The notes under the pieces are model-generated. The model was not told the DNA's origin. It did no database searches and saw only the letters and a list, made by a program, of their open reading frames with translations. Positions 1 to 64,000 of a DNA stretch of 64,000 bases are shown piece by piece. The translations under genes were made by a program, and so were the position numbers. This DNA comes from an uncultured Coriobacteriaceae bacterium (GTDB lineage Bacteria > Actinomycetota > Coriobacteriia > Coriobacteriales > CADBOM01), in NCBI GenBank assembly GCA_902796325.1, contig CADBOM010000150.1, positions 2,850-66,849 on the forward strand, written 5' to 3'. How positions within the stretch are numbered: the first letter of the stretch is position 1; each line of letters opens with the position of its first letter.

Positions 1-42
1 AATCTTTGAAAGACGCGGCAAAAAGCAGGCTAAACGAGATTA

Positions 43-894
43 CTAAGCGAGATTGATTGAGTTTTTGCGCTTGAGCCGGATGCCCACGATGGCGAGCGCC
101 GCGCAGGCAACGGCTATCAATATTCCCCAAAACACGCCCATTGCCTCCCAAAAAGGTTGGGGAAGAGAGCAAATCAGAAGAGAATCGTAGCTGAAAAGCC
201 AGCTTCCCGACGAGAAAAAGAGCGAGTGCAGAAGATTGAATAGGTCGTAGAAATCTATCGCCGCCGCAAGCCCCACCACAACTGCCACTGCGATGACTAT
301 ACAGGCGCAGGAAATCATCGAGCGGGCAATCAGTCTTTTGAAGGGAAGTCCCCGATGTTCGTCATTGGAGCCGCATCGCACGGAAAGCCCTCGGGGTTCG
401 TCATTGGAACCGCGTCGCGCGACATCCCGAACATCATGTTCTCGAGTCACCCTCTCTTTCCTGCAAATTGCATAGAGCGCCAGGATGGCAATGGCCAGAG
501 CCACCGCGCCAATGCAGAACGCCACCTTTGTGCCGCTGAAGAAAGCGGTGACATCGTCGAGATGCGACATGACATTCGGAGTGAATTGCGTCCTCTCGTT
601 ACTGCCTAAAGGCAGCTGGGCGTTGGGATCCGCGTTGCAGTAGGCAAGGGTTTGGCATGCGATGTTCACAAGATAGTCGTGGTCCATTGGGGACAAATCG
701 TCTTCGACACCCCAAGACGCGAATACCTGGGTGGGAACAGGAGTCAAAAGCAGCTGGAAAGTTCCCGTTATTACAACGACGCTCATTGCCACGGCCACCA
801 CGACAGCCATAATGCTTTGTAGCACCGTTGCTTTCCTGCGCGCGAAATTGGATCTAGACTTCCCATCTTCGGCGATGTCGTTGCCCTTTGCCAA
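43..894 (-). CDS. TIGR01906/DUF1461-family integral membrane protein (Lit-like), tentative
   Basis: 283 aa ORF. N-terminal TM segment, then an extracytoplasmic region with an F-x-P-N-V-M-S-H-L-D-D-V-x-x-F-F stretch resembling the E-x-x-HM-x-DV signature of this family, then about 3 C-terminal TM segments. Its start abuts the truA stop at 894/895. Confidence 0.5.
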   Translation of the reverse strand: MAKGNDIAEDGKSRSNFARRKATVLQSIMAVVVAVAMSVVVITGTFQLLLTPVPTQVFASWGVEDDLSPMDHDYLVNIACQTLAYCNADPNAQLPLGSNERTQFTPNVMSHLDDVTAFFSGTKVAFCIGAVALAIAILALYAICRKERVTREHDVRDVARRGSNDEPRGLSVRCGSNDEHRGLPFKRLIARSMISCACIVIAVAVVVGLAAAIDFYDLFNLLHSLFFSSGSWLFSYDSLLICSLPQPFWEAMGVFWGILIAVACAALAIVGIRLKRKNSINLA

Positions 895-1746
895 CTAGTC
901 CTCCTGATTAGAATCGGCGAACAAATTTGGAAGCCCCTTGTATTCAACATGCCAAAATACAAGGCCATTTGCAGGTGCAGTGGGGCCCGCAGCCCTTCTA
1001 TCGCATTTTTCTATGACATTTTGAACCCAATTTGGGTCTCGCCTGCCACTACCGACCTCGACGAGAGTGCCAACCATTGTGCGGACCATGGAATGCAGGA
1101 AAGCCGTGCCAACAACTCTCACAACAATGCCGTTCTCTCCCATCACGCTCTCATTGTAGACGTCGATGGAATTGACGCGCCGCACCGTGTTCTTCCCAAC
1201 GGCAGACAGGGCAACGCAAAACGACTTGAAGTCGTGCTCCCCCTCCATGTATTTGGCTGCCAACGACATTGCCTCGATATCGAGGTTTCTCGAGGATTTT
1301 ACCCACCAGGTGAAGGGACTGGTTAGCATTGGCCTATTGTTACCATAGGTTAGCCTGTACCTATATTCTCGCCAATCGGCATCGAACCTCGCCGAAAACC
1401 CTCGGGGTACGACAACCACCTTCTTCACGAACACGCCATCGTGCGTGAGGGCGTTGATAGACCTGGCAAGACTTCGCAGCGTTCTGTCCGACAGCTCGCG
1501 ATCGAAAAGCTCTGCGCTGACAACCTGCCCTATAGCATGGACGCCAGCATCGGTTCTGCCGGCACACACAGTTGGAACATCTCTCCTGAATATTATTCGA
1601 AGAGCGTTTTCCAACTCGCCCTGGACAGTCAGGAGTCCCTCCTGCTTCGCATAGCCGCAAAATGGCTCGCCATCATACGACACCAACATTGCTATGGAGA
1701 CTGTTTGCACAGATAATCCGGCAGTTATGTTGTCTGAATCCACCAA
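895..1746 (-). CDS. truA: tRNA pseudouridine(38-40) synthase TruA
   Basis: 283 aa. Catalytic-Asp motif CAGRTDAGVHA and a TruA-typical YRYRL segment. Confidence 0.9.
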   Translation of the reverse strand: MVDSDNITAGLSVQTVSIAMLVSYDGEPFCGYAKQEGLLTVQGELENALRIIFRRDVPTVCAGRTDAGVHAIGQVVSAELFDRELSDRTLRSLARSINALTHDGVFVKKVVVVPRGFSARFDADWREYRYRLTYGNNRPMLTSPFTWWVKSSRNLDIEAMSLAAKYMEGEHDFKSFCVALSAVGKNTVRRVNSIDVYNESVMGENGIVVRVVGTAFLHSMVRTMVGTLVEVGSGRRDPNWVQNVIEKCDRRAAGPTAPANGLVFWHVEYKGLPNLFADSNQED

Positions 1747-1872
1747 GTGAACATCAACCCATCACAATTTCTCAACAAATAGGGAGCATACTAGTACATG
1801 CTTAAGGATATAACTTAACGTTTGCAGGCAGTAGCAGATAGTGGACTTCCTTAGCAGATATCCCCCCCTTAT

Positions 1873-1915
1873 AAGGATGATTCGGATGGCGAACCGAATC
1901 ATCCTTGCTTTTTAT
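1873..1915 (+). terminator. Orphan intrinsic-terminator-like hairpin between truA and panD
   Basis: Perfect 13 bp stem aaggatgattcgg / ccgaatcatcctt (1873-1885 / 1894-1906), 8 nt loop, followed by GCTTTTTAT on the + strand. There is no + strand CDS upstream. Confidence 0.6.
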
Positions 1916-2032
1916 GGGCGTTTAACCAACACGCGGCGTATAATCTGATACCCAAACACACCTGAACACCAAGTTCAAGGCCTTCCAGTCCAAGATATTT
2001 TTGGCGTATAACCCTTGAAGGGAAGACAATCG

Positions 2033-2383
2033 ATGCAGCTGAGCATGCTTAAATCCAAAATCCATAGAGCAACGGTAACGGACGCAAACGTAAATTACGT
2101 GGGCAGCATTACCATAGATTCCGACCTCATGGAGAAATCCGGCATATACGAATGGGAAAAGGTGCTCGTTGCAGACGTGAATAATGGCGCAAGGCTTGAG
2201 ACCTATGTAATTCCGGGAGAGCCTGGGTCCGGATGCATATGCCTTAACGGCGCGGCTGCGAAATGCTGCAGCGTGGGCGATACCGTTATCATCATGGCTT
2301 TTGGACTTGTCGACGAGGCTGAGGCAAAGAACTTCCAGCCGACAATCGTGATAGTGAACAAAGACAATATGCCTGTTGAATAA
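2033..2383 (+). CDS. panD: Aspartate 1-decarboxylase proenzyme
   Basis: [29 protein letters not shown] matches the PanD N-terminus, including the Gly-Ser self-cleavage site. I prefer the start at 2033 over the ORF-track start at 2015. Confidence 0.9.
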
Positions 2384-2435
2384 ACAATCTGGTGACGTTT
2401 GGGCCACGAAGAGCGAAGACAACGCTTGAATCAAC

Positions 2436-2480
2436 AAAAAAGCATGCGCCACGCGCGGAGTGCACGTGGCGCATTTTCAT
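2436..2480. terminator. Bidirectional terminator between panD and the convergent operon
   Basis: Stem atgcgccacg / cgtggcgcat (2444-2453 / 2465-2474), flanked by an A-run upstream and TTTTC downstream. Confidence 0.65.
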
Positions 2481-2556
2481 TGGAATGTGTATTTACAGCG
2501 TAATCCCACGCAAAAGCGCATGACTACTGCTTCTGAAAATCAGAATCGTTAACCCT

Positions 2557-3594
2557 TTAAGCCTCTGGATCTAGGAAATTTCCCCTTACTTCATCCGCGT
2601 CCAGTTTGTTAACGCTGCGAGGGACAATCTGAAACGCCAGAGTATCCTCGTACACAAGCGGAGTCCTGCACTCGAAGAAGATGACTCCCCCATTAGGTGC
2701 GGTAATGGATTCCTTCACCTCGCCGCGCAGTGGGTCCATCACCTGAGCGATTACATCTCCCCCCGCCACGATGTCCCCCAGTTTTACCAGAGGCCTGAAG
2801 AAGCCTCCGCAACCTGCCTGCACCGGAACGAGCGCTTGCTCGCTGAACTCCGTTGAGAGAAACCCTCCGTGACCCGGGTAGTCTATGATGCCCCTGTTGT
2901 TCATAAAGCGCAGCAGCGCCCTGTCCATAAGATCGGCTGCTTCGTAATCTAGCGTTTTGGTTTCCATGGTATAGAGCGTGTACGCTTCGGTATCCCATAG
3001 ACGCCAGTTGTAATGCAGGGTCGTGGTGTCGAAAGAGCCAGGCACATGCCTTAGCACATAGGGCAGGCCAAAGTCTGCGCCGTGATTATCCTGGAGGCCA
3101 ACTCCCACCATTATGCGGGCATGGGGCAGGTAGTTTCCCTCAAGATAGTAGCTCGAGAGATGAACACCATACGAAAAACCCTGACCTTCTTCGAACACTC
3201 CCGCGGCAATACGCTGCGTGGTCTCGCCTTTGTCGTATCCGGGCATCATGCGGTTTACATCCGTGTTGTCGCCAACCCAGAACCTCTTGCGTATGTTCAT
3301 GGACGCAGTATTCACGCAGGGAACCACGGCGATCAGCTTGTTCGGAACAAGGTTCCCCCGCTCTTCGATCCTGCGAAGCTTGTGCACCAGGTTCGCGCAT
3401 ATGAATGTTTGCTGCACTTCGTCGCCGCGTATTCCGCCAACAACGCAAATTGCCTTTTCGAATCCCTTGATGTCACCTATCCCCAGCTCGTCTCCAAGCT
3501 TGCACCCTTGGTCATCCATGCCAAACAGAAATGCCTTGACCTCTAGGTTGTCACGATACGGAAGAGGCGTGGAGAAAACCGTCTTTTCTAGCAT
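2557..3594 (-). CDS. AstE/AspA (succinylglutamate desuccinylase/aspartoacylase, M14-like) family protein with degenerate metal motif
   Basis: 345 aa paralogue of the upstream gene. The position of the H-x-x-E zinc motif reads GGIRGDEVQQ, with Arg in place of His. Confidence 0.65.
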   Translation of the reverse strand: MLEKTVFSTPLPYRDNLEVKAFLFGMDDQGCKLGDELGIGDIKGFEKAICVVGGIRGDEVQQTFICANLVHKLRRIEERGNLVPNKLIAVVPCVNTASMNIRKRFWVGDNTDVNRMMPGYDKGETTQRIAAGVFEEGQGFSYGVHLSSYYLEGNYLPHARIMVGVGLQDNHGADFGLPYVLRHVPGSFDTTTLHYNWRLWDTEAYTLYTMETKTLDYEAADLMDRALLRFMNNRGIIDYPGHGGFLSTEFSEQALVPVQAGCGGFFRPLVKLGDIVAGGDVIAQVMDPLRGEVKESITAPNGGVIFFECRTPLVYEDTLAFQIVPRSVNKLDADEVRGNFLDPEA

Positions 3595-3600
3595 GACCCG

Positions 3601-4605
3601 CTACCTCCCCTCTTCCGGGCTGCAAGAATTGTCGAATGTAGCCCCATCGGCAATCGGAGCTTGCGAATTCTTGCTGAGAACCCTTGCAATAAGAGACCCT
3701 GGATACACGATGGGATATTCCCTTAGAGTGAACAACAGACCATCCGACGGACTTCTCATTTCCTGCAAGCAAGACCCAGTTGCAGGATCTAGAATTCGCC
3801 CTACAACCTGCCCTTTCCTAACATTTGCATCATGATATGCAGCTGGCATGAAGAGTCCCGCTTGGTCTGCATTCAGGAATCCCACCTCTCCGTCGGTACT
3901 CACAATCGGCTTTCTAACGGGATTTACCGGACCCGACCATATTCCAGCTATTTTCATCAGGTTCATTATTCCATCCGCTAGCTGCAATCCATACTCCTCG
4001 GTAATTCGCATTCCGACACCCATCTCTACTACAAGCGTTGGAGTGTCGAGCGCATTGAGGCTATAAGCCAGCGTTCCCTTTAGCACGGTTGCATTTGCAT
4101 GAACCCAAACGAAATCGACATTAGCCTCCATGGCCCATGGAACCAGTTTCTCGGCTGTGATTTCGTTGATTCGAATTTGCGGAAGCTCTCTTAAGTAAAT
4201 GTTGCTCGCATGAATATCGAGGCATATGGTGGCGCCTTTGATGTCGTTTATGATGTCCGCCGCTATGGACTCATAAGGCGATGCGCCGTTGTGTCCCGGA
4301 AAAACACGGTTCATATCGAGGTCGAACTGCGGAATTCCACGAGAAATCGTACCGATGCCAAGAGGGTTTAGAGCAGGATAGATATCTACTATTCCGGTGA
4401 GATGCTCAGGATGTTCGCCCACCCTTCTTGCAACCTCGTAGCATGCGAACTGGCCTTCGAGCTCGTCACCATGAATGCCGGTGATAACGCATATGCGGGG
4501 AAGATCCTGGCTATCTTCGTCTGCTCCGAGAGGAACAATGCGGTTTTTCACTACTTTAAGGTGCTCATCAAAGCCCATCTCGTAGCTCGATACGGTATGC
4601 ATCAT
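3601..4605 (-). CDS. AstE/AspA family zinc deacylase-like protein
   Basis: 334 aa. GIHGDELEG (H-x-x-E zinc motif) and a later LDIHAS His. Its start overlaps the upstream stop by 4 nt (ATGA). Confidence 0.7.
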   Translation of the reverse strand: MMHTVSSYEMGFDEHLKVVKNRIVPLGADEDSQDLPRICVITGIHGDELEGQFACYEVARRVGEHPEHLTGIVDIYPALNPLGIGTISRGIPQFDLDMNRVFPGHNGASPYESIAADIINDIKGATICLDIHASNIYLRELPQIRINEITAEKLVPWAMEANVDFVWVHANATVLKGTLAYSLNALDTPTLVVEMGVGMRITEEYGLQLADGIMNLMKIAGIWSGPVNPVRKPIVSTDGEVGFLNADQAGLFMPAAYHDANVRKGQVVGRILDPATGSCLQEMRSPSDGLLFTLREYPIVYPGSLIARVLSKNSQAPIADGATFDNSCSPEEGR

Positions 4606-5387
4606 TGCTCTTCGTGCTCCTTAACCACCATGTTTACAATCTGCGTTTGGTTTGCCAAGCCTATGAACGACCCGCTTTCGATGGGGCAATCGGACCAGTC
4701 TCTACCAACAGCCAGCGGTATATATTCCTCGTTGACAAGCTGATCTCTGGTGGGGTCGAAGCCATGCCAGAATCCGCCGATATTGGCTTCCACCCAAGCA
4801 TGGGTCTCGCCCTCGCCATATGCCAACCCGCTAACGTAGCGGACCGGAACACCCATAAGCCTCATGATCGATATCGTGATATGCGCGAAGTCCTGGCAAA
4901 CCCCGCTCCTCTTGGAAAATGCCTCCGCTGCCGTGGTGTGCACATTTGTGCTCCCCGGAACGTATTCCATCTCCTTATGAACAGCATGCATGATCTCGGT
5001 GCAAAGGGATGCATCTGCAGATGTTATTGTTCCGAACGCTTCCCTCGCAAAAGACTCTATTCCTTCATCTGGCCTTGTGAGACTCGATGGATATCGAAAC
5101 AGCGCATGGGGCTCTTCCGCCTTGGCGCAAGTTAAATCTATCTCGACGGTACCATGGCTCCCATATTCAAAATGATCGTGATCACCAACCAGAGAGCCAA
5201 CAGATAAGGTGTTTCCAAGACCGTCCGTTTGCTTGGACAGATGACATATGGGATCAGTTACCACTTCTGCAGAATGCACACGCAATACACTGCTTGTACG
5301 CGGAAGACAGCGCAAAACAAAATAGTGGTCATGCACTGGCTCGCTAAAAGCAATGCGCGTGGAAAAATCGAAGTCGAGCATCTTCAA
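4602..5387 (-). CDS. Transglutaminase-like cysteine protease/transamidase family protein
   Basis: 261 aa. GVCQDFAH (Cys), THAWVE (His) and GFDPT (Asp) are in the order expected for the transglutaminase core. N-terminal region resembles Bact_transglu_N. Confidence 0.8.
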   Translation of the reverse strand: MKMLDFDFSTRIAFSEPVHDHYFVLRCLPRTSSVLRVHSAEVVTDPICHLSKQTDGLGNTLSVGSLVGDHDHFEYGSHGTVEIDLTCAKAEEPHALFRYPSSLTRPDEGIESFAREAFGTITSADASLCTEIMHAVHKEMEYVPGSTNVHTTAAEAFSKRSGVCQDFAHITISIMRLMGVPVRYVSGLAYGEGETHAWVEANIGGFWHGFDPTRDQLVNEEYIPLAVGRDWSDCPIESGSFIGLANQTQIVNMVVKEHEEQ

Positions 5388-5492
5388 AACCGGTGATTCC
5401 TCCTCTACTCGATTGCCCTAGCATATGCGAACGCGCGCAGCTTGATAGGCCGCGCGCGCTTCTCGTAAAGAATATGCTTCGGCGGGCCCAGC

Positions 5493-6170
5493 TTATACGT
5501 CGGGGAACAAGCCTTCGATGCAATCAAGCAGAATGAACCTGTTGTGAACCGGATCGGGGTTAGGTGCCAAATCCAGAAGTATCGTCAGGCGCTTTCCGTC
5601 ACGGCGCAGCGGCATATGCTGCATGCGGTAGTTGAGCATCGTTAGTTTGTCGCTTAGCTCGTCTAGTCGATAGTTAAGGCGAATGCTCATATCTATGGTT
5701 TCGACAATGCTGCCGCATTTCAGCGTATATCTGCTTGAAGATTCTAGCAGTGTTTCATCGATGCGGCCGCTGAACGCATAGAGATCGTCAACCACGTCGT
5801 CCAGCCCCAGAAGGGTAATACGCCCCTCTGCCATGGCCTCCATGGTGTTGGTTGCCATCTCGATGTAGGAAAGTGCTCCCGACGATATGGTGTCGCGCAG
5901 CATGATCGCGTTATCGTATGCGCAGTTCATATTGCTGATGATCGAATATGGATCTTCTTTATCTAGAATGAAACGGCGCGTGAAGTCTTCCGAGCTGGTA
6001 TATACATTGGGTATCTCGAGCTTCTGGCAGAAATCGACATAGTCGTAATCAGGTCCGTCGATTATCTGGTCGTAAACCTTTTCCAAGATATCGATTTCGA
6101 TCATGACGCGCGATGTGTACCGCCCGAGCCAGAACAGACGGTCGAGTTTATTTATTGCGAGAGAATCCAT
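5493..6170 (-). CDS. Alpha-E domain protein (DUF403)
   Basis: 225 aa. The N-terminal LDRLFWLGRYTSR matches the alpha-E signature. It overlaps the upstream ATP-grasp gene by 19 nt. Confidence 0.7.
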   Translation of the reverse strand: MDSLAINKLDRLFWLGRYTSRVMIEIDILEKVYDQIIDGPDYDYVDFCQKLEIPNVYTSSEDFTRRFILDKEDPYSIISNMNCAYDNAIMLRDTISSGALSYIEMATNTMEAMAEGRITLLGLDDVVDDLYAFSGRIDETLLESSSRYTLKCGSIVETIDMSIRLNYRLDELSDKLTMLNYRMQHMPLRRDGKRLTILLDLAPNPDPVHNRFILLDCIEGLFPDV

Positions 6171-7462
6171 GTGTCCTTAAACCCTCCTCCTTGACTCGAG
6201 TTTACGATCGCATTGCCGGCAATGGTGGAATAGCGAGTTAGACCACTTGGCCAGACCTTCGTCTCCTTGCCCGTTAGGACAAATGCTCGGAGGTCGGCTT
6301 TTCGCATGGCATCGCCCTCGGGGAGATGGACGGGCAGCTCCGTGAAATCTATTATCTCCTGGGCTATCCACCTTCGAGGATTGGCACTCACTTTATCGCG
6401 AAGCGTTTTCTGCTCCTCTTCGCTTAGCGAAGAAGCGAACACCACACCACACCCACCAGCCTCGGCGGTATCCTTGATAACCAGCTTCTCAAAGTTTTCC
6501 ATCACGTATTTGTAGTCGTCAGGATAGAACGGCAGATACGTTGGGGCATTGTGGAGCAAGGGTTTCTCCCCAAGATAGTATTCGACCATCTTGGGGACGA
6601 AATAATAGATGCCCTTATCATCGGCAATTCCATTGCCGGGAGCATTGATTATTGCAACATTGCCAGCACGATAAGCGCTCATCACATTGGGTATTCCAAT
6701 AACGCTCTCGGGCAGGAACGTTGTGGGATCGAGATATTCATCGCTAACCCTGCGGTATATTGCGCCTACACGCTGGCTGCGCTCATAGCTGCGATAGTAA
6801 ACGCGCTCGTCCTCTACGTACAGGTCTCCAGCCTCCGCCAAAACGGCACCCGTTTGCTCTGCAAGGTATGCATGCTCGAAATAAGCCGCGTTGTATCTGC
6901 CAGGCGTGAACACCACGTTAATACCGCCACAGTTCACGTTATCCATAACCTCGCGAAGCATTGCGCCGTAGTTGCGATTGTCGACGATCTTGTTTTTGCG
7001 GAAAGTATCTGGACTACACTTGCGGCAGATGCCACGCGATATGAGCGGATATGAAGCACCGCTCGGAATTCTTAGGTTGTCTTCCAGAACGAACCAATCT
7101 CCATCGCGGGATTGCACCATGTCGATGCCAGAAATATGACTATATATGTCTTTTGGAGGAGTGATTCCCACACACGGGGTTAGGTATCCCGGAGACGAGA
7201 AGACAAAATCTTCTGGGATAACACCGTCTTTGATAATCTCGCGATTTCCATAGACATCTTTGAGGAATGCATTCAGGGCATCTACTCTCTGAGACAAGCC
7301 CCGCTCTATCCCAGCCCAATCGTCTGCGTCTATAACACGAGCTATAGAATCGAATGGGAACAGACGTTCGTTGAACACTCCATTCTTATAGACACCGAAC
7401 TTTACTCCGTAGCGCGCTAGCTGGTCATTGATAAGCGCCACATGTGAAGCCAGACTATCCAT
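6152..7462 (-). CDS. Circularly permuted type-2 ATP-grasp protein (DUF404/DUF407)
   Basis: 436 aa. Its size, sequence character and position as first gene before alpha-E and transglutaminase match the conserved triad. Confidence 0.75.
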   Translation of the reverse strand: MDSLASHVALINDQLARYGVKFGVYKNGVFNERLFPFDSIARVIDADDWAGIERGLSQRVDALNAFLKDVYGNREIIKDGVIPEDFVFSSPGYLTPCVGITPPKDIYSHISGIDMVQSRDGDWFVLEDNLRIPSGASYPLISRGICRKCSPDTFRKNKIVDNRNYGAMLREVMDNVNCGGINVVFTPGRYNAAYFEHAYLAEQTGAVLAEAGDLYVEDERVYYRSYERSQRVGAIYRRVSDEYLDPTTFLPESVIGIPNVMSAYRAGNVAIINAPGNGIADDKGIYYFVPKMVEYYLGEKPLLHNAPTYLPFYPDDYKYVMENFEKLVIKDTAEAGGCGVVFASSLSEEEQKTLRDKVSANPRRWIAQEIIDFTELPVHLPEGDAMRKADLRAFVLTGKETKVWPSGLTRYSTIAGNAIVNSSQGGGFKDTWILSQ

Positions 7463-7635
7463 GAAACCTCCTCTTCGTGCGAAGGTATAAAACTCTATGT
7501 ATGCTCACGCGATTATTTTACAGTGGGCATTATTACCAATATGTAAAAGGCAGGCTAGTTGTTGTCAATTAGCTTGAAGAGAAACGCTAGAGACTTCAAA
7601 AGTCCTGTTAGAGAATGTAGAAGTTCTTCAAGCGC

Positions 7636-8181
7636 CTAATATTCGCTACGCTTGATTGCCTTAGAGGCTATAGTTGGAGAAAACCCCTTGGATAGTAGGT
7701 ATCTGTAGTGCGAAGCCCGCACGTCTTTTGCACTGGTATTGTGAGTTCTAAGCAAATCTACCGCACGAGCAATTTCCACGTCTTCTGAGAAATACTCTTC
7801 GGGATATCCCGACAGAATCTCGCAACTCACACCGCGGTTACCAAGTTCTATCTCTATCTTCTTTTGACCCCATCCAAGAGACTTTTTGGATGCGATGAAC
7901 ATTTCTGCATATCTGGCATCGTTAAGCAGCTTGGAGTTAACGGCATATTCTATGGTCTCGGATATGACAGAATCCTCGAAGCCAGCCTTTGACAGCTTTT
8001 CCCACATCATGGAAGTAGAGTAATCGCGCCCACCGACTAGCTTAAGCAGCTTTATCTTGCATTCTTTTGGTCCAAGCGGCTTTTGCTTTTTGGGGACACC
8101 TTTATTGCTGTCACGAGCATATCCATCCTCGGATCTGCCAGAAGACCCGAGGATGCCATTGTTTTTCGTATGAACCATCAT
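7636..8181 (-). CDS. recX: Recombination regulator RecX
   Basis: 181 aa, immediately downstream of recA. Helical-repeat sequence ending in YRYLLSKGF. Confidence 0.8.
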   Translation of the reverse strand: MMVHTKNNGILGSSGRSEDGYARDSNKGVPKKQKPLGPKECKIKLLKLVGGRDYSTSMMWEKLSKAGFEDSVISETIEYAVNSKLLNDARYAEMFIASKKSLGWGQKKIEIELGNRGVSCEILSGYPEEYFSEDVEIARAVDLLRTHNTSAKDVRASHYRYLLSKGFSPTIASKAIKRSEY

Positions 8182-8205
8182 GACTTGAGGCTTTACCAGT
8201 AAAAA

Positions 8206-9267
8206 CTAGTTGTCTTCGGACAGATCGACCTCTTCGATGTCGTCTGCTATAAGCCCTATGGCCTTGCGAACCAAAGTGTCAATTTCGTCTCTGAGATCGG
8301 GATTTGTGCGAAGGGTTTCCTTTGCTGCTTCTCTTCCCTGGCCCAATCTCTCATCGCCATACGTATACCAAGCACCGGACTTATTCACGATGCCTTCTTC
8401 AACAGCCATATCGAGAATGCAGCCCTCTTTCGAGATGCCCTCTCCATACATGAGATCGAATTCAGCCTGCCTGAATGGAGGTGCAACCTTGTTCTTTACG
8501 ACTTTGGCCCTACACCTGATTCCCACAGCCTGACCGTCTTTCTTAATGGTATCGGCACGCCTGATGTCGATACGCACGGATGCGAAGAACTTCAGGGCAC
8601 GTCCACCGGTAGTCGTCTCAGGGTTTCCGAACATCACGCCGATTTTCTCGCGAAGCTGGTTGATGAAGATGCACGTGGTATTGGATTTCGAAAGAGACCC
8701 CGCCAGTTTTCTCAAGGCCTGGCTCATCAGCCTTGCCTGAGCTCCAACGGTAAGGTCGCCAATCTCTCCCTCGATTTCGGCCTTTGGAACCAGAGCTGCC
8801 ACGGAGTCGACAACAACAGCATCTATCGCGCCAGAGCGAACCAAGATATCGCATATCTCCAATGCTTGCTCGCCTGTATCGGGCTGGGAGATAAGCACGT
8901 TGTCGATGTCCACGCCAATTCTTGCAGCATAGCCAGGATCCAGTGCATGCTCGGCATCGATGAACGCGACGGTGCCACCTGCTGCCTGAGCCTCGGCGAT
9001 TATCTGCAAAGCCAAAGTGGTTTTACCGCTTGACTCAGGACCATAGATTTCCACGATTCTTCCTCGAGGAACTCCGCCGATTCCTAGAGCAGCGTCGAGA
9101 GGGAGCGCACCGGTAGAGATGGCGCTTATCTCCATGTTGTTGCCGTCTTCGCCGAGCTTCATGATCGAGCCTTTTCCAAAACGCTTCTCGATCTGAGCTC
9201 TAGTAGACTCCAGAACCTTTTCCTTGTCCGTTGTATCAATCTGTTGGGATTGGCTGCTTTTCGCCAT
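8206..9267 (-). CDS. recA: Recombinase RecA
   Basis: 353 aa. Walker [13 protein letters not shown] and unambiguous RecA core sequence. Confidence 0.98.
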
Positions 9268-9340
9268 CGGTGCCTCACAATCTAGTTGAAGCAGAGCCGT
9301 TCAATAAACGATCTGCATAATCTTCGGGTATAAGCATATG

Positions 9341-9354
9341 CGAACATATGTTCG
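9341..9354. promoter_or_regulatory. LexA (Cheo/SOS) box
   Basis: Perfect palindrome CGAACATATGTTCG, 74-87 nt upstream of the recA ATG. Matches CGAAC-N4-GTTCG. Confidence 0.85.
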
Positions 9355-9371
9355 TGGTCAAGCATTGTCAA
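9343..9371 (-). promoter_or_regulatory. recA promoter (TTGACA-17-TATGTT)
   Basis: Read on the minus strand, TTGACA (9371-9366), a 17 nt spacer, then TATGTT (9348-9343). The -10 element lies inside the LexA box. Confidence 0.6.
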
Positions 9372-9619
9372 AGTGAATTCGACGTCCAACTTCGAACAAA
9401 CCAAAAGATATCAGCAACACCTTGCCGGAAGGCTGCAGACAGCAAAACGGAATCTAAAAATATTCCCCGTTTATTCCAATTGAGATTAGAAAATTTTCCC
9501 CAGATTTCTAAACTGCGTTATTCCGGCCAGAAGCAAAGGCGTCCAAAGGCTGCACCGAAGGTATTGCACCGCAGGTACTGCCCCGCAGGTGCTACTTCGC
9601 CGGTATCATTCCGAAGACG

Positions 9620-10978
9620 CTACTCCGCAGGAGACTCGGTGCGCGATTCGAGCATTTTAAGAGCCTCGAGCACGGTTTGCTCCCTAACCTCTTGCCTCGA
9701 TCCAGAGAAATGGCACACATGGGCCTCGGCCGGCCCCCTGCCGGCGATACCAAACCATACCGTTCCAGCTGGCTTGCCCTCGCTAAAGCCAGGACCCGCA
9801 ACCCCCGTTACGGCAACGGCTACGGCGTGCGAGTCGTCGTACCCGCCGAGAACAGAGCGTCTTGCCCCTTCGGCCATTTGCAGTGCAACCTGCTCGCTCA
9901 CGGCGCCATATTGGCTCAGAGATTCATGGGAGACCCCAAGCTCGGCTTCCTTTACGTCATACGAATAGCTGATCACTCCGCCCTCGAATGCATCCGAAGA
10001 GCCGGGTATCGCGGTTATTCGAGCCCCGATGAGACCGCCAGTGCACGACTCGGCGGTTGCAAGGTGAATGCCCTTCTCACGAGCAGCTTCAAGCAACCTT
10101 TCGGCAGTCTTAGTTTGCTGCAGCGCAATTTCGGCTTCGCAAACAGCATCGCCGGATTCTGCGGTAACGACAGCGCTGGAACCTGCGGAAGCGGCGTTGG
10201 CCTTTGCTGGTTCGGCTGCTACAGCGATGTTCCCGGCTGCAGCAGCATCGGCGGTGCCGTTGAAGATCGAAGCAGCCTGCATGAAGTATTGCAGCATGGA
10301 GATGATTGTCATGAGCAACGCAGCCGACATGACAATCCACGACAGCACATATATAACAGTGTATGTTTGAGCGCCTAAGGCCATCACCGTCGAACTTCGC
10401 TTGATGATGAACATGAGGATGGCAACGAGCGTGAGGGCGGTTTTTACCTTTCCCGACTTGCGGGCGGCAATCACGACGCCCTTCGTGGCCGCTATCATGC
10501 GGATTCCCTGTACCAGGAACTCCCTTGCGATGATGATCAGCACAGGCCAGCTGGGAAGATCACCAAGTTCGATGAGAGCCAGAAGAGCTGCTACCACCAA
10601 GAGCTTGTCGGCAATTGGGTCGAGGAATTTTCCGAACGACGTTACCTGGTTTCGACTTCTGGCGACGTAACCGTCGATTCCGTCCGTTAGAGCCAAAATC
10701 GCATAGACCACAGCCGCCACCCATGGCTTTATCGCATATTCGAAATATTGCGCGTCCTGCACGTTTGGGCCATAGAACCATTGGGGCCATGGCGCGAGCA
10801 TGATGACCACGAAGACAGGTATCAGAAGTATTCTTGCGATGGTTATGTAATTCGCCGTGGTTTTCCACTCAGCTTTTACGGCGTTATCGCTGTTACCGTT
10901 GCTCAAATTTGAACGTCCCCCTCGAGGTCGTATCCAATAGCGCCCGTTATCTTCACCGGCACGATAGTCCCCAAGCAC
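9620..10978 (-). CDS. pgsA: Fusion protein: CDP-diacylglycerol-glycerol-3-phosphate 3-phosphatidyltransferase (PgsA) plus CinA C-terminal (PncC-type NMN deamidase) domain
   Basis: The N-terminal half has the CDP-alcohol transferase motif DGIDGYVARSRNQVTSFGKFLDPIADK and several TM segments. An Ala-rich linker follows. The C-terminal half has LATAESCTGGLIGARITAIPGSSDAFEGGVISYS. A likelier start is the TTG at 10906, which overlaps the rimO TGA in a TTGA arrangement. Confidence 0.8.
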   Translation of the reverse strand: MLGDYRAGEDNGRYWIRPRGGRSNLSNGNSDNAVKAEWKTTANYITIARILLIPVFVVIMLAPWPQWFYGPNVQDAQYFEYAIKPWVAAVVYAILALTDGIDGYVARSRNQVTSFGKFLDPIADKLLVVAALLALIELGDLPSWPVLIIIAREFLVQGIRMIAATKGVVIAARKSGKVKTALTLVAILMFIIKRSSTVMALGAQTYTVIYVLSWIVMSAALLMTIISMLQYFMQAASIFNGTADAAAAGNIAVAAEPAKANAASAGSSAVVTAESGDAVCEAEIALQQTKTAERLLEAAREKGIHLATAESCTGGLIGARITAIPGSSDAFEGGVISYSYDVKEAELGVSHESLSQYGAVSEQVALQMAEGARRSVLGGYDDSHAVAVAVTGVAGPGFSEGKPAGTVWFGIAGRGPAEAHVCHFSGSRQEVREQTVLEALKMLESRTESPAE

Positions 10979-12675
10979 GATTCAGGCGCATCGAAGGTGA
11001 TGATGCTGTCGACATCTGGAGCCTGAAACTGTGCCCTGCCCCACATGCGAACATATCCGGGTTTTGCAGGCTTAGATTCCGCCTTCCCGACCCCCATGCC
11101 TACGCCTGACACGCTGTATTCAGCTTCAGCTTGCGCGCTGTTATCCACTTTAATATTGGCTGCGGCGTTCGAATGTTCGGAATCTGCAAATTCTTCGCCG
11201 CGAGCGCTAGAAATATCCACTCTCGAATCTGGATTCGAATCCACACCCGAATTCGGACTCGAATCCACTCCCGAATCCATATTCGAATCCACTCCAGAAC
11301 CCACGCTCGAATCCTCGTTCGAAAACCGTGCACCTGCAGCTGCCGCTCCACCCAAATTCGAAGAGACGGCCGTTCTGGGCGCATTGTTGATGTTGTCGTA
11401 CTGCGCGCTACCGGTGCCCCTGGGACGAAACTCCTCGTCAAGGAGAAATTCGTCTGCCAGGTCATCCGACCCATCGTCAATACCGCACACGAGCACGTCA
11501 TATATGTTGCCAACTCTAGCGCTTGCCCTTGAAAAACCGTTAACATCGGCGGCATCTCTCACGCGCTGAGCTCTCTGTTCTGAGATTTCGTGCGGCACCT
11601 GGTCTTCGCGCTCCCCGGCAACCGTCCCGTCTTCACGAGAGTATTCGAACACCCCCGCGTAATCAAAGTCGGCAGACTCGATGAAGTCCACAAGTTCCTG
11701 CGCGTCTTCGTCGGTCTCCCCCGGAAATCCGCTTATCATGGTGGTTCTTATCGTTATCCCGTCGACCATCCTGCGCACATGATTCAGAAGTTCGAGATAT
11801 TCGTGCCCCGAACCCTTGCGATTCATGTCGTGGATTATTCTTGCACTCGCATGCTGCAATGGTATGTCTAGGTAACTGCAAACATTGTCGTAGTCGCGTA
11901 TGACGCTCAGAAGCTCGTCGCTCGTTCGCTCCGGCTGAAGGTACATGACCCTTATCCATGTGTTGGGGAACGTCTGGGCAATGCAGCGCATGAGGTTTGC
12001 AAGGCTGGGGCTCTCGAGCGGGGCGTACTCGGACGGGTCGCTCAGGTCGTCGCCCCAAATTCCCGTATCCTGTCCGATCAGCACAATCTCGCGGGTTCCG
12101 TTTTTCACGAGATAGTCAATCTCTTCGATAATCTCGCTTGCATGCCTGCTAAAGTACCGTCCGCGTATGTAGGGAATCGTGCAGAAAGAGCAGAATCTGT
12201 CGCAACCATCCGAGATCTTTACATACGCATAGGGCGCCTGAACGGTTCGTGCCTCTTCCATGTAAGCCGAGGGCTTGTAGCCAAGAATGTCGCTCAAGAT
12301 CTTGACGATGCTGCCCTCGTCGTCAACATTTACGAAGGCGTCGACCTCCGGCATCTCTTGCGCAAGCTCTTCCCCGTATCTTGAGGGCATGCAGCCCGAG
12401 ACCACGATCTTGGGTCCGTCTCCTCCAAGCTCTATGGCATCGTCTCTGGCGGCAGCAACCTCGAGGATAACGTCGATGGATTCCTGGGTAGCCTCGGTGA
12501 TAAAGGAACAGGTGTTCACGACCACGACATCTGGATCGAGATCCTGCTGCCCCTTTCCCTCAACCACGAACCCAGCGGACTCCAGCTGAGCACGCATGGC
12601 ATCGGTGTCGACCTCGTTCTTTGCGCATCCCATGGTTATAAACCGCACTATTGGCGCACGTTGCACTGTTTGCAT
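10903..12675 (-). CDS. rimO: Ribosomal protein S12 methylthiotransferase RimO with a large low-complexity insertion in the TRAM domain
   Basis: 590 aa. N-terminal FITMGCAKNEVDTDAM, radical-SAM CDRFCSFC, C-terminal TRAM remnants (GNIYDVLVCG ... WGRAQFQAPDVD ... GYDLEG). Confidence 0.8.
   Translation of the reverse strand: MQTVQRAPIVRFITMGCAKNEVDTDAMRAQLESAGFVVEGKGQQDLDPDVVVVNTCSFITEATQESIDVILEVAAARDDAIELGGDGPKIVVSGCMPSRYGEELAQEMPEVDAFVNVDDEGSIVKILSDILGYKPSAYMEEARTVQAPYAYVKISDGCDRFCSFCTIPYIRGRYFSRHASEIIEEIDYLVKNGTREIVLIGQDTGIWGDDLSDPSEYAPLESPSLANLMRCIAQTFPNTWIRVMYLQPERTSDELLSVIRDYDNVCSYLDIPLQHASARIIHDMNRKGSGHEYLELLNHVRRMVDGITIRTTMISGFPGETDEDAQELVDFIESADFDYAGVFEYSREDGTVAGEREDQVPHEISEQRAQRVRDAADVNGFSRASARVGNIYDVLVCGIDDGSDDLADEFLLDEEFRPRGTGSAQYDNINNAPRTAVSSNLGGAAAAGARFSNEDSSVGSGVDSNMDSGVDSSPNSGVDSNPDSRVDISSARGEEFADSEHSNAAANIKVDNSAQAEAEYSVSGVGMGVGKAESKPAKPGYVRMWGRAQFQAPDVDSIITFDAPESCLGTIVPVKITGAIGYDLEGDVQI
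11222..11330. repeat. 12 bp-period tandem repeat inside rimO
   Basis: Units cgaatccacacc / cgaattcggact / cgaatccactcc / cgaatccatatt and so on. They encode SGVD/SNMD/SSPN/SNPD tetrapeptide repeats. Confidence 0.8.
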
Positions 12676-12830
12676 TCGGATTAGCTCCTGCTTAAGTAGC
12701 GCGTTCTAGCTCGCGTCAGGCACGTGGTCTAGAAACGTTGTGTAATCTGGCAATGCCTTCGGTTCTCGGGTCTTAGGACTTTGCACCCTTTGCACCACGC
12801 CACGCCGACGTGGCTCCACCTGCAGGTGCC

Positions 12831-13328
12831 CTACCTGTAGTTTGTGAACTGCAGGGGCAGTCCGTAATCCTGCTCGCGCAAAAACGCGATCACATCCTGC
12901 AAGGTATCTCTGCTTGGAGACGACACCCTGAGCTTATCTCCCTCGATAGTCACCTTGGCCTTGAACTTCTGGGCCTTGATGTCCTTGTTTATCTTGCGGG
13001 AGGTGTCTTGGTCTATGCCAGCCACTATGGTTCCAACCACTCTAACGGTCATACCGCTTGCACTTTGAGGATCGGCCCATTTGATGGCTCCAAGATCCAC
13101 CTTGCGCTTCACGAGGCGGCTCTTCAGAACATCGATTACCTGGTTGGCAACGAACTCGCTTGGAGCCTGAACGGTGATAACTCCGGCCGTTTTATCCAAG
13201 TCTATCGTGGAGCCGCTGTCCTTCAGGTCGTAGCGCTGGGTAAGCTCCTTCTTGGTTTGCTGATAAGCGTTGTCGACTTCCTGAATATCGACTTCCGATA
13301 CGATGTCGAAGCTGTTGTCCTTGGCCAT
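12831..13328 (-). CDS. yajQ: YajQ family nucleotide (c-di-GMP)-binding protein
   Basis: 165 aa. MAKDNSFDIVSEVDIQEVDNA is the typical YajQ/UPF0234 N-terminus. Confidence 0.85.
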   Translation of the reverse strand: MAKDNSFDIVSEVDIQEVDNAYQQTKKELTQRYDLKDSGSTIDLDKTAGVITVQAPSEFVANQVIDVLKSRLVKRKVDLGAIKWADPQSASGMTVRVVGTIVAGIDQDTSRKINKDIKAQKFKAKVTIEGDKLRVSSPSRDTLQDVIAFLREQDYGLPLQFTNYR

Positions 13329-13587
13329 GTGTCTCTCCTAATTGCGTCGGACCCGTCATACCTTCCCGCACCCGGATTAAGCGCCCCACTGTTCGCTCAG
13401 ATGAAGCACGATGGATAAACCTATAAGCGCAGTGGTCTAAACTGGGTTTGCAACCGCCGGCATCTGCAAGAATCGCAGATAAGCGCACAGCGCGTTCGGT
13501 TATCATTCTGTTTAGTATAAAACAGGCTGGTTTGCAGCCCAAATGCAAGATGGCGAACAGACAACTTACAAACAGTTGGGAGAAATA

Positions 13588-15138
13588 ATGGCTCGTGGAG
13601 ACAACCGTTATCTAGACACCCGTGGGAACATGGACGAAACGCTTTCGTTCACGCAAGCGATCATCAAGGGCCTTGCCCCGGGAGGAGGTCTTCTGGTTCC
13701 ACAAAACGTCCCGACCCTCACCCTCGACGAGATACTGGGGCTCGCGAGCATGAAGTATGCCGACCGTGCTGCCTTTGTGTTCAAGAAGTTCGATATCGAT
13801 CTTCCGGACGAGACCATAGACTCTCTCATGCACATCGCATATAGCGATAATTTCGACGACGAGCGCATCGCTCCGATTCAGAAGGTCGCAGACGACAAAT
13901 ATGTGATGGAGCTCTGGCACGGGCCCACGAGCGCCTTCAAGGACATGGCCCTGCAGTGCCTCCCGGTTTTCTTCTCCAAGGCAATCGAGGTTCTTCGCGA
14001 GAACGGCGAAGCCGAGGAGGACTTCCTCATTCTGGTTGCAACTTCCGGAGACACCGGAAAGGCGGCGCTCGAGGGCTTCAAGGACCGCGACCACATCAAG
14101 ATCATGGTGTTCTACCCGCATGGCGGCGTTAGCGACATCCAGTTCAAGCAGATGGCAACCCAGAAGGGTACAAACGTTAACGTGCTGGGCGGCCAGGGCG
14201 ATTTCGACGATTGCCAAACCTCGGTAAAGCGCACGTTCAACGACGCAGAGTTTAACGAGCACATCAAGAAGGACTTCAACTTCAAGCTTTCGAGCGCGAA
14301 CTCCATCAACTGGGGACGCTTGCTCCCCCAGATCGTTTACTACATCAGCGGATATTCACAAATGGTTGCGGATGGCGCGGTGAAGGCTGGAGAGTCCATC
14401 GACATCTGCGTGCCAACCGGAAACTTCGGCAACATTCTCGCAGCCTACTATGCAAAGCAGATGGGAGTTCCGGTTGCCAAGCTCATCTGCGCAAGCAACG
14501 TTAACAAGGTGCTCACCGACTTCATCAATACCGGAGTCTACGATATTTCTAACAGAAGCCTGGTTCTCACCCCGTCCCCTTCCATGGACATTCTGGTTTC
14601 GAGCAACCTCGAGAGACAGCTGTTCGAGCTTACCGGGCGCGACGGTGCTCAGATCAAAGCCTGGATGGACTCCCTCATGAAGGATGGAAAGTTCGAGGTC
14701 GATCCGGATACCCGCGACAAGATGAAAGAGCTGTTCGCAGCAGGATACGCCACCAATGACGAATGCCTGAGCACCATCAAGAGCGTCTACGAGGATTACG
14801 ATTACCTCATGGACCCGCACACAGCAGTTGCCTGGAAGGTTGCAAGCGAGGTTGAGACCACCCATCCGGTGCTCATCGCCTCCACTGCACATTGGGCCAA
14901 GTTCGGGTTCGATGTTTACAGGGCCATCAACGGGCTCCCCGCAGGCTCCGAGCTTCCCGAAGAGGTTACCAGCCTAACCGGAGCACAGTTGAACAGGCTC
15001 ATCGCCGACAAAACCGGAGGCCGCAAGGTTCCCGCAGGACTCGATGCGCTAGACGACATGGAGCTCAGGTTCACCGATGTGTGCCCGGCAACCAAGGAAG
15101 GCGTGGAGGACCAGGTCGACTCCTTCTTGAGGGCATAG
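13588..15138 (+). CDS. thrC: Threonine synthase (long form)
   Basis: PLP-lysine context SAFKDMALQ and SGDTGKAA. The start at 13588 is preceded by GGGAGAA. Confidence 0.9.
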   Translation: MARGDNRYLDTRGNMDETLSFTQAIIKGLAPGGGLLVPQNVPTLTLDEILGLASMKYADRAAFVFKKFDIDLPDETIDSLMHIAYSDNFDDERIAPIQKVADDKYVMELWHGPTSAFKDMALQCLPVFFSKAIEVLRENGEAEEDFLILVATSGDTGKAALEGFKDRDHIKIMVFYPHGGVSDIQFKQMATQKGTNVNVLGGQGDFDDCQTSVKRTFNDAEFNEHIKKDFNFKLSSANSINWGRLLPQIVYYISGYSQMVADGAVKAGESIDICVPTGNFGNILAAYYAKQMGVPVAKLICASNVNKVLTDFINTGVYDISNRSLVLTPSPSMDILVSSNLERQLFELTGRDGAQIKAWMDSLMKDGKFEVDPDTRDKMKELFAAGYATNDECLSTIKSVYEDYDYLMDPHTAVAWKVASEVETTHPVLIASTAHWAKFGFDVYRAINGLPAGSELPEEVTSLTGAQLNRLIADKTGGRKVPAGLDALDDMELRFTDVCPATKEGVEDQVDSFLRA

Positions 15139-15212
15139 GATTTCGTATCGTTGGATTTCGGAGCGCCGAACCTGGCAATCATTTTGGGACAACAGGGAGC
15201 ATAGGAGCAATC

Positions 15213-15575
15213 ATGGGAGAGTACGACAAGCTTTCCGTTGACTTGAGAATCACCATCGTTGCAAACGGAAGCAGGTCCGAAGGCAGCCTTGGCAAGGGCG
15301 TGGTTGAGCTTCTCCAGGGAATTATCGACAAGGGATCCCTCAACCAAGCCGCAAAATCTATCGGCATGGCCTACAGCAAGGCCTGGAGAATCGTGAAGGA
15401 GACGGAAGCTGGATTCGGATTCCTGCTCATCAACAGGGACGGTGCACGTGGATCGACCCTCACGAAGGAGGGCGAGCAGCTCGTGAGCATCTATCACAAG
15501 GTGCAGCGTGACGCCAACGAATACGCAAATTCCAGATTTTCTGAAGAAGTTGCAAAGCTAAAAGATGCCGAATAG
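15213..15575 (+). CDS. ModE N-terminal-like winged-helix DNA-binding protein (no molybdate-binding domain)
   Basis: 120 aa. SLNQAAKSIGMAYSKAWRIVKETEAGFGFLLINRDGARGSTLTKEG resembles the ModE/LysR-type HTH. ATG at 15213 follows AGGAGCAA. Confidence 0.6.
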   Translation: MGEYDKLSVDLRITIVANGSRSEGSLGKGVVELLQGIIDKGSLNQAAKSIGMAYSKAWRIVKETEAGFGFLLINRDGARGSTLTKEGEQLVSIYHKVQRDANEYANSRFSEEVAKLKDAE

Positions 15576-15663
15576 CCGAGCAATCAATAAGCCGCAAAAC
15601 AGCAATGCCCAACTAGTTGGCACGAAACCGCCAAGGCGGCAACCGTCATAGAGGCAAAAAACC

Positions 15664-15710
15664 AATTCCCAGGACCAGCCATGAAATTTGATCCGGCTGT
15701 CCTGGGAATT
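15664..15710 (+). promoter_or_regulatory. Strong hairpin upstream of the hydrogenase operon
   Basis: aattcccaggaccagcc / ggctgtcctgggaatt forms a 16-17 bp stem with one bulge and a 14 nt loop. No U-run follows. Confidence 0.5.
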
Positions 15711-15761
15711 CGGCTGTATTAGAACGAATTGGGAAAGGAAAGAGGGAGATAACGGAAGCTG

Positions 15762-16241
15762 ATGGAAAGCAACTTTGATTTCTCGCAGATAGACGAGATC
15801 CTAGACAGGCGCGGTCGCACACCGCAAGCTACGATCGCGATACTCCAGGACATCCAGGAGCTGTACAACTACCTGCCGCACGAGGTTTTCCCTTATATTG
15901 CCAAGGCCCTTGGCATAGGTGATGCGAAGCTCTACGGCGTGGCAACCTTCTACAAGAACTTCTCGCTCGAGCCCAAGGGCAAGTGCATCATCCACTGCTG
16001 CGATGGAACCGCGTGCCATGTTCGCGGCTCCATGCCGGTGCTCTCGGCAGTTCGAAAGGAGCTTGGGCTCAAGGACGGTCAGGCAACCACAGACGACGGG
16101 AGGTTCACGGTAGAAACCGTGGCCTGCCTTGGTGCATGCGGACTGGCGCCGGTTCTCACCGTTGACGGCGAGGTTCACCCGAACATGACGCCGGAAAAAG
16201 TGGCCAGCCTGGTTGCAGACCTTAAGGAGAAGATCGACTGA
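15762..16241 (+). CDS. hydC: [FeFe]-hydrogenase NuoE-like [2Fe-2S] subunit
   Basis: 159 aa. Thioredoxin-like 2Fe-2S cysteines in CCDGTACHVRG ... CLGACGLAP. Confidence 0.85.
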   Translation: MESNFDFSQIDEILDRRGRTPQATIAILQDIQELYNYLPHEVFPYIAKALGIGDAKLYGVATFYKNFSLEPKGKCIIHCCDGTACHVRGSMPVLSAVRKELGLKDGQATTDDGRFTVETVACLGACGLAPVLTVDGEVHPNMTPEKVASLVADLKEKID

Positions 16242-18127
16242 TGGAGAAGCTCAAGAACAGGGAGGATCTTTCAAACCTGCGTAGAAAATGCATCGAGAGC
16301 GCAGCCGCTCAGAAGACCAAGGTGATGGTGTGCGGTGGAACGGGATGCGTTGCCAGCGGCTCCATGCAGGTGTACGAGCAGATGCAACAGACCATGAAAA
16401 ACCATGGCCTGGACGTGGAAGTCGAGCTAGTAGAAGATCACTGCGGAAGCAACCCAGTTGGCCTCAACCTGAGCGGATGCATAGGAATATGCGAGCTTGG
16501 ACCACTGGTGCGCATAGAACCGCAAGGATGGCTGTACTTCAAGGTAAAGCCAGGAGACTGCGAAGAGATAGTCGAGCGCAGCGTCATCGCCGGCGAACCA
16601 GTTGAAAGGCTGGCCTACAGCGAGAACGGCAAGGTGTTCCTAAAGCAGGAGGACGTTCCGTTCTACAAGAAGCAGAAAAGAGTGGTTTTGGAGCACTGCG
16701 GCCATGCAAGCGCGCTCTCCATCAAGGGATACATAGCCTTGGGCGGATATTCGTCGCTCGAAAAAGCACTCTTCGACATGACCGGAGACGAGATAATCGA
16801 CGAAATTTCGAAGTCTAAGCTCAGAGGACGAGGAGGCGGAGGCTTTCCCGCCGGCAGGAAATGGAAGCAGGTTAGCCAGCAAGCCGAAACCGAGCGCTAC
16901 GTGGTATGCAACGGTGACGAAGGCGACCCCGGAGCCTTCATGGACCAGAGCGTGATGGAGGGAGACCCGCACAGGCTTCTCGAGGGCATGGCCATAGCAG
17001 GAATCGCAGTTGGTGCAAAGGTCGGATACATATATGTGCGAGCCGAGTACCCGCTGGCGGTGAAGAGGCTGCAAAACGCCATTAGGCAGGCGAACGAGCT
17101 TGGGTTGCTTGGAAGCAACATCCTTGGATCTGGCGTTGACTTCGAAATTCGCATCAACCGCGGAGCAGGCGCATTCGTTTGCGGAGAGGGTTCTGCCCTC
17201 ACCGCGTCGATAGAGGGAAAGCGCGGTATGCCCAGGGTAAAACCGCCAAGGACCACCGAGAAGGGCCTCTTCGGAAAGCCGACGGTGCTTAACAACGTGG
17301 AGACCTTCGCCAACGTTCCATCGATCGTGGAGAAGGGCTCGGACTGGTTCTGCTCCATCGGAACCGAGAAAAGCCCAGGAACCAAGGCGTTCGCGCTAAC
17401 CGGTGACATATGCCACACGGGCCTTATCGAAGTTCCAATGGGCACAACGCTGCGCGAGGTCATCTTCGATATCGGCGGCGGAATGCGCGACGGAGCCGAG
17501 TTCAAGGCAGTGCAGATCGGCGGCCCATCCGGCGGATGCCTCGATTCCGACGACCTCGATGCGCCGCTTGACTTCGACTCGCTATCGGAACGCGGGGCAA
17601 TCATAGGTTCCGGCGGACTCGTGGTCATGAGCCAGAAAACCTGCATGGTAGAGGTAGCCAGGTTCTTCATGAGCTTCACCCAACGCGAGTCCTGCGGAAA
17701 ATGCGTGCCCTGCCGCGAGGGAACGAAGCGCATGCTCGAGATACTCGAGCGAATCGTCCATGGAGACGGGCGCGAGGGCGATATCGAGAGGCTGGAGGAT
17801 CTGGCAGATACAGTCTCCCACACATCCCTCTGCGGACTTGGAAAGACAGCACCCTCACCTGTTTCGAGCACGATCGCCAAGTTCAGAGACGAGTACGAGG
17901 CCCATATCAGGGACCACAGGTGCCCGGCGGGAGCCTGCACGGACCTCATGAACTATGTCATAGACCCCAACCTATGCAAGGGCTGCTCCAAGTGCTCCAG
18001 GATTTGCCCCGCCAATGCGATATCCGGGAAGCTCAAGAAGCCATATACCATAGACACCTCGCTCTGCATACGCTGCGGAGCTTGCATGGATGCGTGCAAT
18101 TTTGGCGCCATCAGAAGGGAGGCCTAG
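16241..18127 (+). CDS. hydB: [FeFe]-hydrogenase NuoF-like NADH/FMN/Fe-S subunit
   Basis: 628 aa. GRGGGGFPAGRKW, ESCGKCVPCREG, an N-terminal 2Fe-2S thioredoxin-like domain and a C-terminal 2x[4Fe-4S] ferredoxin (CKGCSKCSRICP, CIRCGACMDAC). Confidence 0.9.
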   Translation: MEKLKNREDLSNLRRKCIESAAAQKTKVMVCGGTGCVASGSMQVYEQMQQTMKNHGLDVEVELVEDHCGSNPVGLNLSGCIGICELGPLVRIEPQGWLYFKVKPGDCEEIVERSVIAGEPVERLAYSENGKVFLKQEDVPFYKKQKRVVLEHCGHASALSIKGYIALGGYSSLEKALFDMTGDEIIDEISKSKLRGRGGGGFPAGRKWKQVSQQAETERYVVCNGDEGDPGAFMDQSVMEGDPHRLLEGMAIAGIAVGAKVGYIYVRAEYPLAVKRLQNAIRQANELGLLGSNILGSGVDFEIRINRGAGAFVCGEGSALTASIEGKRGMPRVKPPRTTEKGLFGKPTVLNNVETFANVPSIVEKGSDWFCSIGTEKSPGTKAFALTGDICHTGLIEVPMGTTLREVIFDIGGGMRDGAEFKAVQIGGPSGGCLDSDDLDAPLDFDSLSERGAIIGSGGLVVMSQKTCMVEVARFFMSFTQRESCGKCVPCREGTKRMLEILERIVHGDGREGDIERLEDLADTVSHTSLCGLGKTAPSPVSSTIAKFRDEYEAHIRDHRCPAGACTDLMNYVIDPNLCKGCSKCSRICPANAISGKLKKPYTIDTSLCIRCGACMDACNFGAIRREA

Positions 18128-18129
18128 GC

Positions 18130-19827
18130 ATGGCTTTGGAAAACGTGATGTACGTGGACGGCGCTCCCGTTAAGATCGAAGGCGAGAAGAACGTTCTGGA
18201 GGTCATCCGCAAGGCCGGAATTAAAATGCCGACGTTTTGCTATCACTCCGACCTATCGATCTACGGTGCATGCAGGATGTGCATGGTGGAAGACGAGCGC
18301 GGCAAGCTCTATGCATCGTGCTCCACTCCCCCTCAGGCCGGGTTGTCCGTGAAGACGAACACCGCCCGCCTGCGCAGGTACCGCAAGAACATCCTCGAGC
18401 TGCTCTTGGCCGAGCATTGCAGAGACTGCACTATCTGCGTTAACAACGGAAACTGCAAGCTTCAATCCACTGCGCTGAAATTCGGCATCCGCAACATTCA
18501 CTACGACCACACGCGCGAAAACGAGGAGTCAGACTTCTCTTCACCCAGCATCGTGATCGACCGCAGCCGATGCATCCTCTGCGGAGATTGCGTGAGGGAA
18601 TGCAACGAGATACAGAACGTTGGCGCGATTGACTTTATCTCACGCGGTTCCGAAGCCCATGTTGGCACGGCGTTTGGAGTGCCGATTTCGGAAACCATGT
18701 GCGTTGGATGCGGGCAATGCTCCGTTGCATGCCCTACCGGTGCCATCACGATACACGAGAACATCGACGAGGTTTGGAAGGCCATAGACGACCCAACCGT
18801 CTTCGTAACCTGCGAGATAGCCCCGGCGGTGCGAGTTGGCCTTGGCAGGGAAATGGGCCTGAATCCCGGAGAAAACGCCATGAGCCGCATCGTCTCCGCA
18901 CTGCACCGCATGGGAGTCGACGAGGTGTTCGACACCTCCACCGGAGCCGACCTCACCGTTATCGAAGAGGCCAACGAGCTGGTGGAGAGAATCGAGAACG
19001 GCGGAACCCTCCCCATGTTCACATCCTGCTGCCCCGCATGGATTCAATATGTGGAGAAGAAGTACCCGGAGTTCCTGCCAAACATCTCCACATGCCGTTC
19101 GCCAATGGGCATGTTCGCCTCGGTGATAAAGGACTACTACAGGGACAACCTGCCAAGCGGAAAGACCAAGCACGTGCATTTTGCAGTCATGCCTTGCACT
19201 GCCAAGAAATTCGAGGCCGCGCGCGACGAATTCAAGGTTAACGGAGAGCCGAACACAGACTACGTGATCACCACCATAGAGTTCATCAAGATGACCAGGG
19301 AATGCGGCCTTGTGTTCGAGGAGCTGGAGCCAGACTCGGTTGACATGCCATTTGGAGAGATGTCCGGAGCTGGAGTGATCTTCGGCGTCACCGGAGGCGT
19401 TACAGAGGCTGTACTTCGCAAGCTGTCCAAGGACAACTCGAGGAACACCCTGGAGAAGATCGCGTACACGGGCGTACGTGGAATGGAAGGCGTGAAAGAG
19501 ACCTCCGTTCAATACGGCGACAGGGAAATCAAGGTGGCCGTTGCAAGCGGGCTCGCAAACGCCAGCAAGCTGCTGGAAGCCATAAAGAACGGGGAGAAGC
19601 ACTACGACATCGTGGAGATTATGGCGTGCCGCGGCGGATGCATAGCAGGTGCCGGACAGCCATTTGCAACCAGAGATGTCCATGGAAACCGCGGACAAGG
19701 CCTCTACGCCGCAGACAAGGTTAGCACCGTGAAGCGCTCGCAGGACAACCCGCTCATGAAGAGCCTGTACGAGGGTTTCCTGAAAGGCAGAGAGCACGAG
19801 CTCCTGCACGTGAGCTATATGAAGTAG
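18130..19827 (+). CDS. hydA: [FeFe]-hydrogenase catalytic subunit (group A, multimeric/bifurcating type)
   Basis: H-cluster motifs FTSCCPAW, MPCTAKKFE and EIMACRGGCIAGAGQP. N-terminal 2Fe-2S and two 4Fe-4S ferredoxin motifs. Start at MALENV (18130), 2 nt after the hydB stop. Confidence 0.92.
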   Translation: MALENVMYVDGAPVKIEGEKNVLEVIRKAGIKMPTFCYHSDLSIYGACRMCMVEDERGKLYASCSTPPQAGLSVKTNTARLRRYRKNILELLLAEHCRDCTICVNNGNCKLQSTALKFGIRNIHYDHTRENEESDFSSPSIVIDRSRCILCGDCVRECNEIQNVGAIDFISRGSEAHVGTAFGVPISETMCVGCGQCSVACPTGAITIHENIDEVWKAIDDPTVFVTCEIAPAVRVGLGREMGLNPGENAMSRIVSALHRMGVDEVFDTSTGADLTVIEEANELVERIENGGTLPMFTSCCPAWIQYVEKKYPEFLPNISTCRSPMGMFASVIKDYYRDNLPSGKTKHVHFAVMPCTAKKFEAARDEFKVNGEPNTDYVITTIEFIKMTRECGLVFEELEPDSVDMPFGEMSGAGVIFGVTGGVTEAVLRKLSKDNSRNTLEKIAYTGVRGMEGVKETSVQYGDREIKVAVASGLANASKLLEAIKNGEKHYDIVEIMACRGGCIAGAGQPFATRDVHGNRGQGLYAADKVSTVKRSQDNPLMKSLYEGFLKGREHELLHVSYMK

Positions 19828-19875
19828 TCTCGCAAGCGTCCCACAAACGCTTTTATAGACAGAACAAACCATATC

Positions 19876-19925
19876 GGGGGCCGCATCGGATGCATGATGG
19901 TGCGGCCCCCGCATTTATCTTTATT
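19876..19925 (+). terminator. Intrinsic terminator of the hydrogenase operon
   Basis: gggggccgca / tgcggccccc (19876-19885 / 19901-19910), followed by GCATTTATCTTTATT. Confidence 0.75.
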
Positions 19926-19932
19926 GCGGCGC

Positions 19933-20002
19933 AGCTCGAAGCGTCGGCACGGCTCGAAACGTCGGCGCGGCTCGAAGCGTCGGCGCGGCTCGAGATGCCG
20001 CC
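19933..20002. repeat. 18 bp tandem repeat (about 3.8 copies)
   Basis: agctcgaagcgtcggcac / ggctcgaaacgtcggcgc / ggctcgaagcgtcggcgc / ggctcgagatgccgcc. Confidence 0.85.
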
Positions 20003-20213
20003 ATAGCTCGCCGCATTGCCCTGCATCGCCCGAACCGCATCGCATCACGCATATTGAAAAGGGAAACTCCTCTTTTAATTAATAAACCGACGCAATACCT
20101 AAATTATCTAGAACGCATTTCACTTTTGCCCAACTTAGCCATATCATATTTGAGTATGTTCAAGGTTATATGTACCAATGCCTTGTAAAAACACTCAAGA
20201 AGAAGGAGAAGAT

Positions 20214-22229
20214 ATGGGATCCAAGTACGAGCATGTCTTTGAGCCGATCCGCATCAGGGGCATCGACTTCAAGGACCGCATCACCCTGGCGCCGCCGTCG
20301 GCTAACCACACCAACACGAACAACCAGGTAACCCATGAGTTCGTGGACTGGTTCCGTCAGTTCGCAGCAGGTGGAGCGGCAATCCTCTATTCGGGCAATG
20401 CATCCATCGATATCACCGAGTGCAAGGATGAGGAAACCCAGCTCGACCTCTCGAAGGACACCTGCATACTTCCGCTTTCGTGGTACGCAGAGATGGCACA
20501 GCGCTACAACTGCCACGCATCCCTCGAGATCAACCACAACGGACACGGAACCGCTCCCGAGACCATCGGACATGCTCCGTACTCTTCGTCCGCAATCGTT
20601 TGCCCCAACGAGGCTGTCCGTGCCAAGAGGCTCGGCCGTGACCCCATCCCGGCAATCGAGATGGACGAGGACAAGATCTGGGAGACCATCGGAAAGTACG
20701 GAAACGCGGCAAGGCGTATGCAGCAGGCTGGTATGGACATCGCCCTGGTGCATGGCGGACACGGAAATCTGATTTCACAGTTCACCTCCCCTGCCTACAA
20801 CTTCCGTAAGGACGATTGGGGCGGAAGCCTCGAGAACCGCGCTCGCTTCGCAATCGAGGTTTGCAAGGACATCCGCAAGAAGTGCGGCGAGAAGTTCGTA
20901 ATCGAGTATCGTCTGTCCGCAGACGAGATCGTGCCAGAGGGAATGCACTTCCCCGAGACCCTGCAGCTCATCGACATGCTGAAGGATTACGTCGACATCT
21001 TCAACGTGTCCGCAGGTCTGCACACCGACTACAACTTCGCATACTTCCACAATTGGTGCCAGAACTGGCTCATGCCCCATGGATTCAACGTCCACTATGC
21101 AGCCGACGTCAAGAAGGCTCACCCGGACACCCTGGTTACCACCGTTGGTTCGATCAACAGCCTCGACATGGCTGAGGAAATCCTCGCAAAGGGCGAGGCA
21201 GACTTCGTTGCAATGTCCCGTGCGCTCATCGCCGATCCTGACATGCCTCGCAAGTATGCAGAGAACCGTCCTGAGGATCGCCGTCCGTGCCTGCGTTGCC
21301 TCTCCTGCGCCGCAAGGCTCCTTGGCCCGCGCGTGATCAACTGCGCAGTTAACCCGATGAGCGGTATGACCACCCAGCTTCCCGACGGACAGGTGCCCAA
21401 GGCTCCCGTCAAGAAGAAGGTTGCAGTTATCGGTGGTGGCCCAGGCGGATGCCAGGCAGCAATGACCCTTTGCGATCGTGGACACGACGTAACCCTCTAC
21501 GAGAAGACCGACAAGCTTGGCGGAAACTTCATCGCAGCGTCCGTTGCAGAGTTCAAGAGCGACTGCCGCGACTACCTCGAGTGGCTGCAGCGCACCGTTC
21601 AGAAGTACCCGATCAACTTCAAGATGAACACCGAGGCAACCAAGGAAATGCTGGACGCCGAGAACTACGACGCCATCATCATTGCCGTTGGTGCTGAGAA
21701 GAACAAACCCAGGATCCCGGGCATCGACAACGACAACGTGGCTTGGGCACCGGAGGCCGAGCTTGGCGAGTACACCCCCAAGGGCAAGGACATCGTGTTC
21801 GCCGGTGGAGCATTCATCGGACTCGAGGGTGCACTTTCGTTCGCACGTCAGGGCTACAACTGCACCGTCATCGACATGCGCGACAAAGAGAGCGTCATGA
21901 TGGCCATGATGAGCGGCAACTCCTACGATGCCATCCTCGACCTCTTCGCAGAGCTCGAGAAGGCAAACGTTAAGTTCGCATTCGAGACCGCGGTTCAGAG
22001 CTTCGAGCCCGACAAGGTCATTGGCAAGGACAAGGATGGCAACCAGGTTGAGTTCCCGGCAACCGACATCCTGTATGCAATGGGCCTGCACCCACTGTGG
22101 GACACCGTCGACAGCCTGCGTCACTCCGCGCCCGAGAGCAGCGTCTACACCATCGGCGACTGCGTGAAGGTTGGCGGAAACATCAGCTTCGCAGTAAACG
22201 GTGGATTCCAGGCAGCTCTGAACATCTAG
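20214..22229 (+). CDS. OYE-family flavin oxidoreductase fused to [4Fe-4S] and FAD/NAD(P) domains (2,4-dienoyl-CoA/enoate reductase-like)
   Basis: HGGHGNLISQFTSPAYNFRKDDWGGSLENRARF (OYE), CLRCLSC...C (Fe-S), VAVIGGGPGGCQAA (dinucleotide fold). ATG at 20214 follows GAAGGAGAAG. Confidence 0.85.
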   Translation: MGSKYEHVFEPIRIRGIDFKDRITLAPPSANHTNTNNQVTHEFVDWFRQFAAGGAAILYSGNASIDITECKDEETQLDLSKDTCILPLSWYAEMAQRYNCHASLEINHNGHGTAPETIGHAPYSSSAIVCPNEAVRAKRLGRDPIPAIEMDEDKIWETIGKYGNAARRMQQAGMDIALVHGGHGNLISQFTSPAYNFRKDDWGGSLENRARFAIEVCKDIRKKCGEKFVIEYRLSADEIVPEGMHFPETLQLIDMLKDYVDIFNVSAGLHTDYNFAYFHNWCQNWLMPHGFNVHYAADVKKAHPDTLVTTVGSINSLDMAEEILAKGEADFVAMSRALIADPDMPRKYAENRPEDRRPCLRCLSCAARLLGPRVINCAVNPMSGMTTQLPDGQVPKAPVKKKVAVIGGGPGGCQAAMTLCDRGHDVTLYEKTDKLGGNFIAASVAEFKSDCRDYLEWLQRTVQKYPINFKMNTEATKEMLDAENYDAIIIAVGAEKNKPRIPGIDNDNVAWAPEAELGEYTPKGKDIVFAGGAFIGLEGALSFARQGYNCTVIDMRDKESVMMAMMSGNSYDAILDLFAELEKANVKFAFETAVQSFEPDKVIGKDKDGNQVEFPATDILYAMGLHPLWDTVDSLRHSAPESSVYTIGDCVKVGGNISFAVNGGFQAALNI

Positions 22230-22313
22230 TTCGGAACCTATCGGCCCATAGCGAATGCGAAGCCGACGTAAGCCGGTCTAGCCGCTAAAAGCCGAGTAGG
22301 CCATAAGCAATAT

Positions 22314-22372
22314 GAACCCCCGGAACCCGATGCGCAATCAAGCGCTAGGGTCCGGGGGTTCTTCTGTTTTTA
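22314..22372 (+). terminator. Intrinsic terminator after the enoate-reductase-like gene
   Basis: gaacccccggaaccc / gggtccgggggttc stem followed by TTCTGTTTTTATT. Confidence 0.75.
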
Positions 22373-22590
22373 TTCAACTATTTGCTAGCTACGTTTGAAA
22401 TTTAAAGCTTATTCAATGTTTTGAATAAAAGCGAATGAACGGCTCATCGTTAGGTTTAGAAGCAATTTCTTTCTCAAGCTTGCGCGATGCCAAAACTTGA
22501 TAATTTGACTAGGACCCGCATTGATGCGTTAATTGACAATATGCACAAATTTGGCAGTAAGCATGGATTGATTGCTAGGAGAGTGGAAAA

Positions 22591-23745
22591 TTGGCATTCC
22601 TAGGAGAAGATGTACCCAAGCTGGGATTTGGCTTGATGCGACTTCCTAGAGTCGACGGGAAGATGGAAAACCCCATCGACATCGAGCAGGTTAAGAAGAT
22701 GGTGGACCTGTATTTGGAGAGCGGCTTCTCGTATTTCGACACAGCCTACGTGTATGGGGGATCCGAGGAAGCGGCAAAGGCCGCCATCGTGGATCGTTAT
22801 CCACGCGAGGCATTCCTCCTTGCAGACAAGCTCCCCATTCCAGAGAAGGCAACTCCGGAAGAATGCGAGGAGAGATTCAACACCTCTCTTGAGCGCACCG
22901 GCGCCGGGTATTTCGATTGCTATCTTCTGCACGGAATAGGAAGTCAGAAGAACCTAGACCAATTTGACAAGGCAGACGCCTGGAACTTCGTGAAGCGCAA
23001 TAAGGAAGAGGGTCTGATAAAACACATCGGGTTCAGCTTCCACGAGCATCCCCAGATGCTGGCCAAGATATTGGACGATCATCCCGAGATGGAGTTCGTG
23101 CAGCTGCAGATTAACTATGCAGACTGGGACGATCCAGTAGTTGAGGCACGCCGTAACTACGAGGTGGCACTCGAGCATAACGTTCCGATTATCATCATGG
23201 AGCCGCTCCGTGGAGGAAAGCTCGCCAACCTGCCTGCGGAAATCGAGGAGATTTTCAAGAGGCACGATCCAGATGCCCCGATATCTTCTTGGGGACTCAG
23301 GTTCGCCGCTCGCCTCGATGGCGTTATCACAGTGCTTTCGGGCATGTCCACTTACGAGCAGCTTCAGCAGAACATCGACATTCTGCAGAACAACCACGAG
23401 TTCACGGACAACGACCACCAGGCTATATCCCAGGCGCAGCAAGCCATTTCGCAGCTGCCCCACGTGCACTGCACCGACTGCAGGTACTGCCTGCCCAAGT
23501 GCCCAAAGCACATCCCCATCCCGGTGATCTTGGATGCCTACAACGACTATCTAACATACAGGGACTTGCCGGGTGCGATGTTTAGCTATGGATTTGGCAC
23601 CATGGAAGGCCCCAAAGCCTCCGACTGCATTAAATGCGGAGCATGCGAGGCAATATGCACCCAGCACCTGAACATCATCGAGCTTCTGGAGACGGTGGTA
23701 GATACGTTTGAAAAGGCACCAGAGCCAAGCGGGGACGCCGAGTAA
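22591..23745 (+). CDS. Aldo/keto reductase with C-terminal 4Fe-4S ferredoxin domain
   Basis: 384 aa. LGFGLMRLP N-terminus and AKR barrel. C-terminal CTDCRYCLPKCP ... CIKCGACEAIC. Apparent TTG start 9 nt after AGGAG. Confidence 0.8.
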   Translation: MAFLGEDVPKLGFGLMRLPRVDGKMENPIDIEQVKKMVDLYLESGFSYFDTAYVYGGSEEAAKAAIVDRYPREAFLLADKLPIPEKATPEECEERFNTSLERTGAGYFDCYLLHGIGSQKNLDQFDKADAWNFVKRNKEEGLIKHIGFSFHEHPQMLAKILDDHPEMEFVQLQINYADWDDPVVEARRNYEVALEHNVPIIIMEPLRGGKLANLPAEIEEIFKRHDPDAPISSWGLRFAARLDGVITVLSGMSTYEQLQQNIDILQNNHEFTDNDHQAISQAQQAISQLPHVHCTDCRYCLPKCPKHIPIPVILDAYNDYLTYRDLPGAMFSYGFGTMEGPKASDCIKCGACEAICTQHLNIIELLETVVDTFEKAPEPSGDAE

Positions 23746-23825
23746 CAGCCTGACCAGCTGAAAATGAGCAGCTGGAAACCGCGATTAAATACACTGTAAA
23801 TGCATACATGCTGTAAGCGCATGCA

Positions 23826-23880
23826 AAAATAAAAGCGAGGGGAGATGGACACTTAGTCCATCTCCCCTCGTTGCTTTTGG
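23826..23880. terminator. Bidirectional intrinsic terminator
   Basis: Perfect 15 bp stem cgaggggagatggac / gtccatctcccctcg (23836-23850 / 23856-23870), with an A-run before and TTGCTTTT after. Confidence 0.85.
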
Positions 23881-23899
23881 TAGTTGCAATACTTGAGCA

Positions 23900-24673
23900 G
23901 CGCTTAGTCGCGAGCTGCTTCGCCACAAACTTGCAGCCCGCATCGAAGAGAGCGGCAACGTAAGCCATATCCGTTGATTCAACATAAACTCTTGCCAATG
24001 TTAGGATTCCAAGCGGCCTCAGAAGCAATCAGAATCCGTTCTAAGCCTTTATCTTCAATCATCCCAATAAGAGGACTGATTTTACGGTTTCGCATGTCTC
24101 ATCCAAAATCGTTGCCTCTAACCGCGCCAGATCGTCGGGCTACTGCGCCGCAATGTCAACGAAGGAGAATGGAAGACCTCCCATCACGTTGCTCTGCATT
24201 GCGTCTGCAAACGCAACCCCAACCTCGAACGCCTCGGGCACTTTATCTCTAACTGCAGCCTCGGCCCTATCTGTGAAAGACTTTGGAGAAGCCCCGCCGT
24301 CGTCCATGCGAACCTCTATCCCCAGGTAATCGACCGGGTCTTGGCCAGAAGTGAGCATAACTCCACCGAGAGCCAACGGATCTTGCGCGATCGCTTGGCA
24401 GAGTGCGGGGGTTTGACAGTGCGTCTTGGATATCTTGACGTCGAATCCATAGTTGGCAAGCATGGTGGCCGCTATGATGGCATCGCGAGACGCACCCTCC
24501 CTGCAGTCATACCCAACGTAGATGCGCGGGGACTGTGCTTGGCGCGAGAAAACCTTGCCAACGGCATCCACGGCTCTCGCCAAGTTCAGGTCGTTATAGT
24601 CCTTGTCTTTGATGGCCCTCCATCCATCCTCTCCAAAATGAATTGGATCCATCTCCATATCGTTAGAAGCCAT
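23900..24673 (-). pseudogene. Decayed phosphoglucomutase/phosphomannomutase-family gene (domain I plus C-terminal tail only)
   Basis: A 177 aa ORF has FGEDGWRA and domain-I architecture, but the catalytic TASHNP site reads TSGQDP. In the same frame, after three stops, a remnant LRPLGILTLARVYVESTD resembles the C-terminal RPSGTEPxxRVYxEA motif. Domains II-III are absent. Confidence 0.55.
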
Positions 24674-24938
24674 TGCTCTTATTGCCTCCTGACGTAAGTT
24701 GATTAATGTAGCTCTTACGCTTTATATATCTCATTTGCTATATACGAATTTTCAGGCCATATCTTCGTCGGGAAAATCGGCAAAGACCATATGGCCGAAC
24801 TTTGCACATGCTCTATTTTGGCACATGTACTGGCCTGCCGGCATTCAATTCCATGTACTGCAGTGCTCGTGTTTGTTGCAAATTTCCGCCCCGCTTTATG
24901 GGAGAATTCCGGAACTCGAATCCTTGCTAGTCTTTCAG

Positions 24939-25610
24939 TCAAATTCCAGATCGCTGTGCTTTGATGCGGGAGGAGGCGTCTTGCCCAACGAGAAGCTCTA
25001 GCAGTCGCTCGGCAACCTCTTGGGAATATTCCGGGCCAGAGCACGACAGTATGCCGCTCCACTCTACGAAACCGCTCTCATCCACCTGAGCGCACCCGCC
25101 TGCGCGCAGCGCGCCTGGATTGTCATGCCTGCTGCTGAGCGCATACGTTGTGGCATGCCCACCCTTGAGCACGCCAGCGTTGGCGGCCAGCACCGAACCC
25201 ACGCATAGGGTTGCCAGCGGTTTGCCCTGCTTCCGGAATGCCCGAATGAGCTCGTAAACCTCGCCGCAATAGGCTTCGTCAAATCCCAGGTTATGGAACC
25301 CTCCGGGCACCACCAGCGCATCGTGCCCATCTGCAAGCTGCTGGACGTTGGTATTGGAGAGAATGATGTCAACATGCACGCGTGTTCCAAACGCACCGGA
25401 CTTCTCCGCACCAAAACCGCATGTTGTAACAAGCACCTTGTGGCTGCTGGGGCGGTATGCCGACCATCCTAGAACATCGAGAACGGTGGCCACTTCCTGA
25501 TCCTCGAAACCAGCGGGAATGAAAACTAAAACCTTGACGGTTACAAGCCCGTCGTCCTCCACAGGCTGGTCTGATGCCGTTCCGCTGAGATACACACGTT
25601 CTGCTCCCAT
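24939..25610 (-). CDS. DJ-1/PfpI family protein
   Basis: Nucleophile-elbow context ATLCVGSVLAANAG with a flavodoxin-like N-terminus. ATG at 25610 lies 6 nt after AGGAGGAAAG. Confidence 0.75.
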   Translation of the reverse strand: MGAERVYLSGTASDQPVEDDGLVTVKVLVFIPAGFEDQEVATVLDVLGWSAYRPSSHKVLVTTCGFGAEKSGAFGTRVHVDIILSNTNVQQLADGHDALVVPGGFHNLGFDEAYCGEVYELIRAFRKQGKPLATLCVGSVLAANAGVLKGGHATTYALSSRHDNPGALRAGGCAQVDESGFVEWSGILSCSGPEYSQEVAERLLELLVGQDASSRIKAQRSGI

Positions 25611-25748
25611 CGCTTTCCTCCTAAAGGCATACGGTCGAGAGTTGAGTGCCGAGCATGCGCACATGCCGAGCATTCAAACTCCACGTATGAACTTGCGCAT
25701 ACAAAAAAGAACCGGGAGCCTTACGACTCCCGGTTCTTAGATTCCAAA

Positions 25749-25824
25749 TGGTGGTCGGGAACGGATTTGAACCGCTGGCACGGGGATTTTCAGTCCCCTG
25801 CTCTACCACCTGAGCTACCCGACC
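25749..25824 (-). tRNA. tRNA-Phe (GAA)
   Basis: ggtcgggtagctcaggtggtagagcaggggactgaaaatccccgtgccagcggttcaaatccgttcccgaccacca. Cloverleaf with anticodon loop CTGAAAA and encoded CCA. Confidence 0.95.
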
Positions 25825-25835
25825 GGCGATTTATG

Positions 25836-25863
25836 AGTCTATCATCAAGCAGTTTTGCGTCAA
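25836..25863 (-). promoter_or_regulatory. Candidate tRNA-Phe promoter (TTGACG-16-TAGACT)
   Basis: On the minus strand, cTTGACG caaaactgcttgatga TAGACT, about 12 nt before the tRNA 5' end. Confidence 0.4.
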
Positions 25864-26046
25864 GACCAAAATCTAATTAACTTCCCAAATGTCCGACCAA
25901 CGGACTTAACATCGTTGCCATATTCCGTGCGCTGTTACCAATCCCAGCAGAGATTGGCGTGAGAGCGCAACGCGAATGCATGTGAGAGCTTACGCACGGC
26001 AATCGCAAACCCCGCCAGCTCTATACAAGCTAGGAAGCCAGTGAAA

Positions 26047-27033
26047 CTAGTGAACGATTACCTTGAATCCAGCGTCCTCGAAGAACTTCACGCGCTCCTG
26101 AATCTCTTCGTCCGAAGGCGGCTCGGTCTTGAACTCGGTTCCGGCATCGGTCCAGTTGAGACGCTCCCATTTCACGGTTCCAAGAGCGTGATACGGGAGA
26201 ATCTGGATGAGGTCCACGGAATCCTTGATCGGGAGCAGGAAGTCGCGAATCTTCTCCATGTTCTCCATGGAGTCGTTGTAGCCGGTGATCATTGGGAGGC
26301 GGATATGGAAGTGTCCGCCGTTCTCGGCAATCTTGACTGCGTTCTCGAGGATGAGCTCGTTGGGCACTCCGGTGAGCTCCTTGTGTTTGTCGCTGTCCAT
26401 CTGCTTGATGTCATAGAGGAACAGGTCGGAGTACGGAAGAACCTTCTCGATGTTCTCCCATGGCACGTATCCGCAGGTATCGACAGCGGTGTTGACTTCC
26501 TCTTCCTTGCACTGCTTGAGAAGAGCGGCTGCAAAATCTGGCTGGGTGAGGCACTCGCCGCCGGAAATCGTAATTCCACCGCCGGACTTCTTGAAGAACG
26601 GCTTGTCGCGGCGAACCTTCTTCATGACCTCCTCGACGGTCATGTCGGTTCCGCACCAGTACAGAGCCTGGGTGAGGCAGGCGTCTACGCACTTGCCGCA
26701 ACGGATGCAGGTCTTGAGGTTGATGTCGTAATTGAACTCGATCGGGTTGCCGTTCTCGTCCTTCTTGATGTCGACCGTGCGCGAGCCGGTTGGGCAAGCC
26801 TGGACGCAGCGCAGGCAGTTCACGCACTTGGTCTTGAGCATGTTGATTTCGGACGGATAACGCTGCGACTCTGGGCTGTGGCACCAGAGGCACTTTAGCG
26901 GGCATCCCTTGAAGAACACCGTGAGCCTAATTCCTGGTCCATCCTGAACCGAAAATCCCTGGATGTCGAAGATACGGCCGGTGAGCTCCTTAGTCTCCTC
27001 CGCAGTCTCCATCGTCTCTGTGGTCTCTGCCAT
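26047..27033 (-). CDS. Glycyl-radical enzyme activating protein (radical SAM, with auxiliary ferredoxin clusters)
   Basis: FSVQDGPGIRLTVFFKGCPLKCLWCHSPE (CX3CX2C), plus CVNCLRCVQACP and CIRCGKCVDAC. I prefer the start at MAETTE (27033). Confidence 0.85.
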   Translation of the reverse strand: MAETTETMETAEETKELTGRIFDIQGFSVQDGPGIRLTVFFKGCPLKCLWCHSPESQRYPSEINMLKTKCVNCLRCVQACPTGSRTVDIKKDENGNPIEFNYDINLKTCIRCGKCVDACLTQALYWCGTDMTVEEVMKKVRRDKPFFKKSGGGITISGGECLTQPDFAAALLKQCKEEEVNTAVDTCGYVPWENIEKVLPYSDLFLYDIKQMDSDKHKELTGVPNELILENAVKIAENGGHFHIRLPMITGYNDSMENMEKIRDFLLPIKDSVDLIQILPYHALGTVKWERLNWTDAGTEFKTEPPSDEEIQERVKFFEDAGFKVIVH

Positions 27034-27288
27034 TGTGTTTCCCTTCACTTTCTCCCAAGGCCTTATCTCATCCCAGCCTTGGAAACGATAAAAATATTTG
27101 GCACATTTTTTGGCTATGTGCACAGAACGGTAATGTGCACGAGTATACCCAAGATAGGGCCGTTTTTCCAATGCAACCCTAACCTACTAACTTATACCAT
27201 GTTTTAAATTGACTTTCATTATTTGCACTGCGATGCATTAAATTAAAAGGCGTTCACGGAGAATTTTCGCTGCTCGCTTGAACAGACC

Positions 27289-27317
27289 TTGCAACCTCTG
27301 CCCGCGTTGGAGATAAT
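27289..27317 (+). promoter_or_regulatory. Candidate promoter TTGCAA-17-GATAAT upstream of tRNA-Glu
   Basis: -35 at 27289-27294, 17 nt spacer, -10 at 27312-27317, about 58 nt before the tRNA. Confidence 0.5.
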
Positions 27318-27375
27318 TACCAACGCCGATTCAGTCCTCGACTAAGCTCAGGTAAAAGGCTTAGAATCCACATAG

Positions 27376-27450
27376 GTCCCCATCGTCTAATGGTTAGGAC
27401 GGCACCCTTTCAAGGTGCAGACACGGGTTCGAATCCCGTTGGGGGCACCA
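27376..27450 (+). tRNA. tRNA-Glu (UUC)
   Basis: gtccccatcgtctaatggttaggacggcaccctttcaaggtgcagacacgggttcgaatcccgttgggggcacca. Anticodon loop CTTTCAA and encoded CCA. Confidence 0.95.
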
Positions 27451-27486
27451 TTCCAACAATGCCCGAGGACACCAAAGCCAGCTAAC

Positions 27487-29019
27487 ATGGAAAATTCTCT
27501 CCCACATTTGAACGCAGTAGTTATCTGTGGACAAACGGGAAACGAGCTTTGGCCTCTGGTTCGAACCAAAATCCCACGCGAAACCATAACCATTCCAGGC
27601 GAGGATGAAAGCCTGCTGTCGCAAACCATCCGCCGCCTGAAGCCCCTCGTGGAGAATCCAATCATATTTGTATGCAGCGAAGAGATATCGGAGCAGATAT
27701 CCAACTGCGTGGCATCAACGGGGTTGCTGAAGAAGCGCGAATACGAGATATTATGCGAGCCATTCCAACGTGGCACGGCATTCAGCATTGCCCTTACCGC
27801 TGCAAAGCTAAAGCGCAAGGACCCCAACGCCTATATGCTGGTTACCCCCTCGCATCTATCGATGATGGCTGACGACAGGTGGGAGCAAGCCGTAACGCGA
27901 GGTTACCGAGCAGCCAGCGAGGACATGATCGCAGTTCTGGGAATGTCTTCACGAATTAGCTCCACTCCACATTGCTTCATCAGGCCGTCGAGAGAAATCA
28001 AGGGTATTCCGGGCGCTCATTACGTCTCGCGTTTTGCCGCGAGCCCAACCCCACAGCAAGCCTCCCGCTTCGTGCAGATAGGGCTTATGTGGTACACGGG
28101 GGTCTCGATCATGAGGGCAACCACGGCTCTCGCTCAGATGGTTTACGTGGCCAGGCATTCGGACTCCAAGGCGAGCTACGACATGGACAGAGTGGCGGAA
28201 ACCGCGTCGTTCATGACCACGCTCGGAGATGGCAAATGGCACACGGATGAGGCTCGCGAGATTGCCAGGTCGCTTCCCATGGTGTCGTTTGAGAAGGCCG
28301 TTCTCGAACCATCGGGCACGAGGAGCAATAGCTTGGCCGTTATCTCAACGAGCTTGGACTGCTCCTCCATGACATCTCTCAAGAGCATCGACGATATGGT
28401 AATTCCCGATTCCAGCGAGAACAGGATAGTAGGACGAGGCTACGCCATCGAATCGCACAACACCACGATATACGACGACGACAGGCTGGCCGTACTGCTT
28501 GGATGCGACGACCTCATGGTGGTGAACACCCGCGACGCTGTGCTGGTTGCCAGTAAGGACTCCCTCGAGATGCTCGACGACGTTTTGCCCGCCCTCGTTG
28601 AAGCCGGTGCACATGAAGCCAACGATTCAAGCGTGGCCCAGCATGCATGGGGAAAGACAACGGAGGTGTTTAAGGGCGAAAGCTCGGTGGTGAAGATAGT
28701 GGAGATATTGCCGGGCAAGGAGATTGCAGAATATTCGCGGCCCAATATTGAGGAGCACTGGACGGTCCTAGATGGATCCGCGGTGTTTGTCAGCGAGTCA
28801 ATCGCATCCAGCTCATCTGGCAAAACCGAAGTGTCTGAGACTAGAGTTGGAGAAGGAACAGCGGTGCTGCATGCCGGGCAAAGTGTGGACTTCCCTGCTC
28901 GCGAGAAGCACAGCGTTAGAAACCAAACGAAGTCAACCGTGAGCCTCACGTGCGTGGAGACTCTCGTGAAGAAGAGAACTAGGCCTGCAAAGCCAAAGAC
29001 CGGGTCTACCGAAATGTAG
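27487..29019 (+). CDS. Mannose-1-phosphate guanylyltransferase-like protein with C-terminal cupin (divergent ManC/CpsB)
   Basis: 510 aa. The N-terminal NTP-transferase signature is degenerate (VICGQTGNELWPLVR against GGxGxRLWPLSR). C-terminal cupin-like EHWTVLDGSAVF. Starts 36 nt after the tRNA-Glu. Confidence 0.6.
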   Translation: MENSLPHLNAVVICGQTGNELWPLVRTKIPRETITIPGEDESLLSQTIRRLKPLVENPIIFVCSEEISEQISNCVASTGLLKKREYEILCEPFQRGTAFSIALTAAKLKRKDPNAYMLVTPSHLSMMADDRWEQAVTRGYRAASEDMIAVLGMSSRISSTPHCFIRPSREIKGIPGAHYVSRFAASPTPQQASRFVQIGLMWYTGVSIMRATTALAQMVYVARHSDSKASYDMDRVAETASFMTTLGDGKWHTDEAREIARSLPMVSFEKAVLEPSGTRSNSLAVISTSLDCSSMTSLKSIDDMVIPDSSENRIVGRGYAIESHNTTIYDDDRLAVLLGCDDLMVVNTRDAVLVASKDSLEMLDDVLPALVEAGAHEANDSSVAQHAWGKTTEVFKGESSVVKIVEILPGKEIAEYSRPNIEEHWTVLDGSAVFVSESIASSSSGKTEVSETRVGEGTAVLHAGQSVDFPAREKHSVRNQTKSTVSLTCVETLVKKRTRPAKPKTGSTEM

Positions 29020-29093
29020 CCACAGGCTGTAAACGAGACGCAGGTTGCAAGCGCACAGGTTGTAAGCGAAACGCAGACAGCAGATGCAAAAAT

Positions 29094-29134
29094 GCCGGGG
29101 AGAGGCATGGGCGTAAGGCTCGTCTCTCCCCGGC
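29094..29134. terminator. Bidirectional terminator between manC-like gene and ABC operon
   Basis: gccggggagag / ctctccccggc stem, with AAAAAT before and TTATTAGTT after. Confidence 0.65.
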
Positions 29135-29253
29135 TTATTAGTTGGAAAACATTGGCTGGCGTGGCCGGTGCAGCTGGCATGACGGTGCGGCTTGTGTAGC
29201 CGGAGCAGCTGGCGCTTGCGGCGTAGTCGTCGCCAACGACGTGGTGCTGGCAC

Positions 29254-30075
29254 CTACCTGATGTGGCCCAGGAAGTCCTTCGTTCTGTCGGACTTCGGAT
29301 GGTCGAACACCTCTTCCGGGGTGCCCTGCTCAACGATCACTCCGCCATCCATGAACACCACTCTGTCGGCAACGTCGCGGGCAAACCCCATCTCGTGCGT
29401 AACCACGATCATGGTCATTCCACCCTCTGCAAGGTCTCTCATAACTCCCAGAACATCGCGTACCAGCTCTGGGTCGAGAGCACTCGTGGCCTCGTCGAAC
29501 AGCATCACATGCGGGTTCATTGCAAGAGCCCTGGCAATTGCCACACGCTGCTGCTGTCCACCGGAGAGTTGGCTGGGCTTGTAGTCTACCCTCTCGCCAA
29601 GCCCTACCCTCTCGAGCTCTTCAACCGAAATCCTATCGGCCTCTTCCTTGGAGCGCTTCAGAACCTTGATTTGGGCAAGCGAGACGTTTTTCTTTGCCGT
29701 GAGATGCGGGAAAAGGTTGAAGCTCTGGAACACCATTCCCAGCTTCGTACGCACCTTGTTGAGGTCGGTGCTCTTGTCGGTGATGTCCTGGCCTTCGAAA
29801 TATATATGGCCGCTAGTTGGGGCCTCGAGCCTGTTGATGCAGCGCAGCATCGTGGACTTGCCCGATCCCGACGGACCGAGGATAACCACAACCTCGCCCT
29901 TATATATATCTAGGCTCACGCCACGCAGAACCACGAGGTCTCCGAAGCTCTTGTGGAGGTCTACGATGCTGACTATTGGCTTGCTGTCGTCATATTCCTG
30001 CAGCTCGTCGACGGTTTGGCCTTGCACCTGGCCTGCATTGTCTGCCTGACCTGCCTTTTTGCTGAAATTCGGCAT
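29254..30075 (-). CDS. Polar amino-acid ABC transporter ATP-binding protein
   Basis: [35 protein letters not shown]. It has a roughly 30 aa N-terminal extension. Confidence 0.92.
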
Positions 30076-30087
30076 CTATCAACCCTC

Positions 30088-31683
30088 CTATTCCTCGGAC
30101 CCGAGGCCTTCGGGGTTAAGCCCAGCCTCGATACGTCTGGTACGAGCCTCGAAGTCCATCACCGCACCGCCAGAGCCACCAGGCGCGGTTGCCGCGCTCG
30201 ACGCACTTGATGCGGCTGATCCGCCTAGCGCGTCTGCGGCACGCGTAGCAGAGGCACTTGCAACAGCTGTCTTCACGCTCGCGCTCACGGTCTCGGTATT
30301 GTCTTCTGGAGAATCCGTAACCCTAACATGCTCGGAATCAGAAGCAACCCTAAGGCCCTCCTCTTCCTTCTTGGGCTCGACCTTGCGGCCGAAGATGTTG
30401 TGGAATCGGCTCTTCTTGCTTCCCGGATCCTGCGGGTGGCCAAGCCTGCGCTCCACGGTGCCGATCATCTTGGTGAGGGGCAGCGTGACGATGAGGTAGA
30501 AGATAGCCGCAACGATGTATGGGGTCATGTTTCCGGTTGTGGAAACCACGCTCCTTGCGTACATAATCATCTCCATCACGCCAACCGCGGCGAACAGCGA
30601 GGTGTCCTTGTACAGGAGGATGAACTCGCTTGTCATGGTTGGGATGACACGCCTGAACGCCTGCGGGATTATGACGAAGAACATGGTTTGAATCGAGTTC
30701 ATTCCAAGAGACCTAGCTGCCTCGAACTGCCCCTTCTGAATGGACTCGATACCAGCACGGAAGATCTCGCACAGATAGGCACCTGAGTTGAGCGACATCA
30801 CGATGACGGACAGCATGTAGTCGCCCACCACGATTCCAACGAGCGGCAAACCGAAGAACGCGATGTAGATCTGCAAGAACAGAGGCGTGCCTCGGACAAC
30901 GTTGACGTAAAGCGATCCAATGCCCCTTAGCACCTTGATCTTGCAGATGCGCATGAAGCACAGGATGAGTCCCCAGACGATTGCGATTGGGAACGATGCC
31001 ACAACCATTAGGAGGGCCTGCAACCATCCGTAGAAAACGGTGGGCAGTGCCACCACGGCAATCGTGGGATCGAGGAACATGTGCAGGAACTTGTTGCTGT
31101 TCCAAGCCTGCACCCATCCCTGCTCCGCAAGCTCGTTGGATGCTTGCTCGTTCCACAGCACCGACGTGATGTGGAACGTCGGGGCCTGGTCTAGCTGCTG
31201 CACCGTGCCATCGGCCAAAGTTGCAGTGGCCGTTGGTGCGTAATCGCCCTCTTCGTTGGGGAGCATGGTGTTGTTGGCCTCAACCCTGATGAGGAGCCCC
31301 GCCTGGGTTGGGGTGGAGAAACCGATGGAAATCGTGTTCTCATCAACCGATGCCACGGTCTCGCCAAGGTCGATGCGGTCTAGCCCAGAAAGGCCGGTGA
31401 CCTTCACCTTATCGGCTGGAACGTTGAACCCATCGGGATAGTCGATGGTGAGCGATGAAAGTTGCTCCCCATCTCCCAGCTGGGCTTCCCAGGTGATTCT
31501 GGTTTCCATACCTCCCATGACTTCGTTGGAAGCTGAAGAGTTGCTTCTTGCAGTGCATGACGTGACCTCCATTGCCTGCGAAGGCTGGGGAACCATGGCG
31601 AGTAAGAGAAAGGCTGCCATTATGCATGAAATGGCTATGAATAGAGCGCGGTTAAAGGTAGCTGCTCTGAATGTTTTCTGCAT
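30088..31683 (-). CDS. Amino-acid ABC permease (HisM/GlnP type) fused to an N-terminal extracytoplasmic domain and a C-terminal disordered tail
   Basis: 531 aa. Signal-anchor, about 170 aa beta-rich domain, permease core with EAA motif (EAARSLGMNSIQTMFFVIIPQA), then about 110 aa Ser/Ala/Glu-rich tail. Confidence 0.85.
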   Translation of the reverse strand: MQKTFRAATFNRALFIAISCIMAAFLLLAMVPQPSQAMEVTSCTARSNSSASNEVMGGMETRITWEAQLGDGEQLSSLTIDYPDGFNVPADKVKVTGLSGLDRIDLGETVASVDENTISIGFSTPTQAGLLIRVEANNTMLPNEEGDYAPTATATLADGTVQQLDQAPTFHITSVLWNEQASNELAEQGWVQAWNSNKFLHMFLDPTIAVVALPTVFYGWLQALLMVVASFPIAIVWGLILCFMRICKIKVLRGIGSLYVNVVRGTPLFLQIYIAFFGLPLVGIVVGDYMLSVIVMSLNSGAYLCEIFRAGIESIQKGQFEAARSLGMNSIQTMFFVIIPQAFRRVIPTMTSEFILLYKDTSLFAAVGVMEMIMYARSVVSTTGNMTPYIVAAIFYLIVTLPLTKMIGTVERRLGHPQDPGSKKSRFHNIFGRKVEPKKEEEGLRVASDSEHVRVTDSPEDNTETVSASVKTAVASASATRAADALGGSAASSASSAATAPGGSGGAVMDFEARTRRIEAGLNPEGLGSEE

Positions 31684-31763
31684 GATAATTTGCCCTTACG
31701 CACGACGAGGCGTGTGGCCCAAAAAGATTGGATCCACACGCCTCGAAAGGTTATATGCCAAGA

Positions 31764-32558
31764 CTACTTGGTCTCAAACCACTTGCTGTAGATCTGGTCG
31801 TAGGTGCCGTCGGCCTTCATATCGGAAAGTGCCTGGTTAACGGCAGCCTGAAGTCCAGGGTTGTCCTTGGAGATGACGATTCCGTACTGCTCGCCAGTTG
31901 GGGTCTCCTGGATGATGGTTGCATCGGAATAGCCGGTCTTGATGTTCTGAGCGGCAACCGGGAGGTCGATGCTAACGGCCTGAGCCTGGCCAGCCTGGAG
32001 AGCTGCGAAGCATGCGGTGGCCTCCTGATAATCGACCACGTTGGCGTTCTCGATGTTCTCCTTTGCCCAATCGGATCCGGTGGATCCGGACTGAGCTGCG
32101 ATGGTTGCGCCCTTAAGCTGCGAGACATCGGTGATTCCGGAGTTCTTCATAACAACGATTGCCTGGTTGGAATCGAAGTAAGGATCGGAGAACAGAATCT
32201 GATCCTCGCGCTCCGGGGTGATGGTGATTCCGGAGATTCCAAGATCTGCGGTGCTGTTGGCTGCGATTGCAGGAACGATTCCATCGAACGAGTAGTTCTG
32301 GATGTCGACCTGGAGGCCCAGCCTGTTGCCGACCTCGTTGATGATATCGATGTCGAATCCAACGCCCTCGCCATTCTCGAGGTTCTCGAATGGCGGGAAG
32401 TCCTCGGAGCTGATGACGGTGAGGGTTCCCGGATTAACGAGGGTGTAATCCGAGCTTGCCGACTGGCTGTTGCTGCTGCCACCAGAGCATCCCACTAGGC
32501 CGAGGGATGCCACCAGAACACCAGAAGCCAGCAGGGCTGCTACCTTCTTGAATTTCAT
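31764..32558 (-). CDS. Amino-acid ABC transporter substrate-binding lipoprotein
   Basis: 264 aa. Lipobox LVGCSGG and type-3 SBP sequence (FPPFE ... GFDID ...). Confidence 0.9.
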   Translation of the reverse strand: MKFKKVAALLASGVLVASLGLVGCSGGSSNSQSASSDYTLVNPGTLTVISSEDFPPFENLENGEGVGFDIDIINEVGNRLGLQVDIQNYSFDGIVPAIAANSTADLGISGITITPEREDQILFSDPYFDSNQAIVVMKNSGITDVSQLKGATIAAQSGSTGSDWAKENIENANVVDYQEATACFAALQAGQAQAVSIDLPVAAQNIKTGYSDATIIQETPTGEQYGIVISKDNPGLQAAVNQALSDMKADGTYDQIYSKWFETK

Positions 32559-33074
32559 AATGCAATCCTTTCCCTGTTTCTATGCATTTTTGAAACGCGA
32601 ACGAATTTTAACATACGGATGACCTCTTTAAGTTTCAGGCGTATGAAGTTAGTCTCAATAGCCTTTTAAACGGACGTGTTGCGACCAAAATTCCAGATTC
32701 AGAGCAGCGATTTACTGCAAATTTGCAAGATTTTGAAACATTGTGGCCTGCATGCGACACTTCCGCCTTGAAGAAAGGCCATACATTTGTTAAGAAATGT
32801 ATTCAACGGCGCAAATCTTTTTGCATAATTTTTGAGTAATTTTGCATATTTCTTCCATCAATCGCCACACTGCATTTTAAACAAACCCACATCTTTGTTG
32901 CAGTTTTCGATACCATCGCGGCGCCCCCATGCTGCTAATCTGTAGTTGTCCTTTTAAATCGATCAATACGTCGTTTTCAAGGAATACGCGTATTTTGCCT
33001 GGTTTTGCAGTTAAATCACCATCTAGCCAGAGCGCCATCCAAATATCCAAGCTCAGAAAGGCACGGTTCGAGCA

Positions 33075-34847
33075 ATGCCCGATAAGCCCGAAAAGAGGAC
33101 AACCACCTCAACAGACACTCCATTGGACAGTCCATTGGGCAGCCCAGATATCGAGCTGCCCAATCAACCGAACATGGGGTTTACCAAAATTCCGCCCAAG
33201 TTCGCGCAACAGCTTCCCGGATTCCTGTCTCCGCTAAGCAGTGCGGAAATAGCAAAAAGGAGGGAATCTGGCCGAAAGCCCGGCGACACCAACATCGTCG
33301 ATTACGCCAGGCACGAGAAGCACACCTTCTGGCAAAAGCCGCTGAGCCGCGTTGACAGCCTCATACTCTCGCAATTGGCTTATCTGAAGTGGAAGAACAT
33401 CCCAGCCGTTCCATCTGAGATCGAGTATCCAGATCCTCCCCTTATGCGAAGCCTATGCACGCTCGATGACTTTAGGAAGATCTTGGACAAGGGCCTGGAT
33501 TACGAGAAGAAGTTTGGCCTTATGTCGCTTATATATGTGTCGCCGAGATGGAAGAACATGAGGATCATCAACCACACCGACGAGTTCGACGCCAGCGCAG
33601 ACAAGCAGTTCTCGGCAACCACGTTCCTGCTTCCGGACGGCACCATATATGTTTCGTTCAGGGGAACCGACTCAACGATAGTGGGCTGGAAGGAAGACTT
33701 CATGCTGGCGTTCGAGGACCCCATTCCCTCCCAAGCTCGCGCAGCAGAATACTTGGAGCAGATAGCCAGCGCCACATCTGTCCGTGCAGGTCTCGCCCAT
33801 GCGGGTCACGACCATGAGGGTCTCGCCCGCGAGAGTCTCTATGAACATGATGCAGTAGGCGCGTACTCGAGTTCGTCCGCGAGCCTGCCTGGTGTGCCCG
33901 GAGAAATCAACTCCGGCACCTTCTCGGAATCGCCTAGCCCAATCGTGGTTGGCGGGCACTCCAAGGGCGGGAACCTTGCAGTGTACGCCGCTGCCGCATG
34001 CTCGGAGCAAGCACGGTCACGCCTGCGCGCCGTATACAGCCACGACGGACCAGGGTTTTCGCAGGAAACGATGGACAGGGTCAACATCTCCAAAATCTTG
34101 CCAATCATGGACAAGACCGTGCCGGGAGGCTCAACCATAGGAATGCTCCTGGGCGACCCGTCGAGATACAAGATAGTTCGCTCGAACGAAGTTGGCTTCT
34201 ACCAGCACGATGCGTACTCCTGGATAGTGAAAGACGGGGATTTCGAGTACCTGGATACCCTGGACGAGTCCGCCAAGTTCTTCAACACCACGATGGCCAA
34301 CTGGATATCGGGATTGAGCAAGGAGCAGATGCGAACCTTCACGGACGTGCTGTTCGGCATGTTCGGCGCCAATGGGTCGCCAAACATCCAGACTCCCATG
34401 GACCTTCCGTCGGCCACGGAATACCTGAACAAGCTAGACCCTGAGATGAGGGGCATGTTCCTCGAGGTGATGGGCAGGTTTTTCAGAGCGTCGGCTCAAG
34501 AGGCCAGCACAAATGTGAGAGGAGCCGCCTCGGAAGCCAGAGAAGCTGCGAGCGAAGCGGCCGAAGATGTTGGCAGGCGTATTTCCGAGGCTCGGGAGCA
34601 GGCGGCAGACGCCATGGAAGATGCGGCCGAGAACATAGGAAACAAGCTGGAGGATGCCGTTAGCAATGTTGGGGCTGCAGTAGAAGACGCCGTGGAGAAC
34701 ATCGGAGAAAACATCGGAGATGCGGTGGAAAACGCCATGGAGAATGCCGCAGAGAACCGAAAGGCTTTGGGCGACAAGATCCACTTGCCAATTCCCCTTC
34801 CTGCGGTTCCGGAGCCAAGAACCACGGAAGACGATAGCGCAAGTTAA
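33075..34847 (+). CDS. DUF2974/Mbeg1-like alpha/beta-hydrolase (lipase-like) with repeat-rich C-terminal tail
   Basis: 590 aa. Nucleophile elbow GGHSKGGNLA, downstream YSHDGPGF and FYQHDAYSW. No signal peptide or TM segment. Confidence 0.7.
   Translation: MPDKPEKRTTTSTDTPLDSPLGSPDIELPNQPNMGFTKIPPKFAQQLPGFLSPLSSAEIAKRRESGRKPGDTNIVDYARHEKHTFWQKPLSRVDSLILSQLAYLKWKNIPAVPSEIEYPDPPLMRSLCTLDDFRKILDKGLDYEKKFGLMSLIYVSPRWKNMRIINHTDEFDASADKQFSATTFLLPDGTIYVSFRGTDSTIVGWKEDFMLAFEDPIPSQARAAEYLEQIASATSVRAGLAHAGHDHEGLARESLYEHDAVGAYSSSSASLPGVPGEINSGTFSESPSPIVVGGHSKGGNLAVYAAAACSEQARSRLRAVYSHDGPGFSQETMDRVNISKILPIMDKTVPGGSTIGMLLGDPSRYKIVRSNEVGFYQHDAYSWIVKDGDFEYLDTLDESAKFFNTTMANWISGLSKEQMRTFTDVLFGMFGANGSPNIQTPMDLPSATEYLNKLDPEMRGMFLEVMGRFFRASAQEASTNVRGAASEAREAASEAAEDVGRRISEAREQAADAMEDAAENIGNKLEDAVSNVGAAVEDAVENIGENIGDAVENAMENAAENRKALGDKIHLPIPLPAVPEPRTTEDDSAS
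34516..34762 (+). repeat. 33 nt (11-residue) periodic coding repeat in the DUF2974 tail
   Basis: EDAAENIGNKL / EDAVSNVGAAV / EDAVENIGENIG / DAVENAMENAA, preceded by the looser AEDVGRRISEAREQAADAM. Confidence 0.75.
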
Positions 34848-34874
34848 TTGGATTTTTGCCAAAAGGCCATCGGG

Positions 34875-36086
34875 ATGAGTATGAGCGTGAACATGAGTAA
34901 CAGCAACGCCAACAGAAACGAAGATATAAGACCGTCCATGAGCCCGCATGGAATCATCGGGTACGTGGCGGACGAGCAGCGCACGTTCGACGAGCTGCCC
35001 TTCAGCCGCGTGGACAGCCTGGCGTTCTCTCAGCTCTCGTACTTCAACTGGGGAGAACTGGATGGAATTCCTCTTGGTTTTGCCTTCGACAACCCGGTGA
35101 AGATCAAAGACGTGTTCAAGCTTGGAGACTACACCAGGATGTTCGGCATCGCGAGGGATTTCGACGACAACTCGGCTCTCTATGCGCTGATGTGCGTATC
35201 CAGGCGATGGGGAGACGTGAGAATTCTCAACCATTGCAGCATCTTCGACGATGACGTTGACAAGCAGTTCTCCGCCACAACGTTCCTGCTGCCAACCGGG
35301 CTCGTCTACGTCGCGTTCCGTGGAACCGACATGACCGTCACGGGTTGGAAGGAAGACTTCATGCTGGCTTTCCGCAAGCAAATTCCATCCCAAACGGAAT
35401 CGACGCTGTACCTCGACAACGTGATAAGGGGCATTCGCGACAAAATGCGCCAAAGCGAGCTGCAGCGGGGATACCCGCTAACCGGGAGGATGGTGGTTGG
35501 TGGCCACTCCAAGGGAGGGAATCTGGCCATCTACTCGGCAGCTACCTGCGCTCCCCACGGATTCGAGATGATAGACAAGATCTACGACCACGATGGGCCG
35601 GGATTCTCCAGAGAAGCCATGAAGCTAGCCAACATTGGGAAGGTGGTTGGCAAGGTTGATAAAACGGTGCCGGTTGACTCGATCGTGGGCGTGGTGCTGC
35701 CAGACCCCTGCGATTACCTGGTCACCCTCTCTAACGCCACGGGGCTAGACGAGCACAACCCCTACCATTGGAGAGTTGTAGACGGAGACTTCGAGTACGC
35801 AGACGAAGTCTCTGGAATATCGAGGCTTTTTGGAAAGACCATGGACACCTGGCTCTCAGGACTCACGAAAGAACAGATGGCAACTTTCACAGATGCGTTC
35901 TTTGGAATCCTGAGCGCCGGCAAGACCACGAACCTCGAGGACATCGATCCAAGCCACATCAGGGACAGCGCCATGTATCTCAGGAAAATGGATCCCAAGA
36001 TGAGGAAGATGTTCTTCGACGTATTTGGGAAGTTCTTCCAGACCTCCGCTAGAAACCTGCTGTGGGAGCTGTTATCGGCAAACTAG
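34875..36086 (+). CDS. DUF2974/Mbeg1-like alpha/beta-hydrolase, second paralogue
   Basis: About 403 aa. GGHSKGGNLA, YDHDGPGF and LDEHNPYHW are collinear with the upstream paralogue. The first ATG is at 34875. The ORF is open from 34848, directly after the upstream stop. Confidence 0.7.
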   Translation: MSMSVNMSNSNANRNEDIRPSMSPHGIIGYVADEQRTFDELPFSRVDSLAFSQLSYFNWGELDGIPLGFAFDNPVKIKDVFKLGDYTRMFGIARDFDDNSALYALMCVSRRWGDVRILNHCSIFDDDVDKQFSATTFLLPTGLVYVAFRGTDMTVTGWKEDFMLAFRKQIPSQTESTLYLDNVIRGIRDKMRQSELQRGYPLTGRMVVGGHSKGGNLAIYSAATCAPHGFEMIDKIYDHDGPGFSREAMKLANIGKVVGKVDKTVPVDSIVGVVLPDPCDYLVTLSNATGLDEHNPYHWRVVDGDFEYADEVSGISRLFGKTMDTWLSGLTKEQMATFTDAFFGILSAGKTTNLEDIDPSHIRDSAMYLRKMDPKMRKMFFDVFGKFFQTSARNLLWELLSAN

Positions 36087-36168
36087 AGCGCGGGTCAACG
36101 CGTGCGTGGGTCAACGCGTGAGCCGAGGAATCTTGCCCGCCACGCAAAGCAAATCACGCATAGCAGAT

Positions 36169-36201
36169 GGGGCGCACCCTCCGCGATTGGAGGATGCGCC
36201 C
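36169..36201. terminator. Hairpin between convergent DUF2974 and giant surface-protein genes
   Basis: ggggcgcaccctcc / ggaggatgcgcccc, a 14 bp stem with 1 mismatch and only weak U-tracts. Confidence 0.5.
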
Positions 36202-36275
36202 CTTGGCGTTAGGTTCCGCACTTGAATGCCGCATCAGGGTGCCATGTTTAAACGCCCTCTACCATGCGGACTTCA

Positions 36276-39200
36276 CTATGCAGATGCCTCCTCGCACCAT
36301 TCCTTGATGGAGCTGTTAAGCGCACTCTCTCCGCCAAGCACATATCCGGTGAATATCGCATCGCCGTTGGTGCCGATGACGGAATCGATTGCTGCCTTCG
36401 ACGCGTCAGTGCCGTCGAGCAGCAGCAGTGCAGAGCCGCTCTGTCCGAGCAGGTTCACCGATGCCAGAGCATCCGGGAAGTTCACGCCAGATGCCACGGC
36501 CATTCCGTCGTAGCTAAGCGGCGTTGCAGGCGCAAACGTTGCCTCGTCACCAGTTGGGGTGGTGCTGGTCTCCCAAGCAACTACCTCGGCAGAGGTGTCG
36601 TAGCGAGTCTGTCCTGCAAGGCGGGTGTACTGCACGCCGTCACCCAGCTGGGCCTTGAGAGCCTCGAAGTTAACGGAAGCATCTCCGCCGACGACCACGA
36701 TCTTATTGAAGCCGCCGTCCTTGATGGCCTGAACCTCGGCGTCGTTGATTGCTCCGCCCGTGGCACCGAAGATCGGAGCCTTGTCATAGGATGCGAATGC
36801 GCCGATGGAGAGCGCGTCGGCGAAGCCGTCGACGCTCACGACTATTGCCGTGTCGCCCCAGCTGGCCTTGCCGGTCTCGTAGACCTTGAGTCCGGTCTCG
36901 ATGCGGTTGGCTCCCGCAATGCGCGAGGTTTCCGCAACTCCGTTAGTGGTTGCAATCGAGTTCTCAACGTCGGCAGAGACTGCCACAGGTCCACCGATGA
37001 TATAGACCTTGGCGCTTCCGTTGGACACACGAGCGATTTCGGCCTCAGCCTCCGGCGAGAGCGTTACCGGATCGGTGAGGATCACGGGCGCATTGTATGC
37101 ACCGGAGAGAGCCGATGCCGAGAGAGCGTCGGGGAATGCCGCTCCGGACGCCACGATGATCGTGGATGCGGAGCCGTCCTTCCAGCTTTGGGCAACTATG
37201 GACTGCATGGTGCCGTAGCGGGTGGCGCCGGAGAGGCGTGTCCACTGAGCAGGCGCAACATCCGGTGCAACCACGATGTCCATGGTCTGGCTGGCCGTGC
37301 CGGCAGAGCTCGTAGCCGTCACCGTTACGCTGTAGGTTCCAGCGGTAGTTGGGGTGCCGGTGATCTTGCCGGTTGCAGCATCGAACGCGAGTCCTTCGGG
37401 CAGACCCTCGACGCTAACCTCCGGTGCCGGGTTGCCCGTGGTCTCGATGGTGGCCTCGTAGGCCTCGCCCACCTTGCCAGAAGGCAGCTCGGAAGTGCTG
37501 ACTGCAGGCGCAGCGTAATCCGGGTCGACGTCGCCCGAGACCGTGATGGTGCCGGCCTTCTCGTCCATGGCGATGGTGTACTCCACCCAGCTGCCGGTCC
37601 TCGCGTTGCGGAAGGCCGCCACGGCCTTGCTGCCGGTTATCTGCTTGGAGGAGCCCAGGGTGTTGGCGAACTCCAGCGTGAACGGCTGGCCCTGGGACAC
37701 CGCCACGGTGCCCTCGGTCGCCGCGGCCGCGTCGGCCGCGCTTCCCGCGTAGGCCATGTCGTAGGTGGAGTCTGCCATGGTGATCGTGGGCTGGAGCCTG
37801 TACTCGTTGGACGCGGGGGTCCCGAAGTAGTAGAGGCTGCCCTTGGCCTCCGGGTTGAAGGAGGCCACGGTGCTGGTGACCGACACGTCCTCGGCCCCGC
37901 GGTAGTTACCGGCCCTGAGGGTGCCGGCGTTGGCGTCGATCACGAGCTGGCGGCCGGTGAAGGCCCTGGTGTAGTCGGGGCTGTCGGGGTTGGCCTTCTC
38001 GGCGGCCGTGGCCCTGGAGTTGGAGACGGCCACGACGGGCACCGTCGCGGTGCCGTCGGCGCCGAGGGTCACCGGGACCCTGAAGGTGAGCTTGCTGGCC
38101 ACGCCGTCGTTTACCTCCTGCACCTGCGGGTCGTCCTGCGGGCGGTCGGTGAAGTAGTGCTGGTCCACGTCCTTCTTCACGCTCTCTACCCAGTTGTCGT
38201 GGCTGGCGCCCTGCTGGGCCGCGAGGGCCTCGTCCACGGTGCCCGGGATCACGTACTTGTAGCCGCTTCCCGAGAGCGAGAACTCGACGTAGGTCTGGCC
38301 GTCCTCCTCGATGAGGTTGGCGTTCACGACCTTGAACATGAGCTCCTCGTCTGTTGGGACGAGGGATGTGACCTTAGCTGCGTCCTTCACAACCAACTCG
38401 TATGTCTGGCTGGTGGATCCGGTGGAGCTTGTTGCCGTCACCGTTACGCTGCTGGTGCCTGCGGCCGTAGGTGTTCCGGTAATCTTGCCGGTTGCGGCAT
38501 CGATTGTCAGACCCTCGGGAAGTCCGGTGGCGCTATAGGTGATATCGCTCGGAGTTCCGGTTGCCTCCACGGTTGCCTCATAGGCATCTCCAACCCTGCC
38601 GAAAGGCAGCTCGGTTGTAGAGATCACAGGCAGCTCGTTAACCACGAGGGTGAGGTCCCTAGATGTAGACCAACCGTTAGTTGTGTTGTATTCCACGGTA
38701 ATGTTGTAGGTTCCCGCGGTGCCAGCGGCCGGGGTGCCGCTGAGCGTTCCGTACTCGGCGAGGGTTAGCCCTTCGGGCAGGCTGCCCTTGCTGATGGAGA
38801 ACGAACCCGTCTGGGCGGCGCCATCCCAGGACTCCTGCTCGATTGTGGTGCTGTAGGCCTGGCCTACCGCGGCATCCGGGAGCTCCGTGGTCGTGATGTT
38901 GGGATTGTCTACCATCTCTAGCGTGTACTGCTTGCTCACGCTGCCAACCTTGTTAGATACGGTGACTGTAAACGTGTAAGTACCCGGGTTGCACCTTATC
39001 GTGCCCTCGAAGTGTCCGGTTTCCGAGTTGATCCTCGTTCGCCTTGGCATCGTTCCGTCGGTAACCTGCCAGGTTAGATCTCCACCGGTGGCCTCGATGG
39101 CCATATCACTGACGCTCTGTCCATAATGGACCTTGCCCAAACTCTCCGTCGTGATCTGCGGAGCACTTTCGATGGTTACCGTGAAGGTCTTGCTGGCTTG

Positions 39201-42200
39201 GCCGAACGAATCGGAGCCATCTATGGCATCGTTCTGGTAGCACTCCCAATCGGTGAAGCTGTAGGTCTCGCCGCCCTTGCAGCTGGCGTCCACGGTACCC
39301 GAGACGGTCCTGGTGGCGGGGTCGTAGGTAAGACCATAGGCAGAGCCGCTGCGTGTGGTTTCGGCCTTCAGCAGGTCGGACGGGTTGCCCACGGGATTCA
39401 CCGTGAAGCTGTAGGACTGGCCGGGTATAGCAACCGGGATGTCGTCCTGCGTGGTGCTCCAGGTAATTGGGTCGCAAACGTTCATGGGCAGTGTAGCCAA
39501 GGCAATTCCTGCGGAGTTGCTAACAGCCACCTTAACGTTGTACTTGCCGGCCGTGGTCGGGGTGCCGCTGATGGTTCCGTCGGTGCTCATGGTAAGACCA
39601 GCAGGGAGCGTAGAGCCATCCACCATGTAGGTGAAGTCGTAAGGGCTTCCCGTAGCGTTAACCTTGGCGGTGTAGCCGTCTCCCACCATGACATCCGGCA
39701 GATAGGTGTTGGTAATCTGCGGGGTAACATTGACGGTCTTGCCCGTTACCTCCACCGTGGCGTATGCGGGCAGAGCCTGTACCTCTTCGCTGGTGTCCTT
39801 AGCCCACACATAGTAGGTGCCGGGCACGTTGATCGAGAGGCTTGCCACCCCGGTATCGCTAACCGGGACAGATCCACATGGCTTGTTAAGCTCCGTGCCG
39901 AAGTAGACCGTACCCGCACTTGCAGCATGATAGGTCTGAACCGATGCAGGCTTCCACATATCCTGGTTGGGCATGCCAATATAGACATCGAAGGCATTGC
40001 CTGTGGTCTGCGCCGAGAGCTCGTGGATTGGCGAGCTGAAGCTGTCATTCTGGAAGAAGTACAGGAAGTCGCCATTCCACTTGACGGGCGTGAACGCCGT
40101 CATATCCACGTAGTCGCCGTCATGCAGCGGGATGTGGTCTGCAGTTGCACCCACGTTGTAGGATGCGCCCCACTGCTTGGTGAGTTCGTTGTCCATGGGC
40201 CAGCAGCCGTTGATATAGTAGTTGAGGTTGGAGCTGAGGCCGAAGAACCCACCCATGAACATGCTTCCCGGGCTACCACCGTAAACCTTGGCATCGAATC
40301 CGCCAGAGTAGTAGTTCTCGCTCAGGTACACGAACAGCTGGATCATCGTGGTCTCGTACTCGTAATCGGCATCGGAGGCCGGGAACCCGTTGGCATCGCG
40401 GGCGGTGTAATTGAACTTGCCCATGCCGTGCTCGTCGAGGTCGACCTTGCTCACCTCTGAGAGGTCGATCGGGATGTAAGCCATCGTGGTGCCGGAGTCC
40501 TTGCCGTCAGAGATCACCCAATCGCCCTCGTTGGAAAGCGAGAAGTAGATGGTGCCGGTGGCCTCGCGGTACTTGGTCTTGATGGTTATGGGCAGAGTGG
40601 TGGTTGCCGTGACGCCGTCATCGGTGGTGGCCACGAAGGTGACCTCGGTCTTGCCCTTTGTGGTTGGGGTACCGGTGATGGCACCGTTCTCATCCATCGA
40701 GAGACCGTCGGGCAGTGCGCTGCCGTCGGCCAGGCTCCAGGTTACCTTGTCGGACGACGAGGTAGCTGCAAGCTGCCCGGAGTATGTGGTGTTAACCACG
40801 ATGGAGGGCAGCTCTGTTGTGGTGATGGTGAGGTTGTTCTTCACCAGCAAGGTAACGTCGACTGCCTGGGTGGTTACGCCATCGGAGCTTATGGCCTCAA
40901 CGGTGAAGGTGTACGTTCCAGCCTTGGCCGGTGCACCGCTGATGGTTCCGTCGCTAGCGATGGTAAGGCCATCGGGAAGCGCGGAGCCACCGAGGAAGTA
41001 GAACGACGGGTTATCGATGTCGACAGTCTCGATCTTTCCGGTGAAGTTGGCACCAACGGTAGCGGTGCCAAGGTCGGTGGTGGTGACCCTCGGGGTCTTG
41101 TTAACGGTCAGGGTGTATGCCTTGGAGCTGCTACCCCAATCGTTGGTTGCGGTAACCGTGAACGAATAGTCACCAGAAGCAGCCGGCGTACCAGACAGGG
41201 TTCCATCGGAGCTCAGGGTTACACCCTCGGGCAGGGAGCCGCTGGTTACGGCCACGGTTCCAGTGGGAATACCGCCGGCAACGATCTTCGCGCTGTAAGC
41301 AGTTGCCGCGCTAGCCGCCGGCAGAGAGGTGGTCTCGATAGACGGGGCCACACCGTTCACGGTAACGGTTGCGATTGCGGGCGAAGAGGTTATGCAGTCG
41401 AGGTTCTCGTCCATATAACCATCGGCCCATACGTAGTAGGTACCAGGCTGATCGAAGGTAACCTCGGCCGTTCCATCATCGCCGGTAATGATATCGGAAT
41501 CGAACGCCTTATCGGTGTTGTATGCGGTGCCGGTATGCAGCATGACTCCCTCAGAGTCGCCGTAGCTGGTGGTGTACTCGCTCCAATCTGGAGCGGCATG
41601 GATAACCTTCACGGTAAGGGGCTCTCCAGCAGTTGCCGTGTACTCGTGAACAACGGCGCTTGCATCGGCATCTGCCTCTGGATCTGCGAACCAATCGAAC
41701 GGCGAGTAGGTACCAAACGGAGCGCTCCAATCGGCCCAGTCTGCCATGTCGATATGGTCGCCATCGCTAACCACGATGTGATCGCTGGTTGCACCCCATG
41801 CGGGACGCTCGAGCGGGTACACGTAGTTGTGATAGTAGTTGAGGTTGTAGCCAAACCCGAAGAATCCGGACGAAATGAACGAGCTGCCGGGAGCTCCGGT
41901 GATAACGAGCTCGCTGGTTCCAGCTGCAGAGTAGTGCTGGAGAGTGTAGACGAACACCATCATCATGGTTACTTCGTAAACACCATCGCCATCCGCATCG
42001 TAGGCATATTGTCCAAGACCGTAATCGTCAAGATCGATCTTGCTAACCTCGGCGAGGTCGATCGGAACCTCTGCCATGTATCCATCACGGCCGTTCATCT
42101 CGCCATCGGCTGGCACGAACACGCCGTCCTGTGAAATCGATATGTAGACGGTTCCCTCAGCTGCCTTGTACTTGGGCACTACATTGAGCGTGAGCTCCTT

Positions 42201-45200
42201 GGAAGCCGCGGGCTCAATGCCGTTATCGGCGGTAACGGTGAAGGTATACTCGCCAATCTCATCGGTGGTTGGAGTTCCAGTGATGTAGCCGTCAGCAGTG
42301 AGCTTCATGTTATCGGGCAGAGCGCCATCGGTGATGGTCCACTTCATGGTGCTGGGGCTACCCTTAGCAGCTAGCTTTGCGTAATAGCCCTCGTTTGCCC
42401 TGGCGTTGTCGAGCGTTGTAGTGGTAATTGTTGGGGCAACCTTGTCCACAACGGTCACAGTTGCCAGCGCAGGGGACGACACCACGTTGTTGTTGGTAGC
42501 GCCCATCTGTCCATCGGCCCACACGTAGTAGGTTCCAGGAGTCGTGAACGTGTACTGAGCGGTTCCATCCGCCCCGGTGGTAACCGTTGCGGTCTGTGTG
42601 CCGTAGGCGGAACCAACGGCAAGCGTGTAGTTGTCCGCCGCTGCTGTGGTGACCGTCATCTTGTAATCCGGCGCAGGATACGAGTAAGTGGTCTTGTCCA
42701 GCGTGAATGTCACGGGCTCGCCGGTGAATCCGGTGTATGCGTGCGTGATGCTGCCGTTAGACATGAAGTAGTGGTCCGCCGCATTGGCATCGCCATAGGT
42801 GCTGCCGGTGTAGGTGAACACGTTCCAATCCTGGCCAGCTGCAAGGTCAACACGGTCTGCGGTGATCATGCTGCCGGAGCCATCGCTCGGCGCCACACCG
42901 TTAATCGCATAGGTGATGTTGGCAGAGCCATTGCCCCAGAAGCTATTGATGTACAGGCTGCCGGGAGCGGAGTATTGGTTGAGCTCTAGGCCCGAGGTAC
43001 CGCCGCTATCGTAGTGGTCGAGCACGTACAGGTACAGCTGCAGCCCGGTAACGTCATAGGAGCCGTCACCATCGGAGTCGTACTTGTAATCTCCAAGGCC
43101 ATAGTTGTCCAGGTCGTACTTGGCAACATCGGACAGGTTCACTGGCACGTAGCTCATAACCTTGCCTGCGGTCTGACCGTCGCTGGTCACGAACTGGGCG
43201 TCTTTGGAAACAGACACGTAAACGGTGCCCTTGACGTTCTCGTACTTTGCCACGCACTTGACGTTGATGCGCTTGGTAACGCTGGTGCCGTCGCTTGCAG
43301 TGGCCTTTACGTTAACGTAGCTGGTGCCCGCGTACTGGCGGGTACCGGTGATGGTGCCGTCGCTTGCAACCTTAAGCCAACCGTAACCATCTACCTTGCT
43401 CCAGGTTACGTCGTCGCGATTAGCCGTGAGCTTGTAGGTGTATGGAATGTTGGTATATGCAACGGGAGCATCGGAATCGGAGGTAATCTCGAGCTTAGGC
43501 CTAACCGTGATGGTGTAGTTCACGGTATCGGTGCTTCCCTGGCTGTTGCTTGCGAACACGCTGATGTTGGCAACGCCAGCCTCGGTAGGCGTGCCGCTGA
43601 TAACACCGGTGGTTGTGTCAAGCGTAAGCCCTGCAGGCAGGGTCTCGGTACCAGAGAACCATAGCTGAGGAGCCGGGTATCCGGTTGTCTCGATCTTCTG
43701 ATTGTATGCAGTTCCTATGGTTGCATCTGGCAGAGTTGCCGTGGTGATGGCAGGAGCTGCATTAACTGCGAGAGTGAAGCTTGCAGCAGCGCTGGTTCCG
43801 AGCGTGTTAGTGGCGGTAACGGTAACCGTGTATGCGCCTCCAGCAGTTGGAGTACCCGAAATCTTACCGGTTGTGGCATCGATCGAAAGCCCTTCCGGGA
43901 GCCCAGTTGCAGCAAACGTGGCTGCAGGCTCTGCAGTGGCTTCGATGGTTGCCTCGTAGGCCTGTCCCGCGGTTGCCTCGGGCAATGCCGTGGTGGTGAT
44001 AGTGGGAAGCTCACCGGAAACCACGATGGTAATCGTGGTCTGGTCGCTCATTCCAGCGGAGTTCTTGGCAACCACATCGAACGTATAGGTGCCAACAGCG
44101 GCAGGGATTCCGGTAACCTTGCCGTTGGAGAAGCTCAGACCCTCCGGCATGCTGCTACTACCAGACAGATACCAGGTAACCTCGGCAGGATAGGCGTCGG
44201 CGGAAAGCGCTGCATCTACCGGCACGCCAACCACTGCATCGATCTCGGTAGTCGTGATCTTCGGTGCGCGATAGTCCACAACTGCGCCATAGGTGCCATC
44301 GGCATTCTGGGACATGGTCATGTTCTCGACCAGATAGGGCTTCACTGTGGAGAGATCGACGGCCGCCGAGTAGGTGCCGCCGGAAATCTGGATGTCGCCC
44401 TGCTCGATCCCCGAGTAGGCACTGTTGATCATGACGGCCATCGGGGCGTCGAAGGTGCCGCCGGTGATCGTGAGCTTGCCCGTGTCCACGGAGTCGTCGA
44501 GCTTGCCGTTGCACACGCAGCAGGTGGCCTTGCCGTCGGTCGGGCCAGTGAAGGTTCCACCCGAGATGGTGCACACGCTCCAGTTGAGGATCGGGCCCTG
44601 TGTGGTGTTGGAGAAGCTGCCGCCCTCGATGGAGAGCACGCCGCCGTCGTCGTTCTTCACGGTGTTGAGGCCGCCGGAGAACGTGCCGGACTTTATAGTG
44701 AGGTCCGGGGCCGCGGCGTTGGTGCCGTCCACGTAGCCCAACCGCGAGTCGGTGGAGCTGTAATTGTAGTAGCCGTTCTCGATAAGCGACGAGTAGGTGT
44801 CAGTGCGATCCATCGTGGCGCCATCGATCGTCATGGAGCCGTGGTTCACCACGTTGTAGTACTTGCTCTCCTTCTCGATGGTGACCTGGCCGATTTGGGC
44901 GGTGCCGTCGTTGAACACCGCCGCCTTGTTATCGATCGTGCTCTCCACGGTACCCGCACCGGTGAGCGCGAGCTTCGCGCCCTGCGCCACGTACACGGTG
45001 TCGGCGTCGGAGGCGTTGGTCAGCGTGTGCCCCGCGAGGTCGAGCGTCACGTCAGCCCCGGCCGGGACCACGACATCCTCGGACACATCCGAGGCGAGCG
45101 TCACGGTGCCGCCCTGGCCGGCCGCCGCTATTGCGTCGGCGACGGTGGCGTATCCGGTATCGCCAACGGTGGCCACATATGTTGTTTCACCTCCCCCGGA

Positions 45201-45305
45201 GCCTTGATCCGCATATGCCCCGATGGGCGACATGCCCATCACGAACACCACGGATAAGAGGACTAGGAGGATCTTGCTTGGTAAAGATACCTTCGTAGCG
45301 TCCAT
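36276..45305 (-). CDS. Giant (about 3009 aa) cell-wall-anchored surface protein: signal peptide, beta-helix, 14 Ig-like (He_PIG/cadherin-like) repeats, three large repeated modules, one unassigned module, 3x CWB2
   Basis: Signal peptide MDATKVSLPSKILLVLLSVVFVMGMSPIGAYA after RBS GAAAGGAAGG. GGTF/GGSF/SGTFSGG rungs. Fourteen LPxGLxxDxxTGxISGTPTxAGxYxxTVTA units. Three GTxYxSxSxxG...NYxxNG...GTYYVWA modules. C-terminal triple RxxGxxRYxT...FPDALS repeats. Confidence 0.9.
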   Translation of the reverse strand: MDATKVSLPSKILLVLLSVVFVMGMSPIGAYADQGSGGGETTYVATVGDTGYATVADAIAAAGQGGTVTLASDVSEDVVVPAGADVTLDLAGHTLTNASDADTVYVAQGAKLALTGAGTVESTIDNKAAVFNDGTAQIGQVTIEKESKYYNVVNHGSMTIDGATMDRTDTYSSLIENGYYNYSSTDSRLGYVDGTNAAAPDLTIKSGTFSGGLNTVKNDDGGVLSIEGGSFSNTTQGPILNWSVCTISGGTFTGPTDGKATCCVCNGKLDDSVDTGKLTITGGTFDAPMAVMINSAYSGIEQGDIQISGGTYSAAVDLSTVKPYLVENMTMSQNADGTYGAVVDYRAPKITTTEIDAVVGVPVDAALSADAYPAEVTWYLSGSSSMPEGLSFSNGKVTGIPAAVGTYTFDVVAKNSAGMSDQTTITIVVSGELPTITTTALPEATAGQAYEATIEATAEPAATFAATGLPEGLSIDATTGKISGTPTAGGAYTVTVTATNTLGTSAAASFTLAVNAAPAITTATLPDATIGTAYNQKIETTGYPAPQLWFSGTETLPAGLTLDTTTGVISGTPTEAGVANISVFASNSQGSTDTVNYTITVRPKLEITSDSDAPVAYTNIPYTYKLTANRDDVTWSKVDGYGWLKVASDGTITGTRQYAGTSYVNVKATASDGTSVTKRINVKCVAKYENVKGTVYVSVSKDAQFVTSDGQTAGKVMSYVPVNLSDVAKYDLDNYGLGDYKYDSDGDGSYDVTGLQLYLYVLDHYDSGGTSGLELNQYSAPGSLYINSFWGNGSANITYAINGVAPSDGSGSMITADRVDLAAGQDWNVFTYTGSTYGDANAADHYFMSNGSITHAYTGFTGEPVTFTLDKTTYSYPAPDYKMTVTTAAADNYTLAVGSAYGTQTATVTTGADGTAQYTFTTPGTYYVWADGQMGATNNNVVSSPALATVTVVDKVAPTITTTTLDNARANEGYYAKLAAKGSPSTMKWTITDGALPDNMKLTADGYITGTPTTDEIGEYTFTVTADNGIEPAASKELTLNVVPKYKAAEGTVYISISQDGVFVPADGEMNGRDGYMAEVPIDLAEVSKIDLDDYGLGQYAYDADGDGVYEVTMMMVFVYTLQHYSAAGTSELVITGAPGSSFISSGFFGFGYNLNYYHNYVYPLERPAWGATSDHIVVSDGDHIDMADWADWSAPFGTYSPFDWFADPEADADASAVVHEYTATAGEPLTVKVIHAAPDWSEYTTSYGDSEGVMLHTGTAYNTDKAFDSDIITGDDGTAEVTFDQPGTYYVWADGYMDENLDCITSSPAIATVTVNGVAPSIETTSLPAASAATAYSAKIVAGGIPTGTVAVTSGSLPEGVTLSSDGTLSGTPAASGDYSFTVTATNDWGSSSKAYTLTVNKTPRVTTTDLGTATVGANFTGKIETVDIDNPSFYFLGGSALPDGLTIASDGTISGAPAKAGTYTFTVEAISSDGVTTQAVDVTLLVKNNLTITTTELPSIVVNTTYSGQLAATSSSDKVTWSLADGSALPDGLSMDENGAITGTPTTKGKTEVTFVATTDDGVTATTTLPITIKTKYREATGTIYFSLSNEGDWVISDGKDSGTTMAYIPIDLSEVSKVDLDEHGMGKFNYTARDANGFPASDADYEYETTMIQLFVYLSENYYSGGFDAKVYGGSPGSMFMGGFFGLSSNLNYYINGCWPMDNELTKQWGASYNVGATADHIPLHDGDYVDMTAFTPVKWNGDFLYFFQNDSFSSPIHELSAQTTGNAFDVYIGMPNQDMWKPASVQTYHAASAGTVYFGTELNKPCGSVPVSDTGVASLSINVPGTYYVWAKDTSEEVQALPAYATVEVTGKTVNVTPQITNTYLPDVMVGDGYTAKVNATGSPYDFTYMVDGSTLPAGLTMSTDGTISGTPTTAGKYNVKVAVSNSAGIALATLPMNVCDPITWSTTQDDIPVAIPGQSYSFTVNPVGNPSDLLKAETTRSGSAYGLTYDPATRTVSGTVDASCKGGETYSFTDWECYQNDAIDGSDSFGQASKTFTVTIESAPQITTESLGKVHYGQSVSDMAIEATGGDLTWQVTDGTMPRRTRINSETGHFEGTIRCNPGTYTFTVTVSNKVGSVSKQYTLEMVDNPNITTTELPDAAVGQAYSTTIEQESWDGAAQTGSFSISKGSLPEGLTLAEYGTLSGTPAAGTAGTYNITVEYNTTNGWSTSRDLTLVVNELPVISTTELPFGRVGDAYEATVEATGTPSDITYSATGLPEGLTIDAATGKITGTPTAAGTSSVTVTATSSTGSTSQTYELVVKDAAKVTSLVPTDEELMFKVVNANLIEEDGQTYVEFSLSGSGYKYVIPGTVDEALAAQQGASHDNWVESVKKDVDQHYFTDRPQDDPQVQEVNDGVASKLTFRVPVTLGADGTATVPVVAVSNSRATAAEKANPDSPDYTRAFTGRQLVIDANAGTLRAGNYRGAEDVSVTSTVASFNPEAKGSLYYFGTPASNEYRLQPTITMADSTYDMAYAGSAADAAAATEGTVAVSQGQPFTLEFANTLGSSKQITGSKAVAAFRNARTGSWVEYTIAMDEKAGTITVSGDVDPDYAAPAVSTSELPSGKVGEAYEATIETTGNPAPEVSVEGLPEGLAFDAATGKITGTPTTAGTYSVTVTATSSAGTASQTMDIVVAPDVAPAQWTRLSGATRYGTMQSIVAQSWKDGSASTIIVASGAAFPDALSASALSGAYNAPVILTDPVTLSPEAEAEIARVSNGSAKVYIIGGPVAVSADVENSIATTNGVAETSRIAGANRIETGLKVYETGKASWGDTAIVVSVDGFADALSIGAFASYDKAPIFGATGGAINDAEVQAIKDGGFNKIVVVGGDASVNFEALKAQLGDGVQYTRLAGQTRYDTSAEVVAWETSTTPTGDEATFAPATPLSYDGMAVASGVNFPDALASVNLLGQSGSALLLLDGTDASKAAIDSVIGTNGDAIFTGYVLGGESALNSSIKEWCEEASA
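36279..37244 (-). repeat. Three cell-wall-binding type 2 (CWB2) repeats, the C-terminal anchor of the giant protein
   Basis: RLSGATRYGTM...AFPDALSASAL, RIAGANRIETG...GFADALSIGAF, RLAGQTRYDTS...NFPDALASVNL. Confidence 0.8.
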
Positions 45306-45340
45306 GGCCTTCCTTTCTTCCCGAATCCCAATACTTGCCA

Positions 45341-45390
45341 ATACAAAAAGAGGGCCGCAGCAACTATCAATTGCCACGGCCCGTTTTTGC
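45341..45390. terminator. Terminator-like hairpin in the leader of the giant surface-protein gene
   Basis: gggccg-ca-gcaa / ttgc-ca-cggccc (45352-45382), with T-runs on both strands (GTTTTT on +, TCTTTTTGTATT on -). It lies 40-80 nt upstream of the ATG at 45305. Confidence 0.55.
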
Positions 45391-46426
45391 CATGTTTATC
45401 GTGCATGTTCGAAGTTCAAATGTCCGGTAGCCTTGAGCCAAATCCCCCAACACGGAGGCTCCAGATATTATCGAATTCAAGAGGTTGCCTAAATCCGGGC
45501 ATGTTCTTGAATTCCCATGCACATCATTGCAGCAGGTCTTCTGACTCGCGCATCGGGTTTTCGCCTTTCCGAAAACCCAGCTACACCCTTGCCTTCCCAG
45601 AAACTTGGACCAGACTGGCTAAGCTAGTCCAGTTAATCCAAAGTTCCAGTGACTCCCTATTCGAGATGGATGCAGCCATTACGCCTACAGCGACGGATAC
45701 CGTTTGGGCATTTGACCCAATTCCCTAACCAAGCCCTAAGCCAGCTTGGCTCCTCTTTGCAAGACCGGTACAAGCAACCCAGATCGTCTTCGAACATCGC
45801 TGTCTTCGATAATCGGCAGCTCACCTTGTCATGCGAGGCACTCTGCAACGTTTATTTATTCAATTGTGAGTATTTACATACTTAGGATTAGTATAGACGT
45901 GACAGCTAGCCAATTCGACCATTTAAAGTTATCGGAATTTAAAATCTTTCAATGGAAAAGTTAACTGGAGCAATATTTTGTATCCCAACGACGAGGCTAT
46001 CAACGATAGGCTATAGCTCATCACAGCCGCAGCAGCTCCCTGTTATGCGGGATTGTGGAGAGCCAGTACTTAGAATGCCAGCGCAGTAAGTTGTTGGTCC
46101 TCGCAAGAGCAGCGAACCGTAGTCGCACTTTAGTGGCTGCAGGCAATGGAACCTCAGGCAATATGCACGCAAATTGGGCGCACCCTCCCAAGACGAAGGA
46201 CGCGCCCCATCAGAACATGAAAATGCCCCAAGCCCAATTTTCAACTGGGTTTGAGGCATCTATACATTGGTGCATATTAGCAGTGGCAGCCGTCCGCGCA
46301 TCTGGTCACATGCAGTGCCTAGCGCTTACCTCGGCGGAGTTTCTCGCGCGAAGGTAGCAAGCGCATTCGACTTGATTATGCGCATCCGGCTCGTGCAGGT
46401 GCTTGCAACCTGGCCAAGAGCTTGCG

Positions 46427-47215
46427 CTACTTGGTCACGATAACCTGTCCGATAACTGCGTCGTTCTCAACAGTGGACACGTGGTAGTCCATCGGCTGAT
46501 ATCCGTCGGCCTCGATCTTCACGTCGAATTCGCCCTCTGCGGCATCCTTGAACATGAAGTCGCCGAAGTCGTCGGTGTCGATAACGGCAACCTCGTTGCC
46601 CTCGGCATCGGTGATGGTTACCTTAGCGCCGATGATAACCTCGTTGATCTCGCGGTCTGCAACGGTACCACAGATGCGGCGACCCGGCAGATTCTTGTAA
46701 TACAGGTGAGATCCCGGCTCTGCAGGAACAGCGCCCTCAAGGTCGAGCTCGCTCTCCTCGCCAAACTGAAGCGCTCCGGTTGGGCACCAGTCCACGCAAC
46801 GGGGAACATCCCATCCGTCATCGAGCAGGTGGGCGCATCCGGTGCACTTCTGTGCAACTTGCTCGGCATCGTTCCAGAACACCTTGTCGCAAACTCCGCG
46901 GAGCTGCTCCTGGCCCTTTGCCTTCACCGGGTCGATGATGATGATTCCGTCGTCGCGGCGGTAAACAGCGCCGTCCTCGGCAAGCTCGAGAAGCTTGCAG
47001 TCGTCGCAGTTGCCACATGCCTCGAACTTGTAGTTAACGTGCACGAACGGAGTCTTGCCCATCTCGCGCTCGGTAATCTTGCCCCAGAACTGGCCGGTCA
47101 TAGGCTGAGCTGCGGTGTAGCCTTCCCAAGCCTGCTCGCAATGCTCGTCCTTGCACGCAATCTGGCAACCGTAGCAGCCGTTGCAGATGGACGCATCAAA
47201 AAGAAATGCCTTCAT
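46427..47215 (-). CDS. Molybdoenzyme Fe-S (beta) subunit with C-terminal transthyretin/CarboxypepD_reg-like domain
   Basis: 262 aa. CNGCYGCQIACKDEHC, CGNCDDC, CTGCAHL...CVDWCPTGA. C-terminal beta-sandwich GTVADREINEVIIGAKVTITDAEGNEV. Confidence 0.8.
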   Translation of the reverse strand: MKAFLFDASICNGCYGCQIACKDEHCEQAWEGYTAAQPMTGQFWGKITEREMGKTPFVHVNYKFEACGNCDDCKLLELAEDGAVYRRDDGIIIIDPVKAKGQEQLRGVCDKVFWNDAEQVAQKCTGCAHLLDDGWDVPRCVDWCPTGALQFGEESELDLEGAVPAEPGSHLYYKNLPGRRICGTVADREINEVIIGAKVTITDAEGNEVAVIDTDDFGDFMFKDAAEGEFDVKIEADGYQPMDYHVSTVENDAVIGQVIVTK

Positions 47216-47225
47216 GTTTTAGCCC

Positions 47226-49850
47226 TTACTCCTCTACGATAACGTCCTCGACGCACATGCCGCATTCAGACGTGTAGTGATCCCTGTGGAAGTCGACCTC
47301 TGCGCCGTACTCCTCCTCGAGTGCCTTGATGTCTACCTTCTTCATACCAACCAGGTATCCGGAGGTAACCTCGCCAGCCGCATTCTTGGAAGTGATGGCC
47401 GATGGAGCGATCAGGTTGTTTGCACCGCCGCGGTCGATTCCGCCAACGCCCATCTTGATTGGGTCGACGTGCGTGCCGTGGTCCTGGCTCACAACACCGG
47501 GCATGATGCGCTCGGTAATCCTAGCTCCGCCGAGAACGGTACCACGCTCGTTGAACAGGCCCACGATGTCGCCGTCCTTTATGCCTTCCCTCTCAGCATC
47601 GATCGGGTTGATCCAAACGGGCTCGTATGCATAACCGTCCTCGCCGATAACCTTGCAGGTATCGATCTCGCGGAACCATGGATTGTCGTCCATGTTGGCG
47701 TGGACCCTCCACTTGGGGTGGTTGGAGACGATGAGGTACGGGAACTTCTTGGCACGCTCGCTGTTGAGACGGTCGTCGTGTCCTGCACCCTTCTCAACCC
47801 AGTGGGCGGTTGGCTGGCGCTCCCTATCGTCTGGCCAGGTGGTTGCAATCGGCACCGAGTAGTACTCGAGCTTTCCGGTTGGGGTATCGAGAGGATACTT
47901 CACCGGGTCCTTGTAGAAGTTGTACATACCGGCGGGCAGCTTCTCGTAGGAGCGGTAGGTTGGAACAAGCTCGAATCCGTACTTCTCGAAGTTGTCCCAG
48001 TCGTACTGCTCGTCGGTAAGGCCGCAACCCTCGTATCCGCGCTTGACCTGAGCCTCCATCGACATATCCTTGCCGTCGGTGTAGCGCTCGTACAGGTTCT
48101 CGTAAACACCGCCGAACTTCTCGAGGTGCTTGCAGATCTCGCAAACGATTTCCCAATCCGACTTGGAGTCGGTGGAAGCCTCGACAGCCTGCTTCTCGTA
48201 CACGATAACTGGGAACTGTCCATTCATCGGGTCGGTATTGAAATCGGTGAGCTCGAGCTTGGTGCAAGCCGGCAGCAGGATGTCTGCGAACAGGCAGTCG
48301 TTCTCGAACCATGGATGCTGAATGAGCACGAACTCCATGGACGGCAGGCGCAGGGCATCTTCCAGCTCGTTTCCGCCGTTCCAGCAGGTGGTCCAGCAAG
48401 GAGAGTCGCTCCACACCATGTGGATCTGGTAATCCTCGCCAGGAGCCGGATACTCGTACGGATCGAACTGGTCGATCCTGGGCTTGGTGCAGGTAACCTG
48501 GCCGTACCAATGCAGATGCTCGCCACGGATAGCGGCAGGAATCATAGTCTTGGGGATGAAGCTAGGCGGCAGCTCGCCCAAAATGTTTCCGTTGTAGCAT
48601 GCGTTTGCAAGCGGCATGTACGAACCAATGGGGAGCGGGCAGCAGCTGAGCTTTCCGAAGATCGACCACTCCAGGAACTTGAACTGGTTGCGTCCAGGAT
48701 GTCCGACGGCCTGCATTCCCAGCAGGTAGACCTCCAGTCGAGCGGGCTCATGCGAGAATGCCGCACGAATATAAGAACCGCCGTTGCAATGCGCGATGGA
48801 GGTGTTGTGGGTTGCCCAATGGCGAGCGAATGCCTTGATGGTGTATGCGGGAATTCCGGTCCACTTCTCGGCCCACTCCGGGGTCTTCACGATGCCATCG
48901 TCCTTGCCCATGACGTGATAGACGAACCAATCGAATCCGTCGGCATGGGTTGCAATGTATTCCTTGTCGTAAAGATCCTCGGTAATCCAAACGTATGCGA
49001 TTGCAAGCTGCAGAGCAGAGTCGGTGTTGGGGAGAACCGGAATCCACTTGTCGGCATGAACGACAGCCGCGTAATTGCAGTCTGGAGCAACAGCGATCTG
49101 CTTGATGCCGCACTCGGAGAGCTTGAACGAGATGAGGGAGGGCATGCATCCGCCCCATCCCCAAGGCGTGGTCTCGAAGTCGCATCCCCAAAGCAGAAGG
49201 GTGTCGCCGTTCTGCATGATGTCCTCGATGATGTTGAACTGCTGCACGTTCTGTCCCACAGGATCGTGGCCCCAAACGTGCTTGGCACCCCAGTACCAGC
49301 CCTCCCAGGAGTCTGGCTGGCGAGCCTGAAGGGTGTAACCGCCGGTAAGATCCAGCATCTTGCACATGCATCCGTGCGGGCCGTGAATCGCCTTGGTCTC
49401 GCCATGGCCATCGGCCTGCACCAGCATGGACATCCTGCCGTACTTCTCGGTGATGCGGTTGATTTCGGAAGCCACTATATCGAGAGCGTCGTCCCACGAA
49501 ATGCGGCGGTACTTGCTCTTGCCGCGGTTCTCAGGATGACGCTCTCCGTTGGGATCGAAGTCCTCGCGAATCAGAGGATAAGGAATCCTGTTCTTGGAAT
49601 ACGTGGTTGTCTTTGCGGAGAACGCGAACGGTGGAATCAGCGACTTCATACCCGGCTCGAGAGTGTGGCCCCTACCGTCGGAAATCGTCCAGTAGTTCAG
49701 ATCCTCCTTGTTCTTGTACCTCTTGTCGTAATGCGCCGGGCGCACACGAACAACCCTGCCGTCCTTCACATCGAATGCGGCGATGTTGGCGCCATGGCCA
49801 AAGCAGCACATTCCCGTGTTCTGGACAACAGTCTTGTCAGCAGTCTTCAT
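47226..49850 (-). CDS. Bis-MGD molybdopterin oxidoreductase, pyrogallol hydroxytransferase (transhydroxylase) large-subunit-like, cytoplasmic
   Basis: 874 aa with no twin-arginine signal. RIPYPLIREDFDPNGERHPENRG, RISWDDALDIVASEINRI and DSWEGWYWGAKHVWG closely resemble my recollection of the Pelobacter acidigallici enzyme (about 875 aa). Confidence 0.7.
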   Translation of the reverse strand: MKTADKTVVQNTGMCCFGHGANIAAFDVKDGRVVRVRPAHYDKRYKNKEDLNYWTISDGRGHTLEPGMKSLIPPFAFSAKTTTYSKNRIPYPLIREDFDPNGERHPENRGKSKYRRISWDDALDIVASEINRITEKYGRMSMLVQADGHGETKAIHGPHGCMCKMLDLTGGYTLQARQPDSWEGWYWGAKHVWGHDPVGQNVQQFNIIEDIMQNGDTLLLWGCDFETTPWGWGGCMPSLISFKLSECGIKQIAVAPDCNYAAVVHADKWIPVLPNTDSALQLAIAYVWITEDLYDKEYIATHADGFDWFVYHVMGKDDGIVKTPEWAEKWTGIPAYTIKAFARHWATHNTSIAHCNGGSYIRAAFSHEPARLEVYLLGMQAVGHPGRNQFKFLEWSIFGKLSCCPLPIGSYMPLANACYNGNILGELPPSFIPKTMIPAAIRGEHLHWYGQVTCTKPRIDQFDPYEYPAPGEDYQIHMVWSDSPCWTTCWNGGNELEDALRLPSMEFVLIQHPWFENDCLFADILLPACTKLELTDFNTDPMNGQFPVIVYEKQAVEASTDSKSDWEIVCEICKHLEKFGGVYENLYERYTDGKDMSMEAQVKRGYEGCGLTDEQYDWDNFEKYGFELVPTYRSYEKLPAGMYNFYKDPVKYPLDTPTGKLEYYSVPIATTWPDDRERQPTAHWVEKGAGHDDRLNSERAKKFPYLIVSNHPKWRVHANMDDNPWFREIDTCKVIGEDGYAYEPVWINPIDAEREGIKDGDIVGLFNERGTVLGGARITERIMPGVVSQDHGTHVDPIKMGVGGIDRGGANNLIAPSAITSKNAAGEVTSGYLVGMKKVDIKALEEEYGAEVDFHRDHYTSECGMCVEDVIVEE

Positions 49851-50055
49851 GCCTACAAGCCCCTTTCCTCTAATGCCCCTCTAAAATATAGCTAGCAACA
49901 TCATTAGGAATAATCAATGCATACCGTTTTAATGATACAGCAACGCTTTGGTTGCATCATGCAATAACCCGTTTCACGGGGGTAATTAGTGTCCCATGCT
50001 TAAATTTTGCAGAGATATGCAGCAGTGATGCTGGGAGTAGCGCATTTCAAAACCA

Positions 50056-52065
50056 CTAGCTGCCAACCACAGCGTTTCTAACCATGATGTAGAAGTCTCT
50101 CTTCACGCTCATCTTCACATGCGTGCCATCGGGCTCCATCCAGTCGTCGTGGCCCTGGCTAAACGTGTACCAGTCTATGATATGGGCGTTTGGATATTGA
50201 GCCACCACCTGCGGGTAAAGTGAATTATTCATGTCCTGCAGAGCTGCCGGAATTCTCTGGTTGATGATGTAAACCGGCCTTCCACCCACGCAGTCGAATA
50301 GGTCCTTCACCTGCTGTTCCGTGGCAACTCCGTTGGTTCCAAGAGCGAATACCACTATCTCGGGATCGTATCCAGACGCAATCACGGACTCATAGACCTC
50401 GGGGCCCTTGCTAAGCTGACGGCCCACCTTTCCATCCAAATACCCATTGGGGAATATGGAGTAGAAGGCGTCGTCCGACTGGGCCACCATGGAGTCGCCT
50501 ATCACTAGAACCTTGGCATCGGTAGCGCCCGTAACGGGATCGACGGTGAAGAAGCTCTCCCCGTTCAATGCCCTGTTGAGGTTTCGGAACAGCCTCTCCC
50601 TCACCGGATGCGATTTTGCATCGAACCCAGGCATGAAGTCTCCAACCACCCTGCTGGCTAGCACGTTCTGCGCTTCGTATTCCTGCTGCGCCGCTTGCTG
50701 CGCATAAACCCAAACCGGGCCGATAGCCAGAAGCACTATGCCCGCAACCGCAAACACCGAGAAGGCAATGGAGGTTACACGCTTGCGGCCCTCTAGCACA
50801 AGGTTGCGGCTCCTAACGGCTGCGAAGAACTCGCCTATCTGGCCATGAGCGGTTTTCTCCTCGATAAAGCGATAGGAAAGTTCCGAAACGCCAACGATGA
50901 TTGCGAATTCCAAGACCCATCCCCACCAGGGAAGTGCGGTGGTGCGGGTTGCCGGGTTCATGATGAGAAGCAGCGGGTAATGCCACAGGTAAACCGCGTA
51001 CGACCTTGCGCCGCCCACCTGGAACGCCTTAAGGCCCAAGAAGCGCGATAGCAGCCCCTCGTTGGCAACCAGGGAGAATATGAGGGCGGCTGTGATGGCC
51101 GCGGCAAAGAGCAGCATTCCGCGGAACAGCGTGCTGGAATATCCGTTGAGGTTGAAGCACATGGCCACGAGCCCGGCTATGCAGGCAATGCCCAGCGCAT
51201 CTGTGGCAATGTGCTTGGAAATCGGAAGCTCGCGCCCAAGCACCAAAACCCCGCCGTCGCCTATGCGTCTCGGACGACCGCTGTTGAGCGGGCACACGAA
51301 TGCCAGCCATGCACCCACCATGATTTCGGCGAACCTGGTGTCGGTTCCGTAGTACACACGGCTTGGATCGGCATTAGGGTCGAACAGCACGACGGACAGG
51401 ACAAACGACGCAAGCCCGATCACGAACACGGCGCGACGTACGGCCTTCTTTCTGTGGAGAACATTGCGAAGCCCCCACATGATCAATGGCCACACAAGGT
51501 AGAATTGCCCGATCACGGCCAAGTACCAGAAGTGAGTGAGCGGAGAAGGCTGGCCGGCCGCCTCGAAGTACGAGAGCTGCCGGAATATGTACCACCAGTT
51601 GTTGAAGAACAGCGCCGCAGGAACAGCATCTGGACGCATCTTGTCGAGGAGAACGGGCGCGAATATCGCACTCAGGATAGCCACCGCCAAGATGACCATG
51701 ACCATGCTGGGCCAGAGTCTGCGGAGCCTATGTTCGTAGAAACGCTTGAGGTCTATGCCACCAGAGCCATAGGCAAGCTCGCGGATGATGCTGTCGGTGA
51801 TGAGGTATCCGGAGATAACGAAGAATATCGTCACGCCCACGAACCCTCCCGGGAACATGGTTACGTTGGCGTGATAGAGCACAACGGCGAGGATTGCCAG
51901 AACCCTCACTCCGTCCAGTGCGGCAACGCGTCTTCTCTCCGGCGCGCGCACGGCACTTGCCCTAGCGTGAGCGCCACCCCCTGTAGACCTGCGATCCACA
52001 TACCCGGCTTGCAAAGTTATTCCCCCAAAATATGCAATCAAAAAAGATGCAGTAGAGCCAGGCAT
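50056..52065 (-). CDS. Acyltransferase-3 (OafA/YrhL type) membrane protein with C-terminal SGNH domain
   Basis: 669 aa. LDGVRVLAILAVVLYH, about 10 TM segments, C-terminal VLVIGDSM (GDS motif). Confidence 0.85.
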   Translation of the reverse strand: MPGSTASFLIAYFGGITLQAGYVDRRSTGGGAHARASAVRAPERRRVAALDGVRVLAILAVVLYHANVTMFPGGFVGVTIFFVISGYLITDSIIRELAYGSGGIDLKRFYEHRLRRLWPSMVMVILAVAILSAIFAPVLLDKMRPDAVPAALFFNNWWYIFRQLSYFEAAGQPSPLTHFWYLAVIGQFYLVWPLIMWGLRNVLHRKKAVRRAVFVIGLASFVLSVVLFDPNADPSRVYYGTDTRFAEIMVGAWLAFVCPLNSGRPRRIGDGGVLVLGRELPISKHIATDALGIACIAGLVAMCFNLNGYSSTLFRGMLLFAAAITAALIFSLVANEGLLSRFLGLKAFQVGGARSYAVYLWHYPLLLIMNPATRTTALPWWGWVLEFAIIVGVSELSYRFIEEKTAHGQIGEFFAAVRSRNLVLEGRKRVTSIAFSVFAVAGIVLLAIGPVWVYAQQAAQQEYEAQNVLASRVVGDFMPGFDAKSHPVRERLFRNLNRALNGESFFTVDPVTGATDAKVLVIGDSMVAQSDDAFYSIFPNGYLDGKVGRQLSKGPEVYESVIASGYDPEIVVFALGTNGVATEQQVKDLFDCVGGRPVYIINQRIPAALQDMNNSLYPQVVAQYPNAHIIDWYTFSQGHDDWMEPDGTHVKMSVKRDFYIMVRNAVVGS

Positions 52066-52174
52066 TCGCCCGGCTCTACGTTTATATAAAAATCCCCAAC
52101 AAGTATTTATCAGAATCGTTGCGACAAATCAGATGGTTTTGCCTAGTTTTTTGTCAGTTGCGCAAATTGCCGTG

Positions 52175-53287
52175 CTACTGAATTACGAACAGCGCTCCCT
52201 GGAATCCGAAGAATAGGACAAGAACGATTCCAACGATGATCCTGTACCATCCAAACGCTGTGAAGTCGTTTTTCTTGATGTAGTTCATCAAGAACTTGAT
52301 CGACAGCACCGACACTATGAATGCCGATACAACGCCCACAACCAGAACCACGATTTCGGTTTGCGACATCACGAGTCCACTCATGATAAATTTGGCAAGC
52401 CTCACGACTCCCCATCCAAGCATCACCGGGATAGCCAGGAAAAACGTGAATTCGGCCGATGCGGAACGCGACGCCCCCGAAAGCATTCCTCCGATGATGG
52501 TTGCACCGGAGCGGCTGGTTCCAGGGATGATTGCCAGCACCTGGAAAAGCCCGATCTTGAGGGCCGTCTTGACGTCTATCTCGTTTACGTCGTTGATCCT
52601 GAAGATGCTGCTCTGCTGGTTAAACGGATCGGATTCTTGCACGGCAACCTGCTGGCCCTGCCTCTCGGCCTGAGCCTGAACGTACTCTTCGCTATCTGCC
52701 GCGGTAACTGCACGCATTGCAGCCGTGCTATCTGGAGAAGCGGCCATCCCCGTCTTCGGGTCCCTGATGTGCCTCGCACGCGGAACGGGCTTGTTGTTCT
52801 TGGCCCTGTAGATAGCCGATTGAACATCCTTTTGCCTGAGTTTCTCCAGGTGGTCGTTGAAAACAGCCTGTTTCTTGCGGTTATGGCGCTCCATGGCTAT
52901 GAACACGATTCCGTAAACCACCAGCATGACGGCAACCGTGATTGCGTTGTAGAAATGGTCGTGCACCCAGTCGTCTGCCAGAAGGCCCACGATTGCAGCG
53001 GGAATGCAGCCGATAACCACCATGCCCCAAAGTCTCCAAGTATCCTTGCGGCCCTGTGGAGTCTTCTTCCGCGAGAACGGATTGAGCTTGTGGAAATAGA
53101 GGATGATGACCGCCATGATGGCGCCGATCTGGATAACCACGAGGAACAGGTTCATGAACTCCACGGATACGTCGAGATTCACGAGTTCCTCTGCAATGAT
53201 CAGATGTCCCGTGGACGAGATTGGCAGCCACTCGGTGATGCCTTCCACGATACCCAGAATTAGAGCCTTCAAGGCTACGATTACCAT
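52175..53287 (-). CDS. uppP: Undecaprenyl-diphosphate phosphatase with an about 90-100 aa loop insertion
   Basis: EGITEWLPISSTGH and PGTSRSGATI motifs. ATG at 53287 lies 5 nt after GAAGGGA. Confidence 0.88.
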   Translation of the reverse strand: MVIVALKALILGIVEGITEWLPISSTGHLIIAEELVNLDVSVEFMNLFLVVIQIGAIMAVIILYFHKLNPFSRKKTPQGRKDTWRLWGMVVIGCIPAAIVGLLADDWVHDHFYNAITVAVMLVVYGIVFIAMERHNRKKQAVFNDHLEKLRQKDVQSAIYRAKNNKPVPRARHIRDPKTGMAASPDSTAAMRAVTAADSEEYVQAQAERQGQQVAVQESDPFNQQSSIFRINDVNEIDVKTALKIGLFQVLAIIPGTSRSGATIIGGMLSGASRSASAEFTFFLAIPVMLGWGVVRLAKFIMSGLVMSQTEIVVLVVGVVSAFIVSVLSIKFLMNYIKKNDFTAFGWYRIIVGIVLVLFFGFQGALFVIQ

Positions 53288-53913
53288 CGGAATCCCTTCG
53301 ATTTCAAAGCTTCCAAATAACTTCCGCACCGGTGCTCGCGAGAACTAAAGCACCGTGCTTTTGCTGCAGCGAACCGTGCTCTTGCCATAGCGCACCGAGC
53401 TCCCGCATCAGCGACTCCATCGCGTCAACGCACCAGCGCAGAGCTTCCGGACAATAGGCACATTGCACGTTGGAGCAGTCCGCATCTGATTGCAAGCGCG
53501 ATGTAACGGCTGCATATGTTCGCGAGTACATTCATAGACGCCGTGTCGTTCGTTTGCGTTTCTATTTACGGCATCTGTGGGCTGCGAAGACGAAAGCTGC
53601 ATGCCAGTCTTACGCGCCACGTGTGCATTGTAAGCCAGCGTCCGCACCTTCAGACACTCGATTACGCAATTGCATGGGTTGTCTGGTCGGCGGGAAAACG
53701 AATCTACGAAATCTTCACCTTGGAGATGACTTGATGCGGAATGACTTGCCGATAAGAACGATCCCCCGCTTATAAAACGACTCCCCGCATCGCATGTTTT
53801 CGCAATGCAGGGAGAAAATACAGAGAGCCAATTCAGTTCGGCTGAATTTTTGCGGCTTCCGAGTGGAGCCGCTTCAGCGCGCTGTCACTTTCGCGTGTTG
53901 TCTCAACCGCAGC

Positions 53914-54921
53914 TTAGATTCCAGCACCGTCCGTGTACTCGTCGAACCAGCGGTTCTTCTCCGAATTATCGGACCTGCTGGTGCTGTTGGTGTTAACGCT
54001 CACGCGCGAGTTCTCTGGCACCGACTCTGTGACAAACGCACTTCCGCCGATAATCGAGCCAGCGCCCACCACGGTCTCGCCGCCCAAGATACTGGCGTTG
54101 GAGTAGATGGTCACGTTGTCGCCGATGGTTGGATGGCGCTTCTTGCCCGAAAGCCTCTGGCCACCCCTGGTGGAAAGCGCTCCCAGCGTAACGCCCTGGT
54201 ACACCTTCACATGGTTGCCTATCTCGGTGGTCTCGCCAATTACAACTCCGGTTGCATGGTCGATGAAGAAGTACTCGCCGATCTTTGCTCCAGCGTTGAT
54301 GTCAACGCCGGTGAGAGCGTGGCCGTACTCGGTCATGATCCTTGGAATTAGCGGGACATCCTTAACGTAGAGCTCATGAGCGATGCGGTAGATCGAAATC
54401 GCCGTGAATCCCGGATAGGAGAACACGACCTCTTCCTTGCTCTGGGCTGCAGGATCGCCATCGAACGCGGCCTGCACGTCTTTCAGCAGCATCTGTTGAA
54501 TGTAGGGAATCCTGCTGATCATGTAGTCGCACACCTCGGTGGTGTGTGGGCTCACGTTCTCGACGACGCCCTTCTTCTCGTTCTCGAACAGAAAGGCCTC
54601 GGCAAGTTGGCTGCACAGCATGTATTTGACCTCGGTCAGCAGTTGACCTGCAAAATACTCGGGGTTGCTCTCGCTTATCTTCTCCGAACCGTAGTAACGG
54701 GGGAACATCACACGGCGGATATCGTTTAGAATCTCGATAACCATCGCCTTGTTTGGAAAGTGATGGTATGGGTCTGCAGAATAAATATCGTCGGAGTCGT
54801 AGGTCTTGGTAATCTGATCTACAACGTCTCCAAGATTGAAATCTCGCATTGCTGCCTCGTTTCGTCGATGGCTTGTTTGCGCGCTCGCTAGATGTTCTCG
54901 CCAGACGCTAGCATCGGACAA
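53914..54921 (-). CDS. Serine O-acetyltransferase, long EpsC-like form (hexapeptide transferase)
   Basis: 335 aa. N-terminal helical domain with MFPRYYG. Left-handed beta-helix DHATGVVIGETTEIGNHVKVYQGVTLG. Confidence 0.75.
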   Translation of the reverse strand: MSDASVWREHLASAQTSHRRNEAAMRDFNLGDVVDQITKTYDSDDIYSADPYHHFPNKAMVIEILNDIRRVMFPRYYGSEKISESNPEYFAGQLLTEVKYMLCSQLAEAFLFENEKKGVVENVSPHTTEVCDYMISRIPYIQQMLLKDVQAAFDGDPAAQSKEEVVFSYPGFTAISIYRIAHELYVKDVPLIPRIMTEYGHALTGVDINAGAKIGEYFFIDHATGVVIGETTEIGNHVKVYQGVTLGALSTRGGQRLSGKKRHPTIGDNVTIYSNASILGGETVVGAGSIIGGSAFVTESVPENSRVSVNTNSTSRSDNSEKNRWFDEYTDGAGI

Positions 54922-54956
54922 TTTTTAAACCCTAGCTAGATGGTAGCATTAGCGGG

Positions 54957-57161
54957 CTAGGCACTTCCGTGCGAAACCGTGGGAGTGTGCGAAACCACGA
55001 GCTCGGATGCAGAATCGGTGCTTGTGGTTACCTTGTAGTTAATCGTCGTGGTTCCGGCGGCTTCCGTCGCCACCTCGAACCTCCACACATCCATTCCGGA
55101 TATCGTGATTTGAGAATTCTCCAGAATCTGCCCGTTAACCGTTACATCGGAGATGCTGCCTCCAGCTGGCGCATACAGGAACACCGTGGTGGTGATGGCC
55201 CCGGACCTATCCCTGTTGGGCCCATTGCCAAACGCATAGGACGGGAACGAACTGGCAACATCCATGCCCTCCGTGCCAAGCAAATTAGCGATCGTAGTGG
55301 TTGCCGTATAAGTTGCCGAGCCGGTTGAACTGCCAGATTCCAGCAACACCGAGGTCTGGCAATCCAGGTAGTAGCCCAGCTGAGACTCCTTGGCATCGCT
55401 GATGTATACGCCAAGCACCGGATTGGTGGTGTCCGTGGAGATTTCTCCCGATACTTTGAATGCGCGGGCAATCTGCTCCCATTCGTCACTTGCAAACCAC
55501 ATGCGAATGTTGCCGTTCGAGGCGGCGTCTTTTAGCGTGGTGAGAAGGTCCCTGCTGTTAGAGCGTCCGACGTTGGAGAGAACATGCTTGAGCGAAAGAC
55601 CGGTTACATCCACGAATGCAGAGGCCCTCTTGCTGGAGCTGTTGCTGCTTATCACGATATCGTGCAGCAGCGTGGTTACCAGGTTGTCCCCGGTTATGCT
55701 GGTTCCGTCAGTGAGGCTAACTCCGTTGGTATATCCCAGCAGGCTCTGCACCAAATCTGGAGTTATGGCCACAACGCCATCGATTTGCTGATCTGGGTTG
55801 GCCGCAAGCCAGAATTGAGCCCAAATTTGGGCATCTCTGGCGAAGTCCGGATTCACCCCGACTTCCCCAAGGTCGTTCAATCCGTCGGCTCCCCAGAAAT
55901 ATTGCTCGTCCTGAAATGCCGTAACGGCGGAAAGGGTGCCGCCATCGACCGTGCTGGCAAAATCTGCGAGGCTGTCGACCGAGACCTTTCCGTTGGTAAC
56001 AGAAGCAACACCCCACGCCTGCGGGTATCCACCGATTGAGCGCAAGCTCCCCGTGTTCTGCACCACCACGAGGTACCTGCGGGTTTGCCCATTCACGCCG
56101 AGCATAGCGGGCATTTGCTGAGAGATGCTCTGGGCCATGGGCAGCAGTGCATCAACCTCTGCAAGCGCGGTTTTCGCCTTGTCCACAGCGTTGTTCACCT
56201 GGTCGATCTGGCCGTGTCCCAACGCGTTTATATTCTGAGACACCCTGGTTATCACCGGCGAATATGTTTCGAGATACCCTGTGATGTTCTCCACGGCATT
56301 GATGTTTATGGCTCCGTCGGACCTTATTATCGAGCTCATGGACCCAACGGCACCGCTCGAAGCCAGTGGAACCAGCGCGTTTTGCGCCAAGTCGTAATAG
56401 GACGATGCCAGGACCTCGGCATTGGAGAAATCGGTTCCGATTACAGGCAGGTACGAGGCCAGCGTCCAAAGCGGGTTGGAGGTTTGCGAGTCAATGCTCG
56501 AGGCGTACTTCGCGATATTCTGCGCGTCGTCCGACATCGCGCTGGTATCGCCGTTCTGCATGTTGGTTAGGAAGCTGTCCGTGGACGCCTGCAACTGCTC
56601 GGCATCTGCCTTCACGCTATCGGCCGACTGATACAGCAGCGCTCCAGACACTCCAACTATGGCAATGATTATCAGCAGAGCCACTAGCAAGCGCTTGGCA
56701 ACCTTGTGCTTGCGCTGGCCAACCTTCTTCGAGGCGTAGCGGGCCTCGGACCTATGCTCCTGCGGGTTGAACGTCCCTCTTGAGTAATCGTCGGCATTCA
56801 CCCTGTGCTGCTGGGCGTCGTTTATGTATTCCTTGTTCTGGGCCCTGGTCTTTGCAGCTGCGCTGAATGCCTTCTTGTCGGCCCTGGCACGCATGCCAGC
56901 ACCCGGACGATCGTTTAGCTGCTTGCCCAGGGTGCGCCCTCTGGGAGCCACGCTCTTGTACTGCGGCTTGCCGTTTACGCTGGCATCGTGGCGGGGATAG
57001 TTGTTGCTGCCGCGTGCAGCGCCAGTGGTAGAGCCGCCTCGTTTGGCGTTGCGCCTAGATTCTCCACCCTTGGATTCTCCGCGCTTGGCGCTGCTCCCCT
57101 GCCCATGTCTGGGCGTATATTCGTTGTCTTTGCGTTTGCTATCTTTGCTGTGTTCAGACAT
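54957..57161 (-). CDS. DUF4012 domain membrane-anchored protein
   Basis: 734 aa. Basic disordered N-terminus, one TM segment (LLVALLIIIAIVGVSGALLY), then a large extracytoplasmic domain typical of actinobacterial glycan clusters. Confidence 0.6.
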   Translation of the reverse strand: MSEHSKDSKRKDNEYTPRHGQGSSAKRGESKGGESRRNAKRGGSTTGAARGSNNYPRHDASVNGKPQYKSVAPRGRTLGKQLNDRPGAGMRARADKKAFSAAAKTRAQNKEYINDAQQHRVNADDYSRGTFNPQEHRSEARYASKKVGQRKHKVAKRLLVALLIIIAIVGVSGALLYQSADSVKADAEQLQASTDSFLTNMQNGDTSAMSDDAQNIAKYASSIDSQTSNPLWTLASYLPVIGTDFSNAEVLASSYYDLAQNALVPLASSGAVGSMSSIIRSDGAININAVENITGYLETYSPVITRVSQNINALGHGQIDQVNNAVDKAKTALAEVDALLPMAQSISQQMPAMLGVNGQTRRYLVVVQNTGSLRSIGGYPQAWGVASVTNGKVSVDSLADFASTVDGGTLSAVTAFQDEQYFWGADGLNDLGEVGVNPDFARDAQIWAQFWLAANPDQQIDGVVAITPDLVQSLLGYTNGVSLTDGTSITGDNLVTTLLHDIVISSNSSSKRASAFVDVTGLSLKHVLSNVGRSNSRDLLTTLKDAASNGNIRMWFASDEWEQIARAFKVSGEISTDTTNPVLGVYISDAKESQLGYYLDCQTSVLLESGSSTGSATYTATTTIANLLGTEGMDVASSFPSYAFGNGPNRDRSGAITTTVFLYAPAGGSISDVTVNGQILENSQITISGMDVWRFEVATEAAGTTTINYKVTTSTDSASELVVSHTPTVSHGSA

Positions 57162-57178
57162 AACCAGTGAGCCAGCCC

Positions 57179-58276
57179 TTAATGTTTGACTATCTTCCTA
57201 GCGGCCTTAGCCAACGTGCCCGCAAAACCATTTTCCTCTACGCTGGCGTTCCAACGCTGAACCGTAACCTGCAGGTCGCTAACCGGCTTGTCACCAAGCG
57301 CCATGTCCAAGAACGCCTTCTTGGATCCGCCCAGTTCCAGCGACCTAACGAATCCCTCATCCCAATAGGTGAGCAAAATTCTGCAATATTCCTTGGAAAG
57401 CTCGCTTCGTTCCCCGGCACCCAGGCACATGATTCCATGCAGAGCGTAGTCGACAGACCATGCGATGATATCAGACGCATATTCGTTGTTGGGGAACTGC
57501 TTTTTCCAATTGAGAAACGCCCTGTCCATTACCACCAGGTGGCGGCGTAGGGCAAACGCAGAACTGAAGTCCACGTGGTTTGTGATGGAATCGCGGCGCC
57601 CCACGTTGTATATGTACAGCTTGTTGGAAAGGAGCACGGTCTTGCTCGACTTGGGGTATGCCAGCATGTAGAACAGCTGGTCTTCCCCAAGTCTCATATC
57701 CTCCTCGTACATCACGTCGTTATCCAGCAGAAAATCGCGCCTGCACGAGGTTCTAGGATAAGGCGTGGCGTTCTCCGAGAACACGAGTTTGGGATCGAAC
57801 TCGTCGAACACGGCATCGCGTGGGCTCAGGTGCTCCTTGATCCACTCATCACCCTCGTCTTCGGGGAAGCATTCCGCCCCATATGTCACGATGTCGGCTC
57901 CGGTTTTCTCGAACGTGTCGTAGATAATGCCCAAAGCATGAGGCTTAAACCTGTCATCGGCGTCGAGGAAGCTCACGATATCCGCGCGAGCAGCCCTAAT
58001 GCCCGTGTTTCTGGCAGCAGAAGGACCGCCGTTCTCGCGGTTGACGATGCGGATTCTCGAGTCGAGCTTCTGCCTGCGCTCCAGCACTGCCAAGGAGTCG
58101 TCGGTCGACTCATCGTTTACGCAAACTATCTCGAAGTTCTCCATCGACTGATCTAGCAGGGAGTCAAGGCACCAGTCGAGGTAATTCTCCACGTTGTATA
58201 CGGGAATGACCACAGAGATCAGCGGCTTGTCCTGAGAACCGCTGCCTGCGACACCACCTGATACCTCGGCCATCAT
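57179..58276 (-). CDS. Glycosyltransferase family 2
   Basis: ISVVIPVYNVENYL, NDESTDDS, LDADD. Its start overlaps the upstream stop (ATGA). Confidence 0.85.
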   Translation of the reverse strand: MMAEVSGGVAGSGSQDKPLISVVIPVYNVENYLDWCLDSLLDQSMENFEIVCVNDESTDDSLAVLERRQKLDSRIRIVNRENGGPSAARNTGIRAARADIVSFLDADDRFKPHALGIIYDTFEKTGADIVTYGAECFPEDEGDEWIKEHLSPRDAVFDEFDPKLVFSENATPYPRTSCRRDFLLDNDVMYEEDMRLGEDQLFYMLAYPKSSKTVLLSNKLYIYNVGRRDSITNHVDFSSAFALRRHLVVMDRAFLNWKKQFPNNEYASDIIAWSVDYALHGIMCLGAGERSELSKEYCRILLTYWDEGFVRSLELGGSKKAFLDMALGDKPVSDLQVTVQRWNASVEENGFAGTLAKAARKIVKH

Positions 58277-59340
58277 TGCCTCCGAACCTTGTCCTTGAGC
58301 ATCTTACCCACCAGCTTCATGCCGCCGATGTTGTAGTAGCGCTTGAAAGTGTTAACCTTGCCGGGCTTTGCGTACTTGTCCCTGAACTCGTCGAACTTCC
58401 TTGGGTTGTTCACCAAAAGACCGAGGTCGGCTTTGGCCCATTCCTCAAACAAGTCCATGTCCACGTCGCCCACCTCGATGTCGTGAGCGAACTCCTTCGA
58501 GGCCCTCTGCAGGAACTCGCTTCGCAGGTCGGAGGCCAAGCGGTCGTAGCTCCACATGTAGTTGTCGTACTTCACGCGCTCCTGAATGCCCTTGAAGCGC
58601 TTGCGCTTGTTGGGATGCTGGGTGAGGTACCGGTCGATTTCGTCGTGCTCGTCGCACACGCAATAGACCTTGCCAGGCGAGTTAACCGACGATTTCTCGT
58701 TGTCCTGCCTGTAGTTGAGGATGGGGCTGGTGGTGAATGCAACGCGATCCGCCATTACCCACACCTTGAAGTTGAAGCCACAATCCTGATACGAGGCGCC
58801 TGGGGTTTCCAAGAACCTGATGCTGTTTTTCTCCAGAAAATCCCTGCGGTAGATTGCCGACCAGATAGAAGCCTTGCGGTAGAGAATCCTGGGGTCGTCC
58901 TCGGGGTTCACAAGCTTGTCGGCCATATCCTCATCGATGACGTGATAGAGCTCGCGCCTAACCTCGGGCTTAGACCAATATAGGTAGAAGTCTCCCTTCA
59001 CCGCTTGAGCGTCGAATTTGCAGGCAATGTTGTAGAGCTTCTCCAGGCCATCAAGCTCGAAGATGTCATCCGACTCCAGAATGCCTATGTAGTCTCCCGT
59101 TGCAGCGTCGAGCCCCATGTTCATCGATACGCCATAGCCTGAATTGGGCTTGTCGATCACCCTGAAACGGGGGTCTGCGTCGAGATACTCCTGAATGATG
59201 CTTCTCGACCCATCCGTAGAGCCATCGTTTATGCAGATTATCTCGATGTCAGACAGAGTTTGATCCTTCGCGGAATCAAGACATTGCCTTAGATACTTTT
59301 CCACGTTATAAATTGGAATCAGCAACGATACAGCTGGCAC
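58273..59340 (-). CDS. Glycosyltransferase family 2 (paralogue of 61038-62141)
   Basis: VSLLIPIYNVEKYL, INDGSTDGS, LESDD. I prefer the GTG start at 59340, 7 nt after GGAGGA, over the ORF-track ATG at 59409. Confidence 0.85.
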   Translation of the reverse strand: MPAVSLLIPIYNVEKYLRQCLDSAKDQTLSDIEIICINDGSTDGSRSIIQEYLDADPRFRVIDKPNSGYGVSMNMGLDAATGDYIGILESDDIFELDGLEKLYNIACKFDAQAVKGDFYLYWSKPEVRRELYHVIDEDMADKLVNPEDDPRILYRKASIWSAIYRRDFLEKNSIRFLETPGASYQDCGFNFKVWVMADRVAFTTSPILNYRQDNEKSSVNSPGKVYCVCDEHDEIDRYLTQHPNKRKRFKGIQERVKYDNYMWSYDRLASDLRSEFLQRASKEFAHDIEVGDVDMDLFEEWAKADLGLLVNNPRKFDEFRDKYAKPGKVNTFKRYYNIGGMKLVGKMLKDKVRRQ

Positions 59341-59584
59341 TTTTGGATCCTCCAAGCAGATGCGCCGGTAAACGCATAATTTATATTCAAGGCGAACATT
59401 ATAATACACGCAAACCGCATGTTATTGCACATGTGAGCATTTGCATGAGCCCGTCTTGATGCACCGGGTTGCATACAGGCAAGATCAACATGCAAATGCC
59501 ACAAGCATATGGAGGCTAGGCCCGGGCACGGCGGGCACGCGCGGAAGCCCTTAACGCGCTGTCAGCAAAACGAAAGAAGCAATC

Positions 59585-60853
59585 ATGAGCGAAGCAGGAA
59601 ACACGCTGCAAGACGATATAGACAATGAGGCAATCGACACCGCAGAGGACGCCCGCGTTGACGAGGCTGGCAAAGACCTCGAAGACCCCGAGGCTCCCGA
59701 ACCCGCGGATGCTGCCAGCCCAGCGGATGCTCCCGTCATCGACGAACTCGTCGCCGACAAACCCGCGGAGGACGCTCAGCCCGACGTGAGACCGATGTTC
59801 AGCATCGTGATGCCCGCATACAACGTGGAGAAGTACGTTGCCAGGGCAATCGAGTGCGTGAAGGCCCAGACTTTCACCAACTGGGAGCTCATCGTGGTTG
59901 ACGATGCCTCCACGGACAACACGGCCGAAGCGGTTAAGCAAGCTATGGGAGAAGATCCCAGAATCCGCCTAGTCCAGCACGAGGAGAACCAATGGCTCAG
60001 CGGCGCTAGGAACACCGGACTGGACGAAGCCCGTGGAGAGTACATCTGGTTCTGCGATTCCGACGACACCTATGACAAAACGCTTCTGGAGTGCTGCGCC
60101 AAGTCGATAAACTTCAACGCATCCGACGTGATTGTCTTTGGTCACACGGAAATGTATTACGATGAGCACGGAAACCACATGTACGACAACACTATCGAGC
60201 CAAAAGGGGGAGTTTATCTCTCAAAAGACGAACTTCGCCCCCACATTCTCGATTTAGAGCAGTCCACATGTTACGGATACGCTTGGAACAAGGCGTACAG
60301 GCTCGACTACCTGCACGATTGCGGGGTTAGGTTCGAGCGCATCACGCTTATCGAGGACATCACATTCAACGTCAAGGTGTTCCAGGATATCAGCTCCCTC
60401 AACGTTGTTTCAAAGCCGCTTTACAACTATGCGAAGCGAATGGGCTCGAACATCACCAATTCGTTCGACAAGGACTACTACCCAAAGCACAAGGCCAGAA
60501 TTCAGATGCTGCGCGACCAGCAGGAATCGTGGGGACTTTTGGACGATCAAGCGCTTTCCATTCTGGGCAGCCTTTACGGACGCTACATTCTCTCGGCAAT
60601 CGAGCGCAACCTGGACAAACGGAGCGGCATGAGCTCCCGCGACCGCACAAAATGGCTGGAGGAGGTTTTCGACGACCCGCTATTCAACGAGCTTATCCCC
60701 CATGCGGAAGCCAAAGATTCAACGGCGTTGGAAGTGTGCCTGATTCCGCTCAAGGACAAGCGCGTGAAGGGAACGCTGAGGCTGGGCCACATGATTCACT
60801 TTGCAAGGAACCACGCAACCTCGTCGTTCGACAAGATCAAATCTGGGAGATAG
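59585..60853 (+). CDS. Glycosyltransferase family 2 with acidic N-terminal extension
   Basis: FSIVMPAYNVEKYV, VDDASTDNT, CDSDD. About 70 aa Asp/Glu/Ala-rich N-terminus. Confidence 0.85.
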   Translation: MSEAGNTLQDDIDNEAIDTAEDARVDEAGKDLEDPEAPEPADAASPADAPVIDELVADKPAEDAQPDVRPMFSIVMPAYNVEKYVARAIECVKAQTFTNWELIVVDDASTDNTAEAVKQAMGEDPRIRLVQHEENQWLSGARNTGLDEARGEYIWFCDSDDTYDKTLLECCAKSINFNASDVIVFGHTEMYYDEHGNHMYDNTIEPKGGVYLSKDELRPHILDLEQSTCYGYAWNKAYRLDYLHDCGVRFERITLIEDITFNVKVFQDISSLNVVSKPLYNYAKRMGSNITNSFDKDYYPKHKARIQMLRDQQESWGLLDDQALSILGSLYGRYILSAIERNLDKRSGMSSRDRTKWLEEVFDDPLFNELIPHAEAKDSTALEVCLIPLKDKRVKGTLRLGHMIHFARNHATSSFDKIKSGR

Positions 60854-60952
60854 GGTTTCGCAGGCTCGGGCTATCGCAGGCTCGGGCTATCGCAGGCTCG
60901 GGCTATCGCAGGTTCGGGCTTAGCGCGCTCGGGTTTCGCAGGCTCGGGTTTT
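60853..60952. repeat. 15-16 bp tandem repeat (about 6 copies) directly after a stop codon
   Basis: gggtttcgcaggctc / gggctatcgcaggctc x2 / gggctatcgcaggttc / gggcttagcgcgctc / gggtttcgcaggctc / gggttttt. Confidence 0.9.
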
Positions 60953-61037
60953 TCGGCCGTCCGCTTGCTCGACCGCAGCTTGGCTTGGCAGCCAGCGCCG
61001 CGCATTTGCTCGGCCCCCACTTGGTAGCCGGGACCAA

Positions 61038-62141
61038 CTACTTGCGCAAAGCGGCAGCCAGAACCTTGGGACCGCCAATCTTCAGGTAATAGCGGGCCTT
61101 GGCCGACCTCGTTGGATGCTCCGGGTAGATTTCGAGGAACCTAGCCGGATTCTCCAGCAAGAACCTGAGATTTTCCTGCTGGTACGATGCGAACAGGCTG
61201 GGCACGTAATCGCCATGCTGCATGCCTCTAGAAAGGTCGCCCACCATGGTGTCCATGAACTGGCACCTAAGCTCCAGCGTCAGCCTCTCGAAATTCCACA
61301 TGTAGCTGTCGTAGCGCATCCTGTATGCGTAGGGACGAAGCACGGCGCGCGCCGGGTTTGCCGCGATGAAATCCTCGATGCTGTCGAACTCGTCGCACAC
61401 GCAGAACACCTTCTTGGGATTGTTAACCGAGGAGCTCTCGTTATCCTGCCTGTAGTGCAAAATCGGATCCTCGATGCAGCAAACCCTGGTGGCACAGCTC
61501 CAAATCTTGAAAGTGAATCCCAGATCTTGGAAGCTCGCACCAGGGGTCTCGTTCAAGGTGAGCCCGTTTCCAAGGATGAACGAGCGCTTGTATATCGCCG
61601 ACCAGAGGGAGGGGTTGCTGAAGAAGATCTCCGGTTCCTCCATGGGCTTGAACACATGACCCGTCATGGCAGGTGTGACAGCATGGACGATTTCGTTTCT
61701 CTCCTTTGGCTCTGACCAATAGAACCAGTAGTTGGCCTTCACCACGTCGGCATTGTGTGCCTCGGCGAGCTTGAACAGCTTCTCCAGGGCATCTGGCTCG
61801 AAGAAGTCGTCGGGCTCCAATATTCCTACATACTTCCCACGAGCAGCCTGTATTCCCTTGTTGATGGACACTCCGTAGCCGGAGTTTTTCTGGTCTATAA
61901 CCTTGAAGCGTGGGTCAGAGTCTATATATTGCTGCACGATGGCGCGAGACTGATCGCGCGAGCCGTCATTTATGCAGATAACCTCGAAGTTCTTGAAAGT
62001 CTGCGCAAGCAGGGAGTTCAATGCCTGCGGCAGGTATTTGGCCACGTTGTAGATTGGAACGAGGATGGAAATCTGGGGCTGCCTGTGCGACCCTATGAAG
62101 CCCGAGTTTTCGGGCAGAGAAACAGCCTGATTCTCATCCAT
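61038..62141 (-). CDS. Glycosyltransferase family 2
   Basis: ISILVPIYNVAKYL, INDGSRDQS, LEPDD. Collinear with 58273-59340 along its whole length. Confidence 0.85.
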   Translation of the reverse strand: MDENQAVSLPENSGFIGSHRQPQISILVPIYNVAKYLPQALNSLLAQTFKNFEVICINDGSRDQSRAIVQQYIDSDPRFKVIDQKNSGYGVSINKGIQAARGKYVGILEPDDFFEPDALEKLFKLAEAHNADVVKANYWFYWSEPKERNEIVHAVTPAMTGHVFKPMEEPEIFFSNPSLWSAIYKRSFILGNGLTLNETPGASFQDLGFTFKIWSCATRVCCIEDPILHYRQDNESSSVNNPKKVFCVCDEFDSIEDFIAANPARAVLRPYAYRMRYDSYMWNFERLTLELRCQFMDTMVGDLSRGMQHGDYVPSLFASYQQENLRFLLENPARFLEIYPEHPTRSAKARYYLKIGGPKVLAAALRK

Positions 62142-62144
62142 CTT

Positions 62145-63359
62145 CTAGTCCCTCCTGAAAAGGTCGCGCGTGTACACCTTGTCACGCACGTCCACGAGGT
62201 CGTCCGACCATCTATTGGCCACGATCAGGTTACATTCTACCTTGAATTCGTCGAGGTTGCGGATTACCGGGCAACTCATGAACTCCGAAGCATCCAGAGT
62301 TGGCTCGTACACAACCACGTTCAGGTCCGCTCCGGAATCTAGCAGCATCCTCAGAACATCCTGCACGGACGATGAGCGGAAGTTGTCCGATTCGCTCTTC
62401 ATCGTCAGGCGATAAATGCCCACTACAGGATGTTCTACACCCGAGACCTTCTTGAGAATGTCATCTGCGATGTATCTCTTGCGGGTGCGGTTGGCCTCGA
62501 CTGCCGCCGTGATTATGTCCTGCGGAACACCCTTGTAGTTTGCAAGCAGTTGGCGCGTGTCCTTTGGCAGGCAGTAACCGCCGTAGCCAAACGACGGATT
62601 GTTATAGTGCGTGCCAATTCTTGGGTCCAGGCAAACGCCGTTGATGATCTGGGCCGTGTCGAGCCCGAATTCGTTTGCATAGGTGTCGATTTCGTTGAAG
62701 TACGACACCCTGACCGCCAGATAGGTGTTGGCGAAGAGCTTCACGGCCTCGGCCTCGCGGGAGCGCATTATGAGAGTTGGGGCTTCGCTTTCGGCGCAGC
62801 TTGCCAGCATTCCGGCGAACTCCTCGGCGCATTTGGATGCCTGCGCAGCCTGATTGGGATCGCCGTATTCGGGCACGCCCACGATAATGCGCGATGGGTG
62901 CAGGTTATCGTGCAGGGCATGACCCTCGCGCAAGAACTCCGGCGAGAACAGGATCGTTGTTCCGGGATACCTCTCCACTAGAGAATCCGTGTACCCAACC
63001 GGAATCGTGGACTTCACCACGATGGTTGCGCTCGACCCGCATCCGCGGGCAAGGTCTACAACCTCCTCGATATGCGAGGTATCGAAGAAATCCTTGTCGG
63101 GATCGTAGTCGGTTGGCGTGGAGATCACTATCACATCGGCCTGTTTGTAAGCCGAAACCCCATCGGTTGTGGCAACAAGATCGAGAGCGCCGCTTGCAAG
63201 TGCGCCCTCGATATCTCGGTCTGCAATCGGGGATTTGCCGGAATTTATGAGCTGGACCTTCTTCTCCACCACGTCAACGGCAGTAACGTGATAGCGCCTT
63301 GCCAGCAAGGCCGAAAGCGAAAGTCCAACGTATCCTGTTCCAGCTACTGCGATGTTCAT
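62145..63359 (-). CDS. ugd: UDP-glucose 6-dehydrogenase (nucleotide-sugar dehydrogenase)
   Basis: MNIAVAGTGYVGLS Rossmann N-terminus and catalytic Cys context GYGGYCLPKD. Confidence 0.88.
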   Translation of the reverse strand: MNIAVAGTGYVGLSLSALLARRYHVTAVDVVEKKVQLINSGKSPIADRDIEGALASGALDLVATTDGVSAYKQADVIVISTPTDYDPDKDFFDTSHIEEVVDLARGCGSSATIVVKSTIPVGYTDSLVERYPGTTILFSPEFLREGHALHDNLHPSRIIVGVPEYGDPNQAAQASKCAEEFAGMLASCAESEAPTLIMRSREAEAVKLFANTYLAVRVSYFNEIDTYANEFGLDTAQIINGVCLDPRIGTHYNNPSFGYGGYCLPKDTRQLLANYKGVPQDIITAAVEANRTRKRYIADDILKKVSGVEHPVVGIYRLTMKSESDNFRSSSVQDVLRMLLDSGADLNVVVYEPTLDASEFMSCPVIRNLDEFKVECNLIVANRWSDDLVDVRDKVYTRDLFRRD

Positions 63360-63371
63360 GCCACGGCCGTC

Positions 63372-64000
63372 CTACAGAGACTCCAAGATGCCGCGCACCA
63401 TAGGAGCCAGGTTCTCGTCCCTGAGGGCCATCTTGATGTTGGTTTCAAGCCAAGTGGAAATCGTACCGGTGTCGAAGCCCTCCTTGGGATCGATCACGAG
63501 AGCGTACATCTCCTCAGTCTTCAGCACCTCATCCATGGCGTCGGTAAGCTGAATTTCACCACCAACCGAAGGCTTTGCAGTGCGCAGCAACTCCATTACC
63601 TTCGGCGACAGCAGATAGCGGCCGAATATTGCCAGGTTGGACGGCGCATCTTCGACCTTGGGCTTCTCCACCAGCCTGTCGATCTTCCAAACGTCGTCGG
63701 ACACCTGCTCTCCGGAGATGATTCCAAAGCGGTTGACCTGATCGTCGGGCACCGGGAAAACGGCGATTACATTTGCGCCGTTGTGCTCGTCGTGAATCTG
63801 CTTCATCCTGCCGAGGATGTTGGCCTCGGGCACCACAACGTCGCCGAGAAGGATGTAAAAGGGCTCGCCCTTGGAGGCGTCGTCTGCCATCAAAATGGCA
63901 TGGCCAAGCCCCAGGGGCTCATCCTGGTATACGTAGCTAACAGGGAGGTCTCCGGCTGCATCCACGGCATCGGCGTAATTGTCCTTGTTGTGGTTGCGCA
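63372..64000 (-). CDS. galU: UTP-glucose-1-phosphate uridylyltransferase (5' end outside window)
   Basis: QDEPLGLGHAILMA, LVEKPKVEDAPSNLAIFGRYLL. The ORF stays open to the window edge. Confidence 0.85.
   Translation of the reverse strand, partial: RNHNKDNYADAVDAAGDLPVSYVYQDEPLGLGHAILMADDASKGEPFYILLGDVVVPEANILGRMKQIHDEHNGANVIAVFPVPDDQVNRFGIISGEQVSDDVWKIDRLVEKPKVEDAPSNLAIFGRYLLSPKVMELLRTAKPSVGGEIQLTDAMDEVLKTEEMYALVIDPKEGFDTGTISTWLETNIKMALRDENLAPMVRGILESL

Follow-up and report, generated by a model that had tools for sequence, protein, structure and literature searches.

A tandem pair of diverged Mbeg1-like (DUF2974) genes, predicted to encode lipase-fold hydrolases, in an uncultured Coriobacteriaceae bacterium

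The two genes described here, ORF1 and ORF2, lie next to each other in a 64-kb stretch of DNA from an uncultured Coriobacteriaceae bacterium. This stretch was analysed as a whole and is referred to below as the window; its genes are of a housekeeping kind (RecA, MiaB, hydrogenase, ABC transporter). The pair is flanked by an ABC transporter and a giant surface-protein gene. The features of the locus, in window coordinates, are:

32559-33074, no strand: divergent intergenic region of 516 bp, between an amino-acid ABC-transporter operon (minus strand) and ORF1
32716-32727, no strand: perfect palindrome TGCAAATTTGCA, among the TTTGCA/TGCAAA sites of this spacer
32819-32850, no strand: two TTTTGCATA(A/T)T repeats in the spacer, 21 nt apart
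33075-34847, plus strand: ORF1, 590 aa, a predicted Mbeg1-like hydrolase with three additions
33075-33275, plus strand: N-terminal extension of ORF1, about 67 aa that precede the start of the family profile, Pro/Ser/Thr-rich and predicted to be disordered
33780-33938, plus strand: low-complexity insertion of ORF1 (aa 236-288), predicted to be disordered, between the helix preceding the nucleophile strand and the strand itself
33960-33962, 34044-34046 and 34206-34208, plus strand: putative triad of ORF1, Ser296, Asp324 and His378
34440-34766, plus strand: long C-terminal helix of ORF1 (aa 456-564), predicted by AlphaFold2 as a single helix, amphipathic, net charge -16
34527-34757, plus strand: about seven 11-residue repeats (aa 485-561) within this helix
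34845-34847, plus strand: stop codon of ORF1, TAA
34848-34874, plus strand: short gap that follows the ORF1 stop and leads up to the probable start of ORF2, including an AAAGG ribosome-binding site
34875-36086, plus strand: ORF2 (probable start 34875), 403 aa, a predicted Mbeg1-like hydrolase of standard architecture
35508-35510, 35592-35594 and 35754-35756, plus strand: putative triad of ORF2, Ser212, Asp240 and His294
36169-36202, no strand: GC-rich hairpin GGGGCGCA...TGCGCCCC in the space between ORF2 and the giant gene, which converge; z-score of the region -2.9
36276-45377, minus strand: He_PIG/PKD/CWB2 giant surface-protein gene, convergent with ORF2

Both ORFs are present where an earlier note, made from the sequence without database searches, had placed them. 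That note also let the second frame open right behind the first stop, and this absence of a spacer proved to be a product of the mechanical start TTG 34848. The likely start of ORF2 is ATG 34875, with AAAGG ∼8 nt upstream, while the public record instead uses ATG 34881, and the gap is accordingly 27-33 nt. The start codon of ORF1 is uncertain as well, the product in the public record being 570 aa long. A single TAA divides the two ORFs, which share a reading frame. Their junction recurs unchanged in contig L086, which is 97.9% identical and comes independently from a second sample, and the pair is therefore real; this contig is from the same species and is the only other one in which the 3′ end of ORF1, ORF2, and the end of the giant gene occur in the same order. 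The short gap, taken as 27 nt, suggests that ORF1 and ORF2 are probably co-transcribed. The proteins are collinear and about 40% identical (38% over 437 aa, 44% over the core columns), and ORF2 on the plus strand faces the giant gene on the minus strand; both points had been read correctly from the sequence.

The 516-bp spacer is a probable promoter or operator region. Its description as AT-rich with reiterated TTTGCA motifs is accurate: the GC content is 40.9%, compared to ∼55% for the window, and TTTGCA/TGCAAA occurs five times against 0.31 expected from mononucleotide shuffles, which is modest evidence given that the hexamer was picked post hoc. One copy of TTTTGCATAT also occurs in the corresponding spacer of a relative, L001. 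Searches of positions 32559-33074 for a consensus sigma-70 promoter, a T-run terminator, and an Rfam match were negative. The hairpin downstream of ORF2 is a probable bidirectional terminator; it went undetected in the scan for T-run terminators.

Both proteins belong to the Mbeg1-like family (PF11187, DUF2974), to which the earlier note had assigned them. An HMM search gave 244 bits for ORF1 (E 1.6e-72) and 209 bits for ORF2 (E 7.2e-62) at a cut-off of 21.1, the match spanning profile positions 1-223 of 224 in ORF2 and being broken by the insertion into two stretches in ORF1. Full-length members measure about 365-400 aa and consist of an N-terminal helical domain, a hydrolase core, and a C-terminal helical bundle, and both ORFs cover the 390-position full-length family profile. 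The family contains 7217 clusters at 50% identity (E <=1e-3), nearly all of 350-400 aa and with the full profile covered; human-gut Clostridia and Coriobacteriia commonly have it, and members are present in genomes labelled Mollicutes and Tenericutes. A newer Pfam model, PF26363 ‘Phospholipase-like’, matches relatives, and PF01764 (Lipase class 3, cut-off 22 bits) gave 22.1 bits for ORF2, at the threshold, and 16.8 bits for ORF1, below it. NCBIfam has no family model that matches the proteins. The quoted motifs GGHSKGGNLA, YSHDGPGF/YDHDGPGF, and QHDAYSW/EHNPYHW were all found in the ORFs, and the lipase-like elbow and the acidic and His positions, claimed to be conserved on the basis of the two copies, are invariant in an alignment of 91 family sequences. 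This alignment has 24 invariant columns, all retained by both ORFs, including G-H-S-K-G-G-N, D-x-P-G-F, H, W, and the G-T of an FRGT motif, the Arg of which is conserved in at least 90% of the sequences.

Structure prediction supports a class-3-lipase-like alpha/beta-hydrolase fold for both ORFs. The AlphaFold2 model of ORF2 has a pLDDT of 91.6 and a pTM of 0.90, and the core of the ORF1 model a pLDDT >90. According to DSSP, Ser212 of ORF2 is flanked by strand 206-211 and helix 213-224, Asp240 comes directly after strand 233-239, and His294 follows the last strand (281-284), which places the putative triad on canonical alpha/beta-hydrolase secondary-structure elements, as far as positions in a predicted model go. 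The best Foldseek matches in the PDB (probability 1.0, E 1e-5 to 1e-4) were M37 lipase, Malassezia mono/diacylglycerol lipases, feruloyl esterase A, EDS1/PAD4, and a T6SS lipase effector. Sequence searches of the PDB returned only insignificant nucleophile-elbow matches; a profile alignment to a PDB chain named ‘Lipase’ (6a0w) lines up FRGT and GHSxGG. The nearest solved folds are those of class-3 lipases (Photobacterium M37 lipase 2ory, Malassezia SMG1 3uue, and Aspergillus feruloyl esterase A 1uza), which have the FRGT oxyanion motif and the GHSxGG elbow in common with the ORFs, but at just 10-15% identity and TM-scores of 0.2-0.5. The ORFs also differ from them by the extra N- and C-terminal helical domains, and they are apparently intracellular whereas the class-3 enzymes are secreted. 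In class-3 lipases the Asp is found ∼60 residues after the Ser; in the ORFs the putative acid comes 28 residues after it, behind the strand that directly follows the nucleophile helix, and the analogy is therefore imperfect. Both genes appear to encode intact lipase-fold serine hydrolases, for which catalysis is predicted.

The absence of a signal peptide and of TM helices, proposed in the earlier note, agrees with a simple hydropathy test, used here rather than a dedicated signal-peptide predictor: there is no signal-like or transmembrane hydrophobic stretch, the maximum Kyte-Doolittle 19-residue mean is 0.99 in ORF1 and 1.22 in ORF2, and both N-termini are polar. By this hydropathy test, ORF1 and ORF2 are probably cytoplasmic.

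Fold and motifs suggest the following chemistry. The class-3-lipase-like core would be held between the family-specific N-terminal helical domain and the C-terminal helical bundle, and the Ser of GHSKGG (Ser296 in ORF1, Ser212 in ORF2), on a strand-turn-helix nucleophile elbow, would attack an acyl ester. The invariant His (378/294), past the last core strand, would act as general base and would be oriented by the invariant Asp of HDGPGF (324/240), just after the next strand, while the FRGT motif may form the oxyanion hole, as it does in class-3 lipases. The likely substrate would be an acyl ester of a membrane lipid or another cellular lipid, as suggested by the occurrence of PF11187 in X-Tfe, Rhs, and T6SS effectors, by the ‘Phospholipase-like’ model on relatives, and by the Mollicutes and Tenericutes members. 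Bacteria of the latter groups typically have no cell wall, which argues against a cell-wall substrate. The literature searchable here contained no substrate-level study of the Mbeg1-like family and no member with a defined substrate, in agreement with the earlier note.

The founding member of PF11187, Mbeg1 of Gemella sanguinis M325, provides the sole functional datum on the family: an E. coli clone expressing it induces NF-kB (PMC6867899). The ORFs share the Pfam family and the GHSKGG elbow with Mbeg1, and their HMM scores are 10-fold over the threshold, but the likeness is established at the level of the family profile, Mbeg1 is known only by its NF-kB phenotype, and the present locus has two tandem copies. 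Two apparent leads on function were discarded. One was an ellagic-acid lactonase in a Gordonibacter preprint, where the DUF2974 protein is merely a docking candidate and the enzyme found was an amidohydrolase; the other was a feruloyl-esterase paper, where the DUF2974 protein is just a weak BLAST match.

The comparison supported neither a conserved pairing in related genomes, the lack of which the earlier note had named as a refutation of its reading, nor a co-occurrence with CWB2 or adhesin genes, which that note had suggested checking. We compared 86 loci from other species, with up to 10 kb on each side (84 were HMM-scanned; L085 and L087 were examined separately), and each contained exactly one Mbeg1-like gene, with no second copy in 86 of 86. 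Judged from these loci, the doubling is limited to this species and the pair is no conserved unit, and for this reason it counts as an unremarkable representative of a known, large, and uncharacterised family. Neighbour-joining bootstrap support was 80% for ORF1 with P0004, 86% for an ORF1-type clade, 64% for ORF2 with P0003, and 3.5% for ORF1 and ORF2 as sisters. In related Coriobacteriia, the single copy has ManC at one end of its neighbourhood and Acyl_transf_3 or BacA at the other. The three relatives with the same neighbourhood (L001, L085, and L087) have one copy each and no giant CWB2 gene beside it; downstream there is Acyl_transf_3 (in L087 an acyltransferase-like C-terminal fragment) or BacA. 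BLAST clustering of the neighbours gave no recurrent cluster of CWB2 or adhesin genes, and family-wide the neighbours vary (NA37, peptidase C26, citrate synthase, lactate dehydrogenase, PTS genes) with no clear functional signal. We regard the position next to the CWB2 giant gene as incidental.

These neighbourhoods bear on the idea that the proteins are envelope esterases that work with the neighbouring genes in remodelling a lipid-linked or acylated envelope glycopolymer. It would account for the position beside the CWB2 giant gene and a ManC/Acyl_transf_3/BacA/glycosyltransferase cluster; ManC, Acyl_transf_3, BacA, Hexapep, and GT2 genes are found nearby in the window and in L001, L085, and L087, and a YfhO gene lies ∼700 nt downstream in eight Lachnospiraceae loci. 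We consider such a role improbable, given that this neighbourhood is common only to close relatives, that single-copy relatives have no adjoining CWB2 gene, that the proteins show no export signal by hydropathy, and that the family extends to genomes labelled Mollicutes and Tenericutes.

The catalytic domain is also found in secreted effectors. DUF2974 domains are present in Xanthomonas-type T4SS X-Tfes and in the Bacteroides fragilis Rhs/T6SS protein AKA51715.1 (PMC6536674, PMC11854122), and the Enterobacter cloacae T6SS lipase effector 9cys, one of the fold matches, has the same or a similar domain. In addition, the N-terminal lipase fold of ORF1, followed by a ∼109-residue helix, superficially resembles the Staphylococcus aureus proteins TslA and TslM (PMC10730906, PMC13560087), in which an N-terminal lipase is combined with a long C-terminal helical targeting region, and ORF1 might on this basis be a ‘reverse’ type VII substrate and the pair exported antibacterial lipase toxins. 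There is very little chance of this. The resemblance is confined to ORF1, as ORF2 and almost every other family member lack the long helix; a PDB sequence search detected no similarity of the ORFs to any chain, and the triad spacing differs (S164/D224/H251 in TslA, S212/D240/H294 in ORF2). Pfam detected no delivery domain (Rhs core, PAAR, LXG, or XVIPCD) in the ORFs, only PF11187 and low-complexity helix matches in the ORF1 tail. The 64-kb window contains no Lap/WXG100 partner, no immunity-type gene (DUF576/DUF1433 included), and no secretion-system gene, and no genes for small helical proteins flank the pair; the relatives are single-copy genes whose surroundings, of varied housekeeping kind, contain no immunity gene. 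A TslA-type T7SS toxin was rejected because partner and immunity genes are missing and the triad spacing differs. An anti-phage defence system was rejected as well: the PADLOC models gave coiled-coil noise only, namely matches of the ORF1 tail to ZorA/Leo, with none for ORF2 or for the NA37-linked relatives.

ORF1 is an outlier of the Mbeg1-like family through its three additions. The Pro/Ser/Thr-rich N-terminal extension was confirmed (38% Pro/Ser/Thr in the first 62 aa; pLDDT <50 at residues 1-51), although it is not unique as had been claimed, since 6 of 226 relatives, including the closest relative P0004, have a disordered extension of at least 40 aa. The insertion before the nucleophile, also described earlier, makes ORF1 49 residues longer here than the profile, with pLDDT <50 at positions 245-282; three other relatives have at least 25 extra internal residues, none of them in front of the nucleophile strand. 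The repeat tail, the third of the described additions, shows autocorrelation peaks at lags 11 and 22, a hydrophobic moment peak at 98.2 degrees, and sub-threshold apolipoprotein-type Pfam matches.

ORF2 is architecturally standard but divergent in sequence. It departs from the consensus at 14 of 81 conserved columns, compared to 7 for ORF1, a family median of 4, and a 90th percentile of 9.2. One departure is Glu293, the sole Glu in the family alignment at an otherwise 100% Gln site beside the predicted catalytic His; another is Arg232 to Met. These two replacements could have altered the activity of ORF2. ORF2 is roughly equidistant (42-44%) from all relatives, the pattern expected of an accelerated copy, and together these features would fit a degenerating or regulatory pseudo-enzyme, in which one copy, most likely ORF2, is non-hydrolytic and modulates the other or serves as its heteromer partner. 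This seems unlikely to us: ORF2 retains 24 of the 24 invariant residues, Ser, Asp, His, and the FRGT motif included, its model is very confident, and its reading frame is intact in the second sample, with four synonymous and four non-synonymous differences (dN/dS ∼0.28, from counts too small for significance).

The evidence taken together favours the reading, which we regard as likely, that the locus encodes two probably co-transcribed, apparently cytoplasmic Mbeg1-like hydrolases, putative acyl esterases of lipids, and not a conserved two-component system. ORF1 would be the orthologue-like copy, having gained the disordered N-terminal extension, the disordered insertion, and the long acidic 11-mer-repeat helix, and ORF2 the standard-architecture copy that has diverged in sequence. 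A more specific version has only a slim chance: that a housekeeping intracellular lipid esterase, found mainly in Gram-positive anaerobes and elsewhere single-copy, has here become a subfunctionalised two-enzyme module, with ORF1 tethered or oligomerised via the acidic helix and ORF2 retuned (Q293E) for another lipid or pH. If it were true, a side-by-side study would give the substrate of a family of ∼7000 clusters. With ∼7200 Mbeg1-like/DUF2974 clusters at 50% identity, any foothold on function is valuable, and this locus is a small one, a natural pair of diverged copies, one heavily modified, that is open to biochemical comparison. It reveals no new system, conserved partnership, or surface-protein link, and the main value of the present check lies in removing those suggestions.

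The more promising lead of this stretch is the giant surface-protein gene beside the pair, which sits behind a cobalamin riboswitch. A guess that its repeated modules are B12-binding domains of the DUF4430 type was unsupported by Pfam. The repeated novel module has homologues in other lineages, and these are also located behind a cobalamin riboswitch.

Two adjacent Mbeg1-like genes, ORF1 and ORF2, are present on the plus strand, as the earlier note had described, and its observation needs only small corrections.

33075-34847, plus strand: ORF1, 590 aa, ATG start, TAA stop at 34845-34847
34848-36086, plus strand: second ORF as called mechanically, beginning with TTG 34848

TTG 34848 is merely the first possible start codon past the ORF1 stop. 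The plausible start of ORF2 is ATG 34875, with AAAGG located ∼8 nt upstream, and the public assemblies call ATG 34875 (403 aa) in one case and ATG 34881 (401 aa) in the other. With either ATG, the genes are therefore separated by 27-33 nt, and the absence of a spacer suggested by the mechanical call does not hold. Judged from the size of this gap alone, the two genes are probably co-transcribed. The pair itself is real, given an independent 1962-nt contig of the same species from another sample (L086), which is 97.9% identical and spans the 3′ end of ORF1, an identical TAA stop and junction, ORF2, and the terminal part of the giant surface-protein gene. The two genes also share a reading frame, with the single TAA at 34845-34847 between them. 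The chance of coincidence for this arrangement is 1 in 3, the TAA is also found in L086, and read-through would yield a two-domain protein of ∼1000 aa.

Both proteins belong to the Mbeg1-like family (PF11187), with HMM scores of 244 bits for ORF1 and 209 bits for ORF2 against a cut-off of 21.1, in agreement with the previous assignment. They align collinearly with 38% identity across 437 residues, and every motif quoted earlier was found. As had been stated, no stretch hydrophobic enough for a signal peptide or a transmembrane helix occurs in either protein. A word-indexed search with ORF2 retrieved more than 5600 relatives, and an exhaustive profile search gave 7217 clusters (50% identity) at E ≤1e-3, 3525 of them at E ≤1e-30. 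Nearly all clusters are 350-400 aa and span the full 390-position profile. Their source names are mainly Lachnospiraceae, Oscillospiraceae, other Clostridia, Collinsella, Atopobiaceae, and Coriobacteriales, with a minority from a few Bacilli, ‘Mollicutes/Tenericutes’, and one spirochaete. The alignment of 91 sequences has 24 invariant columns, all of which are kept in ORF1 and ORF2. Numbered as in ORF2, they are D47, R111, Q131, F132, G150-T151 (of FRGT), E160, Q173, G210-H-S212-K-G-G-N216, Y220, D240-x-P-G-F, P266, G272, H294, and W299.

The predicted structures place the putative catalytic residues (Ser296/Asp324/His378 in ORF1, Ser212/Asp240/His294 in ORF2) in a lipase-like core. The AlphaFold2 model of ORF2, with the family alignment as input, had a pLDDT of 91.6 and a pTM of 0.90. 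Strand 206-211 ends just before Ser212 and helix 213-224 begins just after it, forming a nucleophile elbow, strand 233-239 is directly followed by Asp240, His294 comes after the last core strand, and FRGT follows strand 144-148. The core of the ORF1 model is of equal confidence. Foldseek searches of the PDB returned significant matches only to proteins of the class-3-lipase fold, among them M37 lipase, the Malassezia mono/diacylglycerol lipases, Aspergillus feruloyl esterase A, EDS1/PAD4, and an Enterobacter T6SS lipase effector; a solved structure of an Mbeg1-like family member was not detectable in the PDB by sequence. The putative acid is positioned 28 residues past the Ser, right after the strand that follows the nucleophile helix, which we take to resemble the pancreatic-lipase arrangement and not the fungal one. 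The reading of both proteins as potentially competent enzymes of this family is thus supported by the PF11187 matches, 24/24 invariant residues, and the predicted fold.

ORF1 is the longest among 228 family sequences (226 relatives and the two ORFs of the window), and its core is near consensus, with departures at 7/81 conserved columns. The N-terminal extension, the insertion before the nucleophile, and the repeat tail reported earlier are all present, as three additions that are rare in the family. The N-terminal addition comprises ∼67 extra residues, and the internal one 49 residues ahead of the nucleophile strand, a site used by 0/3 other relatives with long internal additions. The C-terminal addition of 84 residues contains approximately seven 11-residue repeats, with autocorrelation peaks at lags 11 and 22, a sharp hydrophobic-moment peak at 98.2 degrees (which is the 11/3-helix angle), and a net charge of −16; shorter, Ala-rich helical tails are found in a small number of other members. 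In the model, residues 1-51 and 245-282 are disordered and residues 456 to 564 form one continuous helix. ORF2 has the standard architecture and is off consensus at 14/81 conserved columns, compared to a family median of 4 and a 90th percentile of 9.2. In no other sequence is the Gln before the predicted catalytic His, otherwise invariant, replaced by Glu. A comparison of ORF2 from the two samples shows 4 synonymous and 4 non-synonymous changes (dN/dS ∼0.28), too small a number to be conclusive.

The pair does not recur as a conserved unit in the related loci covered. With an HMM built from the family alignment, every ORF in 84 related loci was scanned, over as much as 10 kb to either side, and each locus had exactly one Mbeg1-like gene; only the window has two. 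Three relatives with the neighbourhood of the window, including L085 and L087, likewise have one copy each:

L001 (Coriobacteriales MAG): ManC ... ABC transporter, one Mbeg1-like gene (P0004), Acyl_transf_3
L085: ManC, one Mbeg1-like gene (P0003), then BacA and Hexapep
L087: Fer4_11, one Mbeg1-like gene (P0006), then an acyltransferase-like C-terminal fragment

None of the three has a CWB2 neighbour, and the suggested link to the adjacent CWB2 gene is not borne out (3/3 without it). The tandem duplication is specific to this species, within a family that is already known and uncharacterised. In neighbour-joining trees, ORF1 grouped with P0004 in 80% of bootstrap replicates and with the P0004/P0006/P0033 clade in 86%, ORF2 grouped weakly with P0003 (64%), and ORF1 and ORF2 were sisters in just 3.5%. 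ORF2 is 42-44% identical to everything, and the pair may therefore have arisen from an old duplication followed by differential loss, from a recent one followed by acceleration, or through the gain of a related copy.

In agreement with the earlier note, no substrate for the family was found in the searchable literature. All that is known of Mbeg1 of Gemella sanguinis is that the gene confers NF-kB induction on E. coli (PMC6867899). The DUF2974 domain is present in T4SS X-Tfe effectors, a B. fragilis Rhs/T6SS protein, and a YSIRK-Rib surface protein (PMC6536674, PMC11854122, PMC7136413), and has been described as a permuted-strand relative of lipases (PMC11878206). Relatives are also matched by a more recent Pfam model with the name ‘Phospholipase-like’. 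We infer that ORF1 and ORF2 would be intracellular Ser-His-Asp hydrolases of acyl esters, with a lipid as the most likely substrate. Gene neighbourhoods vary across the family, and the sole association crossing lineages is with a same-strand gene for NA37 (PF04245, 37-kDa nucleoid-associated protein), at L047:11207-12223, L008:8843-9892, and 27 other loci. In 22 Collinsella loci NA37 lies downstream of the single Mbeg1-like gene, usually at ∼100 nt, and in 7 Lachnospiraceae-type loci it lies upstream of that gene, with anything from an overlap to a 68-nt gap; the window lacks NA37. The combination had no PADLOC match as a known defence module.

The pair is flanked by the following features:

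upstream, divergent: amino-acid ABC transporter operon (binding protein, permease, ATPase; Pfam)
32716-32727, divergent promoter region: perfect 12-bp palindrome TGCAAATTTGCA
32819-32850, divergent promoter region: two TTTTGCATA(A/T)T direct repeats, 21 nt apart
downstream, convergent: giant protein, 3033 aa, with 12 He_PIG stretches, PKD, and three CWB2 stretches (Pfam)

The divergent spacer is AT-rich with reiterated TTTGCA, as noted before (516 bp, 40.9% GC; TTTGCA/TGCAAA 5 observed vs 0.31 expected, a post hoc statistic). Among these hexamer sites are the palindrome and both direct-repeat copies. Searches of the spacer for a consensus promoter, a T-run terminator, and an Rfam element gave nothing, and the corresponding spacer of L001 has one TTTTGCATAT copy. 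The palindrome and direct repeats may be a regulator site, and we read the spacer motifs as probably ordinary promoter/operator sequence. At the other end, a 16-nt tandem repeat (GCGCGGGTCAACGCGT, 2.1 copies, 36088-36120) begins one base past the ORF2 stop, and a strong GC-rich hairpin (36169-36202) lies beyond it, between the convergent genes.

The rest of the 64 kb is core chromosome (RecA/RecX, MiaB, PgsA-CinA, threonine synthase, FeFe-hydrogenase, molybdopterin oxidoreductases) with an envelope-polysaccharide cluster (BacA/Hexapep/DUF4012/GT2), and no secretion-system, toxin-immunity, or mobile-element genes were found within it. Further observations are:

43-894, minus strand: homologue of Lit (PF07314, lipoprotein intramolecular transacylase) in an apparent Coriobacteriia genome
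2557-7462, minus strand: two tandem AstE/AspA-like paralogues beside transglutaminase-like, Alpha-E, and circularly permuted ATP-grasp genes
24140-24673, minus strand: 177-aa ORF whose sole match is phosphoglucomutase/phosphomannomutase domain I, possibly a truncated gene or pseudogene
30088-31683, minus strand: unusually long ABC-transporter permease (531 aa) with a ∼200-aa N-terminal region weakly matching DUF2808 and a low-complexity C-terminal tail

A full-length cobalamin riboswitch (Rfam; 45514-45764, minus strand; 49.2 bits vs a gathering score of 31.5) is located directly 5′ of the giant gene (36276-45377, minus strand). The giant protein contains three copies of a ∼300-aa module, mutually 34-45% identical, encoded on the minus strand:

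42357-43259, minus strand: module copy
41283-42185, minus strand: module copy
39684-40586, minus strand: module copy

The module had no Pfam match and no PDB sequence match, and a profile search found just ∼20 other proteins that bear it, most of ∼378 aa with a dockerin. A cobalamin riboswitch precedes the module gene in 4/4 loci whose upstream region was covered: L088 and L089 (32.8 bits), L091 (31.2 bits, slightly under the gathering score), and L094 (43.9 bits), where the riboswitch is followed by an operon with further genes for a FecR+DUF4430 protein and an ABC ATPase. In a further locus, L092, no cobalamin riboswitch was found at the gathering threshold. At least three distinct gene contexts therefore show the B12-riboswitch link, which suggests that the module is a candidate for a previously undescribed corrinoid-related (B12-related) extracellular domain.

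What the first reader, a model, noticed from the sequence alone, without database searches (positions are those of the whole stretch)
36276..45305. 3009 aa modular CWB2-anchored surface protein
A single 9 kb ORF encodes several parts in order. First come a Sec signal peptide and a parallel beta-helix-like head of about 300 aa (GGTF/GGSF rungs). There are 14 Ig-like repeats of the LPxGL-x-D-x2-TG-x-ISGTPT-x-AG-x-Y-x2-TVTA type. Three copies of a module of about 270 aa lie at roughly 43250-42440, 42180-41360 and 40590-39720. Each begins GT(V/I)Y(V/I/F)S(V/I/L)S and contains a NY-x-(I/H)NG segment that reminds me of DUF4430. Each ends in a GTYYVWA beta-sandwich. Next comes an unassigned module of about 275 aa. 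The protein ends with three CWB2 repeats, the non-covalent wall anchor best known from Clostridioides difficile Cwp/S-layer proteins. This use of CWB2 anchoring in an actinobacterium is worth a closer look. It is likely an adhesin, or a ligand-capture protein if the DUF4430-like resemblance to corrinoid-binding domains holds.
Basis: partly seen in the sequence, partly recalled or inferred. Interest (0 to 1): 0.65.

Follow-up and report, generated by a model that had tools for sequence, protein, structure and literature searches.

The report
B12-riboswitch-controlled giant wall-anchored surface protein
A 3009-residue cell-wall-anchored surface protein sits behind a vitamin B12 riboswitch and carries three copies of an unannotated module that folds like the B12-binding domain of transcobalamin, so it is a concrete candidate for the so far uncharacterised way Gram-positive gut bacteria capture B12 outside the cell.

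Summary
ORF 36276-45305 (-) encodes 3009 aa: a signal peptide, a 309-aa repeat-rung head, 14 He_PIG Ig-like repeats, three divergent ~265-aa modules, one orphan 288-aa module and three CWB2 repeats. There are no near-identical DNA repeats.

A cobalamin riboswitch (RF00174, 49 bits, 45514-45764, -) and an intrinsic terminator (45342-45382) lie in the gene's 5' leader.

The ~265-aa module belongs to a large family with no Pfam or NCBIfam match (at least 434 clusters at 50% identity). It is usually the first domain after the signal peptide and is combined with dockerin, SLH, CWB2 or fn3 anchors.

Of 10 related genes with readable upstream DNA, 5 have a cobalamin riboswitch directly upstream at Rfam gathering score. 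One more has a sub-threshold match. One has a B12 box and terminator cut by the contig end.

The module's N-terminal half (AlphaFold pLDDT 95) matches transcobalamin, haptocorrin and intrinsic-factor beta domains and the bacterial DUF4430 structure 3u7z as top 14 PDB hits. The statistics are weak, and the Pfam DUF4430 model does not match.

Best reading: a B12-repressed, multivalent extracellular corrinoid-capture protein. CWB2 in Actinobacteria is already known and is not the interesting part.

The parts
45514..45764 (-). Cobalamin riboswitch aptamer (RF00174) in the 5' leader of the gene, 209 nt upstream of the ATG
   Evidence: Rfam cmscan gives 49.2 bits against a gathering score of 31.5, E 2.9e-9, with full model coverage 1-189. 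The B12 box AGTCAGAAGACCTGC is conserved with riboswitches upstream of relatives.
45342..45382 (-). Intrinsic terminator (14-bp stem, then a U-tract) between aptamer and start codon. It is the putative expression platform of an OFF switch.
   Evidence: Terminator scan. RNA fold gives -29.4 kcal/mol with z -4.6 against shuffles.
45308..45317 (-). Shine-Dalgarno-like GAAAGGAAGG just upstream of ATG 45305
   Evidence: Read directly from the sequence.
45210..45305 (-). Sec signal peptide, residues 1-32 (MDATKVSLPSKILLVLLSVVFVMGMSPIGAYA|DQG). It has no lipobox.
   Evidence: Read from the translation. A near-identical signal peptide is present in the L007 relative.
44283..45209 (-). N-terminal head, residues 33-341, with repeated GG(S/T)(F/Y) rungs. 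It is an unannotated but widespread domain.
   Evidence: No Pfam or PDB sequence match. Rungs at residues 228, 249, 282 and 309. 639 homologues, mostly 370-500-aa secreted proteins without Pfam domains.
43248..44282 (-). He_PIG Ig-like repeats 1-4 (residues 342-686)
   Evidence: Pfam PF05345. Repeat HMM built from the protein.
42462..43244 (-). Module 1 (residues 688-948): SLBB/transcobalamin-beta-like N-subdomain plus a GTYYVWA beta-sandwich. This copy lacks the GATxD...DGD hairpin.
42174..42455 (-). He_PIG repeat 5 (residues 951-1044)
41370..42170 (-). Module 2 (residues 1046-1312). Its first 150 residues were modelled at pLDDT 95.3.
40575..41363 (-). He_PIG repeats 6-8 (residues 1315-1577)
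39747..40571 (-). Module 3 (residues 1579-1853)
38382..39737 (-). He_PIG repeats 9-13 (residues 1857-2308). Repeat 10 is degenerate.
   Evidence: PKD and He_PIG hits.
37518..38381 (-). Orphan module (residues 2309-2596), unassigned
   Evidence: No Pfam hit, no homologue in the word-indexed search, no PDB match, and absent from the other family proteins.
37263..37517 (-). He_PIG repeat 14 (residues 2597-2681)
36279..37244 (-). Three CWB2 repeats (residues 2688-3009), a non-covalent wall anchor
   Evidence: Pfam PF04122 at E 7.4e-38 with 3 stretches. phmmer against C. difficile Cwp8 (5j6q) gives 1.3e-28, Cwp6 (5j72) gives 7e-21, and the SlpA HMW chains also match.

Best explanation
The gene encodes a B12-repressed, wall-anchored, multivalent corrinoid-capture protein.

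Regulation: when intracellular cobalamin is high, the leader riboswitch binds it and the downstream terminator stops transcription. When B12 is scarce, the 309-kDa protein is made and exported by Sec. Its C-terminal CWB2 triplet fixes it non-covalently to a wall glycopolymer.

Architecture: fourteen Ig-like He_PIG domains form an extended stalk. The stalk holds three paralogous modules and a distal head away from the wall.

Binding: each module is a beta-grasp (SLBB, transcobalamin-beta-like) domain packed on a beta-sandwich. It is proposed to bind a corrinoid from the medium or from host carriers. This would concentrate the ligand at the surface for hand-over to a membrane importer.

What is shown: the architecture, the riboswitch and terminator, the recurrence of the riboswitch upstream of relatives, and the fold resemblance.

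What is inferred: direct corrinoid binding, hand-over to an importer, and any difference in ligand selectivity among the three modules.
For: (1) Riboswitch in this gene. RF00174 scores 49.2 bits (gathering score 31.5) at 45514-45764 on the gene's strand, 209 nt before the ATG. A strong terminator lies between it and the start codon. The gene appears monocistronic.

(2) Riboswitch in relatives. The same riboswitch family lies directly upstream, on the same strand, of module-family genes that differ in G+C content and wall anchor:
- L007: 60.7 bits, CWB2 anchor, 61% GC.
- L011/P0019: 78.2 bits, five modules, CWB2 anchor, 42% GC.
- L013/P0028: 58.8 bits, SLH anchor.
- L001-3/P0010: 32.8 bits, dockerin anchor, 47% GC.
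- L014/P0084: a sub-threshold match of 22.9 bits with a B12 box, 161 nt upstream.
- L009: the contig starts with a perfect B12 box plus terminator, upstream of an operon of a canonical DUF4430 protein and P0020.
No cobalamin riboswitch was found anywhere else in the 64-kb window or in about 190 kb of loci. The aptamers are divergent apart from the core motifs.

(3) Fold. The AF2 model of the module's N-subdomain has pLDDT 95.3 and pTM 0.91. Its top 14 PDB Foldseek hits are transcobalamin, haptocorrin and intrinsic-factor beta domains and the R. gnavus DUF4430 structure 3u7z. Probability reaches 0.85 and TM 0.5-0.63 on the target. hhalign aligns module columns 64-144 to canonical DUF4430, including W/L-x-Y-x-(V/I)-N-G...DGD. 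The model has two strands after the main helix. This is the insert that defines the transcobalamin-like SLBB clade (PMC1796856).

(4) Context. Canonical DUF4430 domains and prenyltransferase-like alpha/alpha toroids, the two halves of transcobalamin, co-occur in family members.

(5) Localisation. The module is extracellular and usually the first domain after the signal peptide (122 of 165 proteins). It is joined to dockerin, SLH, CWB2 or fn3 anchors.
Against: - No binding data exist.
- The fold match is statistically weak. Foldseek E is 0.07-0.5, hhalign probability is 13-21%, and HMMER cross-searches are insignificant.
- Pfam DUF4430 does not match.
- In transcobalamin the beta domain binds B12 together with an alpha/alpha toroid that is absent here.
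- Three relatives with readable upstream DNA have no riboswitch: L004, L008 and L016.
- No B12 importer is encoded in the window.
- Module 1 lacks part of the conserved hairpin.
- B12 riboswitches also control genes that are not corrinoid binders, such as cobalt transporters and B12-independent isozymes.
Confidence: 0.55

Rival explanations
1. It is a generic adhesin or colonisation factor that binds host glycans, mucus or other cells through the head and Ig-like repeats. The B12 riboswitch merely ties adhesion to nutrient status, for example sticking to B12-producing partners or B12-rich niches when starved.
For: The architecture is typical of giant modular adhesins. It has 14 He_PIG repeats, a repeat-rung head and a wall anchor. 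Family members also carry Big_2, LRR_5, Flg_new and cadherin-like domains. A homologue of the head domain checked in one locus is not riboswitch-linked.
Against: This does not explain why the specific ~265-aa module, with different stalks and anchors, recurs behind B12 riboswitches in unrelated lineages. It also does not explain why the module's closest fold is a B12-binding domain.
Confidence: 0.15
2. The modules capture cobalt or another metal, or a B12 precursor or lower ligand, to feed B12 synthesis or remodelling. They do not bind complete corrinoids.
For: B12 riboswitches commonly control cobalt uptake genes (established knowledge). 3u7z was deposited as a 'putative metal binding protein'. 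The C-terminal sandwich gives weak DUF4198 hits in 10 of 80 members. It also gives weak Foldseek hits to the metal-binding Zcp. DxDxDG calcium-type loops are present in modules 1 and 2. Bacterial transcobalamin-like SLBB genes sit in CbiO/CbiQ-type operons (PMC1796856).
Against: The family-wide conserved residues are S, D, N, T, Y, G and P, with no conserved His or Cys cluster. The best structural matches are B12-bound proteins. The DUF4198 and Zcp matches are all below significance.
Confidence: 0.12
3. It is a structural wall or S-layer-associated protein whose riboswitch association is incidental, or the aptamer is non-functional.
For: The CWB2 triplet resembles those of C. difficile S-layer and Cwp proteins. 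A wall glycopolymer biosynthesis cluster lies 5 kb away.
Against: The riboswitch scores well above the gathering threshold, is followed by a canonical terminator, and recurs in relatives. At 3009 aa with interspersed ligand-type modules, the protein is unlike lattice-forming S-layer proteins.
Confidence: 0.05

Closest known systems
Transcobalamin / intrinsic factor / haptocorrin beta domain and bacterial DUF4430 (PF14478), i.e. the transcobalamin-like clade of the SLBB beta-grasp superfamily (Burroughs et al. 2007, PMC1796856)
   Same: The N-subdomain has a beta-grasp core with a hairpin after the helix. It shares the motif (W/L)xYx(V/I)NG...DGD. It is secreted and wall-anchored. It co-occurs with canonical DUF4430 and alpha/alpha toroid domains. 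The bacterial members were predicted in 2007 to scavenge B12.
   Different: The Pfam DUF4430 HMM does not match, and HMMER cross-searches are insignificant. The module has a ~50-residue insert before the helix, containing a DxDxDG loop. It is always fused to a specific C-terminal beta-sandwich that ends in PGTYYVWA. There is no toroid partner in this protein. Three copies are strung along an Ig-like stalk.
Bacteroides thetaiotaomicron surface cobamide-capture lipoproteins BtuG, BtuH and BtuJ (review PMC13616437)
   Same: These are surface-exposed proteins under cobalamin riboswitch control. In BtuH2 the binding domain is held away from the surface by PKD/Ig-like domains. Several paralogous binders occur in one system.
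   Different: There is no sequence or fold relationship. BtuG is a beta-propeller, BtuJ is a DUF4465 jellyroll and BtuH has a novel globular fold. Those proteins are outer-membrane lipoproteins working with TonB-dependent BtuB. This protein has a Sec signal peptide without a lipobox and a CWB2 wall anchor, as expected for a monoderm. The resemblance is analogy, not homology.
Clostridioides difficile Cwp family (CWB2-anchored surface proteins such as Cwp8, Cwp6 and SlpA)
   Same: It has three tandem CWB2 repeats with direct sequence similarity, and a variable functional region is fused to the anchor.
   Different: Here the anchor is C-terminal to a 2680-residue passenger with unrelated functional modules. 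The organism is probably an actinobacterium rather than a clostridium. No Cwp protein is known to me to be B12-regulated (own knowledge, not tested).

Membership tests
Cobalamin riboswitch (Rfam RF00174) | Covariance-model score at or above the gathering threshold over the full aptamer | tested here: met
   49.2 bits against 31.5, model positions 1-189 of 189.
Cobalamin riboswitch (Rfam RF00174) | B12 box and a downstream expression platform in the 5' leader of the regulated gene, on the same strand | tested here: met
   The AGTCAGAAGACCTGC box is present. A terminator hairpin of -29.4 kcal/mol plus a U-tract lies 47 nt before the ATG.
Cobalamin riboswitch (Rfam RF00174) | Ligand-dependent switching | not testable with these tools
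   Needs in-line probing, in vitro transcription termination assays or a reporter.
CWB2 (PF04122) wall-anchored proteins | Three tandem CWB2 repeats above the Pfam threshold | tested here: met
   E 7.4e-38, 129 bits against a cut-off of 24.9, 3 stretches. Cwp8 and Cwp6 match at 1e-28 and 7e-21.
CWB2 (PF04122) wall-anchored proteins | Binding to an anionic secondary wall polymer | not testable with these tools
   A wall glycopolymer gene cluster lies nearby at 50056-63965. This is circumstantial only.
He_PIG (PF05345) Ig-like repeats | Pfam HMM above the gathering score, in repeated copies | tested here: met
   E 9.6e-135 with 13 stretches. 14 copies are found with an HMM built from the protein itself.
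DUF4430 (PF14478) | Match to the Pfam HMM at gathering score | tested here: not met
   No hit for the whole protein or for the isolated modules even at E <= 10. In family members, PF14478 hits fall on separate domains and not on the module.
SLBB superfamily, transcobalamin-like clade | Beta-grasp core closest to the transcobalamin beta domain | tested here: inconclusive
   The top 14 PDB hits are all transcobalamin-family or 3u7z, but E is 0.07-0.5, probability is at most 0.85 and TM is 0.5-0.63. hhalign probability is 13-21%.
SLBB superfamily, transcobalamin-like clade | Beta-hairpin insert after the helix (clade-defining, PMC1796856) | tested here: met
   In the AF2 model, helix 69-80 is followed by strands 89-91 and 98-101 before the NLNYY strand 110-114. 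This comes from a predicted structure, not a solved one.
SLBB superfamily, transcobalamin-like clade | Binds cobalamin or another corrinoid | not testable with these tools
   Needs a binding assay or co-structure.
Bacteroidota Btu surface lipoproteins (BtuG/BtuH/BtuJ) | Homologous B12-binding domain (beta-propeller, BtuH domain or DUF4465) and a lipoprotein signal | tested here: not met
   There are no such Pfam hits in any segment. The signal peptide ends AYA|DQ and has no lipobox cysteine.
Right-handed parallel beta-helix (head domain) | Match to a beta-helix family, or a predicted solenoid structure | tested here: inconclusive
   No Pfam or PDB sequence match. Rungs with 21-33-residue periodicity are present.

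The most novel reading that the evidence does not exclude
This module family is the missing extracellular cobamide-capture machinery of monoderm (Gram-positive) gut bacteria. It would be a divergent transcobalamin-like binding unit displayed on cell walls, S-layers and cellulosomes, repressed by B12 riboswitches. In this protein it is arrayed as three paralogous 'hooks' on one stalk, and these may differ in cobamide selectivity.
Probability: 0.45. Interest if true: 0.85.

Novelty: new variant of a known kind. Interest (0 to 1): 0.72.

Why it matters
Competition for corrinoids shapes gut communities. Surface capture has so far been worked out only in Bacteroidota (BtuG, BtuH, BtuJ). A 2026 review states that extracellular capture in Gram-positive bacteria 'remains entirely uncharacterized' (PMC13616437).

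This locus links three things:
- an unannotated protein module, widespread with at least 434 clusters at 50% identity;
- B12 riboswitch control in several lineages;
- a transcobalamin-like fold.

That gives a directly testable candidate: express a 265-residue module and measure cobamide binding. It also suggests that cellulosome dockerins, SLH and CWB2 anchors are all used to display the same B12-linked unit.

If binding is confirmed, the module would deserve its own family annotation. It would also extend the 2007 SLBB prediction with regulatory evidence.

Tried and rejected
**Searches that returned nothing or could not be tested**
- An exact-sequence contig look-up for the protein found nothing.
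- A genome-collection scan with the whole protein found no relative.
- The broad module alignment was too divergent for pattern search.
- The first metagenome scan found nothing. The second gave one lineage in which the module is internal and the gene start lies outside the locus, so it could not be tested.

**Weak or uninformative comparisons**
- Foldseek with the whole two-domain module gave only weak Ig-like hits. It became informative only after the N-subdomain was modelled alone.
- The PDB profile search with alignment A2 was dominated by dockerin columns that I had left in. The same profile went to the exhaustive search. Its strong hits were re-verified with a module-only HMM, and 165 of 165 contain the module.
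- HMMER cross-searches between the module and canonical DUF4430 were insignificant.

**Parts that stayed unassigned**
- The orphan module has no homologue or PDB match.
- The head has no Pfam or PDB match. The one head-homologue locus examined has no riboswitch.

**Ideas rejected**
- Assembly collapse of repeats.
- The GTG 45377 start, which lies inside the terminator.
- CWB2 in Actinobacteria as a novelty.

**Left open**
- The organism could not be named. RecA is closest to mycobacterial RecA among solved structures, and one relative is in a MAG titled Senegalimassilia sp.. This is consistent with Coriobacteriia but is not proof.
Full report
**1. The observation**

The minus-strand ORF ending at 36276 is open for 3033 codons from a GTG at 45377. 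The ATG at 45305 is preceded by GAAAGGAAGG. It gives a 3009-aa protein with a classical Sec signal peptide, MDATKVSLPSKILLVLLSVVFVMGMSPIGAYA|DQG. The GTG lies inside a terminator hairpin, so 45305 is the likely start. The mature protein is 309 kDa with pI 4.1.

Pfam finds He_PIG (E 9.6e-135, 13 stretches) and CW_binding_2 (E 7.4e-38, 3 stretches). An HMM built from the protein's own repeats maps 14 He_PIG copies.

The three ~265-aa modules are at residues 688-948, 1046-1312 and 1579-1853. They are only 34-43% identical to each other. TRF finds no tandem DNA repeat in the gene, and the longest internal DNA repeat is 132 nt at 77% identity. Assembly collapse or expansion is therefore unlikely. 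The identical sequence is present in the 15-billion-protein collection as P0018.

Order of parts, in residues:

| Residues | Part |
|---|---|
| 1-32 | signal peptide |
| 33-341 | head |
| 342-686 | He_PIG x4 |
| 688-948 | module 1 |
| 951-1044 | He_PIG x1 |
| 1046-1312 | module 2 |
| 1315-1577 | He_PIG x3 |
| 1579-1853 | module 3 |
| 1857-2308 | He_PIG x5 |
| 2309-2596 | orphan module |
| 2597-2681 | He_PIG x1 |
| 2688-3009 | CWB2 x3 |

**2. Parts that stay unassigned**

The head has no Pfam or PDB sequence match. It shows GG(S/T)(F/Y) rungs spaced 21-33 residues apart. It has at least 639 homologues, mostly 370-500-aa secreted proteins without any Pfam domain. 'Beta-helix-like' is plausible but untested.

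The 288-aa module at 2309-2596 has no detectable relative anywhere.

**3. The ~265-aa module is a large, unannotated family**

A word-indexed search found 17 relatives, mostly ~380-aa secreted proteins made of the module plus a dockerin.

An exhaustive HMMER search of 1.84 billion representatives gave 434 proteins at E <= 1e-30. The query profile also contained dockerin columns, so the weaker hits are contaminated. I therefore re-tested the best 165 with a module-only HMM. All 165 contain the module, and in 122 it starts within the first 60 residues, directly after the signal peptide.

Partner domains in 80 representatives:
- Dockerin: 21
- Big_2: 10
- fn3: 4
- Prenyltransferase-like toroid: 4
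- CWB2: 3
- SLH: 3

Neither Pfam nor NCBIfam recognises the module itself.

**4. Fold of the module**

The whole module models at pLDDT 80 and pTM 0.83 as two subdomains. The N-terminal 150 residues of module 2, modelled with 31 family sequences, reach pLDDT 95.3 and pTM 0.91.

Foldseek against the PDB ranks rat, bovine and human transcobalamin, haptocorrin, the isolated human transcobalamin beta domain and the R. gnavus DUF4430 structure 3u7z as hits 1-14. Intrinsic factor is hit 18. The numbers are weak: E 0.07-0.5, probability up to 0.85, and TM 0.5-0.63 normalised on the small targets.

Canonical DUF4430 domains occur elsewhere in four family proteins. hhalign aligns module columns 64-144 to them, covering the helix, the hairpin and the W/L-x-Y-x-(V/I)-N-G...DGD motif. 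Probability is 13-21% and pairwise E is about 1e-3. HMMER cross-searches are insignificant.

The model shows two strands between the main helix and the NLNYY strand. This corresponds to the hairpin insert that Burroughs et al. use to define the transcobalamin-like clade of SLBB beta-grasp domains (PMC1796856).

The module is not a member of Pfam DUF4430.

The C-terminal subdomain is a beta-sandwich with only weak DUF4198, Big_3_5 and Ig-like similarities.

**5.

Rfam finds one cobalamin riboswitch in the whole 64-kb window. It is at 45514-45764 on the minus strand, with 49.2 bits (gathering score 31.5), E 2.9e-9 and full-length coverage. That places it in the leader of this gene, 209 nt before the ATG.

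Between aptamer and start codon lies a 14-bp GC-rich hairpin followed by UCUUUUUGUAUU, at 45342-45382. Its free energy is -29.4 kcal/mol with z -4.6. This is the layout of a transcription-terminating OFF switch. No other gene lies between them.

**6. The riboswitch recurs upstream of relatives**

| Locus / protein | Riboswitch result | Architecture and notes |
|---|---|---|
| L007 (2903 aa) | 60.7 bits | Nearly the same signal peptide and C-terminus, shuffled domain order, 61% GC |
| L011 / P0019 | 78.2 bits | Five modules, He_PIG, CWB2, 42% GC |
| L013 / P0028 | 58.8 bits | SLH anchor |
| L001-3 / P0010 | 32.8 bits | Module plus dockerin, 47% GC |
| L014 / P0084 | 22.9 bits (sub-threshold) | Has a B12 box, 161 nt upstream |
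| L009 | Truncated by contig end | Contig starts with a perfect B12 box (AAGTCAGGAGACCTGC) and a terminator, upstream of a FecR+DUF4430 gene followed by P0020 (two modules) |
| L004 | None | Readable upstream DNA |
| L008 | None | 650 aa: signal peptide + module + CWB2 x3 |
| L016 | None | Readable upstream DNA |
| L010, L012, L015, L021-23 | Not testable | Upstream DNA missing or gene start outside the locus |

Every cobalamin riboswitch found in the window and in about 190 kb of loci sits directly 5' of a module-family gene or its operon. None is elsewhere.

The aptamers are divergent outside the core motifs, with 44% mean column identity, so this is not one mobile cassette.

As a rough estimate of my own (inference), suppose the five gathering-score riboswitches were placed upstream of random genes. 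With about 13 module genes among about 170 genes, the chance that all five fall before module genes is about 1e-6.

**7. Mechanism proposed**

- When B12 is scarce the leader reads through and the protein is exported.
- The C-terminal CWB2 triplet docks it non-covalently on a wall polymer. This triplet is similar to C. difficile Cwp8 (1.3e-28) and Cwp6 (7e-21).
- The He_PIG domains act as a stalk, as the PKD/Ig-like domains do in BtuH2.
- The three modules act as corrinoid-binding units.

Direct binding, hand-over to an importer and differing selectivity of the three paralogous modules are inferences. No B12 importer is encoded in the window.

**8. Comparison with what is known**

Burroughs et al. 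(2007) predicted that bacterial transcobalamin-like SLBB surface proteins scavenge B12. This module is a divergent relative at best, outside PF14478, with its own insert and an obligatory beta-sandwich partner.

Functionally it parallels the riboswitch-controlled surface binders BtuG, BtuH and BtuJ of Bacteroides. It shares no fold with them and uses a monoderm wall anchor instead of a lipid anchor.

The same 2026 review calls extracellular cobamide capture in Gram-positive bacteria 'entirely uncharacterized'. My literature searches found no report linking cobalamin riboswitches to dockerin-bearing, CWB2-anchored or other wall-anchored proteins. The library is limited to open-access papers.

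**9. Organism and the CWB2 point**

The organism could not be named. The evidence that bears on it:
- RecA (8206-9267) scores highest against mycobacterial RecA among solved structures: 481 bits, against 452 for E. coli.
- The neighbours include a molybdopterin oxidoreductase with its Fe-S subunit, an [FeFe] hydrogenase and a BaiCD/bilirubin-reductase-like flavoenzyme.
- One relative is in a MAG titled Senegalimassilia sp..

CWB2 in Actinobacteria is already documented (PMC5817068), so that aspect is ordinary.

**10. Verdict**

The architecture is confirmed. Its secondary idea of corrinoid capture becomes the leading explanation because of the riboswitch and its recurrence.

| Claim | Confidence |
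|---|---|
| The gene is under B12 riboswitch control | about 0.9 |
| The module family belongs to B12 physiology | about 0.75 |
| The modules bind corrinoids directly | about 0.5-0.55 |

Noticed in passing
L009 1-1457: The contig begins inside a B12 riboswitch, with a perfect B12 box at 6-21 and a terminator hairpin near 93-125. This lies upstream of a FecR + canonical DUF4430 gene (237-1457), which is immediately followed by the two-module protein P0020. A canonical DUF4430 protein and the new module therefore share one apparently B12-controlled operon.
   Followed up: partly
L007 9448-12345; L012 6676-8978: In two lineages the giant module/CWB2 gene is followed by the same pair of genes. These are a ~636-aa protein with no Pfam domain and a MoxR-type AAA+ ATPase. 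This pair is absent from the window.
   Followed up: partly
L011 11851-14156; L012 3-1886: Surface proteins with PQQ_2-type beta-propeller and cadherin-like domains flank module genes. The one in L011 is 2562 aa and also carries He_PIG and CWB2. A beta-propeller next to a B12-linked gene recalls BtuG, but nothing was tested.
   Followed up: no
window 50056-63965: A cell-wall glycopolymer biosynthesis cluster lies 5 kb from the CWB2 gene. It contains Acyl_transf_3, BacA, a hexapeptide transferase, DUF4012, three GT2 glycosyltransferases, a TuaG-like glycosyltransferase and UDP-glucose 6-dehydrogenase. It may make the polymer that the CWB2 repeats bind.
   Followed up: no
window 44283-45209 (-): The N-terminal head is itself a widespread unannotated domain. 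It has at least 639 homologues, mostly stand-alone 370-500-aa secreted proteins without Pfam domains. One homologue locus (L017) has no cobalamin riboswitch.
   Followed up: partly
window 46427-49850 (-): Directly upstream of the riboswitch region lie a molybdopterin oxidoreductase (874 aa, pyrogallol-hydroxytransferase-like N-terminus) and a 4Fe-4S subunit. The Fe-S subunit carries an unusual C-terminal CarboxypepD_reg/SdrD_B-like beta-sandwich.
   Followed up: no
window 33075-36086 (+): Two tandem Mbeg1-like (lipase class 3-like) genes converge on the 3' end of the big gene. The first has an apolipoprotein-like helical C-terminal region. A 16-nt unit, GCGCGGGTCAACGCGT, is repeated 2.1 times at 36088-36120 between the convergent genes.
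   Followed up: no
window 4602-7462 (-): There is a cluster of a circularly permuted ATP-grasp protein, an Alpha-E domain protein and a transglutaminase-like protein. It is followed by two AstE/AspA-like deacylases at 2557-4605.
   Followed up: no
L008 5872-7824: This is the minimal architecture of the family with a CWB2 anchor: signal peptide + one module + three CWB2 repeats, 650 aa. It is in a 41% GC contig of a MAG titled Senegalimassilia sp., which is an odd G+C content for that genus. No riboswitch was detected upstream.
   Followed up: partly
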